A stretch of 64,000 nt of DNA. Origin: Vermamoeba vermiformis. Taxonomy: Eukaryota. Where the stretch lies: the NCBI GenBank assembly GCA_045837725.1, contig JBEWZL010000101.1, positions 248,001 to 312,000 of the forward strand, read 5' to 3'. Below the pieces are notes generated by a model. The model did not search any database. It was not told the DNA's origin and was given only the letters and a program-made list of their open reading frames with translations. Position numbers and translations under genes: made by a program. Below, one piece after another: positions 1 to 64,000 of this stretch. How positions within the stretch are numbered: position 1 is the first letter of the stretch; every line of letters begins with the position of its first letter.

Positions 1-2348
1 GGTCTTGGCGGGTGTTTTTTTCTTTTCTTTGGGCTCATCGTCTTCATCACCATTCTCTTCAATGTCCTCTTCTTCACCTTGCTCCTCTTCTTCTTTCGGA
101 TCCGAACTAAAATGAAAAATTAGAACATGAACTGCGACAAAAAGGGCACTACTTACTCGACAATAATTGACTTGGAGACAATTAAATCGAACTCCTTGAG
201 GTTCGTAGCGTTCTCAGGGTCTTTGTCGTCTCTGATTTTAACAATTCTCGGGAATCGAATTGACACTGCATTAGCGGTGTGCTTGATTGATCGAGAGAAA
301 CTCGTGCCTCGAATTTCAAACACAAATGATCTGTGCAAGGTTAGACTTAATAAAACATCTTCTAGCTACTCACTTTAGCGGGTCTTTCACGACGTAATCA
401 GGGGCCAGTGTTGAGTTGCAATCGAGCCAATAGGGCACTTTATCTGCTTGGCGCTCAATCTTCTCGAGATCAAATTTGTTTTGAATGTCTTTGAGTGTTT
501 TCAGATCAAATCCACTGCCTGCCTTGCACACTGTCTTCCACTGCCCAGATTTCTCGTCAAATGTGGCCATTAAGAAAGTCGATAACAAGCCGGCCTAGTC
601 ACTGAATTAGATTCACTCATCGTGCAAATAATCAGCACGTACCTTGTTGCCCTTGCCATAATACAGACCAACTACTACAAGGTCTACTGAATCAGCCATG
701 GCACCGCCCTCCAAGTAGTCCTATTTGTCGTTAATAAGGACGTTATGGTAATGACAGCCTGTACCTTTTTCAATTTGAGCCAGTGTCGCATGTTGGGTTT
801 GTAAATGCCCTTGGTATCTTTGATCACGAGACCTTCAAGGCCATCAGCCATCACACGGCGCATCTCCTTGTCGACTTCTTCAGCTTTAGTGGCCTCGACG
901 TACTCGCCGATTTCAATTCTGTCTTGGATAACTTTGACATTTTCAGCCAACAACTTCTTTCTCTTGTCGAGGGGTGTATCGATCAAGGACTCGCCGTTGA
1001 GGTACAGAATATCGAAGGCAAAGAAACAGATCGTTGCATTGGTGAATTTCTTCTTTTTGTTCTTGCCGATGGTACCAAACGGCAGCGGTTGATGCTTGAC
1101 TGTGTCCATCAACAGAATTTCACCGTCGAGAATAATCGTCTCTGCTTCAACAGCCTGAGGAAGGGACTCACGGACCTCTTCTACTTTGTCTTCTTTTACT
1201 GGCTTCAAATTACGCGAATAAAATGCCAGTTCGTCGCCGTTCTTGTGGATTTGCACACGTTCACCATCGTATTTGATTTCAACGTACATTCCATTCTTGC
1301 ATCGCTTCACGCACTCCTCGGCACCGTCACAAGGCCTATAGTATATTAGATCGGTAATAATAACGTGGTGAGTGATACGTACTTGGCCAACATGGGCTTG
1401 ATCGGTGACATGACACTCGTGCCCACGCTGAATCCTTTCTTAAGCGCTGGCTTCTTTTTCTTTCCGTTGCCTCCCTCTTCATCCTCTTCGTTATCGTCAT
1501 TATTGTTGTTATTCTCTTCGTCATCAAGTTCTTGTTTTTGAACTTTTTCTATGACTTTCTTCAAGTTATGTGAGTGCGTGTACGCTGAAATAATGTTAGT
1601 CAACAGGTATGTGAATAGAAAGCGAGACCTACCATCGAAAGCCTTTGGATGGAGGGCATTCAGTACGAATTTTGAACCAATATTGATCTTCAAATCGTGT
1701 GCCATGATTTTGCAGATGAACTTCAGATCCACTAAGAGACGTTAGCTATTGAGCATTGTGATGCGAAAATATCTTACTTGACGTGCACTTAGGTAAGAAT
1801 TTAGCGAAGTGGTGGACTTGATCGTCTTCTTTCGTTATTTTGGTCAATTCCTGGAATAATTGTTAGTGGTTGCTCGCTGTAGCTGCAATCGTACCTCTAA
1901 CCATGTATCAACTTCTTTCAATGTAATTGTACTTCTTTTTGCACTAGTCTCGCTTTCTTCGAAGAACTGCAAAATTGAATTAGAGAAAAATCGGGCAGAT
2001 CAGCGTTACAAGATAATTTTAAATAAATCAGAAAATTACCTTCTTAGCAGTTTCGGTAAAATCACCGTTAGAAAGATCGGTCACCATGTCAGCGTGATTA
2101 CTTTTCCAGATTCGTGACAGAACTTTGACGAGTTGCTTCTCTTTCATGTTGTATACTCTCTTATCATCTTTGCAGCATAAAAGCTTGCATAATAAATATA
2201 AATCTAATTTATCGTGATTTTTAATAAATGTCTTAACGATGTTCGTCTTGTTGTTGTAAGATGGCTCTTTCTCGATCTCTTTACATAATGTAATGAAGTC
2301 ATAGAACGTTCCTGAGCCGTCTGCGTTAGTTGCTTTGTTGTTGCTCAT
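1..2348 (-). CDS. LIG3: ATP-dependent DNA ligase III-like (multi-exon; 3' end runs off the window)
   Basis: Spliced ORFs give a DNA-binding domain (DLKFICKIMAHDLKINIG), PIKPMLA, the adenylation motif EIKYDGERVQIHKNG, EGLVIK, WLKLKK, and the OB-fold SIRFPR motif. ATG at 2348. Confidence 0.9.
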
Positions 2349-2622
2349 TTTGGGTTTGGTTAAGTAAATGAAAATGTGCCGCTAAGTTCTGTTTTCGGTT
2401 GAAACGCACGTGTTTTCCGCTGGACAAGAGCAAACTCTTGATAGCTTGCCGATAACAGTAATTGGATTAATAAATTACGTTTGGTGTCACTCGATAACCA
2501 ACTGCGCTTGAAAGACTAATAAACCTGAGAAAATATAACAGATGCAGAAGTGTCACATGAATTAGGCGAGTAAACGCACTAGTAGGTTGAAACTTGGAAA
2601 TTATTGGCAAATATCCAACCGA

Positions 2623-2653
2623 TGACGTCACCAGACTTCAAAAATCACGTGAC
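2623..2653. promoter_or_regulatory. CRE-like TGACGTCA and E-box TCACGTGAC in the divergent promoter between the ligase and the thioesterase
   Basis: Perfect TGACGTCA at 2623-2630 and TCACGTGAC at 2645-2653, 50-80 nt upstream of the thioesterase ATG. Function is inferred only. Confidence 0.3.
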
Positions 2654-2704
2654 GGAACATAGATAAATCCAATTCCGTCGCTGAACATTCCTCACAACTT
2701 TTTG

Positions 2705-3543
2705 ATGAAGCTATCCACGAAGCTACTCTTTGTATTCTCAATTGCCATGTCGCAAGCACTCAAAACCACTATTTTACCAGCAGATCGCCCTTCAGCGGCT
2801 GTCATTTTCCTTCACGGACTCGGCGGAACTGGAGCAAATTACGAAAGCTTAATTAGACCATTATCACCTATGCTACCACACGTCAAATTCATTCTGCCAC
2901 AAGCGTAAGTCAAGCGATCTTCTGAAAAAATTGAAAATTTTCTGACGCAACATTATTCGACAGACCTGTGAGACACATGACTATCTATAATAGCAAAGTT
3001 CCATCGTGGTACGATATTAAGGGCTTCAGTATTGACCATTTGGAGGACGAAGAAGGCATTAAGGAAAGTGCCAAAAAAAGTAAGAATTCTCGGGGTCTGC
3101 AATTATTGAACTATTAATAACTAATTATCCTGGTAGTTCACGACATAATCGAGGGTGAAATTAAGAAGGGCTTACCTTCAGATAGAATTATTGTTGCCGG
3201 AGGCAGTCAAGGTGGGGCGGTGGCCTTGTACGCAGGTCTAACCTACGACAAGCCATTGGCTGGCATTGTGGCCGTCAGCACTTATCTTCCTCTGCATAAG
3301 AACTTCCCTGCCGCACTATCAGATGCGAACAAAGCCACGCCCGTGTTGATGTGCCACGGCGACGCAGACAACGTTGTGCGACCAGAGTGGGGCAAGATGT
3401 CGTACGAAATTCTCAACAAGGTCCACTCCAACATCAAATTCAAGTCGTATCCTGGCGTTGGTCACCAAATTTCATTTGACATTATTGGTGACGTTGTTGG
3501 ATTCGTTGCTAAATACGCAAAGGCAAATTCGCAACAATCATAA
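2705..3543 (+). CDS. Acyl-protein thioesterase / lysophospholipase (3 exons)
   Basis: AAVIFLHGLG, PSWYDI, nucleophile GGSQGG, HGDADNVV and GVGH catalytic His. In-frame ATGs at 2705 and 2747. Confidence 0.9.
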
Positions 3544-3573
3544 TAATATTGTAAATAAATAATACCTTTAATA

Positions 3574-5872
3574 TTATTCGGGCAGCACTTTGTAAGGATT
3601 CATAATGCCGTTCGGGTCGATAACCTTCTTAATAGACTTCATTAATTCAACCATTACTGGTGGCTTGGAGTAGTGGATCAAGTTTGCCTTCATGACTCCT
3701 AAGCCGTGTTCTGCGCTGATACTTCCCTTATGTGACGCTGTAAACTCGTAAACATAAGGCTCTATAATATCTTCAGTCTCGCGATTGTACTGCGGAACCA
3801 TGACGTTCAAATGCAAGTTGGCTGTAAAGACGTCATTAAAAGTCATTTTAAGTGTAAGTAAGACGTACCATCTCCAAGATGTCCGTAGCCGATTACTGTC
3901 GTGTCCTTGTGATTAACAAACTTCTTTTTCATCTCTTCGACAATCGTGTACATCTCTGAGACGGGCAGTGAGATGTCATACTTGTAAACTTTTCCAGCCT
4001 TTCCTAAGGATTCAGGGATGGTTTCGCGCAAGAACCAGAGCGATTTCACCTTGCAGATAAATTTTTAACAAAAACTTCTCGCGTGCGAGGAAATATGCAG
4101 TAATACCTGAGTTTCATCTTGGGCAATGGTTCCGTCGGTAACAATGCCTTCGCCCATTACTTTTTCCAAAAAGTTGCTGACTTTCTAGGGTAAAAGTTAG
4201 CTTCAGACAGGGAAATAAAATTTTGAAGCAAAAAACAAAAAAAAGAAATTGCGCCCGACGGGACTTGAACCCGCAGCCTCCTGGTTCGTAGCCAGACACT
4301 CTACCACTTGAGCCACGAGCGCTTGTTATTTTTAGAGTTCAACTATTTTTTAGTTACCCGTCGTTCACGGAAGAGTACTTGCCTCTTTGTCGTGATCTGC
4401 GTTCGATCCAGAGGTTTCAATCAGTACGTAAAACGGCTTCTTATCCGACAAAGGATCTGCGACGCCCTTGACTGTCAAGACCTAGTCCATACATTAACTC
4501 TCAACGATGTGCAAGTGTCAAACACGACTTACAGTTTCCAGAGATCGTCGATCCAAAAACTCGAACGCGGACAATATCTCGCCAAGCTCCTTTTTTGCTT
4601 CAACAAAAAGTGTTTGTACGCTTGCGAATGTATCCAATGCTAGGAACATCACGTTGATGCTCTAATTTCAGAACGTTAGAGCTGTAAGCGGTGCGAAGAT
4701 CTAGTTACCTTTGGTCTTGGCGGACACAAAATAGCTAACTTTGTAATGATTCCTAATGTGCCTTCGGAGCCAATAAATAACTGCTTAATATCATATCCAG
4801 TGTTATCCTTGCGAAGGACATTGATGTTGTCTAAAACTCGACCGTCTGGCAACACCTGCAGTCCGATTAATGTCCATCTTACAGATATCCATGGATAATA
4901 CGTACAGCTTCTAAACCGAGAATACTTCCGTGCAAAGATCCGTAGCGAAGGAGCCGAATGCCACCAGCATTGGTAGCGGCATTGCCACCAATTTGACAGC
5001 TTCCTTTTGCTCCCAAATCCAACGGGATAATACAGCCCTTGGTCTCAGCGAACTGATCGAGAGTCTGTAGAATAGCACCAGCCTCGCAAACAAGTGTACC
5101 GCTCACCTATACGCTGGTTAAAGTACAGTGCTTACGAAGCCAAGCTTAGTTACCTCATTAAAAGCTACTATTCTGTTCATTCGCTGAAGATTGATCACAA
5201 TCTCATCGTGCACGGGCACACTTCCGCCGACCAATCCTGTGTTTCCTCCTTGAGGCACAACAGCCAACCTGAGTGTAGTGTCAGAACTTGGATCGTGCCA
5301 ATAGGTTCTATACTTACTTTCGTTTGTTGCAATACGCTAAAATTTTAGAGACCTCCTCTGTGGACTTTGGTCGCAAGGCAAGTGAAGTCTGACCCTAAGA
5401 GCACGCGTTATAATTCGCTTCGAATATGCTGACTCGCGTACCTTGTACTTTCCCAACCAGTCTGTGTTGAAAGGTTCTAACTCAAATTTATCTTGAACAA
5501 TGCCGTTCGAATCGACTATGCTTTTGAAGTGGTCGATATCTTCATTGGTTAGCTGAAAAAGTTTCGTTAAACATGCTAGCCGTTACAACATTTAATCGGG
5601 ATTTTTAAAATATTTTGCACGGTGATATAATGTATTGTGATGTATAAAATGATGCTATTTGTTTTATATTAATTTTTCGGGTTCTGAATAATTTCAGACT
5701 TGACATCTGCCCATGTATTTACCTTGGCAAAATCAGCACGTCGCTCCGGTTTCTTAAAGAAGTGTCTTGATATTAATAATGCTGTAGCGGCATGACTTTT
5801 GTCTGATCTGACACAATCCACTACGTGTTTTGCTGCGCGGGATCTTCGGACGATTTTTGATACCAAAAACAT
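3574..5872 (-). CDS. D2HGDH: D-2-hydroxyglutarate dehydrogenase, FAD-linked, probably mitochondrial (multi-exon)
   Basis: [62 protein letters not shown] and [12 protein letters not shown]. Arg-rich N-terminus from ATG 5872. Confidence 0.92.
4250..4322 (-). tRNA. tRNA-Arg (anticodon ACG) inside a D2HGDH intron
   Basis: Reverse complement GCGCTCGTGGCTCAAGTGGTAGAGTGTCTGGCTACGAACCAGGAGGCTGCGGGTTCAAGTCCCGTCGGGCGCA has an acceptor stem, D loop, anticodon arm CTGG-CTACGAA-CCAG and GTTCAA T loop. An oligo-T Pol III terminator follows. Confidence 0.95.
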
Positions 5873-5972
5873 TCGTGTTGTGCTTGCTGCTATCAAGTTA
5901 GAACAAATACTTGCTTTCGGTTAGATCTGAAACAAACAAAAATTTCTGTCTGGAAATTTAGTGCATTTTTAT

Positions 5973-8900
5973 TTACAGTTGCGTGACCAAATTATCGACA
6001 ATACGAATGTTGGCTTTGATGATCTTCTTTTGAGACATCTTATACCTCAAAATCAGGCGTTCTCGTACAGAAAGTTCTGATCTGTTTAAACTTTCTGCGT
6101 CATCTTCAATACTAGTTTCATAAGACTCGAGCATGCGATTGAGCATGAATTGCAAGGCCTCGAGAGCCATGCGCTCGTTCTCACTCGAGACGAACATGTC
6201 ATCGTACTCAATCAGAGTCTTGTCGTTGAAGTCTTGGGTCTTGTGGACCCACGCAGTCACTTCTTCACGTGACATGGCACAGATTTTCATCGCAGCTAAT
6301 AACTGCAGCGACATTGTACAACGGTTGAGACGGTGGCTCAAGCTGCAGGCGGAGATTAGTACGTTCTATGAGCGAGCAGTAGCGTCGTACCTGAGCTTGT
6401 ATCTATTCAACAGCTGCAGCTTCTCTTCGCGCAAATCATGGTCAGGCGCAATAGTCAATTCAAACTCAAGCTCATCTTGAATATTGTCGTCGAAGATGAG
6501 ACCGAATTGAATCAAAAGCCACGTGTTATCAAGACCCCCGAAGTTGCTGCTTGCCTGTAGAATTTTTAGGGACGACGGATGTTAATTGTACGACAGGTGA
6601 GCGTACCATGCCAGGCACTGTAGCGACGACGGCAATACGTTGTGTTGCAAAGTCGACGGTAATTCGCACGGGATGAGCTGCGTTGGGTCGAAGTTGATTT
6701 ACAGTTGGGAACAGCACGAGAGTCGATTCATCGGCGTTGTCAGGGTTCAATTGAGCTTGCTCGCCAAACAAGCGCAGTGTACTTTGAGCCCAGAGCCAGC
6801 GGTCAAAAGGCTCGTTGTACGTTTGACTCTCCGCCAAAAGTTCGTTCCTCATCGAGATAATTTGTGCTAAAGTGATTGTAAGTACTTAGGTTAGTACAGT
6901 TAGAGTAATGGCTTACCATGAGCAGGTGTGCCTTCTAACGAGTCGACTTCTTGGTCATTAAAGTTGATGGCCGTGTGATATTCGACACTGCGCAGAAGGT
7001 TGAAGAATGACTCCCACTGCTTGGTGTCTCTGTCTGCAGCATTCGACTCGTCAAATCGAATTCGAATCAAGAACAAACAGATTAACGCATCGTCAGGAAC
7101 GGCAGGCCACCGTGACAAAATATCTTTTCCGATATTCGTTTTGCTGATAGTGGCGCGACAAATCAATCGGTCAAAAGGCACGGAAACAATCTCGCCCTCG
7201 TTCTAAAGCACGTTAGCTTTGATGTGTTAAACGATGGTTGATAACATACCGTGGACCCAAACGAGTTGTTCCAATCATCAGCTTCTTGCTTTACAGACGC
7301 TGCAAGGAACGCACTTTCAAAGGGGTAAAAGTACGGCTGATCACCAATGATTTGAATGAATTCTTTGCGGAGTTCTTTGATCGTGCTCAGTATTGACTCT
7401 AAAATATCGATCTAAAGACGAGTTAAATTAACTGCCAAAAATAGGTTGTGACTTCTTACTTGTTCAGCTCTATAAGTGAGCGCCATTTTGATGTGATAGG
7501 GATGACCATTTGTTGGTAGAGGCACGGTCTAAGATAACGTTAGATTGATCAATGGTATTATTAATCGCACGTACCTCCAACGCCTTTAGTTTGTCCAAGT
7601 GAGTCTGGAACTGACGAATGAGATACGTGTACATTTGTAGCTCGTTCTCCACGGTGATGAATTTGAACTCCTTATTGGTGGATCTGCTGAACACACGATG
7701 CTCGTTCATGTGATCCGTAGCAATATCATCGACTGCAGGTAACAGTGGTTCTCTAGGACTGTGCATCGGTGTCTCAGCTCGTTCATAGTGCTTCTTGTTG
7801 TAAAAATAATATTGTTCGGGGGTCATCAAATACAATCGGGCGGCTTCCATCAATTTCTCGGGAATCTCGCCCTTCTTGATTACATATTTACCGCTAATTA
7901 AGTTGGATTAGTATAGTTTATAAATAGTATTGTATTCGATATCTACCTCAAGCGCTTCTTCCTCAACAACGAAAATTTGTTGCCGACCATCGGATCTTTC
8001 TTCGACAAGCCAATTTTGAGCCAAAACGAGTTGTTGAGATTTCCTTCGATCATGAATCCGTAATTTACAATCAAATGTTCGTTAGATTTCTTGCCGTAAT
8101 TATTCATCACCTGAAAAGTCGCGTCAATGACACCGCCTATGAACCAAATCAATGGCGCACTTACTTGCAGACCTGTTTTTTCAGGTTCATATAATATTTG
8201 AAAGTTGAACTGTTCACTCTCTCTTTCGGCCGAGTAATAGGCCTAAAGGTCACGTTAGTTTGTATTAAATAAGGTCTCATATACAAACGTACTCTAGTAT
8301 TGAAATCATGATTGAAAAAGTCACAAAACGGCACCAAACACGACACTGAAGGTGGATCCTCGTCGCGGTAATAAAATTGCAAGTTGGTGTTTTGCACGAT
8401 AACTTGTCCCGTGCGCACTCCAAATGCTCGTGAGCTGAATAATGAATGGGCCCATATAATTTCTTCGCGAGTCAATGCTGAATCAATCTCTTTCATATTC
8501 AAGTAAATGTATTCAACGAGTTTACGTGATTGTAAAGTCAGATCTGTCATTAATTGTTAGCAAGTCCATTAATGCTATTTAATGATATTCGCGTACCATA
8601 TAAATTAGATCCCTTAACTAATGCTAATTCATCTTCACTCCAATGTAAAACTGAAGTAAACGTTTTCGGCAATAGATCTGTGCGGTTCACACGGTCAATC
8701 CAATAATCATTATCTATTAAATATCGCTAACTGACCCAAATATTTTCGCCAATAAGTATTTGGATTTCTATTCTCTTGAATTAGAAACATGTAGGAAGCA
8801 ATCTGTTCCGAATCCAGCAACAGATCTGAATCATTATCGGCAACTAAGTGCTTTCCTAAGAAATCATGTAAGAAATAAACGGTATTAAACCTTGTCGGTG

Positions 8901-9290
8901 CCTACCTTGCTCTTTATCGTGGGCAAAGAAATCCGGATACCTTGTCACGATTTTATCTCGCAAAGGTTGCGCTTTTTCAGGGTGCAATATCGTGCAAAAT
9001 ATTAAATTGAAGGGAACAGACAACTCTAGCAAGGATTTGTTCTCCTACAGAATTAAAATTAAATTTTTATTGGATGAAGTCGGTTATTTCGTGTCAACTA
9101 ACAAATTTAGGGCGATCATCAATATGATTGTTACCTGTTGGTATTCTTTGAGTTTTTCAGCCGATTCAAACACGAGGCCATATCCACCCTCTTCAGTTTT
9201 CGCAATGGTTAATCCGTTAGGCTTGATCAGACCTTCAGCCGTTACCCATGCTTCAAATTCTTTTAATTTACGCTCGTGCGTCGTTGCCAT
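5973..9290 (-). CDS. SETD3/Rubisco-LSMT-family SET-domain methyltransferase with two tandem SET + substrate-binding modules (multi-exon)
   Basis: First module has GYGLV, WAHSLFSSRAF, LVPFCDFFNHD and NNYGKKSNEHLIVNYGF. Exon phases join in frame to a second similar module (SVPFDRLI, WLWAQS, NFGGLDNTWLLIQFG, RLILRYKMSQKKII). Confidence 0.8.
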
Positions 9291-9570
9291 AATCGGGGGT
9301 GCTCAACTACTAAATTTTGATTTTTGGATCCAAAAACTAACATTCAAGCCAGTCGAATTTCAGCACGTGTTAGAGTAACGAAAGTAATGCATGCTAGCCA
9401 TACGATTATAACTGTTCTGGTTGTCGGCGCCCGAAGTAATGAAAGCGAAAACGCGGCAAATCCAAAAAGGAGTTTTTTTAGTACAAAAATAACTGTTTAT
9501 TATTTATAGAAACAATATTCTATTAGCCATCGTAAACTGACAAACAGCTAGAATTACAGATCGAGCTAAA

Positions 9571-9789
9571 TTATTTGCTTCTGCAGGCATTAATAATAGT
9601 GTACAGCAACTGACCAGGCAGGAAAACAGCTCCGATGACGATCATTGCCACTCCACCACCATATCCACCTGGTCCGCAGAGGAAGCCCATACCTTGGATG
9701 CACAGAGAACCGAGGATAATCATAGTCAAGTAGCCGAGAGAGAAGAGGACGGACAGAACGATCGTAATGATAACGGGGGTACTAGGCAT
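9571..9789 (-). CDS. Small 72-aa protein with two hydrophobic helices
   Basis: Intronless ATG-TAA ORF with two long hydrophobic stretches separated by a Gly/Cys loop (CIQGMGFLCGPGGYGGG). Confidence 0.6.
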   Translation of the reverse strand: MPSTPVIITIVLSVLFSLGYLTMIILGSLCIQGMGFLCGPGGYGGGVAMIVIGAVFLPGQLLYTIINACRSK

Positions 9790-9929
9790 TGTTGATGCTA
9801 CAATTGAGGTATGCTTGTTCGCAATGAGAGATACAGTTTAGATTAAAATATATTGTTGTAACGGCAACGACCCGAAATTTTTGACAATTCCCAAGCATTT
9901 ATCTCCGAACACCTGGTACAACACCTACC

Positions 9930-10951
9930 ATGTCTCAACCAAGCGACTCTGAGTCTGAATTCAAGGAGTTCATCGACCAAATCAATGTCTTGCAGCAAAT
10001 GCAAGGCACGGAGCAAGAAGAACTCAATCAACAACGAAGGATCAACGTCGATCTTATGGAAGATCTACTTAGAGGTGCGTTGAAATAATTTTGATGATGC
10101 CGGCTCATTGTTTATTGAGCAGCTAAACGCAAGTTAGAGGCTAAGATTGCTCAGTACGCGAGGTTGAATTATAGACAGGCGCAATTACAAAAGGACAACC
10201 AAGAACATCAACAGCTTCTCGACACCCTTATTCGAGGTAAACCCATCTGATTTATGGTAATTTTAGAATATTTAATTTCTCATACCGATCAGAGAACGAG
10301 GTTCTGTTAGCGAAAGATATAGATCAACGACATACACTCGAAACGTTGAGGAGAAAGCATCAAGAGGAGTCGTAACTATAATAATAATGGTAAAGCATTG
10401 CTAAGTTTGCCATTCAAGGCGTTTCTATCAGACGCACCTCGAGCGGCTGGATCGACTGTCGCGAATCAAAGAGAGCTATTTAGCATCGCTCGAATGCTCT
10501 CGTCGTCTCAAAGACCTGCAGAAACAACTCTTATTGACCGAAAGCCATGGTAAATTTGGTTAATCGTACTACTGTTCCAGACGCTAATCCGTTACGCGTA
10601 GTTGCTACCTTGCTCAACGAAGAGAACGCGCTTGACAATCAAATAGCTACTATTGCGGTTGAATATGAAGATGAACGAAGACTGATGAGTCAAGCTGCTG
10701 AACTGAATGCCGTGGTGGAGCGTTTGAACGACCGTGTAACGAAGGCGAGAGAAGAGCTTCAAGCTGCTCAAACTCAAGCTGGTGAGGTGTCTGCTATGCA
10801 CCGCGAAGACTACAGCAGTACTATGACCGAGGTCATTCAGTTAGATCGCGAGAGCCAGCAGCTAGAGTCCTTGTTAGAGAAGGAACGCATGGAGGCTGAG
10901 GCACTCAAATTTGAGCTCTCGGAGTACGACAAACAGATGCTCGTCGATTAA
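9930..10951 (+). CDS. Coiled-coil protein of unknown function (multi-exon)
   Basis: E/Q/L/R-rich heptad-like exons separated by GT-AG introns, starting MSQPSDSESEFKEF. AATAAA lies downstream. Confidence 0.65.
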
Positions 10952-11120
10952 CTCCCTATCATGTACATAATTGACTTCGATCCATGTCGCACTGCATGCG
11001 TCCCGCGCGGTAGCCTCGTTCATGAATAAAAGTCTATAAATAGTCGTGTTTTTTGGTGCACGAGCGGTTTTTTAATTTTTTTATTCCCATTTTCATAAAC
11101 AACGTAACACTAAAGTCGCC

Positions 11121-13239
11121 ATGGGTAACGCGCAACAATTTAATGTGCAGCAGTTGGAGCAGAACTCTGCTTTCAGCCGCGAAGAGCTTACTAAAACCTT
11201 CGAGCAATTCAAGAAGAAATACTCCAACGGCAAAATGACGAGGTGCGGATAATATTTATGTTAATTATTAATGTCGTTATAGATGAAGATCATATTCAGG
11301 ATTTGATTTACGCTTTCGGTTTATTTTAACCGTTTTTTTTATTTTTTTAGAGATGAGTTTGTCAACGAGTTGTCCGCAAGAGGTGGAACTAAGGAATATT
11401 GGGCCTCGGTGTTCCAAATTTTTGATACCTCAGGAGATGGTAATTTTTGATTCTTTTCGAAATTTAATCCGGTGTCACCCCATCCCAGCTGTATCCTGAT
11501 GTACTCTTTTGAAATAGGCACGATTGATTTCGAAGAATTTATTCTTGGCATGAGTATGATCAACCAAGGACCCATCGAAGATAAACTTGGATTTGCTTTC
11601 AAGCTCTACGATACCGACGGCAACGGAATTCTAGACCCTAATGAAATTGATCGCTTGGTTCGCGGCATTTTCAAAGTGTCAACCAACCTTGCCCAACATG
11701 GCGTTTCATCACCTCAAGAAATGTTCGAGCAGATGGATCAAAACGGAGATGGAGAGATTACTTTGCCTGAATTTATCGAAGCCTGCAAAGAAAATCCCGC
11801 CATTATCAATGCTATTGATAGCGCATTGTTGTCGGCTATTGAAAGTACGTATCTTTGACTAAATACTAGAATTCGAGATTTTTACGATGTTCCGCAGTTC
11901 AATCACAAGCAGGCAACATTGAAAGATTCGGCAATCAAGCTGCTGGCCATGGCGGTGATAAAGGTTTGCTTAAGGTACGTACGCCGTCATTTAATAGGCC
12001 ACTTCAGATCTGACCTGTTGCTTATTAACAGGATGGCAAGACAATTTACAAACACTTCAGTGATCGTGAATTCGAAATGTACGAAGCATTCAAAAAGTAC
12101 CCGAGTATCACCAACGCAGGAATTATTCCTTCCTACCACGGACGTACTCGTATTGAGAGCCAGAAGGTCAAGGGCGAATACGACCGTAAGTTAACTATAA
12201 CCTCCGTCGTACACTAGCAAGACCATCTTTATTAACGAGTCATTGCAGATTACATCATCCTCGAGGACTTGACTCAAGGCATGAAGAAGCCATCCATTTG
12301 CGACTTGAAGATGGGTCGTCAGACGTACGAGAGTGACGCCAACTTGAAAAAGAAGTTCGAACAAAAGGCAGTCGACACGATCTCCACGAGCAGCAAACTT
12401 GGCTTCAGAATTTGCGGCATGAGAATTTATCAGTGCACCAATCAGAGCTACATTGTCCGTGACAAGCCTTGGGGCTCACGTGTGAAGGACGGCGACATGG
12501 AAAAGTAAGCAGAGGGCTCATATAATTTCTTGTCCGTACACCTCCTAACCCACGTACAGCGCCTTGAAGTCGTTCATGGAGAACGGTCATCGTTTGAGAT
12601 ACGAGATTGCACGCGCGTTCTTGCCCAAGTTGAAACAGATCCTCGCCTACTTCGAGACACAAAAGGACTTCCGATTTGTTGGCAGTTCGATTCTTTTGAT
12701 CTACGAAGGTATTGATGAAGGCGAGACTACAACACCTAGCGTCAATGTCAGGTACGTAGCAATGAGAGCTAAACGAGCGGACCTAACCCTTGATCCTTCA
12801 CAGAATGGTCGACTTTGCTCACACTAAAGAGCTTGCTGAGTCTGAAAAGGACTTGGATGAGGACTACTTGTACGGCCTGCGAACTCTCATTCGCTTTATT
12901 GAGTCTGTAAGTACACAGCTCGTCGTTATAGTACGCGTGTCTCACTGCTTATTTCAGATCATTCTTGAAGGCGAACAACACAAAGAAGGTGCTCCTCACG
13001 TGTTCGAAGAGGCTACGTTCAAGAAATTCACGTACTGCAAGTACTGCTCGCAATTCATTTGGGGTTTGAGCAAGCAAGGTGAGTTACGCGTCCGGTGGCT
13101 TTATCTACACAGATTCTAAACTTACTTAGGCTACGGCTGCACTACATGCAAGTACTCCGTGCACAAGAAGTGTCTCAAACTCGTGCCAAAGAACTGCCCT
13201 GGAACCAACCTGAAGAAAGCCTCATCGAAGACCAACTAA
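11121..13239 (+). CDS. Fusion protein: NCS/recoverin-like EF-hands + inositol polyphosphate kinase + C-terminal C1 domain
   Basis: MGNAQQ start. EF loops DTSGDGTIDFEE, DTDGNGILDPNE and DQNGDGEITLPE. IPK motifs QAAGH, PSICDLKMG, SSILL and MVDFAH. C1 domain HVFEEATFKKFTYCKYCSQFIWGLSKQGYGCTTCKYSVHKKCLKLVPKNC. The EF-to-kinase junctions and the junction within the C1 domain were checked and are in frame. Confidence 0.85.
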
Positions 13240-13373
13240 GTCACGTTATCTACACATACGCGTGTAGACTTTCTGTAGTTTTAACCCATCGAGGAAATGA
13301 ATGTTTTTAATTTTATTGCAAATTCAAACTTTCTTTACAGCGTGACAGGCACGGTTGAAGGAGTTCGAGTTCA

Positions 13374-14268
13374 TTACAAAGCTAACAAGGCGACAAGGCT
13401 GCCGACAGAGATCGACAAGGCAACTGAACCGGATGATTTTTTGACGGGCGTGTTGGAAGGAGTTGCAGCTGCAGGAGTGTTTGATCCAGTGGGTGAAGAA
13501 CTGCCAGTGGGTGTGTCTGCAATAGGTGCACCAGGCACAGGAACATTGCAAATAGCTTTCGAAACAGTACCGGCATTGACATCGCTCGTGCAAGCGCTTG
13601 TAGGCTGTCCGTCATACCTATAAAAACCAGTCAACTATTTATCTACTGCTCAAATGCGATGACGATCATACGGGCAATCCCAAACGTCGTTAAATTCCTG
13701 GACATTGACATCTCCAGCGATGCAACCGCTCATGTATAAGCTGTATTTCTTATAAGCTTGAGTATTGCTTGTCCGTAGAAGATACACTTGGGAGGCGATA
13801 CTGCAAAAAGAGGTCAGAGGATTTTCGTCTGAACATGTTCAAGCTATGCTTACCAGCGTAAACCTTGGCCGTAGTATCATTCAAGGTGTCGCAAGTGATA
13901 CCATCACCTGCAGTGAAGTAATAGCTCCAGTCAGTCCGACGATCGGCTTGATTTTGTTCAGCAAGGCCAGTCTTAACGTCGTAGTACTGGCCATTTTGTG
14001 TTGCGGTGCATCCGGTCACGATTATATTATCCTATTTCCAAGATAAGTAAATTGTCGGTTGAAAATGTTTTCTATCAGATAAGATAGCTTTGCGAGGTAA
14101 TAGCGATCGACTTACGTAAGCGTAAAAGGGGTAAGGGAGCCAGATATATCCAATGAGTTGAGCTTCGGCGCAAGTGCTGCTAGTATAAACTCCCAAGCGA
14201 GTCGCGGATCTGGCCATGCCAACGAGCAGCAAGATAGTCGCCACCAAAGTAATAGATTTCATCGTCAT
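13374..14268 (-). CDS. Secreted, probably GPI-anchored Cys-containing surface protein (multi-exon)
   Basis: Signal peptide MKSITLVATILLLVGMARS, a Cys-containing core, a Pro/Thr/Ser stalk and hydrophobic C-terminus SSGSVALSISVGSLVALLAL. Confidence 0.75.
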
Positions 14269-14824
14269 TTGTGGTTGTAGTGCTCTGAAAGAATGAAACA
14301 AATAAACCTAAAATTGTTGGCACACTTTATGGCTTGCCCATAGCTTGCAAAACTGACCTTAAAAGGAAAATCTCAATGTTTATACATTGAGGCCGTTGCG
14401 TTGTGGATTACTATGGTCATGATAATGGTATGATAAAAAACGTACTTATTCAAGATAAATCATTATCTAGCCTAATACGTAGCTCCAACCGGAGTTGAGT
14501 GCATAGCCACGCGACGTAATATTAAAGTATGGAAGAAAAAAACAATCAATAACATACCGTGACCTGAACCCTTTTATCTACTAGCATTGATATAAGATAC
14601 ATGAATAACTGCTGGCATCACTTTCTAAAAAAACCGAATTCTATATTTGGTAAATTTAGGACTTTTTAGCCAATCCGGTGTAAGGGGCAAACGCTTTAAG
14701 CTATGCACTAAATGTATGTCTCCTCGTCGTGGAGTGTATTAAGCGTATTGAGTAAACGTCATTACTTGTCTCGAAGTGAAGCATTTGGCCGTCAGTTTAC
14801 TTCATTTCCCTGCTTAATAACACG

Positions 14825-17594
14825 ATGGATGATCGAATGTCCGACCAAGACAGCTGGCGAGGAGGTCGCGGAGGTGGTGATGGAGGTCGCGGAGGTCGAG
14901 GCCGAGGAGGTCGAGGTCGTGGATTCCAAGGACGAGGTGGACGTGGAGGAGATCGAGGTTAGAATAATTTAGAAAATTGGAAAAAAATTTACTATATGCT
15001 ACTACAACAACATATTGCAATTGCACGAACGAATTCTGATAAAAATTAATTATTAGGCGGATTTCGCGGCAGAGGAGGAGATCGAGGACGAGGAGGTCGT
15101 GGTGGCTTCAGAAATAATAACAATGGCGACCAAATGACTGACGAAGATCGAGGAGGCCAAAGATATGGTAAATTAATATTATCAAAATTAATACCGAATT
15201 TTTCTTTAATTCAATCTGCTTTTAGAGGTTGGTAGTGGCAAGCAGCACCATGACAATATCAAAACTCGTGGATTTAATGCGGATAGATCTTTCGAACGTA
15301 AAGGTACGGCAAAACGCGAGCGTCAAGCCGGTCTTTGGAATTGGCGGTAATTATTCTAATTTTATTATTATCAATAGACAGAACTCGTCGCACTTATAAC
15401 AGAGGTCGTGGTCGACCAATGGGCGGTGATGGCATGAACACAGACGATAGAGTTGCTGGTGAAGGTGGCAGTGGTCCTAACAACAACAATCAAGGAATGC
15501 AATTTGACAACGAGACTATCAAGCTCGAAGTGAGTGGATTCGATCAAAACATGAGTATGAACGATGTCATTGGCTTCCTCACGAGCAAGAAACAATTCCA
15601 GTACAGAGAGGTAATGGCTGGCACGTGACACCGTTACTTGAAGTGACCGACTAACACGTGTCATACAGGTCGAACAAGGCTACGACAACTATCGCAAACA
15701 ACCAACTCTTGTTTTCACTTTTGAACGTCGTTCTGATGCGCTAACAGTCAAGCAGCTCTCTGGCATTAAACTTAACAACAAGAAGGCACGCACTTTGATA
15801 CATATTACGTGAAGCCGGTCACTAACATTACAACATTTAGTTATTCGTGAAATTCCTCGGTACTAAAGGACCCAATGCCAATCAAGTTCTCTCGCCGCAA
15901 ATGCAGTCACAGATGTTGCACAAAGTCATTTCAGCACATTTCCATACTGAGGCCAAGTTGCTCAATTTGAACTCCATCAACCTCGAGCAAGCACAGATTT
16001 ACATTGACTTCAACAACCCAGCGCACATGCGGAACTTGATGCGTGTCATTAAAGAGACGTGCCCTGGAGTCAAGTCGGTAGGATTGGCCAACAATCAAAT
16101 CAGAACTCTCAGTGGCTTTGCTCAACTTGCACAATTCGCACCGGAACTAGAGAACTTGAGCTTCGAGCACAATGTTATCGATAACATCAAAGAACTAGAC
16201 AACTTGAAGGAGATCAAGCTGCGAGAGCTCATCTTCAAGGACAACCCTATCACTGCCAATCCGATGTACAGAACGTAAGTGCATTGTAAAACCTAATTGA
16301 GATACATAGCTAACACGTGTCGTAGTGAGGTCTCGGTCAGATTCCCAACACTAAAGTATCTCGACAAAGAAAAAGTGCAGCCTTTGATTGAGTTCAACGT
16401 ACCTGAACTAGCACAAACAGTCGTCATTCCTCCCATCAAACCCGATAGCTATTACGATGATGCTTCACGCAAAGACTTTGCAATTAACTTCCTCAAGAAG
16501 TACGTGCACACACTATTAATTAGAGACCATTAAAATTAACATCGTTGCAGGTTCATTGAAATTTACGACTCGGGCAACAGAGACGCGTTGTTGGAAGTCT
16601 ACGTTGACGACTCAATTTTCTCGCTGACAGCTGCCAACAGCTCTTCAGTGTCGTCGTTCAAACAGTTTAAAAAGGGCAACAAAGACTCGCTGCAAGAGTA
16701 CATCGTGAACAGCAGAAACTTGATCAAGGTCACTGATGCAGGTACGTGATAATAGAGTCATTGCTGCTAAGTCTCGTGCTCAATCACTTTGCAGAACAAC
16801 GAGGACAAAAGATCGCTAAGGGTCGCTTGGACATTGTTCACTTCTTGAAGAGTTTGCCGCACACTATGCACGACTTGAACTCGTTCGTGTTAGACGTCTT
16901 TTTGATCAAAAACACACCGCCCACAGTACCAGTACGCAACTCAAAAATATCATTCCAATGCACACGTGCTAATGTCTGTCTAGTTATTGAGTGTCACGCT
17001 GCACGGTCACTTCTGGGAGAAGAAAGGACTTGCTGAAGGTATCAACAGGAGCTTTGATCGCACTTTCATTCTTGCGCCATCACAGTCAGCCTCAAAGTAA
17101 GTCAATCATAATCACAGCTAGTCGTAATAACACACCACTAGGGCTGCACAAATGGGCTGGCCTGCGGTGATTGTGAACGAGATGTACAATGTGAAGGCTT
17201 ACTTGGGCACATCTAAGCCCGCAGATCAACCGCAAACACCAGCTGTTGTCGCGCCGTTGATGCCAACAGCACCTACCACACTTGCTGCGACTAGCTTGGC
17301 CCCGCAACCAGGATTGGACGTAAGTGTACACTTAGTTAGTCCAAATGTACTTAAGCGTAACACATATCTGTAGGATGTGAAGAAGGGTCTCGTTGAGAAA
17401 TTGATGTTTATCACCAAGTTGAAACAATTCTTCGCCATTCAATGCTTAGAACAAGTCAAGTGGAACTACGAAGCTGCTCTCAACTTGTATTATGAAGCCG
17501 AAGTAAGTGTTGACCATCAATGATTATGGCATACTAACTAACAATGTTACAGAAAAGCGGTCGTATCTCGCGGGAGATGAAGTTGGACGGATAG
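14825..17594 (+). CDS. NXF1: Nuclear mRNA export factor NXF1/TAP/Mex67-like (multi-exon)
   Basis: RGG-rich N-terminus, RRM-like region, LRR (LANNQIRTL, LSFEHNVI, LIFKDNPI), NTF2-like domain (SLPHTMHD, RSFDRTFIL, IVNEM) and C-terminal TAP-C/UBA (CLEQVKWNYEAAL). Confidence 0.88.
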
Positions 17595-17641
17595 ATCCGA
17601 AACCACATTGTACTGAAAATAAACATGTAAATCTGATTCAA

Positions 17642-18874
17642 CTAGCTCTCGTCCATTTTATGCAATGTTTGATTGTACAAGTCCTTAAAGTGCGCTACAA
17701 AGTCAAAGCTGATGCCAGGATATTTAAACTCCGCAATAATTACTGTCCAAATTTCTACGGGAAGAATGTCGAGCACCTGTTTGTTGCGAATAAGACCGCG
17801 TATAAATATAACCGAATTAAAGTAATTATCGCTCTGAAGCGCCCTGTTGCGTGCTGTAATCTCTTCCAGCTCTTGAATTAACTTGGCGTTGTAATTGTCC
17901 GTCGCATTGCTGTCGGTGACTTGCAGGCTCACGATTGAATAATTTTCGCGCATACATTCCACAAACTTGCTCAGCCGCTCTTCGTCGAAGTAATTGTACA
18001 ACATCCATAACTCGCGTAGTGATCGATGTCCTACTATTGCTTCAGAGATGGGATCTAGTTGCTGTTTAATGCCAGCGAGATTTAAATTGAGATATTCTAA
18101 GCTTTGATTCAGCTTCAAAAGTGCGCCTAATTCATCGGTCTTGAATGAATTTCCAAACAAGCTGAGTTGTTTTAAGGTCGTGTTTGTCTTGAGAACTTCG
18201 AATAGATCTTTGCAGTCGGTGATAAAGCACTGCGTTAAGTCCAGATATGCAATCGTCTTATTGACTTTCAACAGATCTGCTATCATCTTGCATCCTTCGT
18301 TTCCAAAATAACTTTGATTAAGATCGACATAAGTAATAGATGTATTATTCATTAGACCTTCGCAAATATAAGGCAACTGGTCTGCCATGAATTCTGTGCG
18401 GAAAAATTGAAGGTTTTTGAATGTAGCCAATTTCAACGCCTCGCGCAGGATCTTGAGTCCTTCTTGCTCCATTGGCCCAGTAATGCTTAGAATAGGGATC
18501 GTATGAATATTCGTTATCAATTCTGCGCAGTATGAATCTAATACACAGTCTTTTGCGGTGCAAAACGATAGCTCTTTCAGATCGTGCTGACATTTTGAAA
18601 TTGCATCGAGTAGCAACGCCACACGGTTCGCAGTGAGCTTAACTTCGCTTAATTCAACTGATATTTCCAGAATCTCCGCAGGGATATCAAAGGGCTCTTC
18701 CGAGCTAAATACAATCGGCAAAAAATTCCTATTTTTACTAAATTAAATAAATGGCACAAATAAATCAGGTAACAAGGTACTTCAAGATAAGAATTATCAT
18801 AGATAGAGACAAAATATTTGATGAGAAAACTAAAATTTAAATATTTGAGTTTGCTGAACCCACCTGCGATTCAT
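17642..18874 (-). CDS. Ribonuclease-inhibitor-type leucine-rich repeat protein
   Basis: Repeats such as NTSITYVDLNQSYFGNEG, NKTIAYLDL and NTTLKQLSLFGN. A tiny first exon (ATG AAT CGC AG, from 18874) splices in frame to the long exon at 18728. Confidence 0.8.
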
Positions 18875-19213
18875 TCTTCGGGTGCTATTAATGCTAAAGA
18901 CAATATGTAGAATCAGGAATACCGCTATAGTTGTCTAGCTCTTTTCAGACAGAAAACAAAAATCAACCGCGTGTGACCAACGTGGATTCCGTATGAGACC
19001 AGAACGTTAGACGAAGCGAGACATACCTCGTGTCCTGTCTAATATGGGACCCTCAACCGAGTCGTGACTTAACGGCCGTATAACTATAAACTTGAACTTT
19101 CCAGACCAACACCAAAAATAGTAGTCACGCGATCGGATCAGATCATATCAACACAACTCTTTCGTATCTTCTTTTAATAAGCACGATCTCTTAGCAGCGA
19201 TTTAACATTTAGA

Positions 19214-20770
19214 ATGGCAAGCTGGGTAACTGCGATCTTGTCATCTGTCTTGGCAGGCGGAGTAGCAATTAGTAAGTATTTTTTTAATTATAACACCATT
19301 AATATATTTACTACGGACGAAATACCGATCGAAATATGACAATTCTGTCGAGATAATTATTTCTGATCGTCAATCAACGGCATCTGCGATGGTCAAAAGC
19401 ACTTTTTTAAGCCAGTTTATATTAGCCCTTATTTATACATAATATTGACGTAATTTTTAGCATCAACAGTGGCGATCGAAAAGTTGGGCGGAAATGTCGG
19501 TGGCGTTATTGCGTGAGTTCAATTATATCAATACGATTATTAGCCCCTTACAGCTCAATTAGCTCTTCACCCACTACGATCGTGCCTGCAAGTATTGGCA
19601 TTGCTATTCTCTCGCCTGAACGGATCGGCGAGGCCATGTTTTCAATTCCCGCAGTGATGGTACGCTAATTAGGTCTTAATCTCGCACCGCTTATTGATCT
19701 TTACTATATTAGGTAATGAACGCACTATTTTTGTACTTGTGGCGCGTTATTCCGCCGTGCTTGCCGAGCGGCTGCAAGTTCGGCCACAAATTGAGCGCGA
19801 TGGTCGGAATTTCGCTGGGAATTTGGTTCTCCATTGCCCTGACCTACCTCGTGATCATCAGATACGGCTTTCACAACAATTACACTGCAATTCAAGTCGT
19901 GGCAGCCCTCGCCATGGCTTCGCAGTTGACATTTGGCCTCGTGGCGGTGTTCAAACAGAAGCGCAGTGCTCCCAAGGGCAAGAACAAAGTGGGACTGGGC
20001 ACATTGCTCAGCAGAGGTACACAGCGCTGTCACGTGACTGGAGCTCCGTGACACGTGAAAAATATTCGTGACACGTGTCATTGGAGCAATAGCAACACCG
20101 CGTTCATGAACCCCTCACGTACCTAACCCGTTCTCGTTTTGACACTTTTGACAGGTCTGTTAGCAGCAGTGGCTGTGTTCCTCGCAGTGTTGATTTCTAA
20201 GATCAACGGCCTCGCTGCTGGTCTAGCCACTTCATTTCCAGGTAATTATGGTGATGTGTAGCCCTACAATATGCATCAAATAACAGTATGATATCAATCA
20301 GCTATCTTCACGACTACGATGATCAGTCTGTGGATCAGTCAAGGTGAAAATGTCACATCCGGAGCAGTCGGACCAATGATGCTCGGATCATTCTCCGTGC
20401 CTGTAGTAAGTGCCCTAATGACCACATCTCAATCACGCAATTGATTAAACTCTTTTTTTCACAGTTTGCAGTCGCCATGTCACAACTGGCCCCCGCACTC
20501 GGAGCATTCCTTGGCGCACTAGTGTCGTACATCATCGCGATTGTCACGTGCTCTATTCCCATCGCATTCATCTTGAAGAAGTTAGAGTCGCGCTACACGC
20601 AGCTGGCCCCTGAAGAGGACAAGAAAGGCGAGGCTGTCAACGGACATGAAGAAGAGTTAGCGGCCAGAACTGTGCCTGAAATTGTCAACGGTGTCGAGCA
20701 CGTGACTGACGGCGATGCAGCAGTGACACCACTCGAAGAGGAGATTGGCGACAGGGAGCACAAAGACTAG
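19214..20770 (+). CDS. Polytopic membrane protein with a two-fold internal repeat (multi-exon)
   Basis: Many hydrophobic helices, repeated motifs AIEKLGGNVGGVIASSPTT and LISKINGLAAGLATSFPAIF, and an acidic C-terminal tail. Confidence 0.7.
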
Positions 20771-20968
20771 GTGAGCGGATCCAAATTGGATTGAAATTCA
20801 TACCCACCGAACTGGAGTTGATGGCAATCTCCTGTTTGCACCAAAGACATGCCGGTATAATATGAGTCATGCCTACAATATTACGCAGCACTTCGAGTGA
20901 CTCGATCTCAAATCCACAGAATTGTAACAAACAACTAAAAAGAGTTGCTTTGTCTTCATTGATACTAA

Positions 20969-22089
20969 TTACAACTTGGAGCTGACCAAAGTAGTGTGAC
21001 CAGTAGCGAGGACTTTATGAGCAGGCCATCTATAATACCATCGGTTATTACTTTGAGGGCGGATCTAATTGATCGTTACCTGGCGGGATTAGGAGCGCTA
21101 TAAACCATATCTTGCCATACTTTCAATTTATTCTCACCAGTCATGAAAAATACGTGGTCTTGAGCGGGCACAACGACCTTGTAAGTGGTGGTAATGCGAT
21201 CTCGAACGGCGAATTGTTCAGTGGTTGTGTGCAACACCAAACTAATTCAAAGACATCAATATGAGTATAAATAAGCATATATAGACTATACTTACGCTCC
21301 TTGATCGGCTTTTTCGATGTCTTGAGGGTTGGCAGGGAACAACGAGGCGAAGTGACCGTCGTCTCCGAGACCGAGCACTGCGACCATGGGCCAGGCATTA
21401 GGACCACTCACCCATGCGCCTAAACGAGCCTCAAAGTCTTTAATGCATTCAGCCTATTAAATGAAATGAGTTTAAGTAACATTGCCATCGGATCCAGTAC
21501 GCGCGACTTACCAAAGGTAAAGCAGTGTTGGGAGCCAAGAAATTATCGTGCGGGATGCTCTTGTTAGTCAATAAGGTATCAGTAACCAATTTAGTGTTGC
21601 TGTCCTTGTGATCTGGAGCAATGTAGCTGATCCGAGAAATTAGAACTTCATTTGAGCTTATTACTTTTACTTACCGCTCGTCAATTAAAAATACTTTGAC
21701 TTTAGTCCAGTCAATGCCTTGTTCGTTAGCCAAACGGGCATAAATAGGACGAGGAGTGGATCCTGAGAAAAATTTTCAATACAACAGCCAGATCTGAAAG
21801 TCATTGAGAAATCATGGCATTAAATATTGTATTATTATCTTAATTAATTGTGGCAGATTAAATTTCGCAGACAATTTTTCGCGAAGAAAAAATACTGCAA
21901 AATATCTCTGGATGCAAGTCTATAATTACAGCAATTAATTCAATAATATTTTAACTTACCACCACTCAGACCCAACAAACTGCCGCCGTGCTTGCTAATA
22001 TTATCGACAAGTCTGTCTTTCAAAAATGTCGAAGCAGCTTGAATAAAGGCTTCGTTAGTCGGCGCGGCAATGTGACGGTATTGAAACAT
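20969..22089 (-). CDS. 6-phosphogluconolactonase ending in SKL (multi-exon)
   Basis: LGLSGGSTP, VFLIDERY, DSN, LGLGDDGHFASLFP, RIT and TGENK motifs. The last exon reads WPAHKVLATGHTTLVSSKL-stop. Confidence 0.88.
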
Positions 22090-22305
22090 GAGTATAGAGG
22101 TGTGTTATATATTAATTGTGCTAGTTGATTGAAACACAAATAAAATCTGGCCGCTTTTTCGTTTCTAGAACTTTCGATCTGTTGCGCCTCATTTTTCATT
22201 CCAACAATTCAATTTGAACAATTAGAAGCGATATACGAAGTGCTCGAATATCGATCTTATATTATTAATAAATCAATACACTGCGTATTTAAAAAGAAAA
22301 TATCA

Positions 22306-23067
22306 ATGAGCACAAAACGATCGTGTAAGTCAAATATTTATTTAAAAATTACCAACACAATATTGTACAATATATGAATATGTATTACCTCGTATTGCAC
22401 AATAGGAATTTATTTGCTTTTTTCGATATTTTTTCGAAACAATAATTTAATAGGCAACCAATAATATGATATTGACGATCTAATAGTAGGAGTATGGTAC
22501 TCATTCGGTGCTGGATTTTGTGCCGCGATGGCTTCAGTATTCGGCAAATTAGCAATGAACGCAGATGCAGCACACGTACTCGCTGCTCATTATTTGAGCG
22601 AAGAAATTGCCGAAAATGTACAAATAATGAATTTTAATACTAATATGTTACATATCTAGCTATTTGTCAGTACTAAACAGTATTTTATTCAGATCGGATT
22701 GACAGTACGCGTGATCTGTTTCGGATGTATCTTTCTAAGCAACGCAATCATGTTCAATTTGTTCGCTAAGGCCATGGACTTGCTAGGCACTGTACAAGCA
22801 CTCGTCATCAATACTGCCACGAATTTCTTTACCTCAGTAAGTATTCAAAGCCACATCCGTTACTCTTTGCCAATCACTACCTTAGCTCATATTAATACTC
22901 AAACATTATAGGCTGTCTTAGGACTGTTATTATTCGCAGAGCCATTAGGCTGGCGATGGTGGCTCGGCTCTACATTCATATTATTCGGCGTGTACTTGAT
23001 GAACATTGGCACGCAGAAAGCTGAACTGGAGAAAGAAAAGAATAATAAGACTAAGAAACAAGAATAG
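22306..23067 (+). CDS. TMEM42-like (EamA/DMT-type) small membrane protein (4 exons)
   Basis: AGFCAAMASVFGKLA, NAIMFNLFAKAM, NTATNFFTS and GLLLFAEPLGWRWWLGSTFILFG. Confidence 0.75.
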
Positions 23068-23204
23068 AGATGTATTATAATATTTGATTGACGTAATCTG
23101 TACAATACCTTTCAATAAAACAAAAACTTTTTGTAAGTACATCCGCTCGTTAGGATAGACAAACCATGCATTGATTATAGTCTTAATATTATTTAATATT
23201 ACAT

Positions 23205-25090
23205 TTAAGACCGTTGCACCCACGGCAAATCAGAGTCATCGTATTTTACAAGTGTTTTTGGGAATGGCAAGTACAAACTGCCCAAAAACCGCTCATTGGC
23301 TCGTGGATCTACTTCAACATTCTCATCTGTATTAGTAGCAGTATTATTATTAGGGCTATTATTATTGTTGTTGTTATTGTTATTCTCGGTAATGTTGTTC
23401 AACAAAGGATGTTTGACAAAGAGCACGCCCAACTCGAAGTTTTTGACGTTGAATTGACGTTTGTTCATTTGGAAAGAACCCCAAGCCGATTGTGATAGAT
23501 TAGCAGTGCCTATTAGATCAATATTAGACGGTATTTTCATATGAATACAAGTGTGCTGCAGATGTGCAGTGTCGAAAAGTACCTGCGTAACACCAGCCAG
23601 ATCCGTCAGAAAATTCCTTCAAAAATATCTTTGAATGCAGCAACAGCCCTGGATACCGCTCATCATTCGAGTCGTACAGATAATCATCGACAAAGTGTGA
23701 CTCGTCCAGCCAATAGAAGTACCAGCCATGAGGTCCGCCGTATTGTGACGCGTGCACGGTGTTCATGCTCGGAAACACAACTTTGAGACCTAACCGCCGT
23801 GTCGCTGGGTCTTGTGTGATGTGAAAATTGGTGCAAATGTCGCTAAACCAACGCGGGACTAGTGACCCGACATTACTCGTTTGGATCAGCACATCTCGTT
23901 GCTCTACGGTAGTAATACAATATTAGCTAATGTCAGCAAGTATACTTAATCATTATATTCAAGATAATGCTTAATTTCCGAGCCAGGGTTGAAAATGAGA
24001 TTAAAATGTCATTTTGACACTTGTTGACACGTACCATTGGGCCACTGAAAAGAATTCAACAAATAACGCATTTGCAGCTGTCCGCATTCATGAAACGCGT
24101 CTTCATTATCAATGTTGTACGAGCCAGGCACCGAGGACACTAAGAACACTTTGGCCCGTGAATAATCGTACTCGTCCAAGAAACTAATGTCCTGTCGCAC
24201 TTCCAATGCGCGCACGAATGCCTTGAGATCTCGCTGAAATTTCTTTGCAACTTTTTCTTTGGTCCACGGCGGCAGAATCTCCGCTGCATCTTCCCCTTGT
24301 TGATCGATATTTGCAGACTCTGACGATGATTTTTCCTTTTTAGGAAAGTCTTGGTACCAAAAGTTCTCGGTCATGCCGTCCCAGTCCATAAACTTCAAAT
24401 TGGCGCTGCTGATCACGACGCGCAAATGCGTGGTGTATTGTAACAGCCACAGCGCTGCGTGCATGCTGCCTGGATCCGGTCAAAAACAACATTAGCGCTA
24501 TTTAATACCCTAATATTATAGGTACTATGTTATTATGATATTACGTACCGTACATTCGCCTTGGATAGTGCATGACAGTGGCACGCATGTTGTTGAACGG
24601 ATGTGACTCGGGCACGTGCAGTCTGCTCTTCACAGGACAGACTAAATCAATGGGAATAGTTCCAGGAAAATATTTCACGATAAAGTCGAGGTCGTAGAGT
24701 TGCGTTGTGAGAAAGGCGTAGATCAACTCTGATTTTGTCGTCTTATTTGTCTCTCTGTAAAATTAATCGCATATTTTGTTAAAAACATATTTTGTTACTA
24801 TTAATATGGCATTTTAATCACTTGTATCGCGTAGAAAGGTGGATCGCGATATAAAAATTTAGGAAATTATTTAGAAATTCACAAGATGGCTGACTATGCT
24901 ATTTGAATATATTGTACTGATATCTTCAAACTTACGGATTATTTAGACCAGTTAGATCTGCAATATCAACTCCATAACGTGGATCTTGAAATGAATCGGG
25001 TACTTTATTGAATACGAGCCTCTCGCCTTCATAATCAAGCTCGATATTAACAGGCACTGTTACTTTCTCCTCTGGTGTATCTTTTTCCAT
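23205..25090 (-). CDS. Tyrosyl-DNA phosphodiesterase 1-like (PLD superfamily); first HxK motif reads HAA
   Basis: LRVVISSANL, ENFWYQDFP, YDYSRAKVFLVSSVPG, LHSKI, GTANLSQSAWG, NFELGVL and terminal LPW. Confidence 0.85.
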
Positions 25091-25205
25091 GGTCTTGATA
25101 ATTGTTACGCATCCGAGATTTCAACAACGAGTATCTTTTTGCCGACACGTCCAAGTGTCGAAATTCGGGTCATTTATTTATAACCCGTCATAATAGAGCA
25201 TCACA

Positions 25206-26165
25206 ATGTATAAGAGATTAAAGCACGACGTTAAGGGAGGTGACGGCTTCAAAGGCCTCTACGTTGCCAGTTGCCTTTTTTCTTTATTGGCGACTGCTTC
25301 GATGGCCTTGACCACCTTTGCACCTTTTTGGCAAACAGAAGGGTATGTTAATCAATTTGTTAGTCTTATTTGGTTCCGACGTTACTCGATCGGAAATTAT
25401 CGCAATATTTAATTGGTCTAATAATGATTTACTTAATTATCAAAGGGTCGAAAATAATGACCACATAATTGTGCTTCATTAAATGACTGATTCCGATCAA
25501 AATCAAAATACTTACTCGATTCGGTTAACAGAAACAGAAACTATGGCTTGATCGGCGTTGTCCAATGTGCTACAGTTAATACTACTTCAGTAAATTGTAC
25601 CTTGATCGCATACAAAGATTATGCCCCCGGAAATACAACAACAATGACGTAAGAATCCTCAGATATTCAACGAGCTAATTTCGGATGCTGAAAAAATCTT
25701 TCTTAGCGTGGTTAGTCCGATCACCTTTACCTTGGGTATTGCGTCCTCAATCGTTGGTCTTGTTGCAACAGTAAGATCGTCGTATTAGCTCCTCCGCATG
25801 TCGTTCACATTCTAATATTTCAATATTTATCAGATCTACTGGTTTTTGAAGGCTTTGAATCGTGTGATTATCAACTTCTTCTTGCAAGTTACACTGCCGA
25901 ATCCCATCAAACAATTATTATACATCTCTCCGCTGCTTTCCATGGGATGCGAAGCAATAGTCATAATTTTGTTCTTTGTCTTCTATCCTTCTTTTGGTCC
26001 GTTCTTGTAAGTAGCATTACCTCTTTATATATCGTCGTTATTAACGTCTTGAATAGCTTCTGCCCGTGGTTGGCAATCGCATCTGTCCCTGTCATGTTTA
26101 TCGGCTGGATCATCGTGTTCGTTAGAAAACGAAAACAAAAGAAACACCGATTCTGCTGCTGTTAA
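25206..26165 (+). CDS. Tetraspan (claudin-like topology) membrane protein with a C-terminal CCC (multi-exon)
   Basis: TM1 followed by W...YGL...C...C loop, three more hydrophobic helices, and basic tail RKRKQKKHRFCCC. Confidence 0.6.
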
Positions 26166-26346
26166 TAGATCAAATATGTTATGCTACGCCAATTAACATT
26201 GGCTCGTATCGAACTTCTTATTTATCTGTAAAACACGTTTTTGAAACTAAATTACGCATCATTTTACTCAGTTTTACTGTATTTTACCAAAAAGAATTAG
26301 GATTAAGGATTAAACAAGTACTATTTACTATTTAACATGAAGTGCA

Positions 26347-28599
26347 CTACAGTTTTGGTCGCATGAAATGAGATCTTAAATTTTTGAGGCCAGATCCGAT
26401 CGACTTTTGTTTCTTCTCACTATCATCGACTATACTCCTCGAAGGCACTCTATTATTGTTATTATTACCACCACTTACTGTAGATTTCTTCGCACTGGTA
26501 TCACTCTCCTCTTCCACTTCAATTTCTTTGACTTTCGATCCAGCAGATCCATTGCGTCGTTTCTGATTTCTGAGAGCTTGTTGCATCATTTCTCTTTCAA
26601 ATTCACGCAGTTCCTCGTCACTGAGATCAATCCACTCGTCAATCCAACAGAACGCTTGTCTGTGCGTGCGTAAATATACGCTGCGGATCACCTACACGAC
26701 AAGGGATCAGATCTTACTCAGAGCAGCACATTGAAGCGTTGCATTATCAATTATATATTATATGTATGATTGATAATATATATAACTATTATATGCGTCG
26801 CACTTACATCATGAATCAGTTTCTCTCCTCGCTTTCTGAACCCAGGGTAATTGAACTCGACGGTCACTAATTTGTACGCGCAAATGACTGGCTTGGTGTT
26901 GTACTATTAATACATCATTAATATACGATCAAATAAGAACGATATTTGCAGGAGACTGCTGGAACACGTGTCTCCAAGAATACTTCCAGATGTATTCTTT
27001 AGTATGGGTCACGTGCCGAATGTCCTTATTTAGTAAAATAAATAATTGCAATGCATGCACATACCTTCCAGCCATACTTGAGAGGACCGCGTTGTGTCTT
27101 GGTTGAAGTAAACAAAGTTGGATCTTCAGCAGCAGTGTAATGTTTGTTCTCCAATGCATCGTGCGCAATGTCAATATAATCCACCGTGCGTAGCTTCAAT
27201 ATTTCTTTGTTTAAATTGAACACCTGCACATAAGAACGGTGTTAATGATGTAAAGTCTCGGAAGCACATGGTCAGATCCGAAGCACAATACAGCGAGCGG
27301 AAATTGATCGAAAATCAGCACAATGATCGTAAAGGTCGGAAATTAAATAAAATATAATTTTAGTTGAACGCGTGGGAATACAGGAACGAAAAAACGAAAG
27401 AGTACACGCTGTTTGTAACGTGTCAAAATCATTTCAAGTTTTCATTCCTGAACAAAGTCCGCGATGTAAATATTATCTACGTAATATCAAAAAAATAATA
27501 TAGGCAAAAATAATCTTGCAAGAGCAGTTAGTCGAAGGTCTACCAAGTTTGAGATCCCCCAACTCTGTAACACTTGCGTACAACTCTAATATTTTTGTTT
27601 GCTTATTCGTACTTACATTATAAGTCTCGCCGGCGTCTTCTTTATGTTTTGACTCAACGACTATTTTACAACGTTCTCCGAAGAGTGGCACCTTCGCGCA
27701 GATCCAGATCAGATCGTGATATTGAAATATCGATTGGTAAGCTACTTACTCGATACACTAAATTATAATAATTATTAACAATATAATCGGGTAATGATAG
27801 TACGAATAAGTAACGTACCAGTTTTACTGTAAGGAAAAGCATTCCACGATTTCTCTTCAATTTGCAAAGCCGACTCGGGAATTAATCGCCGTGTCCATTC
27901 TGGAAGCTTGCTATTTATGAAATACTACATAAGTAACAAAACTTATCGAAATTATGCAACTGGATCCCGAACTCCGTTGATCGAATATTTTGGGAGAATA
28001 ATAAGCACCAAAATAATTTGTAAATTTGATCATTTGGTGCGATATAACATACGTTACATAGGGCTATGTGATTGGCCACTGGATTATTCTAATCCGATTA
28101 TTTAATGAAAATATTTGGTTTTACCTTTCCAAATGAATTATTTTATGTGTAAAGATGCCTTTGCCGAGCTCGTTTTCAAAAGGCTCGTCTTTAATTAATT
28201 CTATTCCATTTGAACCATCGCTTTCTTCTCTGCTGGCTTTAGCAACCATATAAAGTTGACCTTTCTTATACTAAATAATAAAATATTATTACAGGGCCTT
28301 CAAAAAATCCACGATCTCGTGCCATCGCTATAATCGAAGTGCTACAATGAATATATGCACTTTGTATATTATTATAATTCTCATAAGCTGTGGTAATGTG
28401 ACGTTGACACGAATGCAGTAAATCTGACAGAGAGACCACTGGAAAAATCAGGCTACATACCTCTGATAAAGAAAACGGCAACGGGATACGGCTGTAATAA
28501 AAAGTTAAGGGAAAATAAGAGGTTAGAAATAAAAAACGGTGATCGGGATGCGATCCAACATAAAAGCACTTAAAAAGGATACTATTCCTTGACCAACAT
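26347..28599 (-). CDS. Phosphatidylinositol transfer protein (PITP/START-like; multi-exon)
   Basis: MLVKEYRIPLP, QLYMVAK, EKSWNAFPY, DPTLFTSTKTQRGPL, CAYKLV and HRQAFCWIDEW. Confidence 0.92.
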
Positions 28600-28777
28600 G
28601 TTGTGTCTCTTGTATCAATAAACTACGTTATTTCGAACCAGCTAACGTTCGGTTCCGAAAAGCTAGTTTGGGTAGATCTCGCCCCACGTGATAGCCCTGC
28701 AAGATTTTGATTTTCTTTCGTGCGTTCGGTTTTTACACCTCAATTTCAATTACACACAAACACACGACACATACAAA

Positions 28778-29308
28778 ATGCCTGAAGAGTGGCGCTGTAC
28801 CCCACAAAAGAGCTACGGTATTCTTGGTTGGATCGAGAGCGCCATCAAGTTCTTGGCTGGTGTCGCTGCGATTGTTTCAATGATGTCCTTCGACAAGCCT
28901 CAAGAACCTGCAGCGCTATCAGTACCGCGCATCATTCAAGTAGCACTCTTAGGCGTCATAGAGCTGTGGTATATTTTCCAAGTTGTGCATAGATTTGCCG
29001 TTGGAGAGCTTTTTGCTATTGGATTTTCACTCTTCCAAGTGCTCGCCAACTTCTTTATCTTCTTGCCCACACTTCTCACGCAGGATCCTGGTAAATTCAT
29101 CTTTATGTATGGTTTCCTGATGATTTTGGGCCATATTACGTGCTTGTTGTTCCTTTGCTTGCGAGACGAATCCGAGCTGGAATTTAAATGGCTTACTAAG
29201 AAGGCTCTCAACGCTGTTAACATCATTCTTATGCTCTTCTTTGCTGCTTTGTTCGTTCTACAGATTATTCTGTTCGTCGGAGGCTTCCCTGGCGATATTG
29301 GTCAGTAA
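28778..29308 (+). CDS. Intronless multi-pass membrane protein of unknown function
   Basis: Single 176-codon ORF from ATG 28778 with about five hydrophobic helices. Confidence 0.75.
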   Translation: MPEEWRCTPQKSYGILGWIESAIKFLAGVAAIVSMMSFDKPQEPAALSVPRIIQVALLGVIELWYIFQVVHRFAVGELFAIGFSLFQVLANFFIFLPTLLTQDPGKFIFMYGFLMILGHITCLLFLCLRDESELEFKWLTKKALNAVNIILMLFFAALFVLQIILFVGGFPGDIGQ

Positions 29309-29479
29309 GCGATCGAAATCCGCGACAATAATTTCGGTAATGATACAAAATTATTTTACCTCATGTAATCTTACACTCTGTAATTAAAATTGGAAAACCA
29401 ATTAATTAATAAATTATTTTGTCAAATCCGGTTTGGCTAAAAGCGAAAGGACAAAATCTTTTGTAATTTGCAATTGAAT

Positions 29480-34127
<4,648 letters not shown>

Positions 34128-34599
34128 CGTTTAATCCTTTAATATGGCCCTATCGTGTATTCTCATTACAGTGCAAAACAGACAAACAATGACCATTATT
34201 TTGCCTATTTGGAGAGATTTTTCCTTTCAAACATTTTCGAGCAACTTTCAAGCCAAACCCACAACCAGTAATATCAAACAATAGATTGGATATGGCGCGT
34301 AATGTCACAAAAGAAAGGGTTATGGATACACGCCACGCAAGCAACACTCGACATCCTATTTCGCTCGTCAAATGTTCATAAAAACGAACTTTAAAGCTGC
34401 AGAAAAAATAAGGGAAATCAGTGTCTAACTTTTGTCAAGCAGTGGCGACTGTTCATGTGAGAATCGTCCCAGATTTAATGCGATCTTCGAACGCACAGAA
34501 TTTGAAATAGCGTCAATAATGATTATTTAATTATGGTAAGCTAATTATTTGTTAAGTTAAGGGCATCGAAAGTTCTAGAAGAATAAAATTAATTAGATG

Positions 34600-34653
34600 A
34601 GCCCTGGATTTCTACCAGGACTAACTCATCTGCTCTGGTAGAACGCCAGGGCT
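34600..34653. other. Strong imperfect inverted repeat (hairpin) about 90 nt upstream of the metal ATPase start
   Basis: AGCCCTGG-AT-TTCTACCAG, 16-nt loop, then CTGGTAGAA-CG-CCAGGGCT. Confidence 0.7.
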
Positions 34654-34742
34654 TTTAATTTTCTATTTTTCGGGTATTATCGTAATCTCCTTCCTCCTGG
34701 TATTTAAATCGTATTTCTTTCAAGCCTGCACCACAATAGACC

Positions 34743-37700
34743 ATGGATACTGACACGTAAGCCTGTTTTTGTCAATCGTTTTATATGGCAGCCATTAAAA
34801 TGCGTTTTTAGGGATGAGATAATAGTATTTCGGCCCATTGTTTGCTTTTGCGAGAAGGAGTGCTGCAATAAAGCCGGTAGAGCCGAGCGCTACAAAAATA
34901 TTAGCGAAGTTTCGGTTGGTGCTGACTTCGAGGAATGCTGCGATGAATCGCAGCCTATTTGTCGACAAGACTGCTGCACAATTGAAGATGGCGGCGCTCC
35001 CCAACTGGGTTTCTTTAATAAGTAAGTTAAATAGATGCAATTTCTTATCTAATCCACGGGAATTTCAGGTTGCTGGTGACTCCCTCCTATTCGTCGGGCA
35101 ACCAAGAAACAAATAAAAGCGCAGAAGAAATCTTGACCGTTGCCCCGAAAGAAAGACTAGTGCCCGCGAAAGAAGAGAAAAAGCAATTCCATGAAGAATC
35201 GGATCACTCAGATGGGGACTCGTGCTGCAAGCCAAAGAACAGGCATCCCTCTCATAGTGAATCGGATCACCTACACGATGAATCGGACGAAGATTCTTGC
35301 TGCAAACCAAAGAAGAAACACAACGAGGACCATTCACACGGTGAATCGGATTCGGACTCCTGCTGCAAGCCAAAGAAGGGTCAAGAGCACCATTCCCATA
35401 GCGAATCAGACGAGGACTCCTGCTGTAAGCCAAAGAAGGGTCAAGCGCACCATTCCCACAGCGAGCCGGATCACTCAGATGAGGACTCTTGTTGCAAGCC
35501 CAAGAGAAAGAAGAAGCATCACTCTCATAGTGAATCAGATCACCTACACGATGAATCGGACGAAGATTCTTGCTGCAAGCCAAAGAAGAAACACAACGAG
35601 GACCATTCACACGGTGAATCGGATTCGGACTCTTGCTGCAAGTCAAAGAAGGGTCAAGAGCACCATTCCCACAGCGAGTCAGACGAGGACTCTTGTTGTA
35701 AGCCAAAGAAGGAGCGGCATCCCTCTCACAGCGAGCCGGATCACTCAGATGAGGACTCTTGTTGCAAGCCCAAGAGCAAGAAGAAGCATCACTCTCACAG
35801 TGACGACGATTCCTGCTGCGACTCTAGACGCGAGCCTAAAATGAAACTTGTTCCTCTTCCCCCTGTAAGTCTAGCGATCAGTTCCCGCATGGATGTGTTC
35901 TCACCACCGCTTTAGGATCCGGATGTGGGTGACGCTGGTAAGAAAGGCTGTTTCCCAAAGTCCAAAAAAGGCAAGAAAAAGGCGCAACAGAGTGACACGA
36001 TCATCAATCTGGACGTTGTCCAAGAGAGCGACAAGTCGAAGGTTGAGCAAAGGAATTTTCGTTCGGGATCTATTTTCTAACTCTGCCGCAGATGCTCATG
36101 TCTGTTACTGGCATGACTTGCACGAGCTGCGCGAAGACCGTCGAGGACCATTTGAAGAAACTCTCAGGTATTCTATCCGTTCAAATTAGCGTCACCACCG
36201 CCAAGGTTGAAGTGTCCTACCACAACCAGATCCTGACCGAGCAAGTTATCCTTGACCACGTGAACACGCTTTCATTCAAAGCTGAGCTCGTGGCTGCGGC
36301 ATTGGCGACGTACATCGAGGTCATCTTGGCGAACAAGGAGCAACACAGCGAGATGGAGGCATTCCTCAAAGCTCTGGAAGGCGTTAACGGCGTCCAATCA
36401 GGAGCGTTGCAAAAGCGAAAGGTCGTCAAGGAGGGGCACACGCGGACAGAATTGGTGGTCTCTTTTGTAATCGACTACGATCCTGACCGTACTGGCGCCA
36501 GGACTATCGGTCACGCACTTGGATCCGCTTTTCCGGACGCTTCTGTTGAGCACAAGAGACCCGAGGACAACTTCCAGAAAGGAATGAAAAAAGAAGTACG
36601 AGGCTGGTTGAATCGCTTGATTGCTGTCGGTGCCCTCACTCTGCCGGTCATCATCTTTGCGTTTGTTTTGCCTTCGATTGCTACTTCGAAGGAGGCAATC
36701 GACACCATAGTCTACAACGGTAATAGCAAGAAAAAATCGTGCAAATGTACATTACATATGACTCAGTTCTTATTGACAGGTTTAACCGTGAAAATCGTGG
36801 TGGAGTTTTTCTTGACCGCTCCGATCCAATTCTTCTTTGCTTTGCCGTTTTATAAGGTATTGAGAAGATATATACGGCATCAAATCGATGTACAAATATT
36901 TAACGGTTTTGTGCCAGTCGGCCTATGAATCGCTCAAGTACGTGGGTCGCGCTAACATGGATCTATTGGTGTGCCTAAGTACCACTGCTGCCTTCGTGTA
37001 CAGCCTCGTGATTAGCATCATCCTACTTGTCGACCCATCGTTAGTTAGCGGTAATTGATACTAAAAAATATTATAGTAGTGCTAGTTTTTTAGTAACTGT
37101 TGAACGACGACTAAAACTTTGTGTTTAAGGCGAAACTTTCTACGAAACGAGTGCGATATTGTTGTTTTTGATCATCCTCGGAAGATTCATCGAAGTGTAC
37201 GTCAACAGCAAGACCTCGAATATCTTGTCGCAGATTATGCTACTTCAAGCGGAAAACGCCGTTCTCGTCGGCAAATTTCCTCGCAGTCCCGTGCCGCCCA
37301 AAGACGTTCATAAATCGAAACACGCCAGGTATGTTTGGGTCCCTAATATTGACCTCGATAAAAGAAAAGTTACTAATACACTTTAAACAGTTCCTCTCAC
37401 AAAGGAAAGCACGGTGCAGAGCAAATGAAATCCTACGCTAACTTGGACGAGAGATCGATTAGCGTGTATCAAATTGAGCGTGGCGATGTACTTAAAGTCG
37501 TACCGGGCGATAAGATACCTACTGACGGTAAGGACTTGCGTGTTGCTGTTTGCTTCGCACTCGTACTTAAAAAATTATTCCAGGAATAATCGTTGAGGGA
37601 AAGTCCAGCATCAACGAGTCAATGTTGACAGGAGAATCGCGTCCTATATTCAAAACAGCCGGAGAAAGCGTTTACGGTACAATTCCTTATTACAATATTT

Positions 37701-40021
37701 ATCGAGGCCTTAATTAACGATGAGTATGTTGTTAGGAGGAACAATTAATAAGGACGGCGCGTTGTTGATCAAAGCGGTTAAAATTCCAGGAGAAAATACC
37801 TTGGATATAATTACCAACTTGATCGAAAAGACACAAATGTCCAAGGCGAAGATAGAAAGACAAGCCGACAAGATATCATCCTACTTTGTGCCTGTAATTA
37901 TTGGCATTGCTGCGGTTGTTTTTGTCATCTGGATCACGTTGGCTAGTGTCGGCGTGGTTCATGATCAACTAGCCCCCTTCCCCTTAGCAATGGGTTTTAC
38001 CATATCGGGTAAGCAACCCTTAATTATTATCACGACTGCCGACTGATATATATCTATTGCTATGCAGTGCTAGTGGTGTCTTGTCCGTGTGCACTGGCCT
38101 TGTCCGCACCTAATGCCATTATCATCGGCACGGGAGTCGCAGCAAAGCACGGCATTCTATTCAAGGGCGGAGAAGCTGTCGAGGCGTGTCAGAAGCTAGA
38201 CACGATTTGTTTCGACAAAACAGGCACGCTCACCACGGGGGTCTTGTCCGTGACTGACGTCGTGGTGCTCGACTCCGACAACTTCAACGAGCAGCAGGTG
38301 CTAGCTTACGCTGCGAGCATTGAACAAAGTACGTAGTCGAGTCACGTCACATCGACGTTAATAATAATATGTTTGTCTATTTTTAGGCAGTGAACATCCG
38401 TTGAGTCAGGCTATTGTTGAAAAGGCCAAGGGACTCAAATGTGACTTGCAAGAGCCGAAGAACGCCAAAACAGTTCCTGGAATGGGAATTTACGGCACAG
38501 TTGGTGGCAGAAAAGTCTACGTGGGTAATTCAAAGTTGATGAAAAAGGCGGGCAATTAAAGAAAGTCAATTCCACTAAATGCATGTAACAATTTATTTAT
38601 CCTTAATTCTCCCCTTCATCTACCCCGTACATTTCTTCCTGTACTCTCCTTCTTCGGTTGGCTTCTTTATTACGTTGCGATAGTTCTGCTTTTGTTAGAG
38701 GAGGAGCGAGATGGCGGACTGGTGGTTTAACGTGCTGATAATAATGAGTAACAAATGATGTTTCGTTCCATTTGGCACGTGATCCGGTATGATCTCAGAT
38801 GTAAAATGAAATAATGACAATCCTCAACTCATTAAATAGTCATCATTCAGTCTCGTGATCAATACTGCATTGTCAATAATAGACAGTAATTTCCTCTAAA
38901 TGTGTGTAAGGAATGAACTCATTTCTCACGTTACGAATATTTCGGCGGGATTAGAATAACTGAATACTCAATTTCGCGGGTTAACAAGAGAATAGTAGCG
39001 ATACTCGTCTCGCGCGCTCTGTCTTCTTGTTCTTCACTGAAAGGGCGGGAATTGCTGTCGAGAATGTCGAGAGGTAATTTTTTGATAGATTTACAAACAC
39101 CGTCGATTCCTTTCCTTATTCTAATATTTTCAGTCCTGCCGTGCAACTCTACCGATCTACGGGTAAGACAGTCGTGTTTGTTGCCATTGATGGCCACTTG
39201 ATCGGATTGCTGGCTATCTACGACACACCCAAACCCGAATCCAAACAAGTCATCGAGTACTTGCGCAACAAATCAATTCAAGTCTGGATGATCAGTGGAG
39301 ATCACGAGAACACTGCCATCTCCGTCGCAGATCAGCTCGGCATTGCACCGGAGTTTGTTGTCGCCGGTACGCGTTAGTTTGTCTGCAGTAATTGTGCCTA
39401 ATAACTCTTTTGAAAGGTGTTCTACCCAAAGACAAGCTTAAGAAGATTGAAGAGCTTCAAAATTTGGGCAGAACTGTAGCCATGGTTGGAGACGGGGTGA
39501 GTTTTTTAAATTTCGGCATCCGATCCGGATTTAACTTTCATCGAATATAGATTAACGACGGACCTGCGCTAGCTCAAGCTAATATTGGTATCGGTAAGTG
39601 TTTTGATCCTTTATGTATAATTCTGCGATTCTAATCAAAACTGTAGCTGTCGGTTCAGCTTCGAACTTGGCGCAAGAAGCAGCGGATGTGGTGCTGATGA
39701 CCAATAATTTGACGCAGCTGCTTGTCGCTCTTCATTTGGCTGTCAAGGTAAACGGTTTTGATGATGGAGTTTATTGGTGGCTAACCCGGCTGTATTCAGG
39801 TCAATCGGCGAATCCGGTTGAATCTCGGGTGGGCATTCCTATGGAACTCCCTTATTATTCCTATTGCTGCTGGAGTGTTTTATCCGCTCAGTTTCACGCT
39901 TCCTGCTGCTTTCGCTGGGTTAAGCGAGATCTTCTCCATTTTCCCTGTGATCTTGTTGTCGGTGCTTTTGAAGACTTACCGCGTTCCGAAGTCTATCAAA
40001 ATCTTAGACGGCGTGCATTGA
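34743..40021 (+). CDS. P1B-type heavy-metal ATPase, Pca1-like, with a long Cys/His-rich N-terminus (multi-exon; one exon interrupted by an insertion)
   Basis: HMA motif GMTCTSC, TGES, CPCAL, DKTGTLT, SEHPL and GDGINDGPAL. Final helices read WAFLWN and [14 protein letters not shown]. Confidence 0.9.
35195..35820 (+). repeat. Coding tandem repeat (His-rich/acidic/DSCCKPK units) with a 273-nt higher-order duplication
   Basis: Ten DSCC motifs. The block starting CTCTCATAGTGAATC at 35249 recurs at 35522. Confidence 0.92.
38553..39043. mobile_element. 491-bp insertion in an ATPase exon flanked by a GGCGGG direct repeat
   Basis: GGCGGG at 38547-38552 and 39044-39049. Removing the insert plus one copy restores ATG AAA AAG GCG GGA ATT GCT (MKKAGIA) in frame. 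No terminal inverted repeats or poly(A) seen. Confidence 0.55.
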
Positions 40022-40129
40022 TTGTCTAAGTACTCCTCATGGCACCAATACGTGCTATTTTTTAACTTTTTTGAACAATAAACATTTTTTAATTTACAAA
40101 TTATAAAGGACCTATCGCCAGCTATTGTA

Positions 40130-40229
40130 GGCTAGTATAAGCTAGTTAGACGAGGAAGTCGACAGGTACAGACCAATGGCTGCGTTGCGGGCTCTGACTG
40201 CCGCCCAAGCTTCGAGCGTATCATCATCA
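40130..40229 (-). pseudogene. 3' fragment of the orphan gene at 41475-42095
   Basis: ACCAATGGCTGCGTTGCGGGCTCTGACTGCCGCCCAAG...TCGAGCG.ATCATCATC matches about 41514-41570. Confidence 0.7.
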
Positions 40230-41019
40230 CTGGGTTTTAGCGAAAACAAACTCAATTACAATGCTTTTTCTCCGTACTTGGTTACCAGAATTATTCTAAC
40301 AACGAATGATTTCTCTCTTAATTCGTTCATTATCTTTGCCTTGCGATGACTTTCCCTCTAATCTAGATTAGCTAGCCAAAAAGTAAATTGTACCTCAGAT
40401 AAAGCTCGCGACAGTACATTTACTGCAACAATTTACACCAATATGAGGTTGATCAAAAGTGAGACACACGTTAGGATATAACAACTTTATGTAGTACAAC
40501 GAACAGTACAAAACGAAGCAACTAGATTATATCACTATTATATGTAGAAGACGGATCTTCAGCGGGTAACCCCCGCGAGCTTTAGCATCCTTCGTTAAAC
40601 TGGGTCCCGAACATAGGGTCGCTGTTGTCCATGATGGAGGTTCTGAAGCCGAGATCAACCTCTCTGTAGGACATGGTACCGTTGCTGCCGCGACCTTCGG
40701 GAATGTACTGGTAGATATGGCCGTCTGAACCTTGAACAATTTGTGATTCCATCGATCGATGTGCTTGTTACGATTAAATTTGTGTTTTATGAAGTAAAAA
40801 CAACCTTTTTTCACTTTTGTTGTTGTACCCACAAATATGAAATTTCGCAAGATGATTGGCTATCCTGCGATGAAACGTTTTTGCAATGATTGGTGGAATT
40901 CCGTTCTTCGAATTGGTAGCACGTGCGACACGTGTAGCTTTATTCCGCCTTTCAAACATCCACAAATCAAACGTTTTATACCAAATTAGGTGCACTACTA
41001 GCCCATGCAGCTGTGTTTT

Positions 41020-41262
41020 GGTCGAATGCGGTTGAATCTCGGGTGTCATTCTTATGGAACTCCCTTGTTATTCCTATTGCCGCTGGAGTGTTCTATCCGC
41101 TTGGTGTTACGCTTCCGCCTACTTTCGCTAGATTACGCGAAAACTTCCCTGTGATCTTGTTGTCGGTGCTTTTAATGACGTATTGCGGTCCGAAGTCCAT
41201 CAACATCTTAGACGGCGTGCATTGATTGTCTTAGTACTCCTCATGGCACCGATACGTGCTAT
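41020..41262 (+). pseudogene. Degenerate direct copy of the ATPase last exon and start of its 3' UTR
   Basis: Near-identical to about 39805-40058 ([16 protein letters not shown]...ILDGVH), with indels. Confidence 0.85.
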
Positions 41263-41474
41263 TAACTCAGAACAGAACAAGAAGTTTTTTTACAATCCAA
41301 CCGGCGACTCAGAGCTATTCAGGAATAGCTAGATGGGCAATTTTATCCATTTAAGATCAAGTGGTGGTTCTGGTGACAGTCTCGATTTCTGTAGCAGAAT
41401 TTCGAACCCCACAAAAAATTAAAAATGTTAATGTGGTTATCATTTACTGAGGACCTAGCGACGGCTATTATAGG

Positions 41475-42095
41475 CTATTGATCTACGTTGGATGAAGAGA
41501 TTGATGGGTATAAACCAATGGCTGCGTCGCGGGCTCTGACTGCCGCCCAAGGGTCGAGCGCATCATCATCCTCTCTGTCGCCATCGTAACTACCTTCTTC
41601 AACTTCGTTGTAGTTCTTAGGAACCAAGTGACTATCAATATAGTAGTCCATAGCACGCATGCTGGTTCTTCTGTGAGCAGGTAGCTTGATGAAGCAAAAC
41701 AAATCTAGAAATTCGAGGTAGCTAACGAGCAAGTTCCCAATAGGCCTTTCATGAAACGGAAGGTCGAATTCATCCAAGGCACTAAGTGCTTTGTTAAGGC
41801 AGTTGATTGGAGGAGGCTGAATTCCGTTTTCTTTGGCCCAAGCAAGAAGATCTTCGGCGGATTTGTATTGCTCGTCGGGTAATTGTCGATAATTGTGAAC
41901 TATTTCCAGCAATGTAAACCCATCTACTGCGCCAACAAAAACGTCATCTAGCATTGTCTCGTTCGTAAGTGCGCATTTAAACAGCCGTATGTAACATTCT
42001 GCGTAGGAGCCGTCTGGCCGGTCCCAATCGCTCATTGCTTCCAATTCTGCGTCAGTGAGGTCATAAATTGGTGGAATATTTAGGTTAAGCAACAT
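41475..42095 (-). CDS. Intronless orphan protein, paralog of 45009-45542
   Basis: Long ORF from ATG 42095. It shares YxRxFKxALT, YRQLP, KSAEDLLAWAKEN, PPP and CFIKLPxHRRxSxxAMDYxID with the second copy. Confidence 0.7.
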   Translation of the reverse strand: MLLNLNIPPIYDLTDAELEAMSDWDRPDGSYAECYIRLFKCALTNETMLDDVFVGAVDGFTLLEIVHNYRQLPDEQYKSAEDLLAWAKENGIQPPPINCLNKALSALDEFDLPFHERPIGNLLVSYLEFLDLFCFIKLPAHRRTSMRAMDYYIDSHLVPKNYNEVEEGSYDGDREDDDALDPWAAVRARDAAIGLYPSISSSNVDQ

Positions 42096-42337
42096 GTTGT
42101 TTCTTGTTCTGAGAGCATGAAAGAATGAAAACAAATTTGCAGTCAGAGCCTTCCCTACAAAAGGCGGCTCGGTTCAGTTCCTCATCTCAACCATTCCCTC
42201 TATGATCGGTTGTCAGTAATGGCGCCTACTATTCTATTAAGTGTCGTCTTCTCTAGTATATAGATTTGTTATATGAGTCCGGATCGAGACTTTTTTTTGC
42301 AGTAATTTCAACGTTTATTAAAGAATATTTTGTTGAA

Positions 42338-44729
42338 TCAATCAAATATCTTATCAGGGTTCATAATGTTCTTGGGGTCTAATGTCTTCTTCAAGGCACG
42401 CATCACATTTACTGTCTCAGGGCCCAACTCAATCGGCAAGTATTTCTAAAAAAGGAAATATCATTAGAATCACGTGTCAGACTTTCAGACCGCTCTCGAC
42501 GTACCTTTTTGCCCACACCAACGCCGTGCTCGCCAGTGCAAGTGCCGTCCATGCTAATGGCGCGCAACACGAGCTTATCGTTGAGGTGCTTGGCCGCTTC
42601 AATCTCTTTGGGATTCTTCGGGTCAATCAGCACGAACAAATGGAAATTGCCGTCACCGACGTGACCGACAATAGGAGCAACGAGATTATGCGCGATAATA
42701 TCTTTTTTCGTCTCTTCCAAGCAGTCTGCAAGTGACGAGATTGGCACGCACGCATCTGTCAAAAAAAAACATCAGGACAACTACTCATATTAGCTAATTT
42801 ATTAATATGACGTACCAGTGATCATAGTCTCGGTGGGGATATCGCGGAGATTAGGACAGGCCCACAAAGCCTCCTTTCGTGCTCTCCAAATTTCATCTCT
42901 TTCCTAAAAAGGAAATTTTCGTTAGAGATCCACCTCTCGCGCCTCGAGACACTTTTAACTTACTTCATTGTTCTTGGCATATCTGAATCCAGAGCCGCTG
43001 AATTTATCGGTAATTCCTTTGACGAAATTGATGGTGGACTCGACTTCATTTTGAGTGCCGCTGAACTCAAACAACAACGTGGGCTTCTCGGGCAATTTGA
43101 CATCGGCGCTCATATTGACGGATTTGATGCACACCTCGTCTGGCACATCGTCAGTGATACATTCATATCGATAATAAGGGTATTGTAACAGTACCTAAGA
43201 GCTCGACTTTGCCGATCCTGACACCATTGCGCATCATATGAAGGACGGTGTTGCCTGCGTCTTTCAACGTGTCAAAGTTGCAAATAGCGACTGTCTTGTA
43301 CGCGGGAATGTTTTGCAGTTTGAGTGTGGCTTCAACAACGACGCCGAGAGTACCTAATGACACGTGTCAAGAAGTGTCAAGCAAGAAGTCAACGGATCTT
43401 ACCTTCAGAGCCGATAAACAAGTGCGTCAAGTCGTAGCCAGCTGAAGATTTGCGTGCTCTGTTGCCAGTCTTGATGATGCGGCCATCGGGCAGAGCGACT
43501 TTGAGACTCAACACGTTGTCTTTCATCGTACCGTAGCGCACTGCATTGGTGCCTGAACAACTCGTGCCAATCTAACATTGCTCTAGTCAACACCTACTCT
43601 AACGCATATAATTATCTCAGCCGTACCATGCCACCAATGGATGCTCCTGGTCCCGGATCCACGGGGAAGAAAAGACCTATGAAACATCGTTAGCAATGGT
43701 ATTTATATTATTAGATTAAAAATATGACACGTACCGTGTGGTTTCAAAATGTCATTGAGTTCGTTGTACGTGAGACCCGGCTCCACCACCACATCCATGT
43801 CTTCAGCATGCAACTTGATGAGCTTTTTCATGCGACTCAAGTTGAGTGAAATGCCGCCGCGTTCAGGCAATGTGTGGCCTTCGAGCGATGTGCCACTGCC
43901 CCATGCGACAATAGGCACGTTGTATTTATTGCAGGCCTTAAGAATTTCAGACTGGCCAAGTGATTAGTACATCCAGAAAAATCAATAAATTTGACATCGC
44001 GATACGTCATAAGGCTAAACGATACATCGTATCATAATATAATACTAAAAAATGGATTATTAAGCTAATAATATGGACTTACAATTTCTGCAGCTGTCTC
44101 TACATAAGCTACGGCATCCGGCAAGCCAGAATGATGATATGAAAAGCCTTTTGTAGCTGACTCACGATCATCTAGATCGGTCTTATATCTAGAATGTTTA
44201 AATGAATAGTTGCTTTGGAAAAAAACTTGCGATCGGATCTCCCAAAAAAGATTTGTGTTTAGAATTGAATCAACACGTACCGGTCTTTAAGGAGTTTAGT
44301 TAATATATTGGTAAATTCTTGCGGTAATTTTTGCTCTTGAGATTGCGCAGCTGATTTTTTTTCTTCGGCAAAGGCATTACGGGTATTATAAGCCAAAATA
44401 CCGGCTCCAACCTAATAAAAATATTATAAATAAATTATTTAATAAGGTTACGTCTATTTTATTACAAGCTAATTTGATAAATTTTTTAAATTATGAAAAG
44501 TTTTCCAATTTATTAAATTTACCGTCAAAGATCCGACGCCAAATGCCCATTTACTGAACGGAGTTAAGCGCGATATATTCTGCGATGCAGTAGAATACAT
44601 TCTTTTGCCTCCATTGCGAATCCCGTTTTGCAATCTCATCCGCGCGCCAAGTCTCGAGGACGACGAGACATTTGAGCGAACTGAGCTCGCAACTCGACGA
44701 ACAACTTTTTCTAATAGCTTGCTGTTCAT
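42338..44729 (-). CDS. LDHD: D-lactate dehydrogenase (cytochrome), mitochondrial FAD-linked oxidase (multi-exon)
   Basis: Arg/Ser-rich presequence, [69 protein letters not shown] and [12 protein letters not shown]. Confidence 0.92.
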
Positions 44730-45008
44730 ATTAAATATTTATAATTGAAATGTGTGACTGCGCGGTGGAATATTTTGCCAGTTGGTCACGTGCCTTTCAG
44801 ATCCTGCTTGGGAAACAGAAAGCATCGACATAATACTGAAAAATTGTTCTTATGTATATGGTGGATGATATTAATTGGCCGCTTGACTGATCTGACAAAC
44901 CGAGGCAACTGAATGTGCTTCTTCAGAGCGGGGCATGCATTTTTATTTACATGAATTTATTTTTGTGTATAAAATAATTTCTGGCGTTAAGACAGTTATT
45001 ATAATAGT

Positions 45009-45542
45009 TTAATCTATTCGCCTATCAGTTGAGGGGGCTTCGTCGAACGATGCATCCGGAGGTTCGCTCTTAACTTCTGCAAAGAACTCTCTAGGTGCAT
45101 CACTTGTGTCAATAAGGTAATCCATAGCATATTTGCTCTTTCTTCTGTGCCCAGGTAGTTTAATAAAGCAGATCTCGTCGATGTCGGTCAAGTACCGGAT
45201 CAAAAAAAAGAACACTTCGTCTTCCTTCCATGGAACGTGGTGCTCCTCTGTAGCGTGCAATGTTTTCAATAGGTCTTTGACTGGAGGAGGTTTCAGTCGG
45301 TTTTCTTTGGCCCAGGCAAGAAGATCTTCGGCAGATTTGCATTTACCCTCCGGCAATTGTCGATAAATCTTGGCGAGGTCCACTAAATCTAATTTTTCTA
45401 CTGGCTGATCAAGTGCTTCATCTATAGTTGTTTTTTCGGTGAGTGCAGACTTGAATATACGGAGGTAGGTTTCGAAGTAGATGGCGTATGGATTATTATT
45501 ATCATGGATCTCTTCGGAGCTACATGAGTCAGTTGATTCCAT
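45009..45542 (-). CDS. Intronless orphan protein, paralog of 41475-42095
   Basis: 177-aa ATG-TAA ORF with the shared motifs KSAEDLLAWAKEN and CFIKLPGHRRKSKYAMDYLID. Confidence 0.72.
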   Translation of the reverse strand: MESTDSCSSEEIHDNNNPYAIYFETYLRIFKSALTEKTTIDEALDQPVEKLDLVDLAKIYRQLPEGKCKSAEDLLAWAKENRLKPPPVKDLLKTLHATEEHHVPWKEDEVFFFLIRYLTDIDEICFIKLPGHRRKSKYAMDYLIDTSDAPREFFAEVKSEPPDASFDEAPSTDRRID

Positions 45543-45645
45543 TCTTTGATTCGTTGCTGTTACTTACTGCTCAACAGCAATAATAACTAAATTTGACCGT
45601 CAAATTTCTTGGTAGTTTTTGGCAGGCAAAATAATTAAAAATAGC

Positions 45646-47156
45646 CTATTCCACTTCGTCTTCACTGCTCTTGAAATTCTCGTCAAATTTGGTCTCGTTA
45701 GTGGCACCTTGAAGGTTTTGATACTCCGTGATCAAATCTTGCACATTGCACTGCGCTTCAGTGAGCTCCATTTCGTCGAGTCCGTCATTAGTGTAATGGA
45801 ACAAAAACGCTTTTCTTCGAAAAAGTGCCGTGAAATGCTGGTCTAACCGCTGCAGCACGTGAAGGATTGCAGTGCTGTTCGCGAGATACGTGCCTGACAT
45901 GTTCACACCTGGCGCCGCAGTGTCGCATCGAGTCCACTTGAGGTTGTCAGGGATCCACGTCGCGAACTTTGACGCGTACTTGTCACGTGTCAAATTGATC
46001 AGCTCGGCAATCTCCGCGGTCTGAATGGCCCCTCTGAACGAGCACATTGCTGCCAAGTGTTTCCAAGTGGTGTTTTCAGGGGCTGTTGACATCATCATAT
46101 TCTGCGGTTCAAACAGCTGCGATGAGATGTCAGCGAGTGTGACAGGTGTCATTGAGGTGCCATCGGATTGGTCAATTAATTCCGCAGTAATGGGTGCTGT
46201 ACCAACTGTCAAAAAGTGTTGTCGTCCGTACGGCAGGAGATTTGACGAGATTTTTCTGAGATTCATGGACTCGCTGCTAGGCAGTCTCATCGGACACGTG
46301 ATGTTGCTCATGATGTGCGCGGCGATATTGTTCAAGTGGTGGTACACCGGCTTGTTGATCCGATTGTTGAAACAGGCCTTGTACGCCATGTCATCGTCCA
46401 GGTAGACTACGACATCAGCGTTCTCGATCAGTTGCATCATGGACAGCATCACATTGTACGGTCGCACTACGCAGCTGTCACCAACAGTAGTCTCCGTGAC
46501 CGACCAAGTCCACATAATTTTGTCGGCAAACTCTTCACGTAGTCTCGATAAAAGCAGCGTGCCCATGCCAGAGCCGGTACCGCCACCAAGACTGTGCACG
46601 AATTGAAATCCTTGCAAAGATTCTGCGCGTTCAGCTTCCATGCGAACCACATCCAACAGTTGATTTATTATTTCTGGACCTTCAGTGTAGTGACCTTTAG
46701 GCCAACTATTTCCAGCGCCATATCCGTTAGGTGATGCCACTAAATTATCTCCACGATAAAATTTGGCGAGAGGACCCCCGCTAAGGTGGTTGATTGGGCT
46801 TGGATCTGAAAAAAATAGTTAGACGTTAAATTATTCATAATTTTTATTCAATAAAAATTCCAAGCAGCAATGAATTATAGTAAATATTTAATTTAATCAT
46901 GGGTACGCAAGAAACGCTTCTAATTAAATTAATTATTCTAATTTTTCTCACCTAAATCTGTGAAAATAGAACGCGGAACGTATTTATTATCTTCTTCTTC
47001 GTTGAAAAATACTTCCATATTTTCATTGGGTATATTTTTGCCAGGCAAATAATGTCCAGTCGAATCTAAAGCATGTTCTTGGCGCAAAAGTGACCAGAAT
47101 CTGTCACCAAGCATTACGCCACATTGACCGACTTGAATTTGAATTATTTCTCGCAT
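45646..47156 (-). CDS. Highly divergent beta-tubulin (2 exons)
   Basis: MREI, GQCG, YVPRS, GAGNSWPKGHYTEG, HSLGGGTGSGMGTLL, WIPDN, QHFTALFRRKAFL, EMELTEA and an acidic tail. Confidence 0.88.
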
Positions 47157-47360
47157 TGTTAGCTCTTGTATTGTATTTCAACAATAAACAAGCATAATCT
47201 GCTCACCCACAAAAGGTAGTAACGATTTTTGACATTCGAACTTATTTCTGGCTTTGCTAAAGCGTTGGAATTTTCTCTAACGCAATTTATTTCGAGTTTA
47301 CGTTGATATTTTCATAGCAGAAAGACAGGTGGATTTGAGATAACCAAAATTTATTTGGAT

Positions 47361-48639
47361 CTAAACGCGCTTTCGAAGCAGTAAGAACATAAACGCCTTT
47401 GAGATTAAAAAGACGGCAAAAAATACAAAATATAACACCCATATAGTATTGCATACTGTTATTCTCTTCTTCATATTGCTTAGCTTCGATCCTGCAGCTC
47501 GATCTCGATCCTCTAATATCAATCTTGTGTTCTTATCGGTAGTCATGTCTATATACAAACCATAATGATCGCTAGGATATAGGTAGTCCCATTTATGCGG
47601 ATAAACCAATTCGTTAGCGAATATTTTCATCGGAGCAACCGGATACCAAACGTCTTTAGATCTGGAGCTCATTGTAATTCGATCTAATCGCATCTGGCCA
47701 TCGCGCTTTAATATAACTTCGAAATATAGTCTATTCAAGAACAAATACTTCGCGTTAATCAATGCGTTGTTGACTGAATCCAACGTGTATCCGGGATCCG
47801 ATCCACAAGTCTCAGTCCAGAGGTCTATTAAATTGTTGCTAGGTATTATTGGACTCTCCTCTTCCGAGTGTAAATTAAAATCGCCAAATAAGAAGGTATC
47901 GTCGCATAATAGCTCCAAATCTATTGTTTCTCGGATTCGCTTCAATTGACTTTTGCGTTGCTTCTTCAAATCGTGTCTAGCTATTAAATGTAACGCACAA
48001 AATGCTATTTTTCGTTGAGTTATTGCATCAGTAAATACAGCTACGACAGGCGCTAAGAAAAAAATCAATGTTAAAAATGTCAGTCGATCAGATCTTGCTT
48101 TGTTAATTATTTTTTACCTCGTCTTAAGCCAGTAACTCTTTTACCACCAAAATCCATGACATATAACTCGTTCATAGGGTATTTGCACAACAAGACATTG
48201 CCCATCCAATGATCGGTATCGTTCAACGTCAAATTGACCGTTTTTTTCTTGCTGGCCAAATTATCACTAATAAAATAATCTCTTTGTATTATTGGATCGT
48301 CTGTTGATCATAAAATTAGGTTAATATCTGCTTTGATAATTAGGAAAAATAAACAAAATATTGAAAAATAATTACATTACCTAGTAAGAATTTAAGACAT
48401 GAATGAGTGACTTCATTAAGACCTATAATATCAGCTGATACTTCATCGATTATATCTACAATCTTCTTAAACCGTTCTTGGCTTCTTGAAAGTGCATCCG
48501 ACAAAAAATTCTCACAGTCCATCAATACGTTGAATGTGGCTATACGTAGTGATGACGTATTTAATATTGATTTATTCCCTGCATAGGGACGCCATTCTCT
48601 ATGATTGGGGTCGTATTGAAAGCACGGGATCTTGCGCAT
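47361..48639 (-). CDS. Endonuclease/exonuclease/phosphatase (EEP, TDP2-like) protein with a C-terminal transmembrane helix (3 exons)
   Basis: ATFNV, DIIGLNEV, LHL, GDFN, RLDRI and PSDHYGL. Terminal hydrophobic segment IWVLYFVFFAVFLISKAFMFLLL then RKRV. Confidence 0.82.
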
Positions 48640-48838
48640 CTTGTGTTATGTTGCTTCTATTGCTTAAAACACTATTAAACCTGGACTATTTATCTTTGGT
48701 ATCTTCCGTATTATTTTTTTATTTGAATATGCTGTGGTCCCGAATTGACGTGGCGAGAAAAAAACGTCATTATTTTTTTGCGGTCCCGTCAAAGAAATTT
48801 CGCATTTATTTGTTTTGGAGCGAGCAGATCTACTATAG

Positions 48839-51705
48839 ATGAAGCGAGTAGTGCCTGAACCTATCGAAGCTACAGATTTACTCGTCAAGAAGTATTTCCC
48901 TGATCTTCATTTGACGCCACCTTTGGACGCTTGGAATCCAACGCCACGGACTTCAGCGCCAGTCTACTTTGCGATTTCGTTTAAGCACGGTAATAATTAT
49001 TATTTATTAAATTGGATTGATCTGTTAAATTTAATTGCTATTACTATTCGTGCAATAAATTTGCTAATTTTTGTAGATTTTTATTGAGCAACAGCAATTT
49101 AAGAACTAGACGACTAATAGTGAAAATTTAGACTATGAAGAAAAGTCTTATATTAGAGAAGTCGATAAAGCAGTGTTAGGCATCAGATCTTGGGGTGGTG
49201 AATTTGGCGAGGTAACTTCAGAAAGCTCCGCTTTTGGACCACGCTATCAACATTACCACGATGAATGTGGACATAAATACTGCGAGCAGCATGGCCGATA
49301 TATATTGCCGAAGAAAGGCTTTGGCCCGAAAAAAATGGCGGTGATTGATTGGAGAGGATCCAGCGCGTAAGAAAATAATTTATTTTTTGAAAATTTAACT
49401 GCTTTTGTTAGCTCCTAATATCATAGTAGCCGGTCCTATAAGCAAATTATTATTGGCTAAAAAAATTAAGAAAATTGGCTCGAGCAGATCTGTTCTGTGG
49501 TTACCCTTCATTATTCGCTTATGATATTAATTATTATTAATAAGCAATATATTCTAAATCATATTATATTTAGTGAGGTAGTCAAGAGATACAACGAATG
49601 GTTTGAAAACAATTTGGATCTGCCATTGACGCTTAATTCTCCAAAAACACCTCGTTATGCCACACTAGTCATCAGTCGCTTATATTTCGTGCGCGGAATA
49701 AAACAGCAATTTATTTTTCCGCGAGGATGCATGTGCTATGAAGATCAAGAATTGTACGGGAACGCGAAGCACCAAATTAACGCCGGATTTTATAATAATC
49801 CATTGCAGGTATGATATTAATTCCCTTACTATATTTAGTCTATATTATCGCTGAACAATTATTCAATCAAATTGCTTCTTCGATGGATCAAGATCCGATC
49901 AGTTTTTTTTTTAAATATTTTTATCATTTTAACTGCATTTTAAAGCGTCACTAATTACATATACTTTATTAATTATAGGAAGATGGTTACGCGGTGTATT
50001 ATAACAAAGGCTTTGCGATTGTTCTGCCGAGCAACAAATTTTTGAACAGCGAATTGTTGTGGGCACGTGTGTGGAAAGAAGAGCAAATTGAAACTAGCAA
50101 AAATATGAATATGACGAGTGGGTGGAGCGATATTAGATATGACACTAAGGTAAGCTTTACAAGATCGCTTTCACTGGATCCAGATCCAAATCCGTCAAAA
50201 TTTTATCTCCTTGGAAGCGATTAATATGCCTCATAATCATATACTTAATATGCATTAATATAATTAATCAATTTTTAATATGAGTTCTGTTAAATACAGA
50301 TGACTGAAGAAAATATCGTCCGGTATCAATTTTTGCAGGTCTTGGCCACGCTATCAGAACTCAATAATAAGGTACTTAAATATACTCCATAAATATATTA
50401 TTAACTATATTATATGTAATAACACTATAATATTGTCATTATGTAGGTCCCCGGAGTTTCAAAAGAATTATCCAAGTCAGATCTGTTCACGAGATTTCAT
50501 CGCTACAACGCAGTTAATAACATCAAAGACATGTTCCCCCGTGCAGCGCGGAGACTAAGAGCGACTAAATATGTGTGGCACATGATCGGAAATGTCTTGA
50601 AAATGAAGTTGAGTGGCAAGTGGGAGAAAAAATCGTTGTGGATCGGGAGTTTGCCTCAAAATTTCAACGAAAATACCATTAATGAGTACGTTAATATTTA
50701 TGAACATTACTAATATGAAAACTATTCATTATCCAAATCTAGATCCGGATACAAAATAAGATCCGATAAAAAAATCCTTTTCTTGCTAAAAAACGTTCAA
50801 ATTCCAAAAATATTATTATAATATATATTACAATTATTAGATATATTATTATAATCTATCAATAATTGTTGTTCACAGTTACATCTCACCGTACATAATG
50901 CGAAAGTTGCGAAATTTCCAGTTCTTGGCCGAGTCTCGCACGTGCTTTCTGAATTTCAATAGCTCTGAAGACTGCAAAGCTGCAATGAACGAATTAAATC
51001 ACCGTCCTCACGGCATGAAAGTTGAATTTGCGAAGAAAAAACAAAATAATCCAAAAAATTCCAAAAAAGGAAATAATCAGCATCAAATCGGCAAGTGCTT
51101 CCGATGCAATGTTAAAGGGCACAAAGAAGACGAGTGTTATTATACGAGATCGATATTGCCGATCGAGATCTGGTTCCAAATTTTGGAGTACATGAATTTA
51201 TCCCGATTAGGAAAGATGTCAAAAATCTGCAAATATTGGAACAACGTCGTGTTTAGATATTGGAAGACCATCGTACCACTAGCGCACATCGTAAGTTTTA
51301 TCAAATTTATTTCTCAGAATTTTTTTTATCGATGTTTGGGACCTACTTTGCACCGTTCTAACTTTTCCTAATATAGCATTCTTCTTACGCTATTACACCC
51401 TTACACGCTGCCACGTGGCTTGAAAACATCAAGCTAATTAAATTCTTAATCAATACTGGTCCAAGTGAGTGGCTGAACGCGCAAGATCAACTCGGACACA
51501 CCCCATTGCATTACGGTACGCGAACATTTCTCGGCCTATAATTCATACATTATTGACCGCCAATGAAATAGCTTATGCATTGCAAAACAATACTATCGCT
51601 AAGGAGTTGAAGTCACGTGGGTCCAAAGAGTACATTGTGGACAAAGAGGGCCACAGACCTGAAGCACTGAACGTCAAAGAAAAAGCATGCATCAGAGACC
51701 GATGA
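48839..51705 (+). CDS. Multidomain protein: unknown N-terminal domain + RRM + CCHC zinc knuckle + F-box + ankyrin repeats (multi-exon)
   Basis: RRM KSLWIGSLP...TCFLNF...MKVEFAK, knuckle CFRCNVKGHKEDEC, F-box LPIEIWFQILEYMNLSRLGKMSKICKYW, and ankyrin TPLHAA...NAQDQLGHTPLHYA. Continuity with the 5' exons is from manual splicing. Confidence 0.7.
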
Positions 51706-51782
51706 CCTCGTTACTGCAAGAGATAAAAAAACACAAAGCTTAATTTTCTCCTAATAAATCTCTCCTCCGTCACACAGTTAAA

Positions 51783-52745
51783 GATAGCTGTCAATAGGTC
51801 CTATAATTTGTAAGAGCCCTCGACGTAGCCATTGGTCTATACCCACCGACCTCCTCATCTAACGAGCTTATACTAGCCTGCAATAGCTGTCGATAGGTCC
51901 TATAATTTGTAAATTAAAAAATGTTTGTTGTTCAAAAAAGATAAAAAATAGCACGTATTGGTGCCATGAGGAGTACTTTGACAATCAATGCACGCCGTCT
52001 AAGATTATGATAGACTTCGGAACGCGGTAAGTCTTTAACAGCACCGACAACAAGATCACTGGGAAATGGAAGGGATCTCGCTTAATCCAGCGAAAGTAGC
52101 CGGAAACGTAACACCAAGCGGATAAAACATTCCAGCAGCAATAGGAATAATAAGGGAGCTCCATAAGAATGACACCCGACATTCAACCGTATTCGACGAT
52201 TGACCTAAAGACAGCTGCGTGGGCTAGTGGTGTACCTAATTTTGGTAGAAAACTTTTGATTTGTGGATGTTTGAAAGGGCGGAATAAAGCTACACGTGTC
52301 GCACGTGCTACCAATTCGAAGAACGGAATTCCACCAATCATTGCAAAAACGTTTCATTGCAGGATAGCCAATCATCTTGCGAAATTTCAATTTTGTGGGT
52401 ACAACAACAAAAGCAGAAAAAAGGTTTTGTTTTGTTCATAAAACAGAAATTTAATCCTAACAAGCACATCGATGGAATCACAAGTTGTTCAAGGTTCAGA
52501 CGGCCATATCTACCAGTACATTGCCGAAGGTCGCGGCAGCAACGGTACCATGTCCTACAGAGAGGTTGAAGATCTGTCTACTTATAATAGTGATATAATC
52601 TAGCTGCTTCGCTTGTACTGTTCGTTGTACTACATAAAGCTTATATCCTAAACTGTGTCTCACTTTTGATCAACCTCAAATAGTAAATAGTTGCCGTAAA
52701 CGTACTGTCGCGAGCTTTATCCGAGGTACGGGCTAGTTGGTTAGT
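51783..52745 (-). repeat. Inverted mosaic duplicate of 40360-41010 joined to the ATPase last exon/3' UTR and an orphan-gene 3' fragment
   Basis: Reverse complement of 52200-52730 matches about 40390-41010 (with a roughly 95-bp deletion). Reverse complement of 51815-52205 matches about 39800-40195. Confidence 0.88.
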
Positions 52746-52872
52746 CGGCCGGTATCAGAGTAGAAAATCCGTAAAAAGTTCTGTATTACATGTTTTATTA
52801 ACGAATATTAGGAAAAATAATTAAACCGTAAATAGATCCCCCATCTTCGGTTGTAACAAGGTCCCATCGGAT

Positions 52873-55800
52873 TTATCCTTCGCCACCATCAACGTCAGAT
52901 CGCTTGTTGCCTTGAGATAGTGCATGATGAGCTCCTCCAATTTCAGCTCCGCACTCGGGACAAGTAGATCTCTGCATCGCACCACCGCACTCACCGATCG
53001 TGTATAAATGACCATTAGGACACTTGTACCAGCCACCTAGTTCATATTTATAATGAGTACTGGGCCCTATTATGCATTATAAATGCGTACCTTTCTTGAT
53101 CTCGTGCGACATGGCCTTGACAATTTCTTTCATGCACTTCTCTTGGTTGCAGTTCTCGAGCATGTCTTTCGCTTCGTTGTGATTGGGATCAATAGCCAAG
53201 AGCTTCTGAAGGGCCACATTGGCCTCTACAAACTGTTGCAAGGCTAGAGAGGCTCGTGCAAGCTTCAACAAGACGTCGGTGTTGGTCGGATCCACTTCGA
53301 GTGCTTTTTGGAACAGCTTCTTGGCCTCGGTGTACTCGCGATTCTGATACTTCAACACACCTTCATTTGAAATGGTCGTTGCAATGACACGGGCTTTGAC
53401 GGCGTCAATGTCAGTCATGCGTCTTCTGATCTCTGGGAAATATCTCCGAGTCAGTTGAATGGGAGATCTGCACGTCGGACACTTCAGGTAGGCAATGTTC
53501 TTCTCTGAGGCTGTTTCCACTTGGACATAGTGATCGAACCCTTCCACGTCAAAAATGTGCTTGCAGTCCAGTTGAATGAATCTGAATAAAAATTAAGGTC
53601 AGATCTGGGTGCTCATGAAGACAGCAAAATTAGTTAATTCTATTGCAGCGGTAATTACTTACCTTGCGTCTTCGTCAGTCTCTTTCAATGAGCATTGCGT
53701 AATGTCATCGCGCCATTCACCGTCTATGTCGCACACTCTGCACATTTGAGGGCACTGTTCACCGCACAAGCCAATGCACGGGTGACGACACTTGAGCATC
53801 TTACGGCAAGGTTCATTGCAGCGAGGACGCGTGCAAATTTCTGAACAAGTCTTATCGCACTTGTGGTGCGTACACTTCCACACACACGGCTCTGAACACG
53901 GAATGCAAATGTCCGAGCACAGATCGCGGCACTTGCTGTGAACGCATTTGATCTCACATTTGCGTTTGCACGGTGCACATGACTTCTCGCACGTGTTTGA
54001 GCATGTGTGATTGCAGACCAAAGTCCTCTTGCAAGGTGCAGTGCATTTGACATGTCCATTTTTGCACTTTCCACACGTGCCTGCGCATTCGTGGCCGCAC
54101 TCTAATGTTGCTTTACAGGGCCTCTCGCACTCGATGGCATATGGATCGTGTTTCAGGTGACAGGCAACACTTTGCAAATGGTTGCAGGGCAATCGTACGT
54201 CCACCTTCTCATTGCAGTTTCTTGGGCATGGCTTACTGCAATCTGATTTGCATCTGTGTCCACACGGCAGGACTCGTGAGCACTTGTTCGTGCATATAAT
54301 TGGCACCTTGGACGCGTTGCACGGCACTGTCATCTCGTGGCCACAAGCTTCAAGTTTTACGGTGACGGGCTGCACGCATTCACCGCATTCTTCGTGACAC
54401 ATCTTGCCACAGTAATGGCCGCACGGGTCGTGCTTTCTTCGACACTGTTCGTAACAGACGTACTTGTCGTGTCCATCGGGGTGACAAAACTTTTTGCAGG
54501 AGTGGCCACAGTCCAACCTGTATTGACACGGAAGGGTGCAGCCGCCGTCACGCGCCTTTTCACGAATGTCGAGACCAGTTGACACCATGACGGAGTTTTC
54601 GGGGTGATTCTGACAACACAGTTTCATTGCAGGTCCAACACATCCGTTGACCATCATCAAGTAGATGATGTCTTGCCACAACTTGCTCTGTTGTTGCATC
54701 AACTCCGCATTTCCAATGATATAGAAGGCGTTGCGAGCACGTGAAAGTGCGACACAGACACGATTAGCAATTTTCAAGAAACCAATGTTGTTGTCTTTGT
54801 TGCTACGCACGAGTGACAAGATGATAATGTCGTTCTCTTCGCCTTGAAAGTTGTCAACTGATGACACTCTGATTGAAGAACAAGCTACACGGAGAAGATA
54901 TTAGCATAGGGAATTAATAAAGGATTCTATGTAACTTTACCTTCATTGTATTTCGCGTTTGCTTTAAGCTGCTCTTTGACGCGGAACAATTGTTGCAAGT
55001 ACATCGTGAGCACTGTAATCTTCTCGGGCTTGTAGCCTTGTTGCACGAGATACAAGCACAGATTGGCTGCTATCATTACCTCGTGGTCGTTGAACTTGCT
55101 TGAAGATTCAGCTGAAACCTTTTCGAGTACTTTGTGGTCCAAGAAGAACAAGTTCTTTTCGATGCCAAGCACCTTTTGAGGATGGTTGTGAACTGAAGGG
55201 TGGTCGTCTAATTGGTCGTAGATTGGGCTAATCAGCTGTGAAATTTCCGGTCTCATTCGACGTTGTGTTGACAGGCGTTTGAAGGGCACTTCATTCTTAG
55301 TCATGCGTTCAAACAACGACACGTCCAAGTTGTACTTCTTTGACAACGCGTACACTGCAGTAGATGGTCTGAGTTGTTGATGATCGCCAATCAGAATCAA
55401 GTGTTCTGTGTCTTTTGTCAGCGCTGTGATGATGTGTGCTTCGAGCACTTCTGCTGCTTCTTCAACGATCACAATCTTGGGCTTCAGTGCACGCAATAGG
55501 TCGACGTTCTTAGCGGCAGCAGTCGTGGTCATGCCGATCACTTTTGCTGCTCGGAGCTGTGCCATTGTTCTCGTGTTGTTCAGCTCTTTGAGCTCGCGGC
55601 ACTTGAGGTAGTACTCTTGCGACAACTCGGTCAATGCGTCGTTCAAGATGGATCGATTGTGCTTCAATACTCTGTCGTGAATGTCTCTTCTTACAGCGAT
55701 GTCAATGCCCCAGAGATTTTTGACTCCTCTTACCGACTGCAAGATGCGAGTCAGTTCCTGCTCATCGAGCTCGTCCACCCCTTCGACGGCCTGTACATTG

Positions 55801-58156
55801 AATACAGCTTCAGCTTGTCTCTGGCCTGGCTCTTGATACTCCTCTCGCTCGGCAAGCAGCTCCAACAACTCATCTTCATCGATATCGTCTGCAAGTTCTT
55901 CGTCGTCTTCGTCAAAATCATCGTCTTCAACAGCATTCTGATTTGCGTTCGCTCGTTGATTATTGCGGTTGTTATTGTTAGTTTGGGCCTTCTTGTTTGT
56001 TTTACTTTTCTTCTTCGTGGTGCCGTCGCTTAACCAAACTTGAACGAGCTTTCGATAGTTCACCTTCGCACCAGGTCCCGTGCTCAAAGACTTGATTTGA
56101 CTTGCTGAAAAAAGCTCTTGCAATAGCTCGATTTCGACGTACTCGGCGCTGATTTTCTTGGCGACATTGAGTATGGCGCCCTTCAACTTGTCAATTTGCT
56201 CTAGCAGTTCCTTGCGTTGCTTGTAGAACACGCCAGACATTTGCCATTGTTGGGCATACACGCTGCATTCTCTCTGCATGATCTCGCTCTTTGATCGTCC
56301 TCCCAAGCGAAGAATTTTCTTCTCAAACTGGTAGATTCCTTCGAGAAACTGATCGAGCGCGTGATTGGTGTAACATACGCAAAGAATCGGGACAGGCGCG
56401 TCGTTAGCCAGCATCAATTTGGCAGCTTGAAGACCAATGTACGTCTTGCCAGTGCCAGGCGGGCCTTGAACGATCGCGAGCTCCTTGGTGAGGACTTGCT
56501 TGAGTGCTGCCAGCTGACTGTCATCGACGCCTTCACCAAACGCTCTGGTTGAAGGCCATGCTCCAAGGAGATTCACGTGGCGCGTGAGAGTTCCTTTGAA
56601 AGCCGGAGTCATATCCCAAAAGTCTTTGCCCGAAGCTAAGTACTTGGGTGGAGCAATGACTTTGGAGTACTTCAGTAAGTAGTCCTGAAAGGGTACGTTA
56701 TCGCCCTTGGCTTGGAGTGCTCGCAAGACCGGGCCAAATGCCTCGAAGTATGCTGTCGAGGCTTCAATAATCGTGTAGACTTTGCCAGTGTTGAACTTTG
56801 GATCGTATCCGTTCACCAACTCGATCTCGATCTTGCCCTAATTTGACACGTGTAAGTACCGGTTTATTATGACGTGCAGCTCTGATGTTACCTTGGCTAA
56901 CATTTTCTCGTCTCTGTTTCCAACGACAGCCCAAAGCAAGTCCGAGGCAAAATCATCGCTTGAGAGGCACAACAATGACCCAGTCATGAGCCGTTTAGAT
57001 CTGGCCCAGTTGATCTTCGTATTGGCACCGATGTTCATTTGAAAGAATATTCCTTTTTCAGTCAAATGCGTGCCGACAACAGGCACATTCCAATAGATCT
57101 TGACACCATTCAAACGCTTGGTGTTAATCTCGCCTCGGTGAATGTAATAGACTGCCTTGCGAATGTCAGCAAAGCCGTCTTCGTGCAACAGTCGATAGTG
57201 CATGTCTAGGTAGTCATCGATATCAGCGTAGTGCTCGCCTTCAACTCTGTTCTTGCGGAGATGTTTCGCATCCGGATTGTTAAACATCTCTTCTTTGCTG
57301 GGAAACATTGGAATCTCACGGAAGTTTCCTGCAATGGATGTTAGTTCGTGCTACAATACTAAGATACGGAGATTATGGACAAACCTTTTGGTCCTCCGTC
57401 GTCTTTGGCTTGGGCAGCTTGTCTCTTTCTTTGTTCGAGCATGTGGTCCTTCTTCGCAACCAGCTTGGTTATCTCGAGAGCTAATTTCTCCTCTACGATA
57501 GCGGCAAGTGTTGCAAGATGTTGGATCAAAGGCAACACGTCGAAAATGGAATCGCGGGACAGATCGAGCAAGTGTCCGAGAAGTTTTACCACGAGCTGGA
57601 TGTAATGTGCTTTAAGACGCGCTCCATCAAGCAACATAAAGGTGCCGAGATTGTTGAGGAATTTAGAGGCCATGACCATTGAATAGAACGCTCCGCTGGT
57701 TGTTGATCGGATGTGGTCCATTAAATCAGGTGAAGCCAGTAACTCAAGCATTAACTCCACTATTTCAAGCTCTTGAAGTATCATTCTTTCGTTGAGGGCG
57801 TTCTTAAACTTCTTCTCTTCTCGACCAGTCAGATTTGACAAAGTTTGATCTGGATCGGCCGCGATTGTTTTTCTTAACCAAAATCTTAGCTCCCCAAAGG
57901 TCCATGGACGATCTTCATTTGGTTTTTCGTTGCGTTTGTGCTCCGTGTTATTCTTTTGTCCGCCGTGTTGAGTCAGATTCGGGCCACCAGCGTTGTTGTT
58001 ACGAGGGCGGGTATTATTGTTGGTATTCTGATTATTATTGCGGTTATTATTGTTCGCAAATCCATTACCACGACCAGATCCGCGTCCGCGACTTGAATTG
58101 TTGCCGCCTCTGGTAGCGTTAGGGTTTCTGAAACGAGGGTCGTTATTTTTTTCCAT
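52873..58156 (-). CDS. ZNFX1-like UPF1-family helicase with NFX1-type zinc fingers, RING-like domain, TPRs and C-terminal RZ finger (multi-exon)
   Basis: YLDMHYRLLHED, WARSKRLMTGSLLCLS, QGPPGTGKT, YTNHALDQFLE, EEAAEV, LIGDHQQLRP, VDNFQGEE, RVCVALSRAR, a long Cys/His finger array, CKHIF...CPTC, TPR (ALEVDPTN, LLAIDPNH) and last exon WYKCPNGHLYTIGECGGAMQRSTCPECGAEIGG. Confidence 0.92.
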
Positions 58157-58466
58157 CTTTATATAGTCAATGGATTGTGTTATGTGGTTTAAAGTGATAA
58201 GCAATTAAAAGTCAAATGTCAAAACGAAAGAATTATTTTAACCTGCCAACACGGCGTGTTCGGTGTTTTTCCGACACGTTGAAATTTCAATAAAAATCTG
58301 CATTCAATCGATTTGATTAGACTTACTTATTTCTGTGCATAACACCTCAGCTTCGAGTGGGCATAATTTACAAATTGAAGCGTGATCGAAAACTGAAAAG
58401 AATTAAAAAATTAATTAAGATCCAATTTGGGGCAAGTTACAAATATTACTTACTTTGATAGTCGAC

Positions 58467-61400
58467 TTAATTTGTGCATTTTTGCGCACAATTTCCACAT
58501 GATTCAAAGCAGATCTTCGTACATTGATGTCCACAGGGAAGTTTTCGTTGACAAGGTTCGTAGCAGATGTATTTGTCGTGACCATCAGGGTGACAGTTCT
58601 TCTTGCACTCGTGGCCACAGCTGAGTTTAGCGCCACACGGTAAAGTGCATCCGCCGTCCTTGGCCTTCTCTCGTATGTCAAGGCCCGTTTTGACGAGCAC
58701 GCTGTTCTCTCTGTGGTTCTGGCAGCACAACTTCAGCTCAGGTCCGATGTTCTCGTTGGCCCGTAACAATTGAATAACTTCGCGCCAGAGAGGGCTTTCT
58801 TGTTCGAGTAACTGGGCATTGCCGATCATATAGAAGGCATTGCGAGCACGTGAAAGTGCGACACAGACACGATTGGATATTTTCAAGAAACCAATGCTCT
58901 TCTTGTTGTTGCTGCGCACGAGCGACAAGATGATAATGTCGTTCTCTTCGCCTTGAAAGTTGTCAACTGATGACACTCTGATCGAGGAACAGCCTTCTCG
59001 AATCTTGTTGTTCTCTTTGAGCTGCTCTTTGATACGGAACAATTGTTGCAAGTACATCGTGAGGACTGTAATCTTCTCGGGCTGATAACCTTGTTGGATT
59101 AAATAAAGGCACAGATTGGCAACGAGTGACACCTCATGCTCGTTGATTTTGCTCGTCGAATCACCTACGGTCTGCTCGGACACGGTATGGTCGAGGAAAA
59201 ACACGTTCTTAGCCACCCCTCTAACAGTCCTAGGATGACCGTACACCGTTGGATGGTCGATCAGTTGTTTGTTGTAGATAGGTCCAATCAGCTGCGATAT
59301 CTCGGGTCGCATTCGGCGTTGTGTCAGAAGCTTGCGGTAGGGAACTTTGTTCTTGGTCATGCGTTCAAACAGCGACACATCCAAGTTGTACTTCTTTGAC
59401 AACGCGTACACTGCAGTCGACGGTCTGAGTTGTTGATGATCACCAATCAGAATCAAGTGTTCTGTGTCTTTTGTCAGTGCTGTGATGATGTGTGCTTCGA
59501 GCACTTCTGCTGCTTCTTCAACGATCACAATCTTGGGTTTCAATGCAGCCAACAGGTCGACGTTCTTGGCGGCTGCAGTCGTGGTCATGCCGATCACGTT
59601 GGCTTGTCTTAACAATGTCATGGTTCGGACGTGATTCAGCTCTTTCATCTTGCGACACAGACTGCTGTACTTCTCGTTCAGTCGTCTCATCTCTTCTTTC
59701 TGCTCAGTACGCTGCTCGTGCAACAAAAAGCTGTGAATCTGTCTTCGTGCATTCACGTCAATGTCCCATAAGTTGTCCACCTTGTACACGCGATTCATCA
59801 AGTCCGAGAACTGATCTTCGGTCAAGACGTCTTCCACTTCCTCAACTTGTTGCACGTTGAAAACAGCGTCCACGTTCTTGTTTTGTCGCTGTGCCAAGTC
59901 CGTGTCCTCTTCATCCTCTCGCTCGGCAAGTAACTCGCCCAACGCGTCTTCATCAATTTCATCGTCCAACTCTTCCTCGTCATCGATGTTTTCGGACTTG
60001 GTTTGAACTTCTTCGATCTTGACTGATGCAGGCACGGGCTTATCGCTTTTCTTTGTGTTGCTGGCGACTTGTTTGGTACTTCCTTTGGTGGCTTGCTGCT
60101 TCTTTTCCTCTTCTAGCCACTTCTTTAGAACTTGGCTCTGGTGCACGCCCTTGCCAGGGCCAGTCAACAGAGTGTCCACTTGTTCTGGATGGAATACCGT
60201 GTCCAGCACACCGAGGCTGATGTAAGACGCGCTTAATTTGTCCGCTACATCGAGGATCTTATTCTTCAAGTCTGCAATCTCGTCCAAGAGCTGATATCGT
60301 TGGATCATGATAGACTTGTCCACGTTCTTGTTCCAGTGGGGCGAGAATAAACTACATTGCTCGCGCATTAACTCGCTCTTAGATCTGCCTCCCAAACGAA
60401 TGATCTTCTTTTCAAACTCGTAAATTCCTTCTAAGAATTGATCGAGTGCATGATTGGTGTAGCACACGCACAGAATAGGCCTCGGTGATTTGTTCTCCAA
60501 CATCAGCTTGGCTGCTTGAAGACCTACATAAGTCTTGCCAGTGCCGGGTGGGCCTTGAACAATGGCGAACTCTTTGGTCAGGATTTGTTCGAGTGCTGCT
60601 AGCTGACTGGCATCAACCATAGGTCCTAACTCGCCTGGCTCAGGCCACGAACCGAGTACATGCATGCGCGGCTGTAAGGCACCAGGGAAAGCGGATGAGA
60701 CTGTCCACAAGTCATTGTTATTTGGCACGGCGTCACTGGTGAGGTACTTGGGAGGTCTAATAGTAGTACTGTAGCGCAGCAAATAATCTTGGAACGGCAA
60801 GTTGTCCTTCGTCTGTAAAGCTCTCAGCACGGGTCCAAATGCCTCAAAATAAGCTGCTGAGGCTTCTATGATCGTGTAGACTTTGCCGGTGTGAAAGTTT
60901 GGATCATAACCAGCTGTTAGCTCAATATCAAATTTGCCCTACAATTGTATCAGTGGTTAGAATCGAAATCATATATTGCTATTCGAATAACATACTTGGG
61001 CTAGCTTCTTTTCATCGCGATCAGCAACCGTTGCCCAAAGCAGATCTGAAGCGAAGTTGTCGCAAGACAAGCACAGCAATGAACCAGGCATCAATCGCTT
61101 CGACCGAGCCCAATTAATCTTGCTAGAGATTTGTATTTGATAGAATACACCTTTGAAGTCTAAGCGTGCACCCAACACGAGTGCGTTGTTGTAGATCTTG
61201 ACGCAAGTTAACCGCTTGTCCACAATTCCGTGGTGCAGGTTGTACACTGCTCGTCTGAGATCTGCAAATGCGTCTTCGTGAAGCAGTCTGAAGTGCATGT
61301 CGAGGTAGTCGTCAACACTGTCATAGTGCTCGCCTTCCACTTTGTTCTTACGCAGATCCTTCGCTACTGGACTAGCGAACATTTCTTCTTTACTCGGGAA

Positions 61401-62235
61401 TAGCGCGATGCGACGATAGTCTACGGGTAATAATATAATGATTAATTTTCTAAATTGTTGCGCTTTTAGTCTTCGTCTTACCACTGCTATTTTGCGTGTC
61501 TTTATTGTTCGCGAGATCCATCTGGCGCTGTTGTTGAAGGATGTAATCTTTTCTAATGATCAAGTTATCCAACTCATATAATACGCTATCTTCATAGAGG
61601 TCCTCGTTGGCGATGAAATACTCGATGAGCGGATCTACTTGAGTGATGGACTCGGGCTCTAATGTGAGCAAGTGAGAGAGCAGCTTGATAAGTCTCGTAG
61701 CATTCTCCGTATTCAGCCTGACGGAGGAGTAGCGTAGACGAGTTTCCAAATTAAGGAAGAACTTGGTCTCCAAGACTAGTTCGTACAAAGTCGCACTTGC
61801 AGTGGTCCGGATGTTGTCCATAATCTCGGGCAAAGAAAGGATTTGGATGACCATCAGCGGCATATCACCTCTCTCAAACACCACAGTGCCATCCAAGGCA
61901 CTACGAAATTTGTTTGCGTCTCTGCCGGTGAGATTCGAGAGGATTTGATCAGGATCTGACGCTAGAACTTTTCTTAGCCAAACAATTAATTGGCCAATAT
62001 TCCAAGCTACTTCTTCGCGTGGCTTATCTTGTCGTGGAGGAGGTCTACCACGTTGCGTGTCACCTCTGCTGGGATTCGATCGTCCTCGACCACCATTTGC
62101 TTCATTATTATTCGCTTGATATTCATTATTGCTATTATAATAATTGTCATTGCCGCGACCTCGTCCTCGACCTCTGTTGCCTCTTCCTCGACCAGATCCA
62201 CGCCCTCTGTTACTGCTTGGGCCGTCCTTCTCCAT
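58467..62235 (-). CDS. Second ZNFX1-like helicase, C-terminally short (ends after about two zinc-finger units; 3 exons)
   Basis: Same helicase motifs and first two intron positions as the neighbour, RG-rich N-terminus, and a stop after CGNCAQKCTN. Confidence 0.88.
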
Positions 62236-62616
62236 AATGGTCTTTCTAATACCTAAAATTAGCAATTAGTAATTTATTAAAAATATTTTGGGCCTAATTA
62301 AGAACCAAACGAAAGGAGAGACAGATGCCGCTACTGGCTAGCTCCGTGTTTAATTAAAACATAGAATAAACCTTTTTTGAAATACGTCGTACTTTAAAAT
62401 AAGTAGAGTACGCCTACTGTTCAACAAAAGCTTGATCCAGCTCTTGCGTAATTACAGATGCAGTTTTTCAAACGGCTTGAAAGTGTCCGCACGGTGCAAT
62501 AACCGATGGAGACAAATCTTTCAAACGTTTAGGGTGCACCGATCTTGAAAAATCGAATAAATTAGTTTTCGAGACACTTTTTGATTCTCTTTTACCAGCG
62601 ACACTGAACAACACAG

Positions 62617-63882
62617 ATGGACGCGCAAATTAAACAATTTTTGGAAGCTAACGCTCCCCACTTCGAAGTAGCCGTCGAAGGCAAATCTGTAAGCTTAAAT
62701 TTTACGCACGTGTAATTCTGTCTTCTCGATCCACAAAAACGTGGGATCGAGGTCTCCGCACTGGTCAAATTAATACTTGACCTCTCGGACAATATGCACG
62801 ATCGTACTTTCTTCCTATTTTTCCTTACATATTTACTAAATTTTGTTCTCTAATTTTTCTACATCCAATCAGATCCGATGCAAGCTTACAAATCACGAAA
62901 TGCCAATGCGCATCGATGTCCTGAACAAACATATTGAGGGAAAGAAGTATAAACATATGGTAAGTCTTATTTTTATTGCGGGAAGCCATTAGAAAACCCA
63001 AATTTTTTCGGGATCTGAGTCTTGTCTGCGCCACGGCACGATTTTTATAAATTACCAAGCGTCAGAATATTCAATAATAAGCTCATTAATGAATTAAATC
63101 ACAATAACGTAACCATTACAAATTATTGTAACCGCCCACAAACTTTTTTGGTTGGATCTGGTGTGATTCTAACGTTCTCGTAATTCTGTAGAGAGACTGG
63201 TACACGCAAGACTTCACAAAATACGAGCCCTATATTGTGCCACATAGAACTAATGTGTAAGTGCAAATATCAAATAATGTAGCATCAATCCAACATCTAA
63301 CTCTCGATCAGAAAACTGCTCTATTGCAACGTTACAAAAATGGAATTAAACAAGATTCCCGAAGAAATTGAGGCACATATTAATGGAAGAAGATACAAAA
63401 AGCTGCTAGGTAAGCTTTTGCACCATAAATCCGGATACGAATCCAGATCTCCGTACTAACCCACGCGTTTAGAAATATTCACCGCCAGATATAACAAATA
63501 CAACAAACCTCTGGCAGAAGGCGAAGAGCAGTTCATTGTAGAGTCTTCAGAGGAAGAAGCAGACGATCAAGATCAACGGTCAGATGAAGAAATGTCCGAT
63601 GTCGACGGAGAATTAGAAGAAGAAGACTCTGACTTTGAAGTCGTGCCCACGAGTGATAACTTTGAGGCTATTGGCTCAGCTAAAAAAGCCGAAGATGACG
63701 ATTTCGATTTCAGCGTAGTGGCTAATGGTAATGCCGGAAACGACGATGCTATGGACGAAGACGAAGACATGCAAGGTCCTGCTGCTAAGAAACAGAAGAT
63801 TAGCCAACAGAATAGCAAAGCTACAAGTAACGGCAACAGTAACAACAACAGCCGAAAGCGAAAAAAACCGCAACAAAATTAA
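62617..63882 (+). CDS. SURF2: Surfeit locus protein 2 (SURF2)-like, with an acidic tail and basic NLS-like end (multi-exon)
   Basis: IRCKLTNHEMP...HIEGKKY, DFTKYEPYIVP, and LYCNVTKMELNKIPEEIEAHINGRRY. Confidence 0.78.
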
Positions 63883-64000
63883 ATACCAAAAAAACTAATA
63901 TAAACACCCTTGCGAAATAAAACTTGTATAGAAACCTTTTAAAACTACGTAATTATGTTATCTACACGCAAAAAGGATTTTATTTTACACATCAACATGA

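Follow-up and report, generated by a model that had tools for sequence, protein, structure and literature searches.

A ZNFX1-family gene of Vermamoeba vermiformis with a TPR connector between its Miz-type domain and its RZ finger

Introduction

Human ZNFX1 is described, in the sections of a preprint on which we draw, as an RNA-activated ubiquitin ligase with two catalytic sites (bioRxiv 10.1101/2025.10.14.682297, sections 5, 6, 11, 12 and 16). The helicase is reported there to carry an EEAA Walker B motif and an auto-inhibitory acidic 'plug' helix (residues 828-836) in insertion 1C, the RING-like domain to be of the Miz type (section 12), and the N-terminal helix of the RZ finger to bind ubiquitin (section 11). 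According to the same source, the C-terminal 500 residues, including the helical bundle between Miz and RZ, were not resolved by cryo-EM; allosteric control by this bundle is put forward as a possibility, and a polymer-dependent control stimulated by ubiquitin chains is proposed for it. The preprint also relates the SF1 helicase of Schizosaccharomyces pombe Hrr1 to that of ZNFX1 and to its insertion (bioRxiv 10.1101/2025.10.14.682297).

Two further proteins resemble parts of the gene presented here. RNF213 has the RZ finger (PF20173) in common with it, together with the zinc site, the Cys/His catalytic pair and the N-terminal ubiquitin-binding helix. For the rest, RNF213 is a very large RING-bearing AAA+ protein of the dynein-like type and is not known to have an SF1 helicase, NFX1 fingers or a TPR at the RZ-adjacent linker place. 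In CHIP/STUB1 a TPR lies beside a U-box, a RING-like E2-binding domain, where it docks chaperone tails; this TPR has three repeats with a chaperone-tail clamp and precedes the U-box, which is the reverse of the order found here, and the protein has neither helicase nor RZ finger. The likeness to CHIP/STUB1 is treated below as an analogy, with no claim of homology.

Results and Discussion

Domain architecture

The window analysed is a stretch of 64,000 nucleotides of V. vermiformis DNA. From stop-to-stop frames and junction sequences we built on its minus strand a gene whose coding sequence of 4983 nt is in frame and has a single terminal stop, and whose stop and ATG coincide exactly with the limits 52873-58156 given by a first-pass annotation of this DNA.

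52873..58156 (-): whole gene, six exons, five GT-AG introns, 1660 aa
58156-57385, 57328-56892, 56837-54941, 54884-53663, 53581-53091, 53036-52873 (-): exons 1-6
57329-57384, 56838-56891, 54885-54940, 53582-53662, 53037-53090 (-): introns 1-5, all GT-AG, of 56, 54, 56, 81 and 54 nt
57902..58156 (-): N/G/R-rich low-complexity N-terminus, aa 1-85, from the translation
56892..57116 (-): ZNFX1 domain PF25396, running on into exon 3 (Pfam, E 1.5e-20)
54706..56528 (-): SF1 (UPF1-like) helicase core, AAA_11 and AAA_12, interrupted by intron 3 (Pfam)
56442-56465 (-): Walker A motif GPPGTGKT, aa 528
55833-55928 (-): acidic run in a long 1C-type insertion between Walker A and Walker B, aa 707-738
55449-55466 (-): deviant Walker B motif (V)EEAA(E), aa 861
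53743..54618 (-): Cys/His-rich NFX1-type zinc-finger array (stalk), from composition and conserved columns
53395..53742 (-): RING-like / Miz-type domain, split by intron 4 (53582-53662), from conserved zinc residues
53191..53385 (-): two TPR repeats, aa 1509-1573 (Pfam, AlphaFold2, Foldseek)
53095..53178 (-): TPR capping helix running into the N-terminal (ubiquitin-binding) helix of the RZ finger, one helix in the exon-5 model (residues 135-162)
52900..53034 (-): RZ finger PF20173 in the last exon (Pfam, E 3.4e-24)

Pfam searches were run on the exon translations. In exon 1 they gave a sub-threshold match only, and the helical region between aa 85 and the end of this exon has no Pfam family; it may be the equivalent of the armadillo-type dimerisation domain of human ZNFX1. 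The ZNFX1 domain scored 73.7 bits against a cut-off of 27, with profile positions 2-78 of 107 lying within exon 2, and the helicase matched AAA_11 at 2.5e-27 and AAA_12 at 5.8e-18 and 3.7e-21. The acidic run in the helicase insertion is possibly the counterpart of the human plug helix. The stalk has 58 Cys and 19 His within 319 aa and keeps all 66 of the Cys/His columns that are invariant among 52 typical homologues. The Pfam model zf-NF-X1 did not match this array at E <= 0.1, and it was likewise absent from the Pfam matches of 53 homologues scanned at E <= 0.001.

The Miz-type domain has a single zinc site (C1449, H1451, C1477, C1480); C6, H8, C34 and C37 of exon 5 (C-x-H ... C-x-x-C) are invariant across 32 aligned sequences, and the Miz segment was matched by 112 of the 150 representative homologues at E <= 1e-3. 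The zf-RING_2 model reached only E 0.055 on the RING-like segment, under its cut-off. In the human Miz-type domain the residue in contact with the E2 is F1575. In the RZ finger the zinc ligands are C1612, H1616, C1632 and C1635, with C1623 (52987-52989) as candidate nucleophile and H1644 (52924-52926) as candidate general base, judging from the sequence. Counted from C1612, the residues C1612, H1616, C1623, C1632, C1635 and H1644 fall at +0, +4, +11, +20, +23 and +32, a spacing identical to that of human C1849/H1853/C1860/C1869/C1872/H1881. Upstream of the finger, I1596 (53122-53124) lies in a helix that aligns to the conserved I-V-x-A helix of the homologues. The protein ends about 10-25 aa before most homologues and is without their conserved post-RZ tail.

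When exon 4 was used as query, 1190 representatives were retrieved at E <= 1e-30; among the best 150, all of them ZNFX1-like, identity reaches 52%. Every one of the 87 columns invariant among the 52 typical homologues is kept. By sequence, then, this is a full-length member of the ZNFX1 family, and its Pfam domains stand in the order that the first-pass annotation had read from the letters: a ZNFX1-like helicase and E3 ligase with TPRs that follow the RING-like domain and precede an RZ finger, the latter borne out by both its profile score and the human spacing of its six residues. In human ZNFX1 the parts follow one another in the same way: ZNFX1 domain, SF1 helicase (with the EEAA Walker B and a long insertion that has an acidic stretch), NFX1 stalk, single-zinc Miz, helical connector and RZ. 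It differs in being longer (1918 aa against 1660 aa), in having the post-RZ tail and in the N-terminus, which is N/G/R-rich in the window protein.

Defence or small-RNA pathways

By analogy with human ZNFX1 alone, the gene might act in defence. A minority reading, doubtful but a serious one, is that the same molecule serves small-RNA or heterochromatin pathways, like fission-yeast Hrr1 and Caenorhabditis elegans ZNFX-1, and not defence against viruses or bacteria. Nothing in the window is specific to immunity, which suits that reading. Against it, the window protein keeps its RZ finger intact, whereas we know of no RZ finger in Hrr1 or in proteins of its type; the gene is also adjoined by a tandem, diverged, truncated paralogue, and turnover of this sort, being common in defence genes, hints weakly the same way. 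In the parts of the preprint that bear on this point, the helicase insertion has its nearest relative by sequence in Hrr1, and worm ZNFX1 is placed in RNAi, in favour of the small-RNA reading, and the worm protein is without an RZ finger (bioRxiv 10.1101/2025.10.14.682297).

The TPR connector and its place in the family

Where a typical ZNFX1 protein has a helical bundle between Miz and RZ, the window protein has two TPRs and a cap. The TPR-like repeats that had been placed at 53140-53380 are real: Pfam matched TPR_19 (1.8e-12, 47.9 bits), TPR_2 (7.2e-12, 44.9 bits) and TPR_1 (3.1e-08, 33.5 bits), all above the curated cut-offs, at exon-5 residues 66-144, that is, at about 53149-53385 of the window. 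An AlphaFold2 model of exon 5 (pLDDT 88.6) has helices at residues 48-79, 83-96, 101-113, 117-130 and 135-162, and its TPR part consists of four helices of 13-14 aa at pLDDT 97-98. Foldseek returned 59 PDB matches at E <= 0.001 for this model, with consensus and peptide-binding TPRs on top; the consensus TPR 1na0 superposes with an rmsd of 1.0 over 82 columns.

The same annotation had called the TPR inserted, which does not hold. The Miz-to-RZ linker is 102 aa long, whereas the linkers of 64 homologues measure 147-243 aa, with a median of 207, and because it is shorter than in all 64, the TPR replaces and shortens the usual helical linker and occupies its place. Nor does it match, in sequence or in predicted structure, the ordinary helical region of all ZNFX1 proteins, a possibility that had been raised against the reading: hhalign gave a probability of 3.6% between TPR-type and typical linkers, with just 11 columns aligned, in the RZ helix. 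The modelled helices differ as well. In a model of one typical homologue, P0053 (pLDDT 82.4), which and not the human protein stands here for the typical bundle, the linker helices are 19, 30, 10, 17, 27, 15, 29, 22 and 20 aa long, so that six of nine measure 19-30 aa as against 13-14 aa in the TPR hairpins. The special feature of this protein is its connector, a 102-aa TPR unit in place of a bundle of roughly 200 aa made mostly of long helices.

A TPR in this position had been noted as not known from animal ZNFX1; it is not unique to the window protein. Of 15 streptophyte-clade sequences, 10 gave Pfam TPR matches (E <= 1e-3) at the same place, between Miz and RZ, and there were none in the other five or in any of 38 other homologues. 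The TPR-bearing proteins come from Selaginella, Ginkgo, Adiantum, Cryptomeria, Ceratopteris and Calypogeia and carry the database name NFX1-type zinc finger-containing protein 1. The TPR-linker form is thus a variant shared with land-plant relatives and not a new sort of protein. Streptophyte ZNFX1 proteins, such as that of Selaginella moellendorffii (XP_024528675.1, P0018) and that of Mesotaenium, belong to the same family and clade as the window protein, and most of those scanned also have TPR matches between Miz and RZ. They differ from it in linker length (about 171-176 aa in three that were measured, which contain one more repeat and a loop rich in Ser and Pro), in the PB1 and CCCH zinc-finger domains that several have at the N-terminus and the window protein has not, and in the helicase-to-Miz core, where identity is at most 44%.

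The connector was probably inherited by the window and streptophyte proteins from a shared ancestor. It is unlikely, to our mind, that the TPR arose independently in the two lineages as a convergent replacement of the linker. In BLASTP a fragment comprising the Miz tail and TPR gave colinear alignments to the orthologous position of P0154, at E 5.6e-8, and of P0162, P0037, P0018, P0159 and P0039 (E 2e-6 to 9e-6). The alignment with streptophyte proteins is colinear and free of gaps between the Miz tail and the end of the first TPR, and the last TPR hairpin and cap align with them and with P0183, both of which argue against convergence. So does an IQ-TREE LG+C20 tree with the window protein in an 18-sequence clade (SH-aLRT 99) that includes all 14 streptophyte-clade sequences present. 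The branching order within this clade is poorly supported (fork support 81), and FastTree gave another placement, pairing the window protein with P0010, a typical-linker protein. Several other observations speak for convergence. Proteins readily acquire TPR repeats; the TPR part is as similar in searches to unrelated TPR proteins (P0002, E 5.7e-10) as to those of plants; the other three non-plant members of the clade (P0101, P0007, P0183) gave no Pfam TPR match; and the plant linkers exceed that of the window protein by about 70 aa. A phmmer search with the TPR segment alone matched none of the 150 representatives, three plant-clade sequences among them, at E <= 1e-3.

Proposed mechanism and role of the connector

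As a whole explanation, we consider it likely that this is a ZNFX1-family gene with helicase, stalk, Miz and RZ in which the TPR connector serves as a stiff spacer. Helicase activity, ligase activity, including ester-forming ubiquitylation, and activation by RNA would follow by analogy with the human protein. On that analogy, binding of RNA to the helicase would release auto-inhibition, and the C-terminal module would work as a ubiquitin ligase with two sites. The charged E2 would sit on the Miz domain, and from the E2 ubiquitin might pass straight to a substrate or first to C1623 of the RZ finger, with H1644 as general base. The TPR would be a short stiff spacer that sets how the E2 site and the RZ cysteine lie relative to each other. 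The model of the fragment has unbroken helices at both ends of the TPR, from the last helix of Miz into the first of the TPR and from the cap into the ubiquitin-binding helix of the RZ finger, which makes a spacer the most likely role of the TPR, although the exon-5 fragment is without the first Miz half and the RZ sandwich, so that this continuity may fail in the whole protein.

That the TPR is instead a lineage-specific inserted adaptor, docking a partner or substrate onto the ligase in the manner of CHIP/STUB1, seems to us improbable. The repeats are canonical in sequence, and the model superposes on peptide-binding TPR domains, namely those of CHIP/STUB1 (4kbq, 8f14; rmsd 0.8 over 82 columns for CHIP/STUB1), Sgt2 and FKBP51/52, with rmsd 0.8-2.3. 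The TPR region is also the most divergent part between the window gene and a relative seen in the public runs X21 and X22, which would fit a partner-binding surface; at a likeness of at least 90% the read depth is zero in 53182-53375, as against 44-56 in 52988-53181 and 11-16 in 53376-53569. However, nothing was added, since all 64 homologues have a longer linker, and streptophyte proteins have the same kind of linker at the same place. Carboxylate-clamp TPR domains have three repeats, whereas here there are only two and a cap. In the first helix P0039 keeps a Gly-Asn where the window protein has Gly-Val, the Asn of this pair being a candidate for the carboxylate-clamp asparagine.

A bolder proposal, to which we likewise give little credence, is that the TPR connector marks a separate, ancient ZNFX1 branch in streptophytes, this organism and perhaps other protists. 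In such a branch the TPR would fix the distance from E2 to RZ, the relay would run in cis without the polymer-dependent control by ubiquitin chains, and the concave face would dock a lineage-specific partner or substrate.

The general picture of ZNFX1 is unchanged by this finding, and a role in immunity in this organism is conjectural. A literature search found no published description of the TPR-linker form of ZNFX1. RZ-bearing ZNFX1 proteins have at least two types of connector, the TPR type being present in land plants. With a connector cut down to about 100 well-predicted residues, the Miz-TPR-RZ part of the protein could make a compact unit of about 245 aa, which could aid crystallisation or assay of the passage of ubiquitin between the two sites.

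Splicing and expression

All five introns appear as spliced joints in the public runs X1, X2, X21 and X22. Each of introns 1-4 is documented by one or two spliced contigs from X1 and X2, runs whose RNA label is a guess though their contigs are spliced. For the joint of the TPR exon to the RZ exon, 53034>53089, there are 36+38 reads in X21 and 42+45 reads in X22, and it occurs in one 261-nt contig of X1 with one differing letter per piece; the joint fits equally well with the cut two places on, which gives the intron 53037-53090. The last exon, which the open-reading-frame track had missed, is thus spliced to the TPR exon as had been supposed, the joint being present in three of the four runs. 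The raw reads are mostly 90-95% alike to the window gene (448 of 615 in X21, 523 of 695 in X22), so their source is a relative or paralogue and not the exact window gene.

The gene is intact and expressed. That the RZ frame is a chance open reading frame, a separate gene or a pseudogene, as the shortness of the last exon (164 nt) and its change of frame from exon 5 might suggest, can be dismissed given the RZ profile score, the refuting exon 5-exon 6 joint, and the presence of an RZ finger directly after the linker in every homologue of the same architecture. The neighbouring gene is a tandem paralogue, diverged and truncated.

Gene structure and expression

Using stop-to-stop reading frames and the sequence at the frame changes, we resolved the ZNFX1-like gene of the 52873-58204 region into six exons on the minus strand:

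58156-57385, minus strand, exon 1
57328-56892, minus strand, exon 2
56837-54941, minus strand, exon 3
54884-53663, minus strand, exon 4
53581-53091, minus strand, exon 5 (TPR exon)
53036-52873, minus strand, exon 6 (RZ exon)

The five introns are all GT-AG (56, 54, 56, 81 and 54 nt), and the joined coding sequence of 4983 nt is in frame throughout with a single final stop, giving a protein of 1660 amino acids. The shortness of the introns and the compactness of the genes would suit a microbial eukaryote or a fungus. The limits of 52873 and 58156 proposed in the first-pass annotation are exactly the stop and start codons of this gene.

Splicing was checked by aligning four public sequencing runs to 52600-58400 of the window. 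The intron between exons 5 and 6 (53037-53090) is removed in three of the four, confirming the earlier proposal that the RZ exon is spliced onto the TPR exon. The joint is crossed by raw RNA reads in runs X21 (36 + 38 reads, starting at about 52 places) and X22 (42 + 45 reads, about 55 places), and in run X1 by a single 261-nt contig, one letter off the window on each side. Spliced contigs also span intron 4 (run X2), intron 3 (X1), and introns 1 and 2 (both X1 and X2). X1 and X2 are labelled as RNA by guess only; their contigs lack introns and so can hardly be genomic. Because the X21 and X22 reads are mostly 90-95% alike to the window (448 of 615 and 523 of 695, respectively), their source is a relative or a paralogue. 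The gene is real and expressed.

Domains of the encoded protein

A Pfam scan of the translations of the six exons identified the ZNFX1 domain (E 1.5e-20), AAA_11 (E 2.5e-27), AAA_12 (E 5.8e-18 and 3.7e-21) and the RZ-type zinc finger (E 3.4e-24). Residues 66-144 of exon 5 matched TPR_19 (1.8e-12), TPR_2 (7.2e-12) and TPR_1 (3.1e-08), all above the cut-offs. The RING-like segment gave a RING match below threshold (E 0.055); it has the pattern C-x-H ... C-x-x-C and is matched by 112 of 150 representative homologues at E <= 1e-3. In human ZNFX1 the corresponding element has been described as a U-box/RING hybrid of the Miz type; it has a single zinc site, engages E2 enzymes and can act as a ligase by itself (Randow-Modis preprint, bioRxiv 10.1101/2025.10.14.682297).

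Homologues were obtained by searching the exon-4 translation against 1.84 billion cluster representatives, which returned 13031 proteins at E <= 0.001, 1190 of them at E <= 1e-30. The best 150 of the 13031 are long ZNFX1-like proteins of at most 52% identity; local phmmer (E <= 1e-3) found both the Miz-like segment and the RZ finger in 64, the Miz-like segment only in 48, the RZ finger only in three, and neither in 35. When the spliced protein was aligned with 52 typical homologues, it was found to keep all 87 invariant columns, including 66 of 66 Cys/His. Within the RZ finger, C1612, H1616, C1623, C1632, C1635 and H1644 are spaced exactly as the zinc ligands and the catalytic pair are in human ZNFX1 (bioRxiv 10.1101/2025.10.14.682297), and I1596 aligns with the isoleucine of the RZ ubiquitin-binding helix. 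Walker B reads EEAA, as it does in human ZNFX1 (bioRxiv 10.1101/2025.10.14.682297). The product is thus a ZNFX1-family protein with nothing broken, as the ZNFX1, AAA_11/12 and RZ matches and the invariant columns bear out for the identity first proposed, and from its sequence it is predicted to be a helicase-ligase. Its C-terminus falls short of that of most homologues by about 10-25 residues (52873-52900, minus strand); animal, plant and protist relatives have a conserved tail after the RZ finger (Ala/Pro-Ala-Trp-Ser/Gly type), whereas this protein does not.

A TPR in place of the usual connector

The first-pass annotation had described TPRs inserted between the RING-like domain and the RZ finger. 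Their location holds, given the Pfam matches and the TPR hairpins of the model described below, but the insertion does not: the stretch between the Miz-like segment and the RZ finger measures 102 residues here, against 147-243 (median 207) in the 64 homologues with both domains. Neither sequence nor predicted structure aligns the TPR with an ordinary helical region of ZNFX1 proteins. None of the 150 representatives matched the TPR segment at E <= 1e-3 (phmmer), and when a profile of TPR-type linkers was compared with one of typical linkers, the probability was 3.6%, with only the last 11 columns, the RZ helix, aligning.

The structural comparison used a single model per linker type. The exon-5 fragment, rather than the full spliced protein, was folded with an alignment of 31 homologues (mean pLDDT 88.6; 97-98 over the repeats), with predicted helices at 48-79, 83-96, 101-113, 117-130 and 135-162. 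In this model two TPR hairpins are entered straight from the last Miz helix, and the capping helix leaves the TPR and continues into the ubiquitin-binding helix of the RZ finger. Foldseek against the PDB gave 59 matches at E <= 0.001. Consensus TPR designs rank highest (1na0, with an rmsd of 1.0 over 82 columns at 38% identity), and TPR domains from CHIP/STUB1, Sgt2 and FKBP51/52 are also among them. For a typical homologue, P0053, the model built with 51 relatives (pLDDT 82.4) shows a linker of nine helices (19, 30, 10, 17, 27, 15, 29, 22 and 20 residues), a predicted bundle of mostly long helices. The TPR is real, but it takes the place of the usual connector in a more compact form, and the main value of the protein would be to mechanistic work, as a natural and minimal Miz-connector-RZ module.

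A word-indexed search with exon 5 gave two matches among 465 candidates, both generic TPR and neither a ZNFX1 relative, in a collection apparently lacking this protein itself. Five loci found by scanning metagenome contigs with this exon aligned over the TPR part only (query residues 66-159, 33-38% identity) and look like ordinary TPR genes. The first Atlas look-alike of exon 5 was an archaeal 'TPR repeat/Ring finger' cluster (0.93), and the rest were generic TPR clusters.

The connector in streptophyte relatives

Pfam scans of 53 homologues (28 + 25) found TPR between Miz and RZ at E <= 1e-3 in ten: P0018 (Selaginella moellendorffii XP_024528675.1), P0037, P0039, P0081, P0153, P0154, P0155, P0156, P0158 and P0162. 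In five, namely P0037, P0155, P0156, P0158 and P0162, at least one TPR model exceeds its curated cut-off. All ten fall in one clade, whose named members are from Selaginella, Ginkgo, Adiantum, Cryptomeria, Ceratopteris, Calypogeia and Mesotaenium. By Pfam, five rows of this streptophyte clade gave no TPR match (P0157, P0159, P0160, P0161 and P0029), nor did any of the 38 rows outside it. A search using the last 310 residues of P0039 recovered twelve proteins at 92% coverage or more and E <= 2.4e-59, those with names coming only from plants or one streptophyte alga; below these the matches fall to E of about 1e-37 and are animal ZNFX1 proteins. The TPR connector is shared with streptophyte relatives, which public databases already carry as ZNFX1 proteins.

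BLASTP with the stretch that begins in the Miz tail and ends where the RZ finger starts gave colinear alignments, at the orthologous place, with P0154 (36% identity, E 5.6e-8) and five other plant proteins (E 2e-6 to 9e-6), while typical homologues aligned over the Miz tail only or not at all. The alignment suggests that the first repeat here corresponds to the plants' first repeat, and the second repeat and cap to their last repeat and cap; about 70 amino acids, comprising the middle repeat of the streptophyte proteins and a loop rich in Ser/Pro, are missing. The N-termini also differ: P0039, P0154, P0158, P0159, P0161 and P0162 of the streptophyte clade carry PB1 and/or CCCH zinc fingers before the ZNFX1 domain, whereas this protein has an N/G/R-rich low-complexity region where many proteins of that clade carry PB1/CCCH.

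A search within the text of the ZNFX1 preprint (bioRxiv 10.1101/2025.10.14.682297), whose supplementary conservation figure S3 might show non-animal sequences, and of the Nat Commun 2026 cryo-EM paper (PMC13710534) found no mention of TPR or plants, nor of fungi save fission-yeast HRR1 in the preprint. Among the matches listed for literature on ZNFX1 and tetratricopeptide, Arabidopsis, or the RZ finger and ubiquitin, no title or abstract opening concerns TPR in ZNFX1.

Origin and divergence of the connector

In a FastTree of 138 rows the neighbour of the protein is P0010, which comes from a EukProt transcriptome and has a typical linker, and the pair is sister to the streptophyte clade. IQ-TREE under a site-heterogeneous model (37 rows, 1082 columns) placed it in an 18-row clade (SH-aLRT 99) with all 14 streptophyte-clade rows and the long-branch P0101, P0007 and P0183, the last from Pygsuia biforma; P0010 lies outside. 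We set aside the pairing with P0010 in favour of the site-heterogeneous tree. Because the two trees disagree, the position of the protein is not firm, and the branching order inside the 18-row clade has a support of only 81. The site-heterogeneous tree is compatible with a single origin of the connector. Unrelated TPR proteins score as well as plant proteins against the TPR part, and so the connector may instead be convergent in this protein and in streptophytes. We consider common descent the probable explanation.

The relative sampled by X21 and X22 has the same layout, since its loose read ends, translated by hand, give the beginning of an RZ finger where exons 5 and 6 meet and, at 53169, a D-P-x-N-x-E-A motif resembling that which closes the second TPR here. 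At 90% likeness or more, its read depth is zero over the TPR (53182-53375, minus strand), whereas the flanking bins 52988-53181 and 53376-53569 have depths of 44-56 and 11-16, respectively. By this measure the TPR changes fastest within the gene's 3' end, and it evolves faster than the catalytic domains.

Probable mechanism and role of the TPR

By analogy with human ZNFX1, RNA would push an acidic plug out of the helicase groove, and ATP hydrolysis and ligase activity would then turn on. The protein has an acidic run at residues 707-738, a candidate counterpart of the human plug. The Miz domain would hold the charged E2, and ubiquitin would pass to the target directly, or to the RZ cysteine first in an RBR-like relay. 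We infer every one of these steps from the human protein, the conservation of the parts being what is observed here. The TPR would most likely serve as a short stiff spacer that holds the two catalytic sites in a fixed position to each other. It could otherwise dock a partner, as the TPR of CHIP does; this is less likely because there are just two repeats, with Val where P0039 has the Gly-Asn of the first helix. Biologically, the protein may serve defence or small-RNA pathways.

Neighbouring genes

Directly upstream of the gene lies a tandem paralogue:

58467-62235, minus strand, tandem paralogue

It has the same N-terminal layout, a ZNFX1 domain (7e-21) and a helicase (AAA_12 3.7e-46), with 78-91% nucleotide identity to the ZNFX1-like gene over the helicase. 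Its frame stops at 58467, after just two or three zinc fingers and without Miz, TPR or RZ, and its nucleotide likeness to the ZNFX1-like gene stops near 58816. The paralogue appears to be a partial duplication. Intron 3 (54885-54940 in the ZNFX1-like gene) is missing from the paralogue, since the frame 58467-60938 is unbroken across the corresponding site at 58991-59015 (minus strand).

Further features were identified in the window:

684-1439, minus strand, ATP-dependent DNA ligase exon (1.1e-56)
3121-3543, plus strand, phospholipase/carboxylesterase exon (1.5e-31)
15841-16278, plus strand, NXF1-type LRR exon (2.7e-15)
24009-24479, minus strand, tyrosyl-DNA phosphodiesterase exon (5.5e-21)
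36047-36928, plus strand, heavy-metal-associated domain exon (6e-11)
45646-46818, minus strand, open frame of 390 aa with Tubulin and Tubulin_C domains
50841-51541, plus strand, F-box frame (1.3e-06), then ankyrin-repeat-like frames

The first five are ordinary eukaryotic housekeeping, and the F-box frame follows shortly after the 3' end of the ZNFX1-like gene, on the opposite strand. The tubulin-like frame is about 42-47% identical to named beta-tubulins of all eukaryotic groups, 63-65% identical to metagenome proteins of 305-339 aa (two of three labelled tubulin beta), and 96% identical to one unnamed 390-aa protein; its product appears to be a divergent tubulin paralogue.
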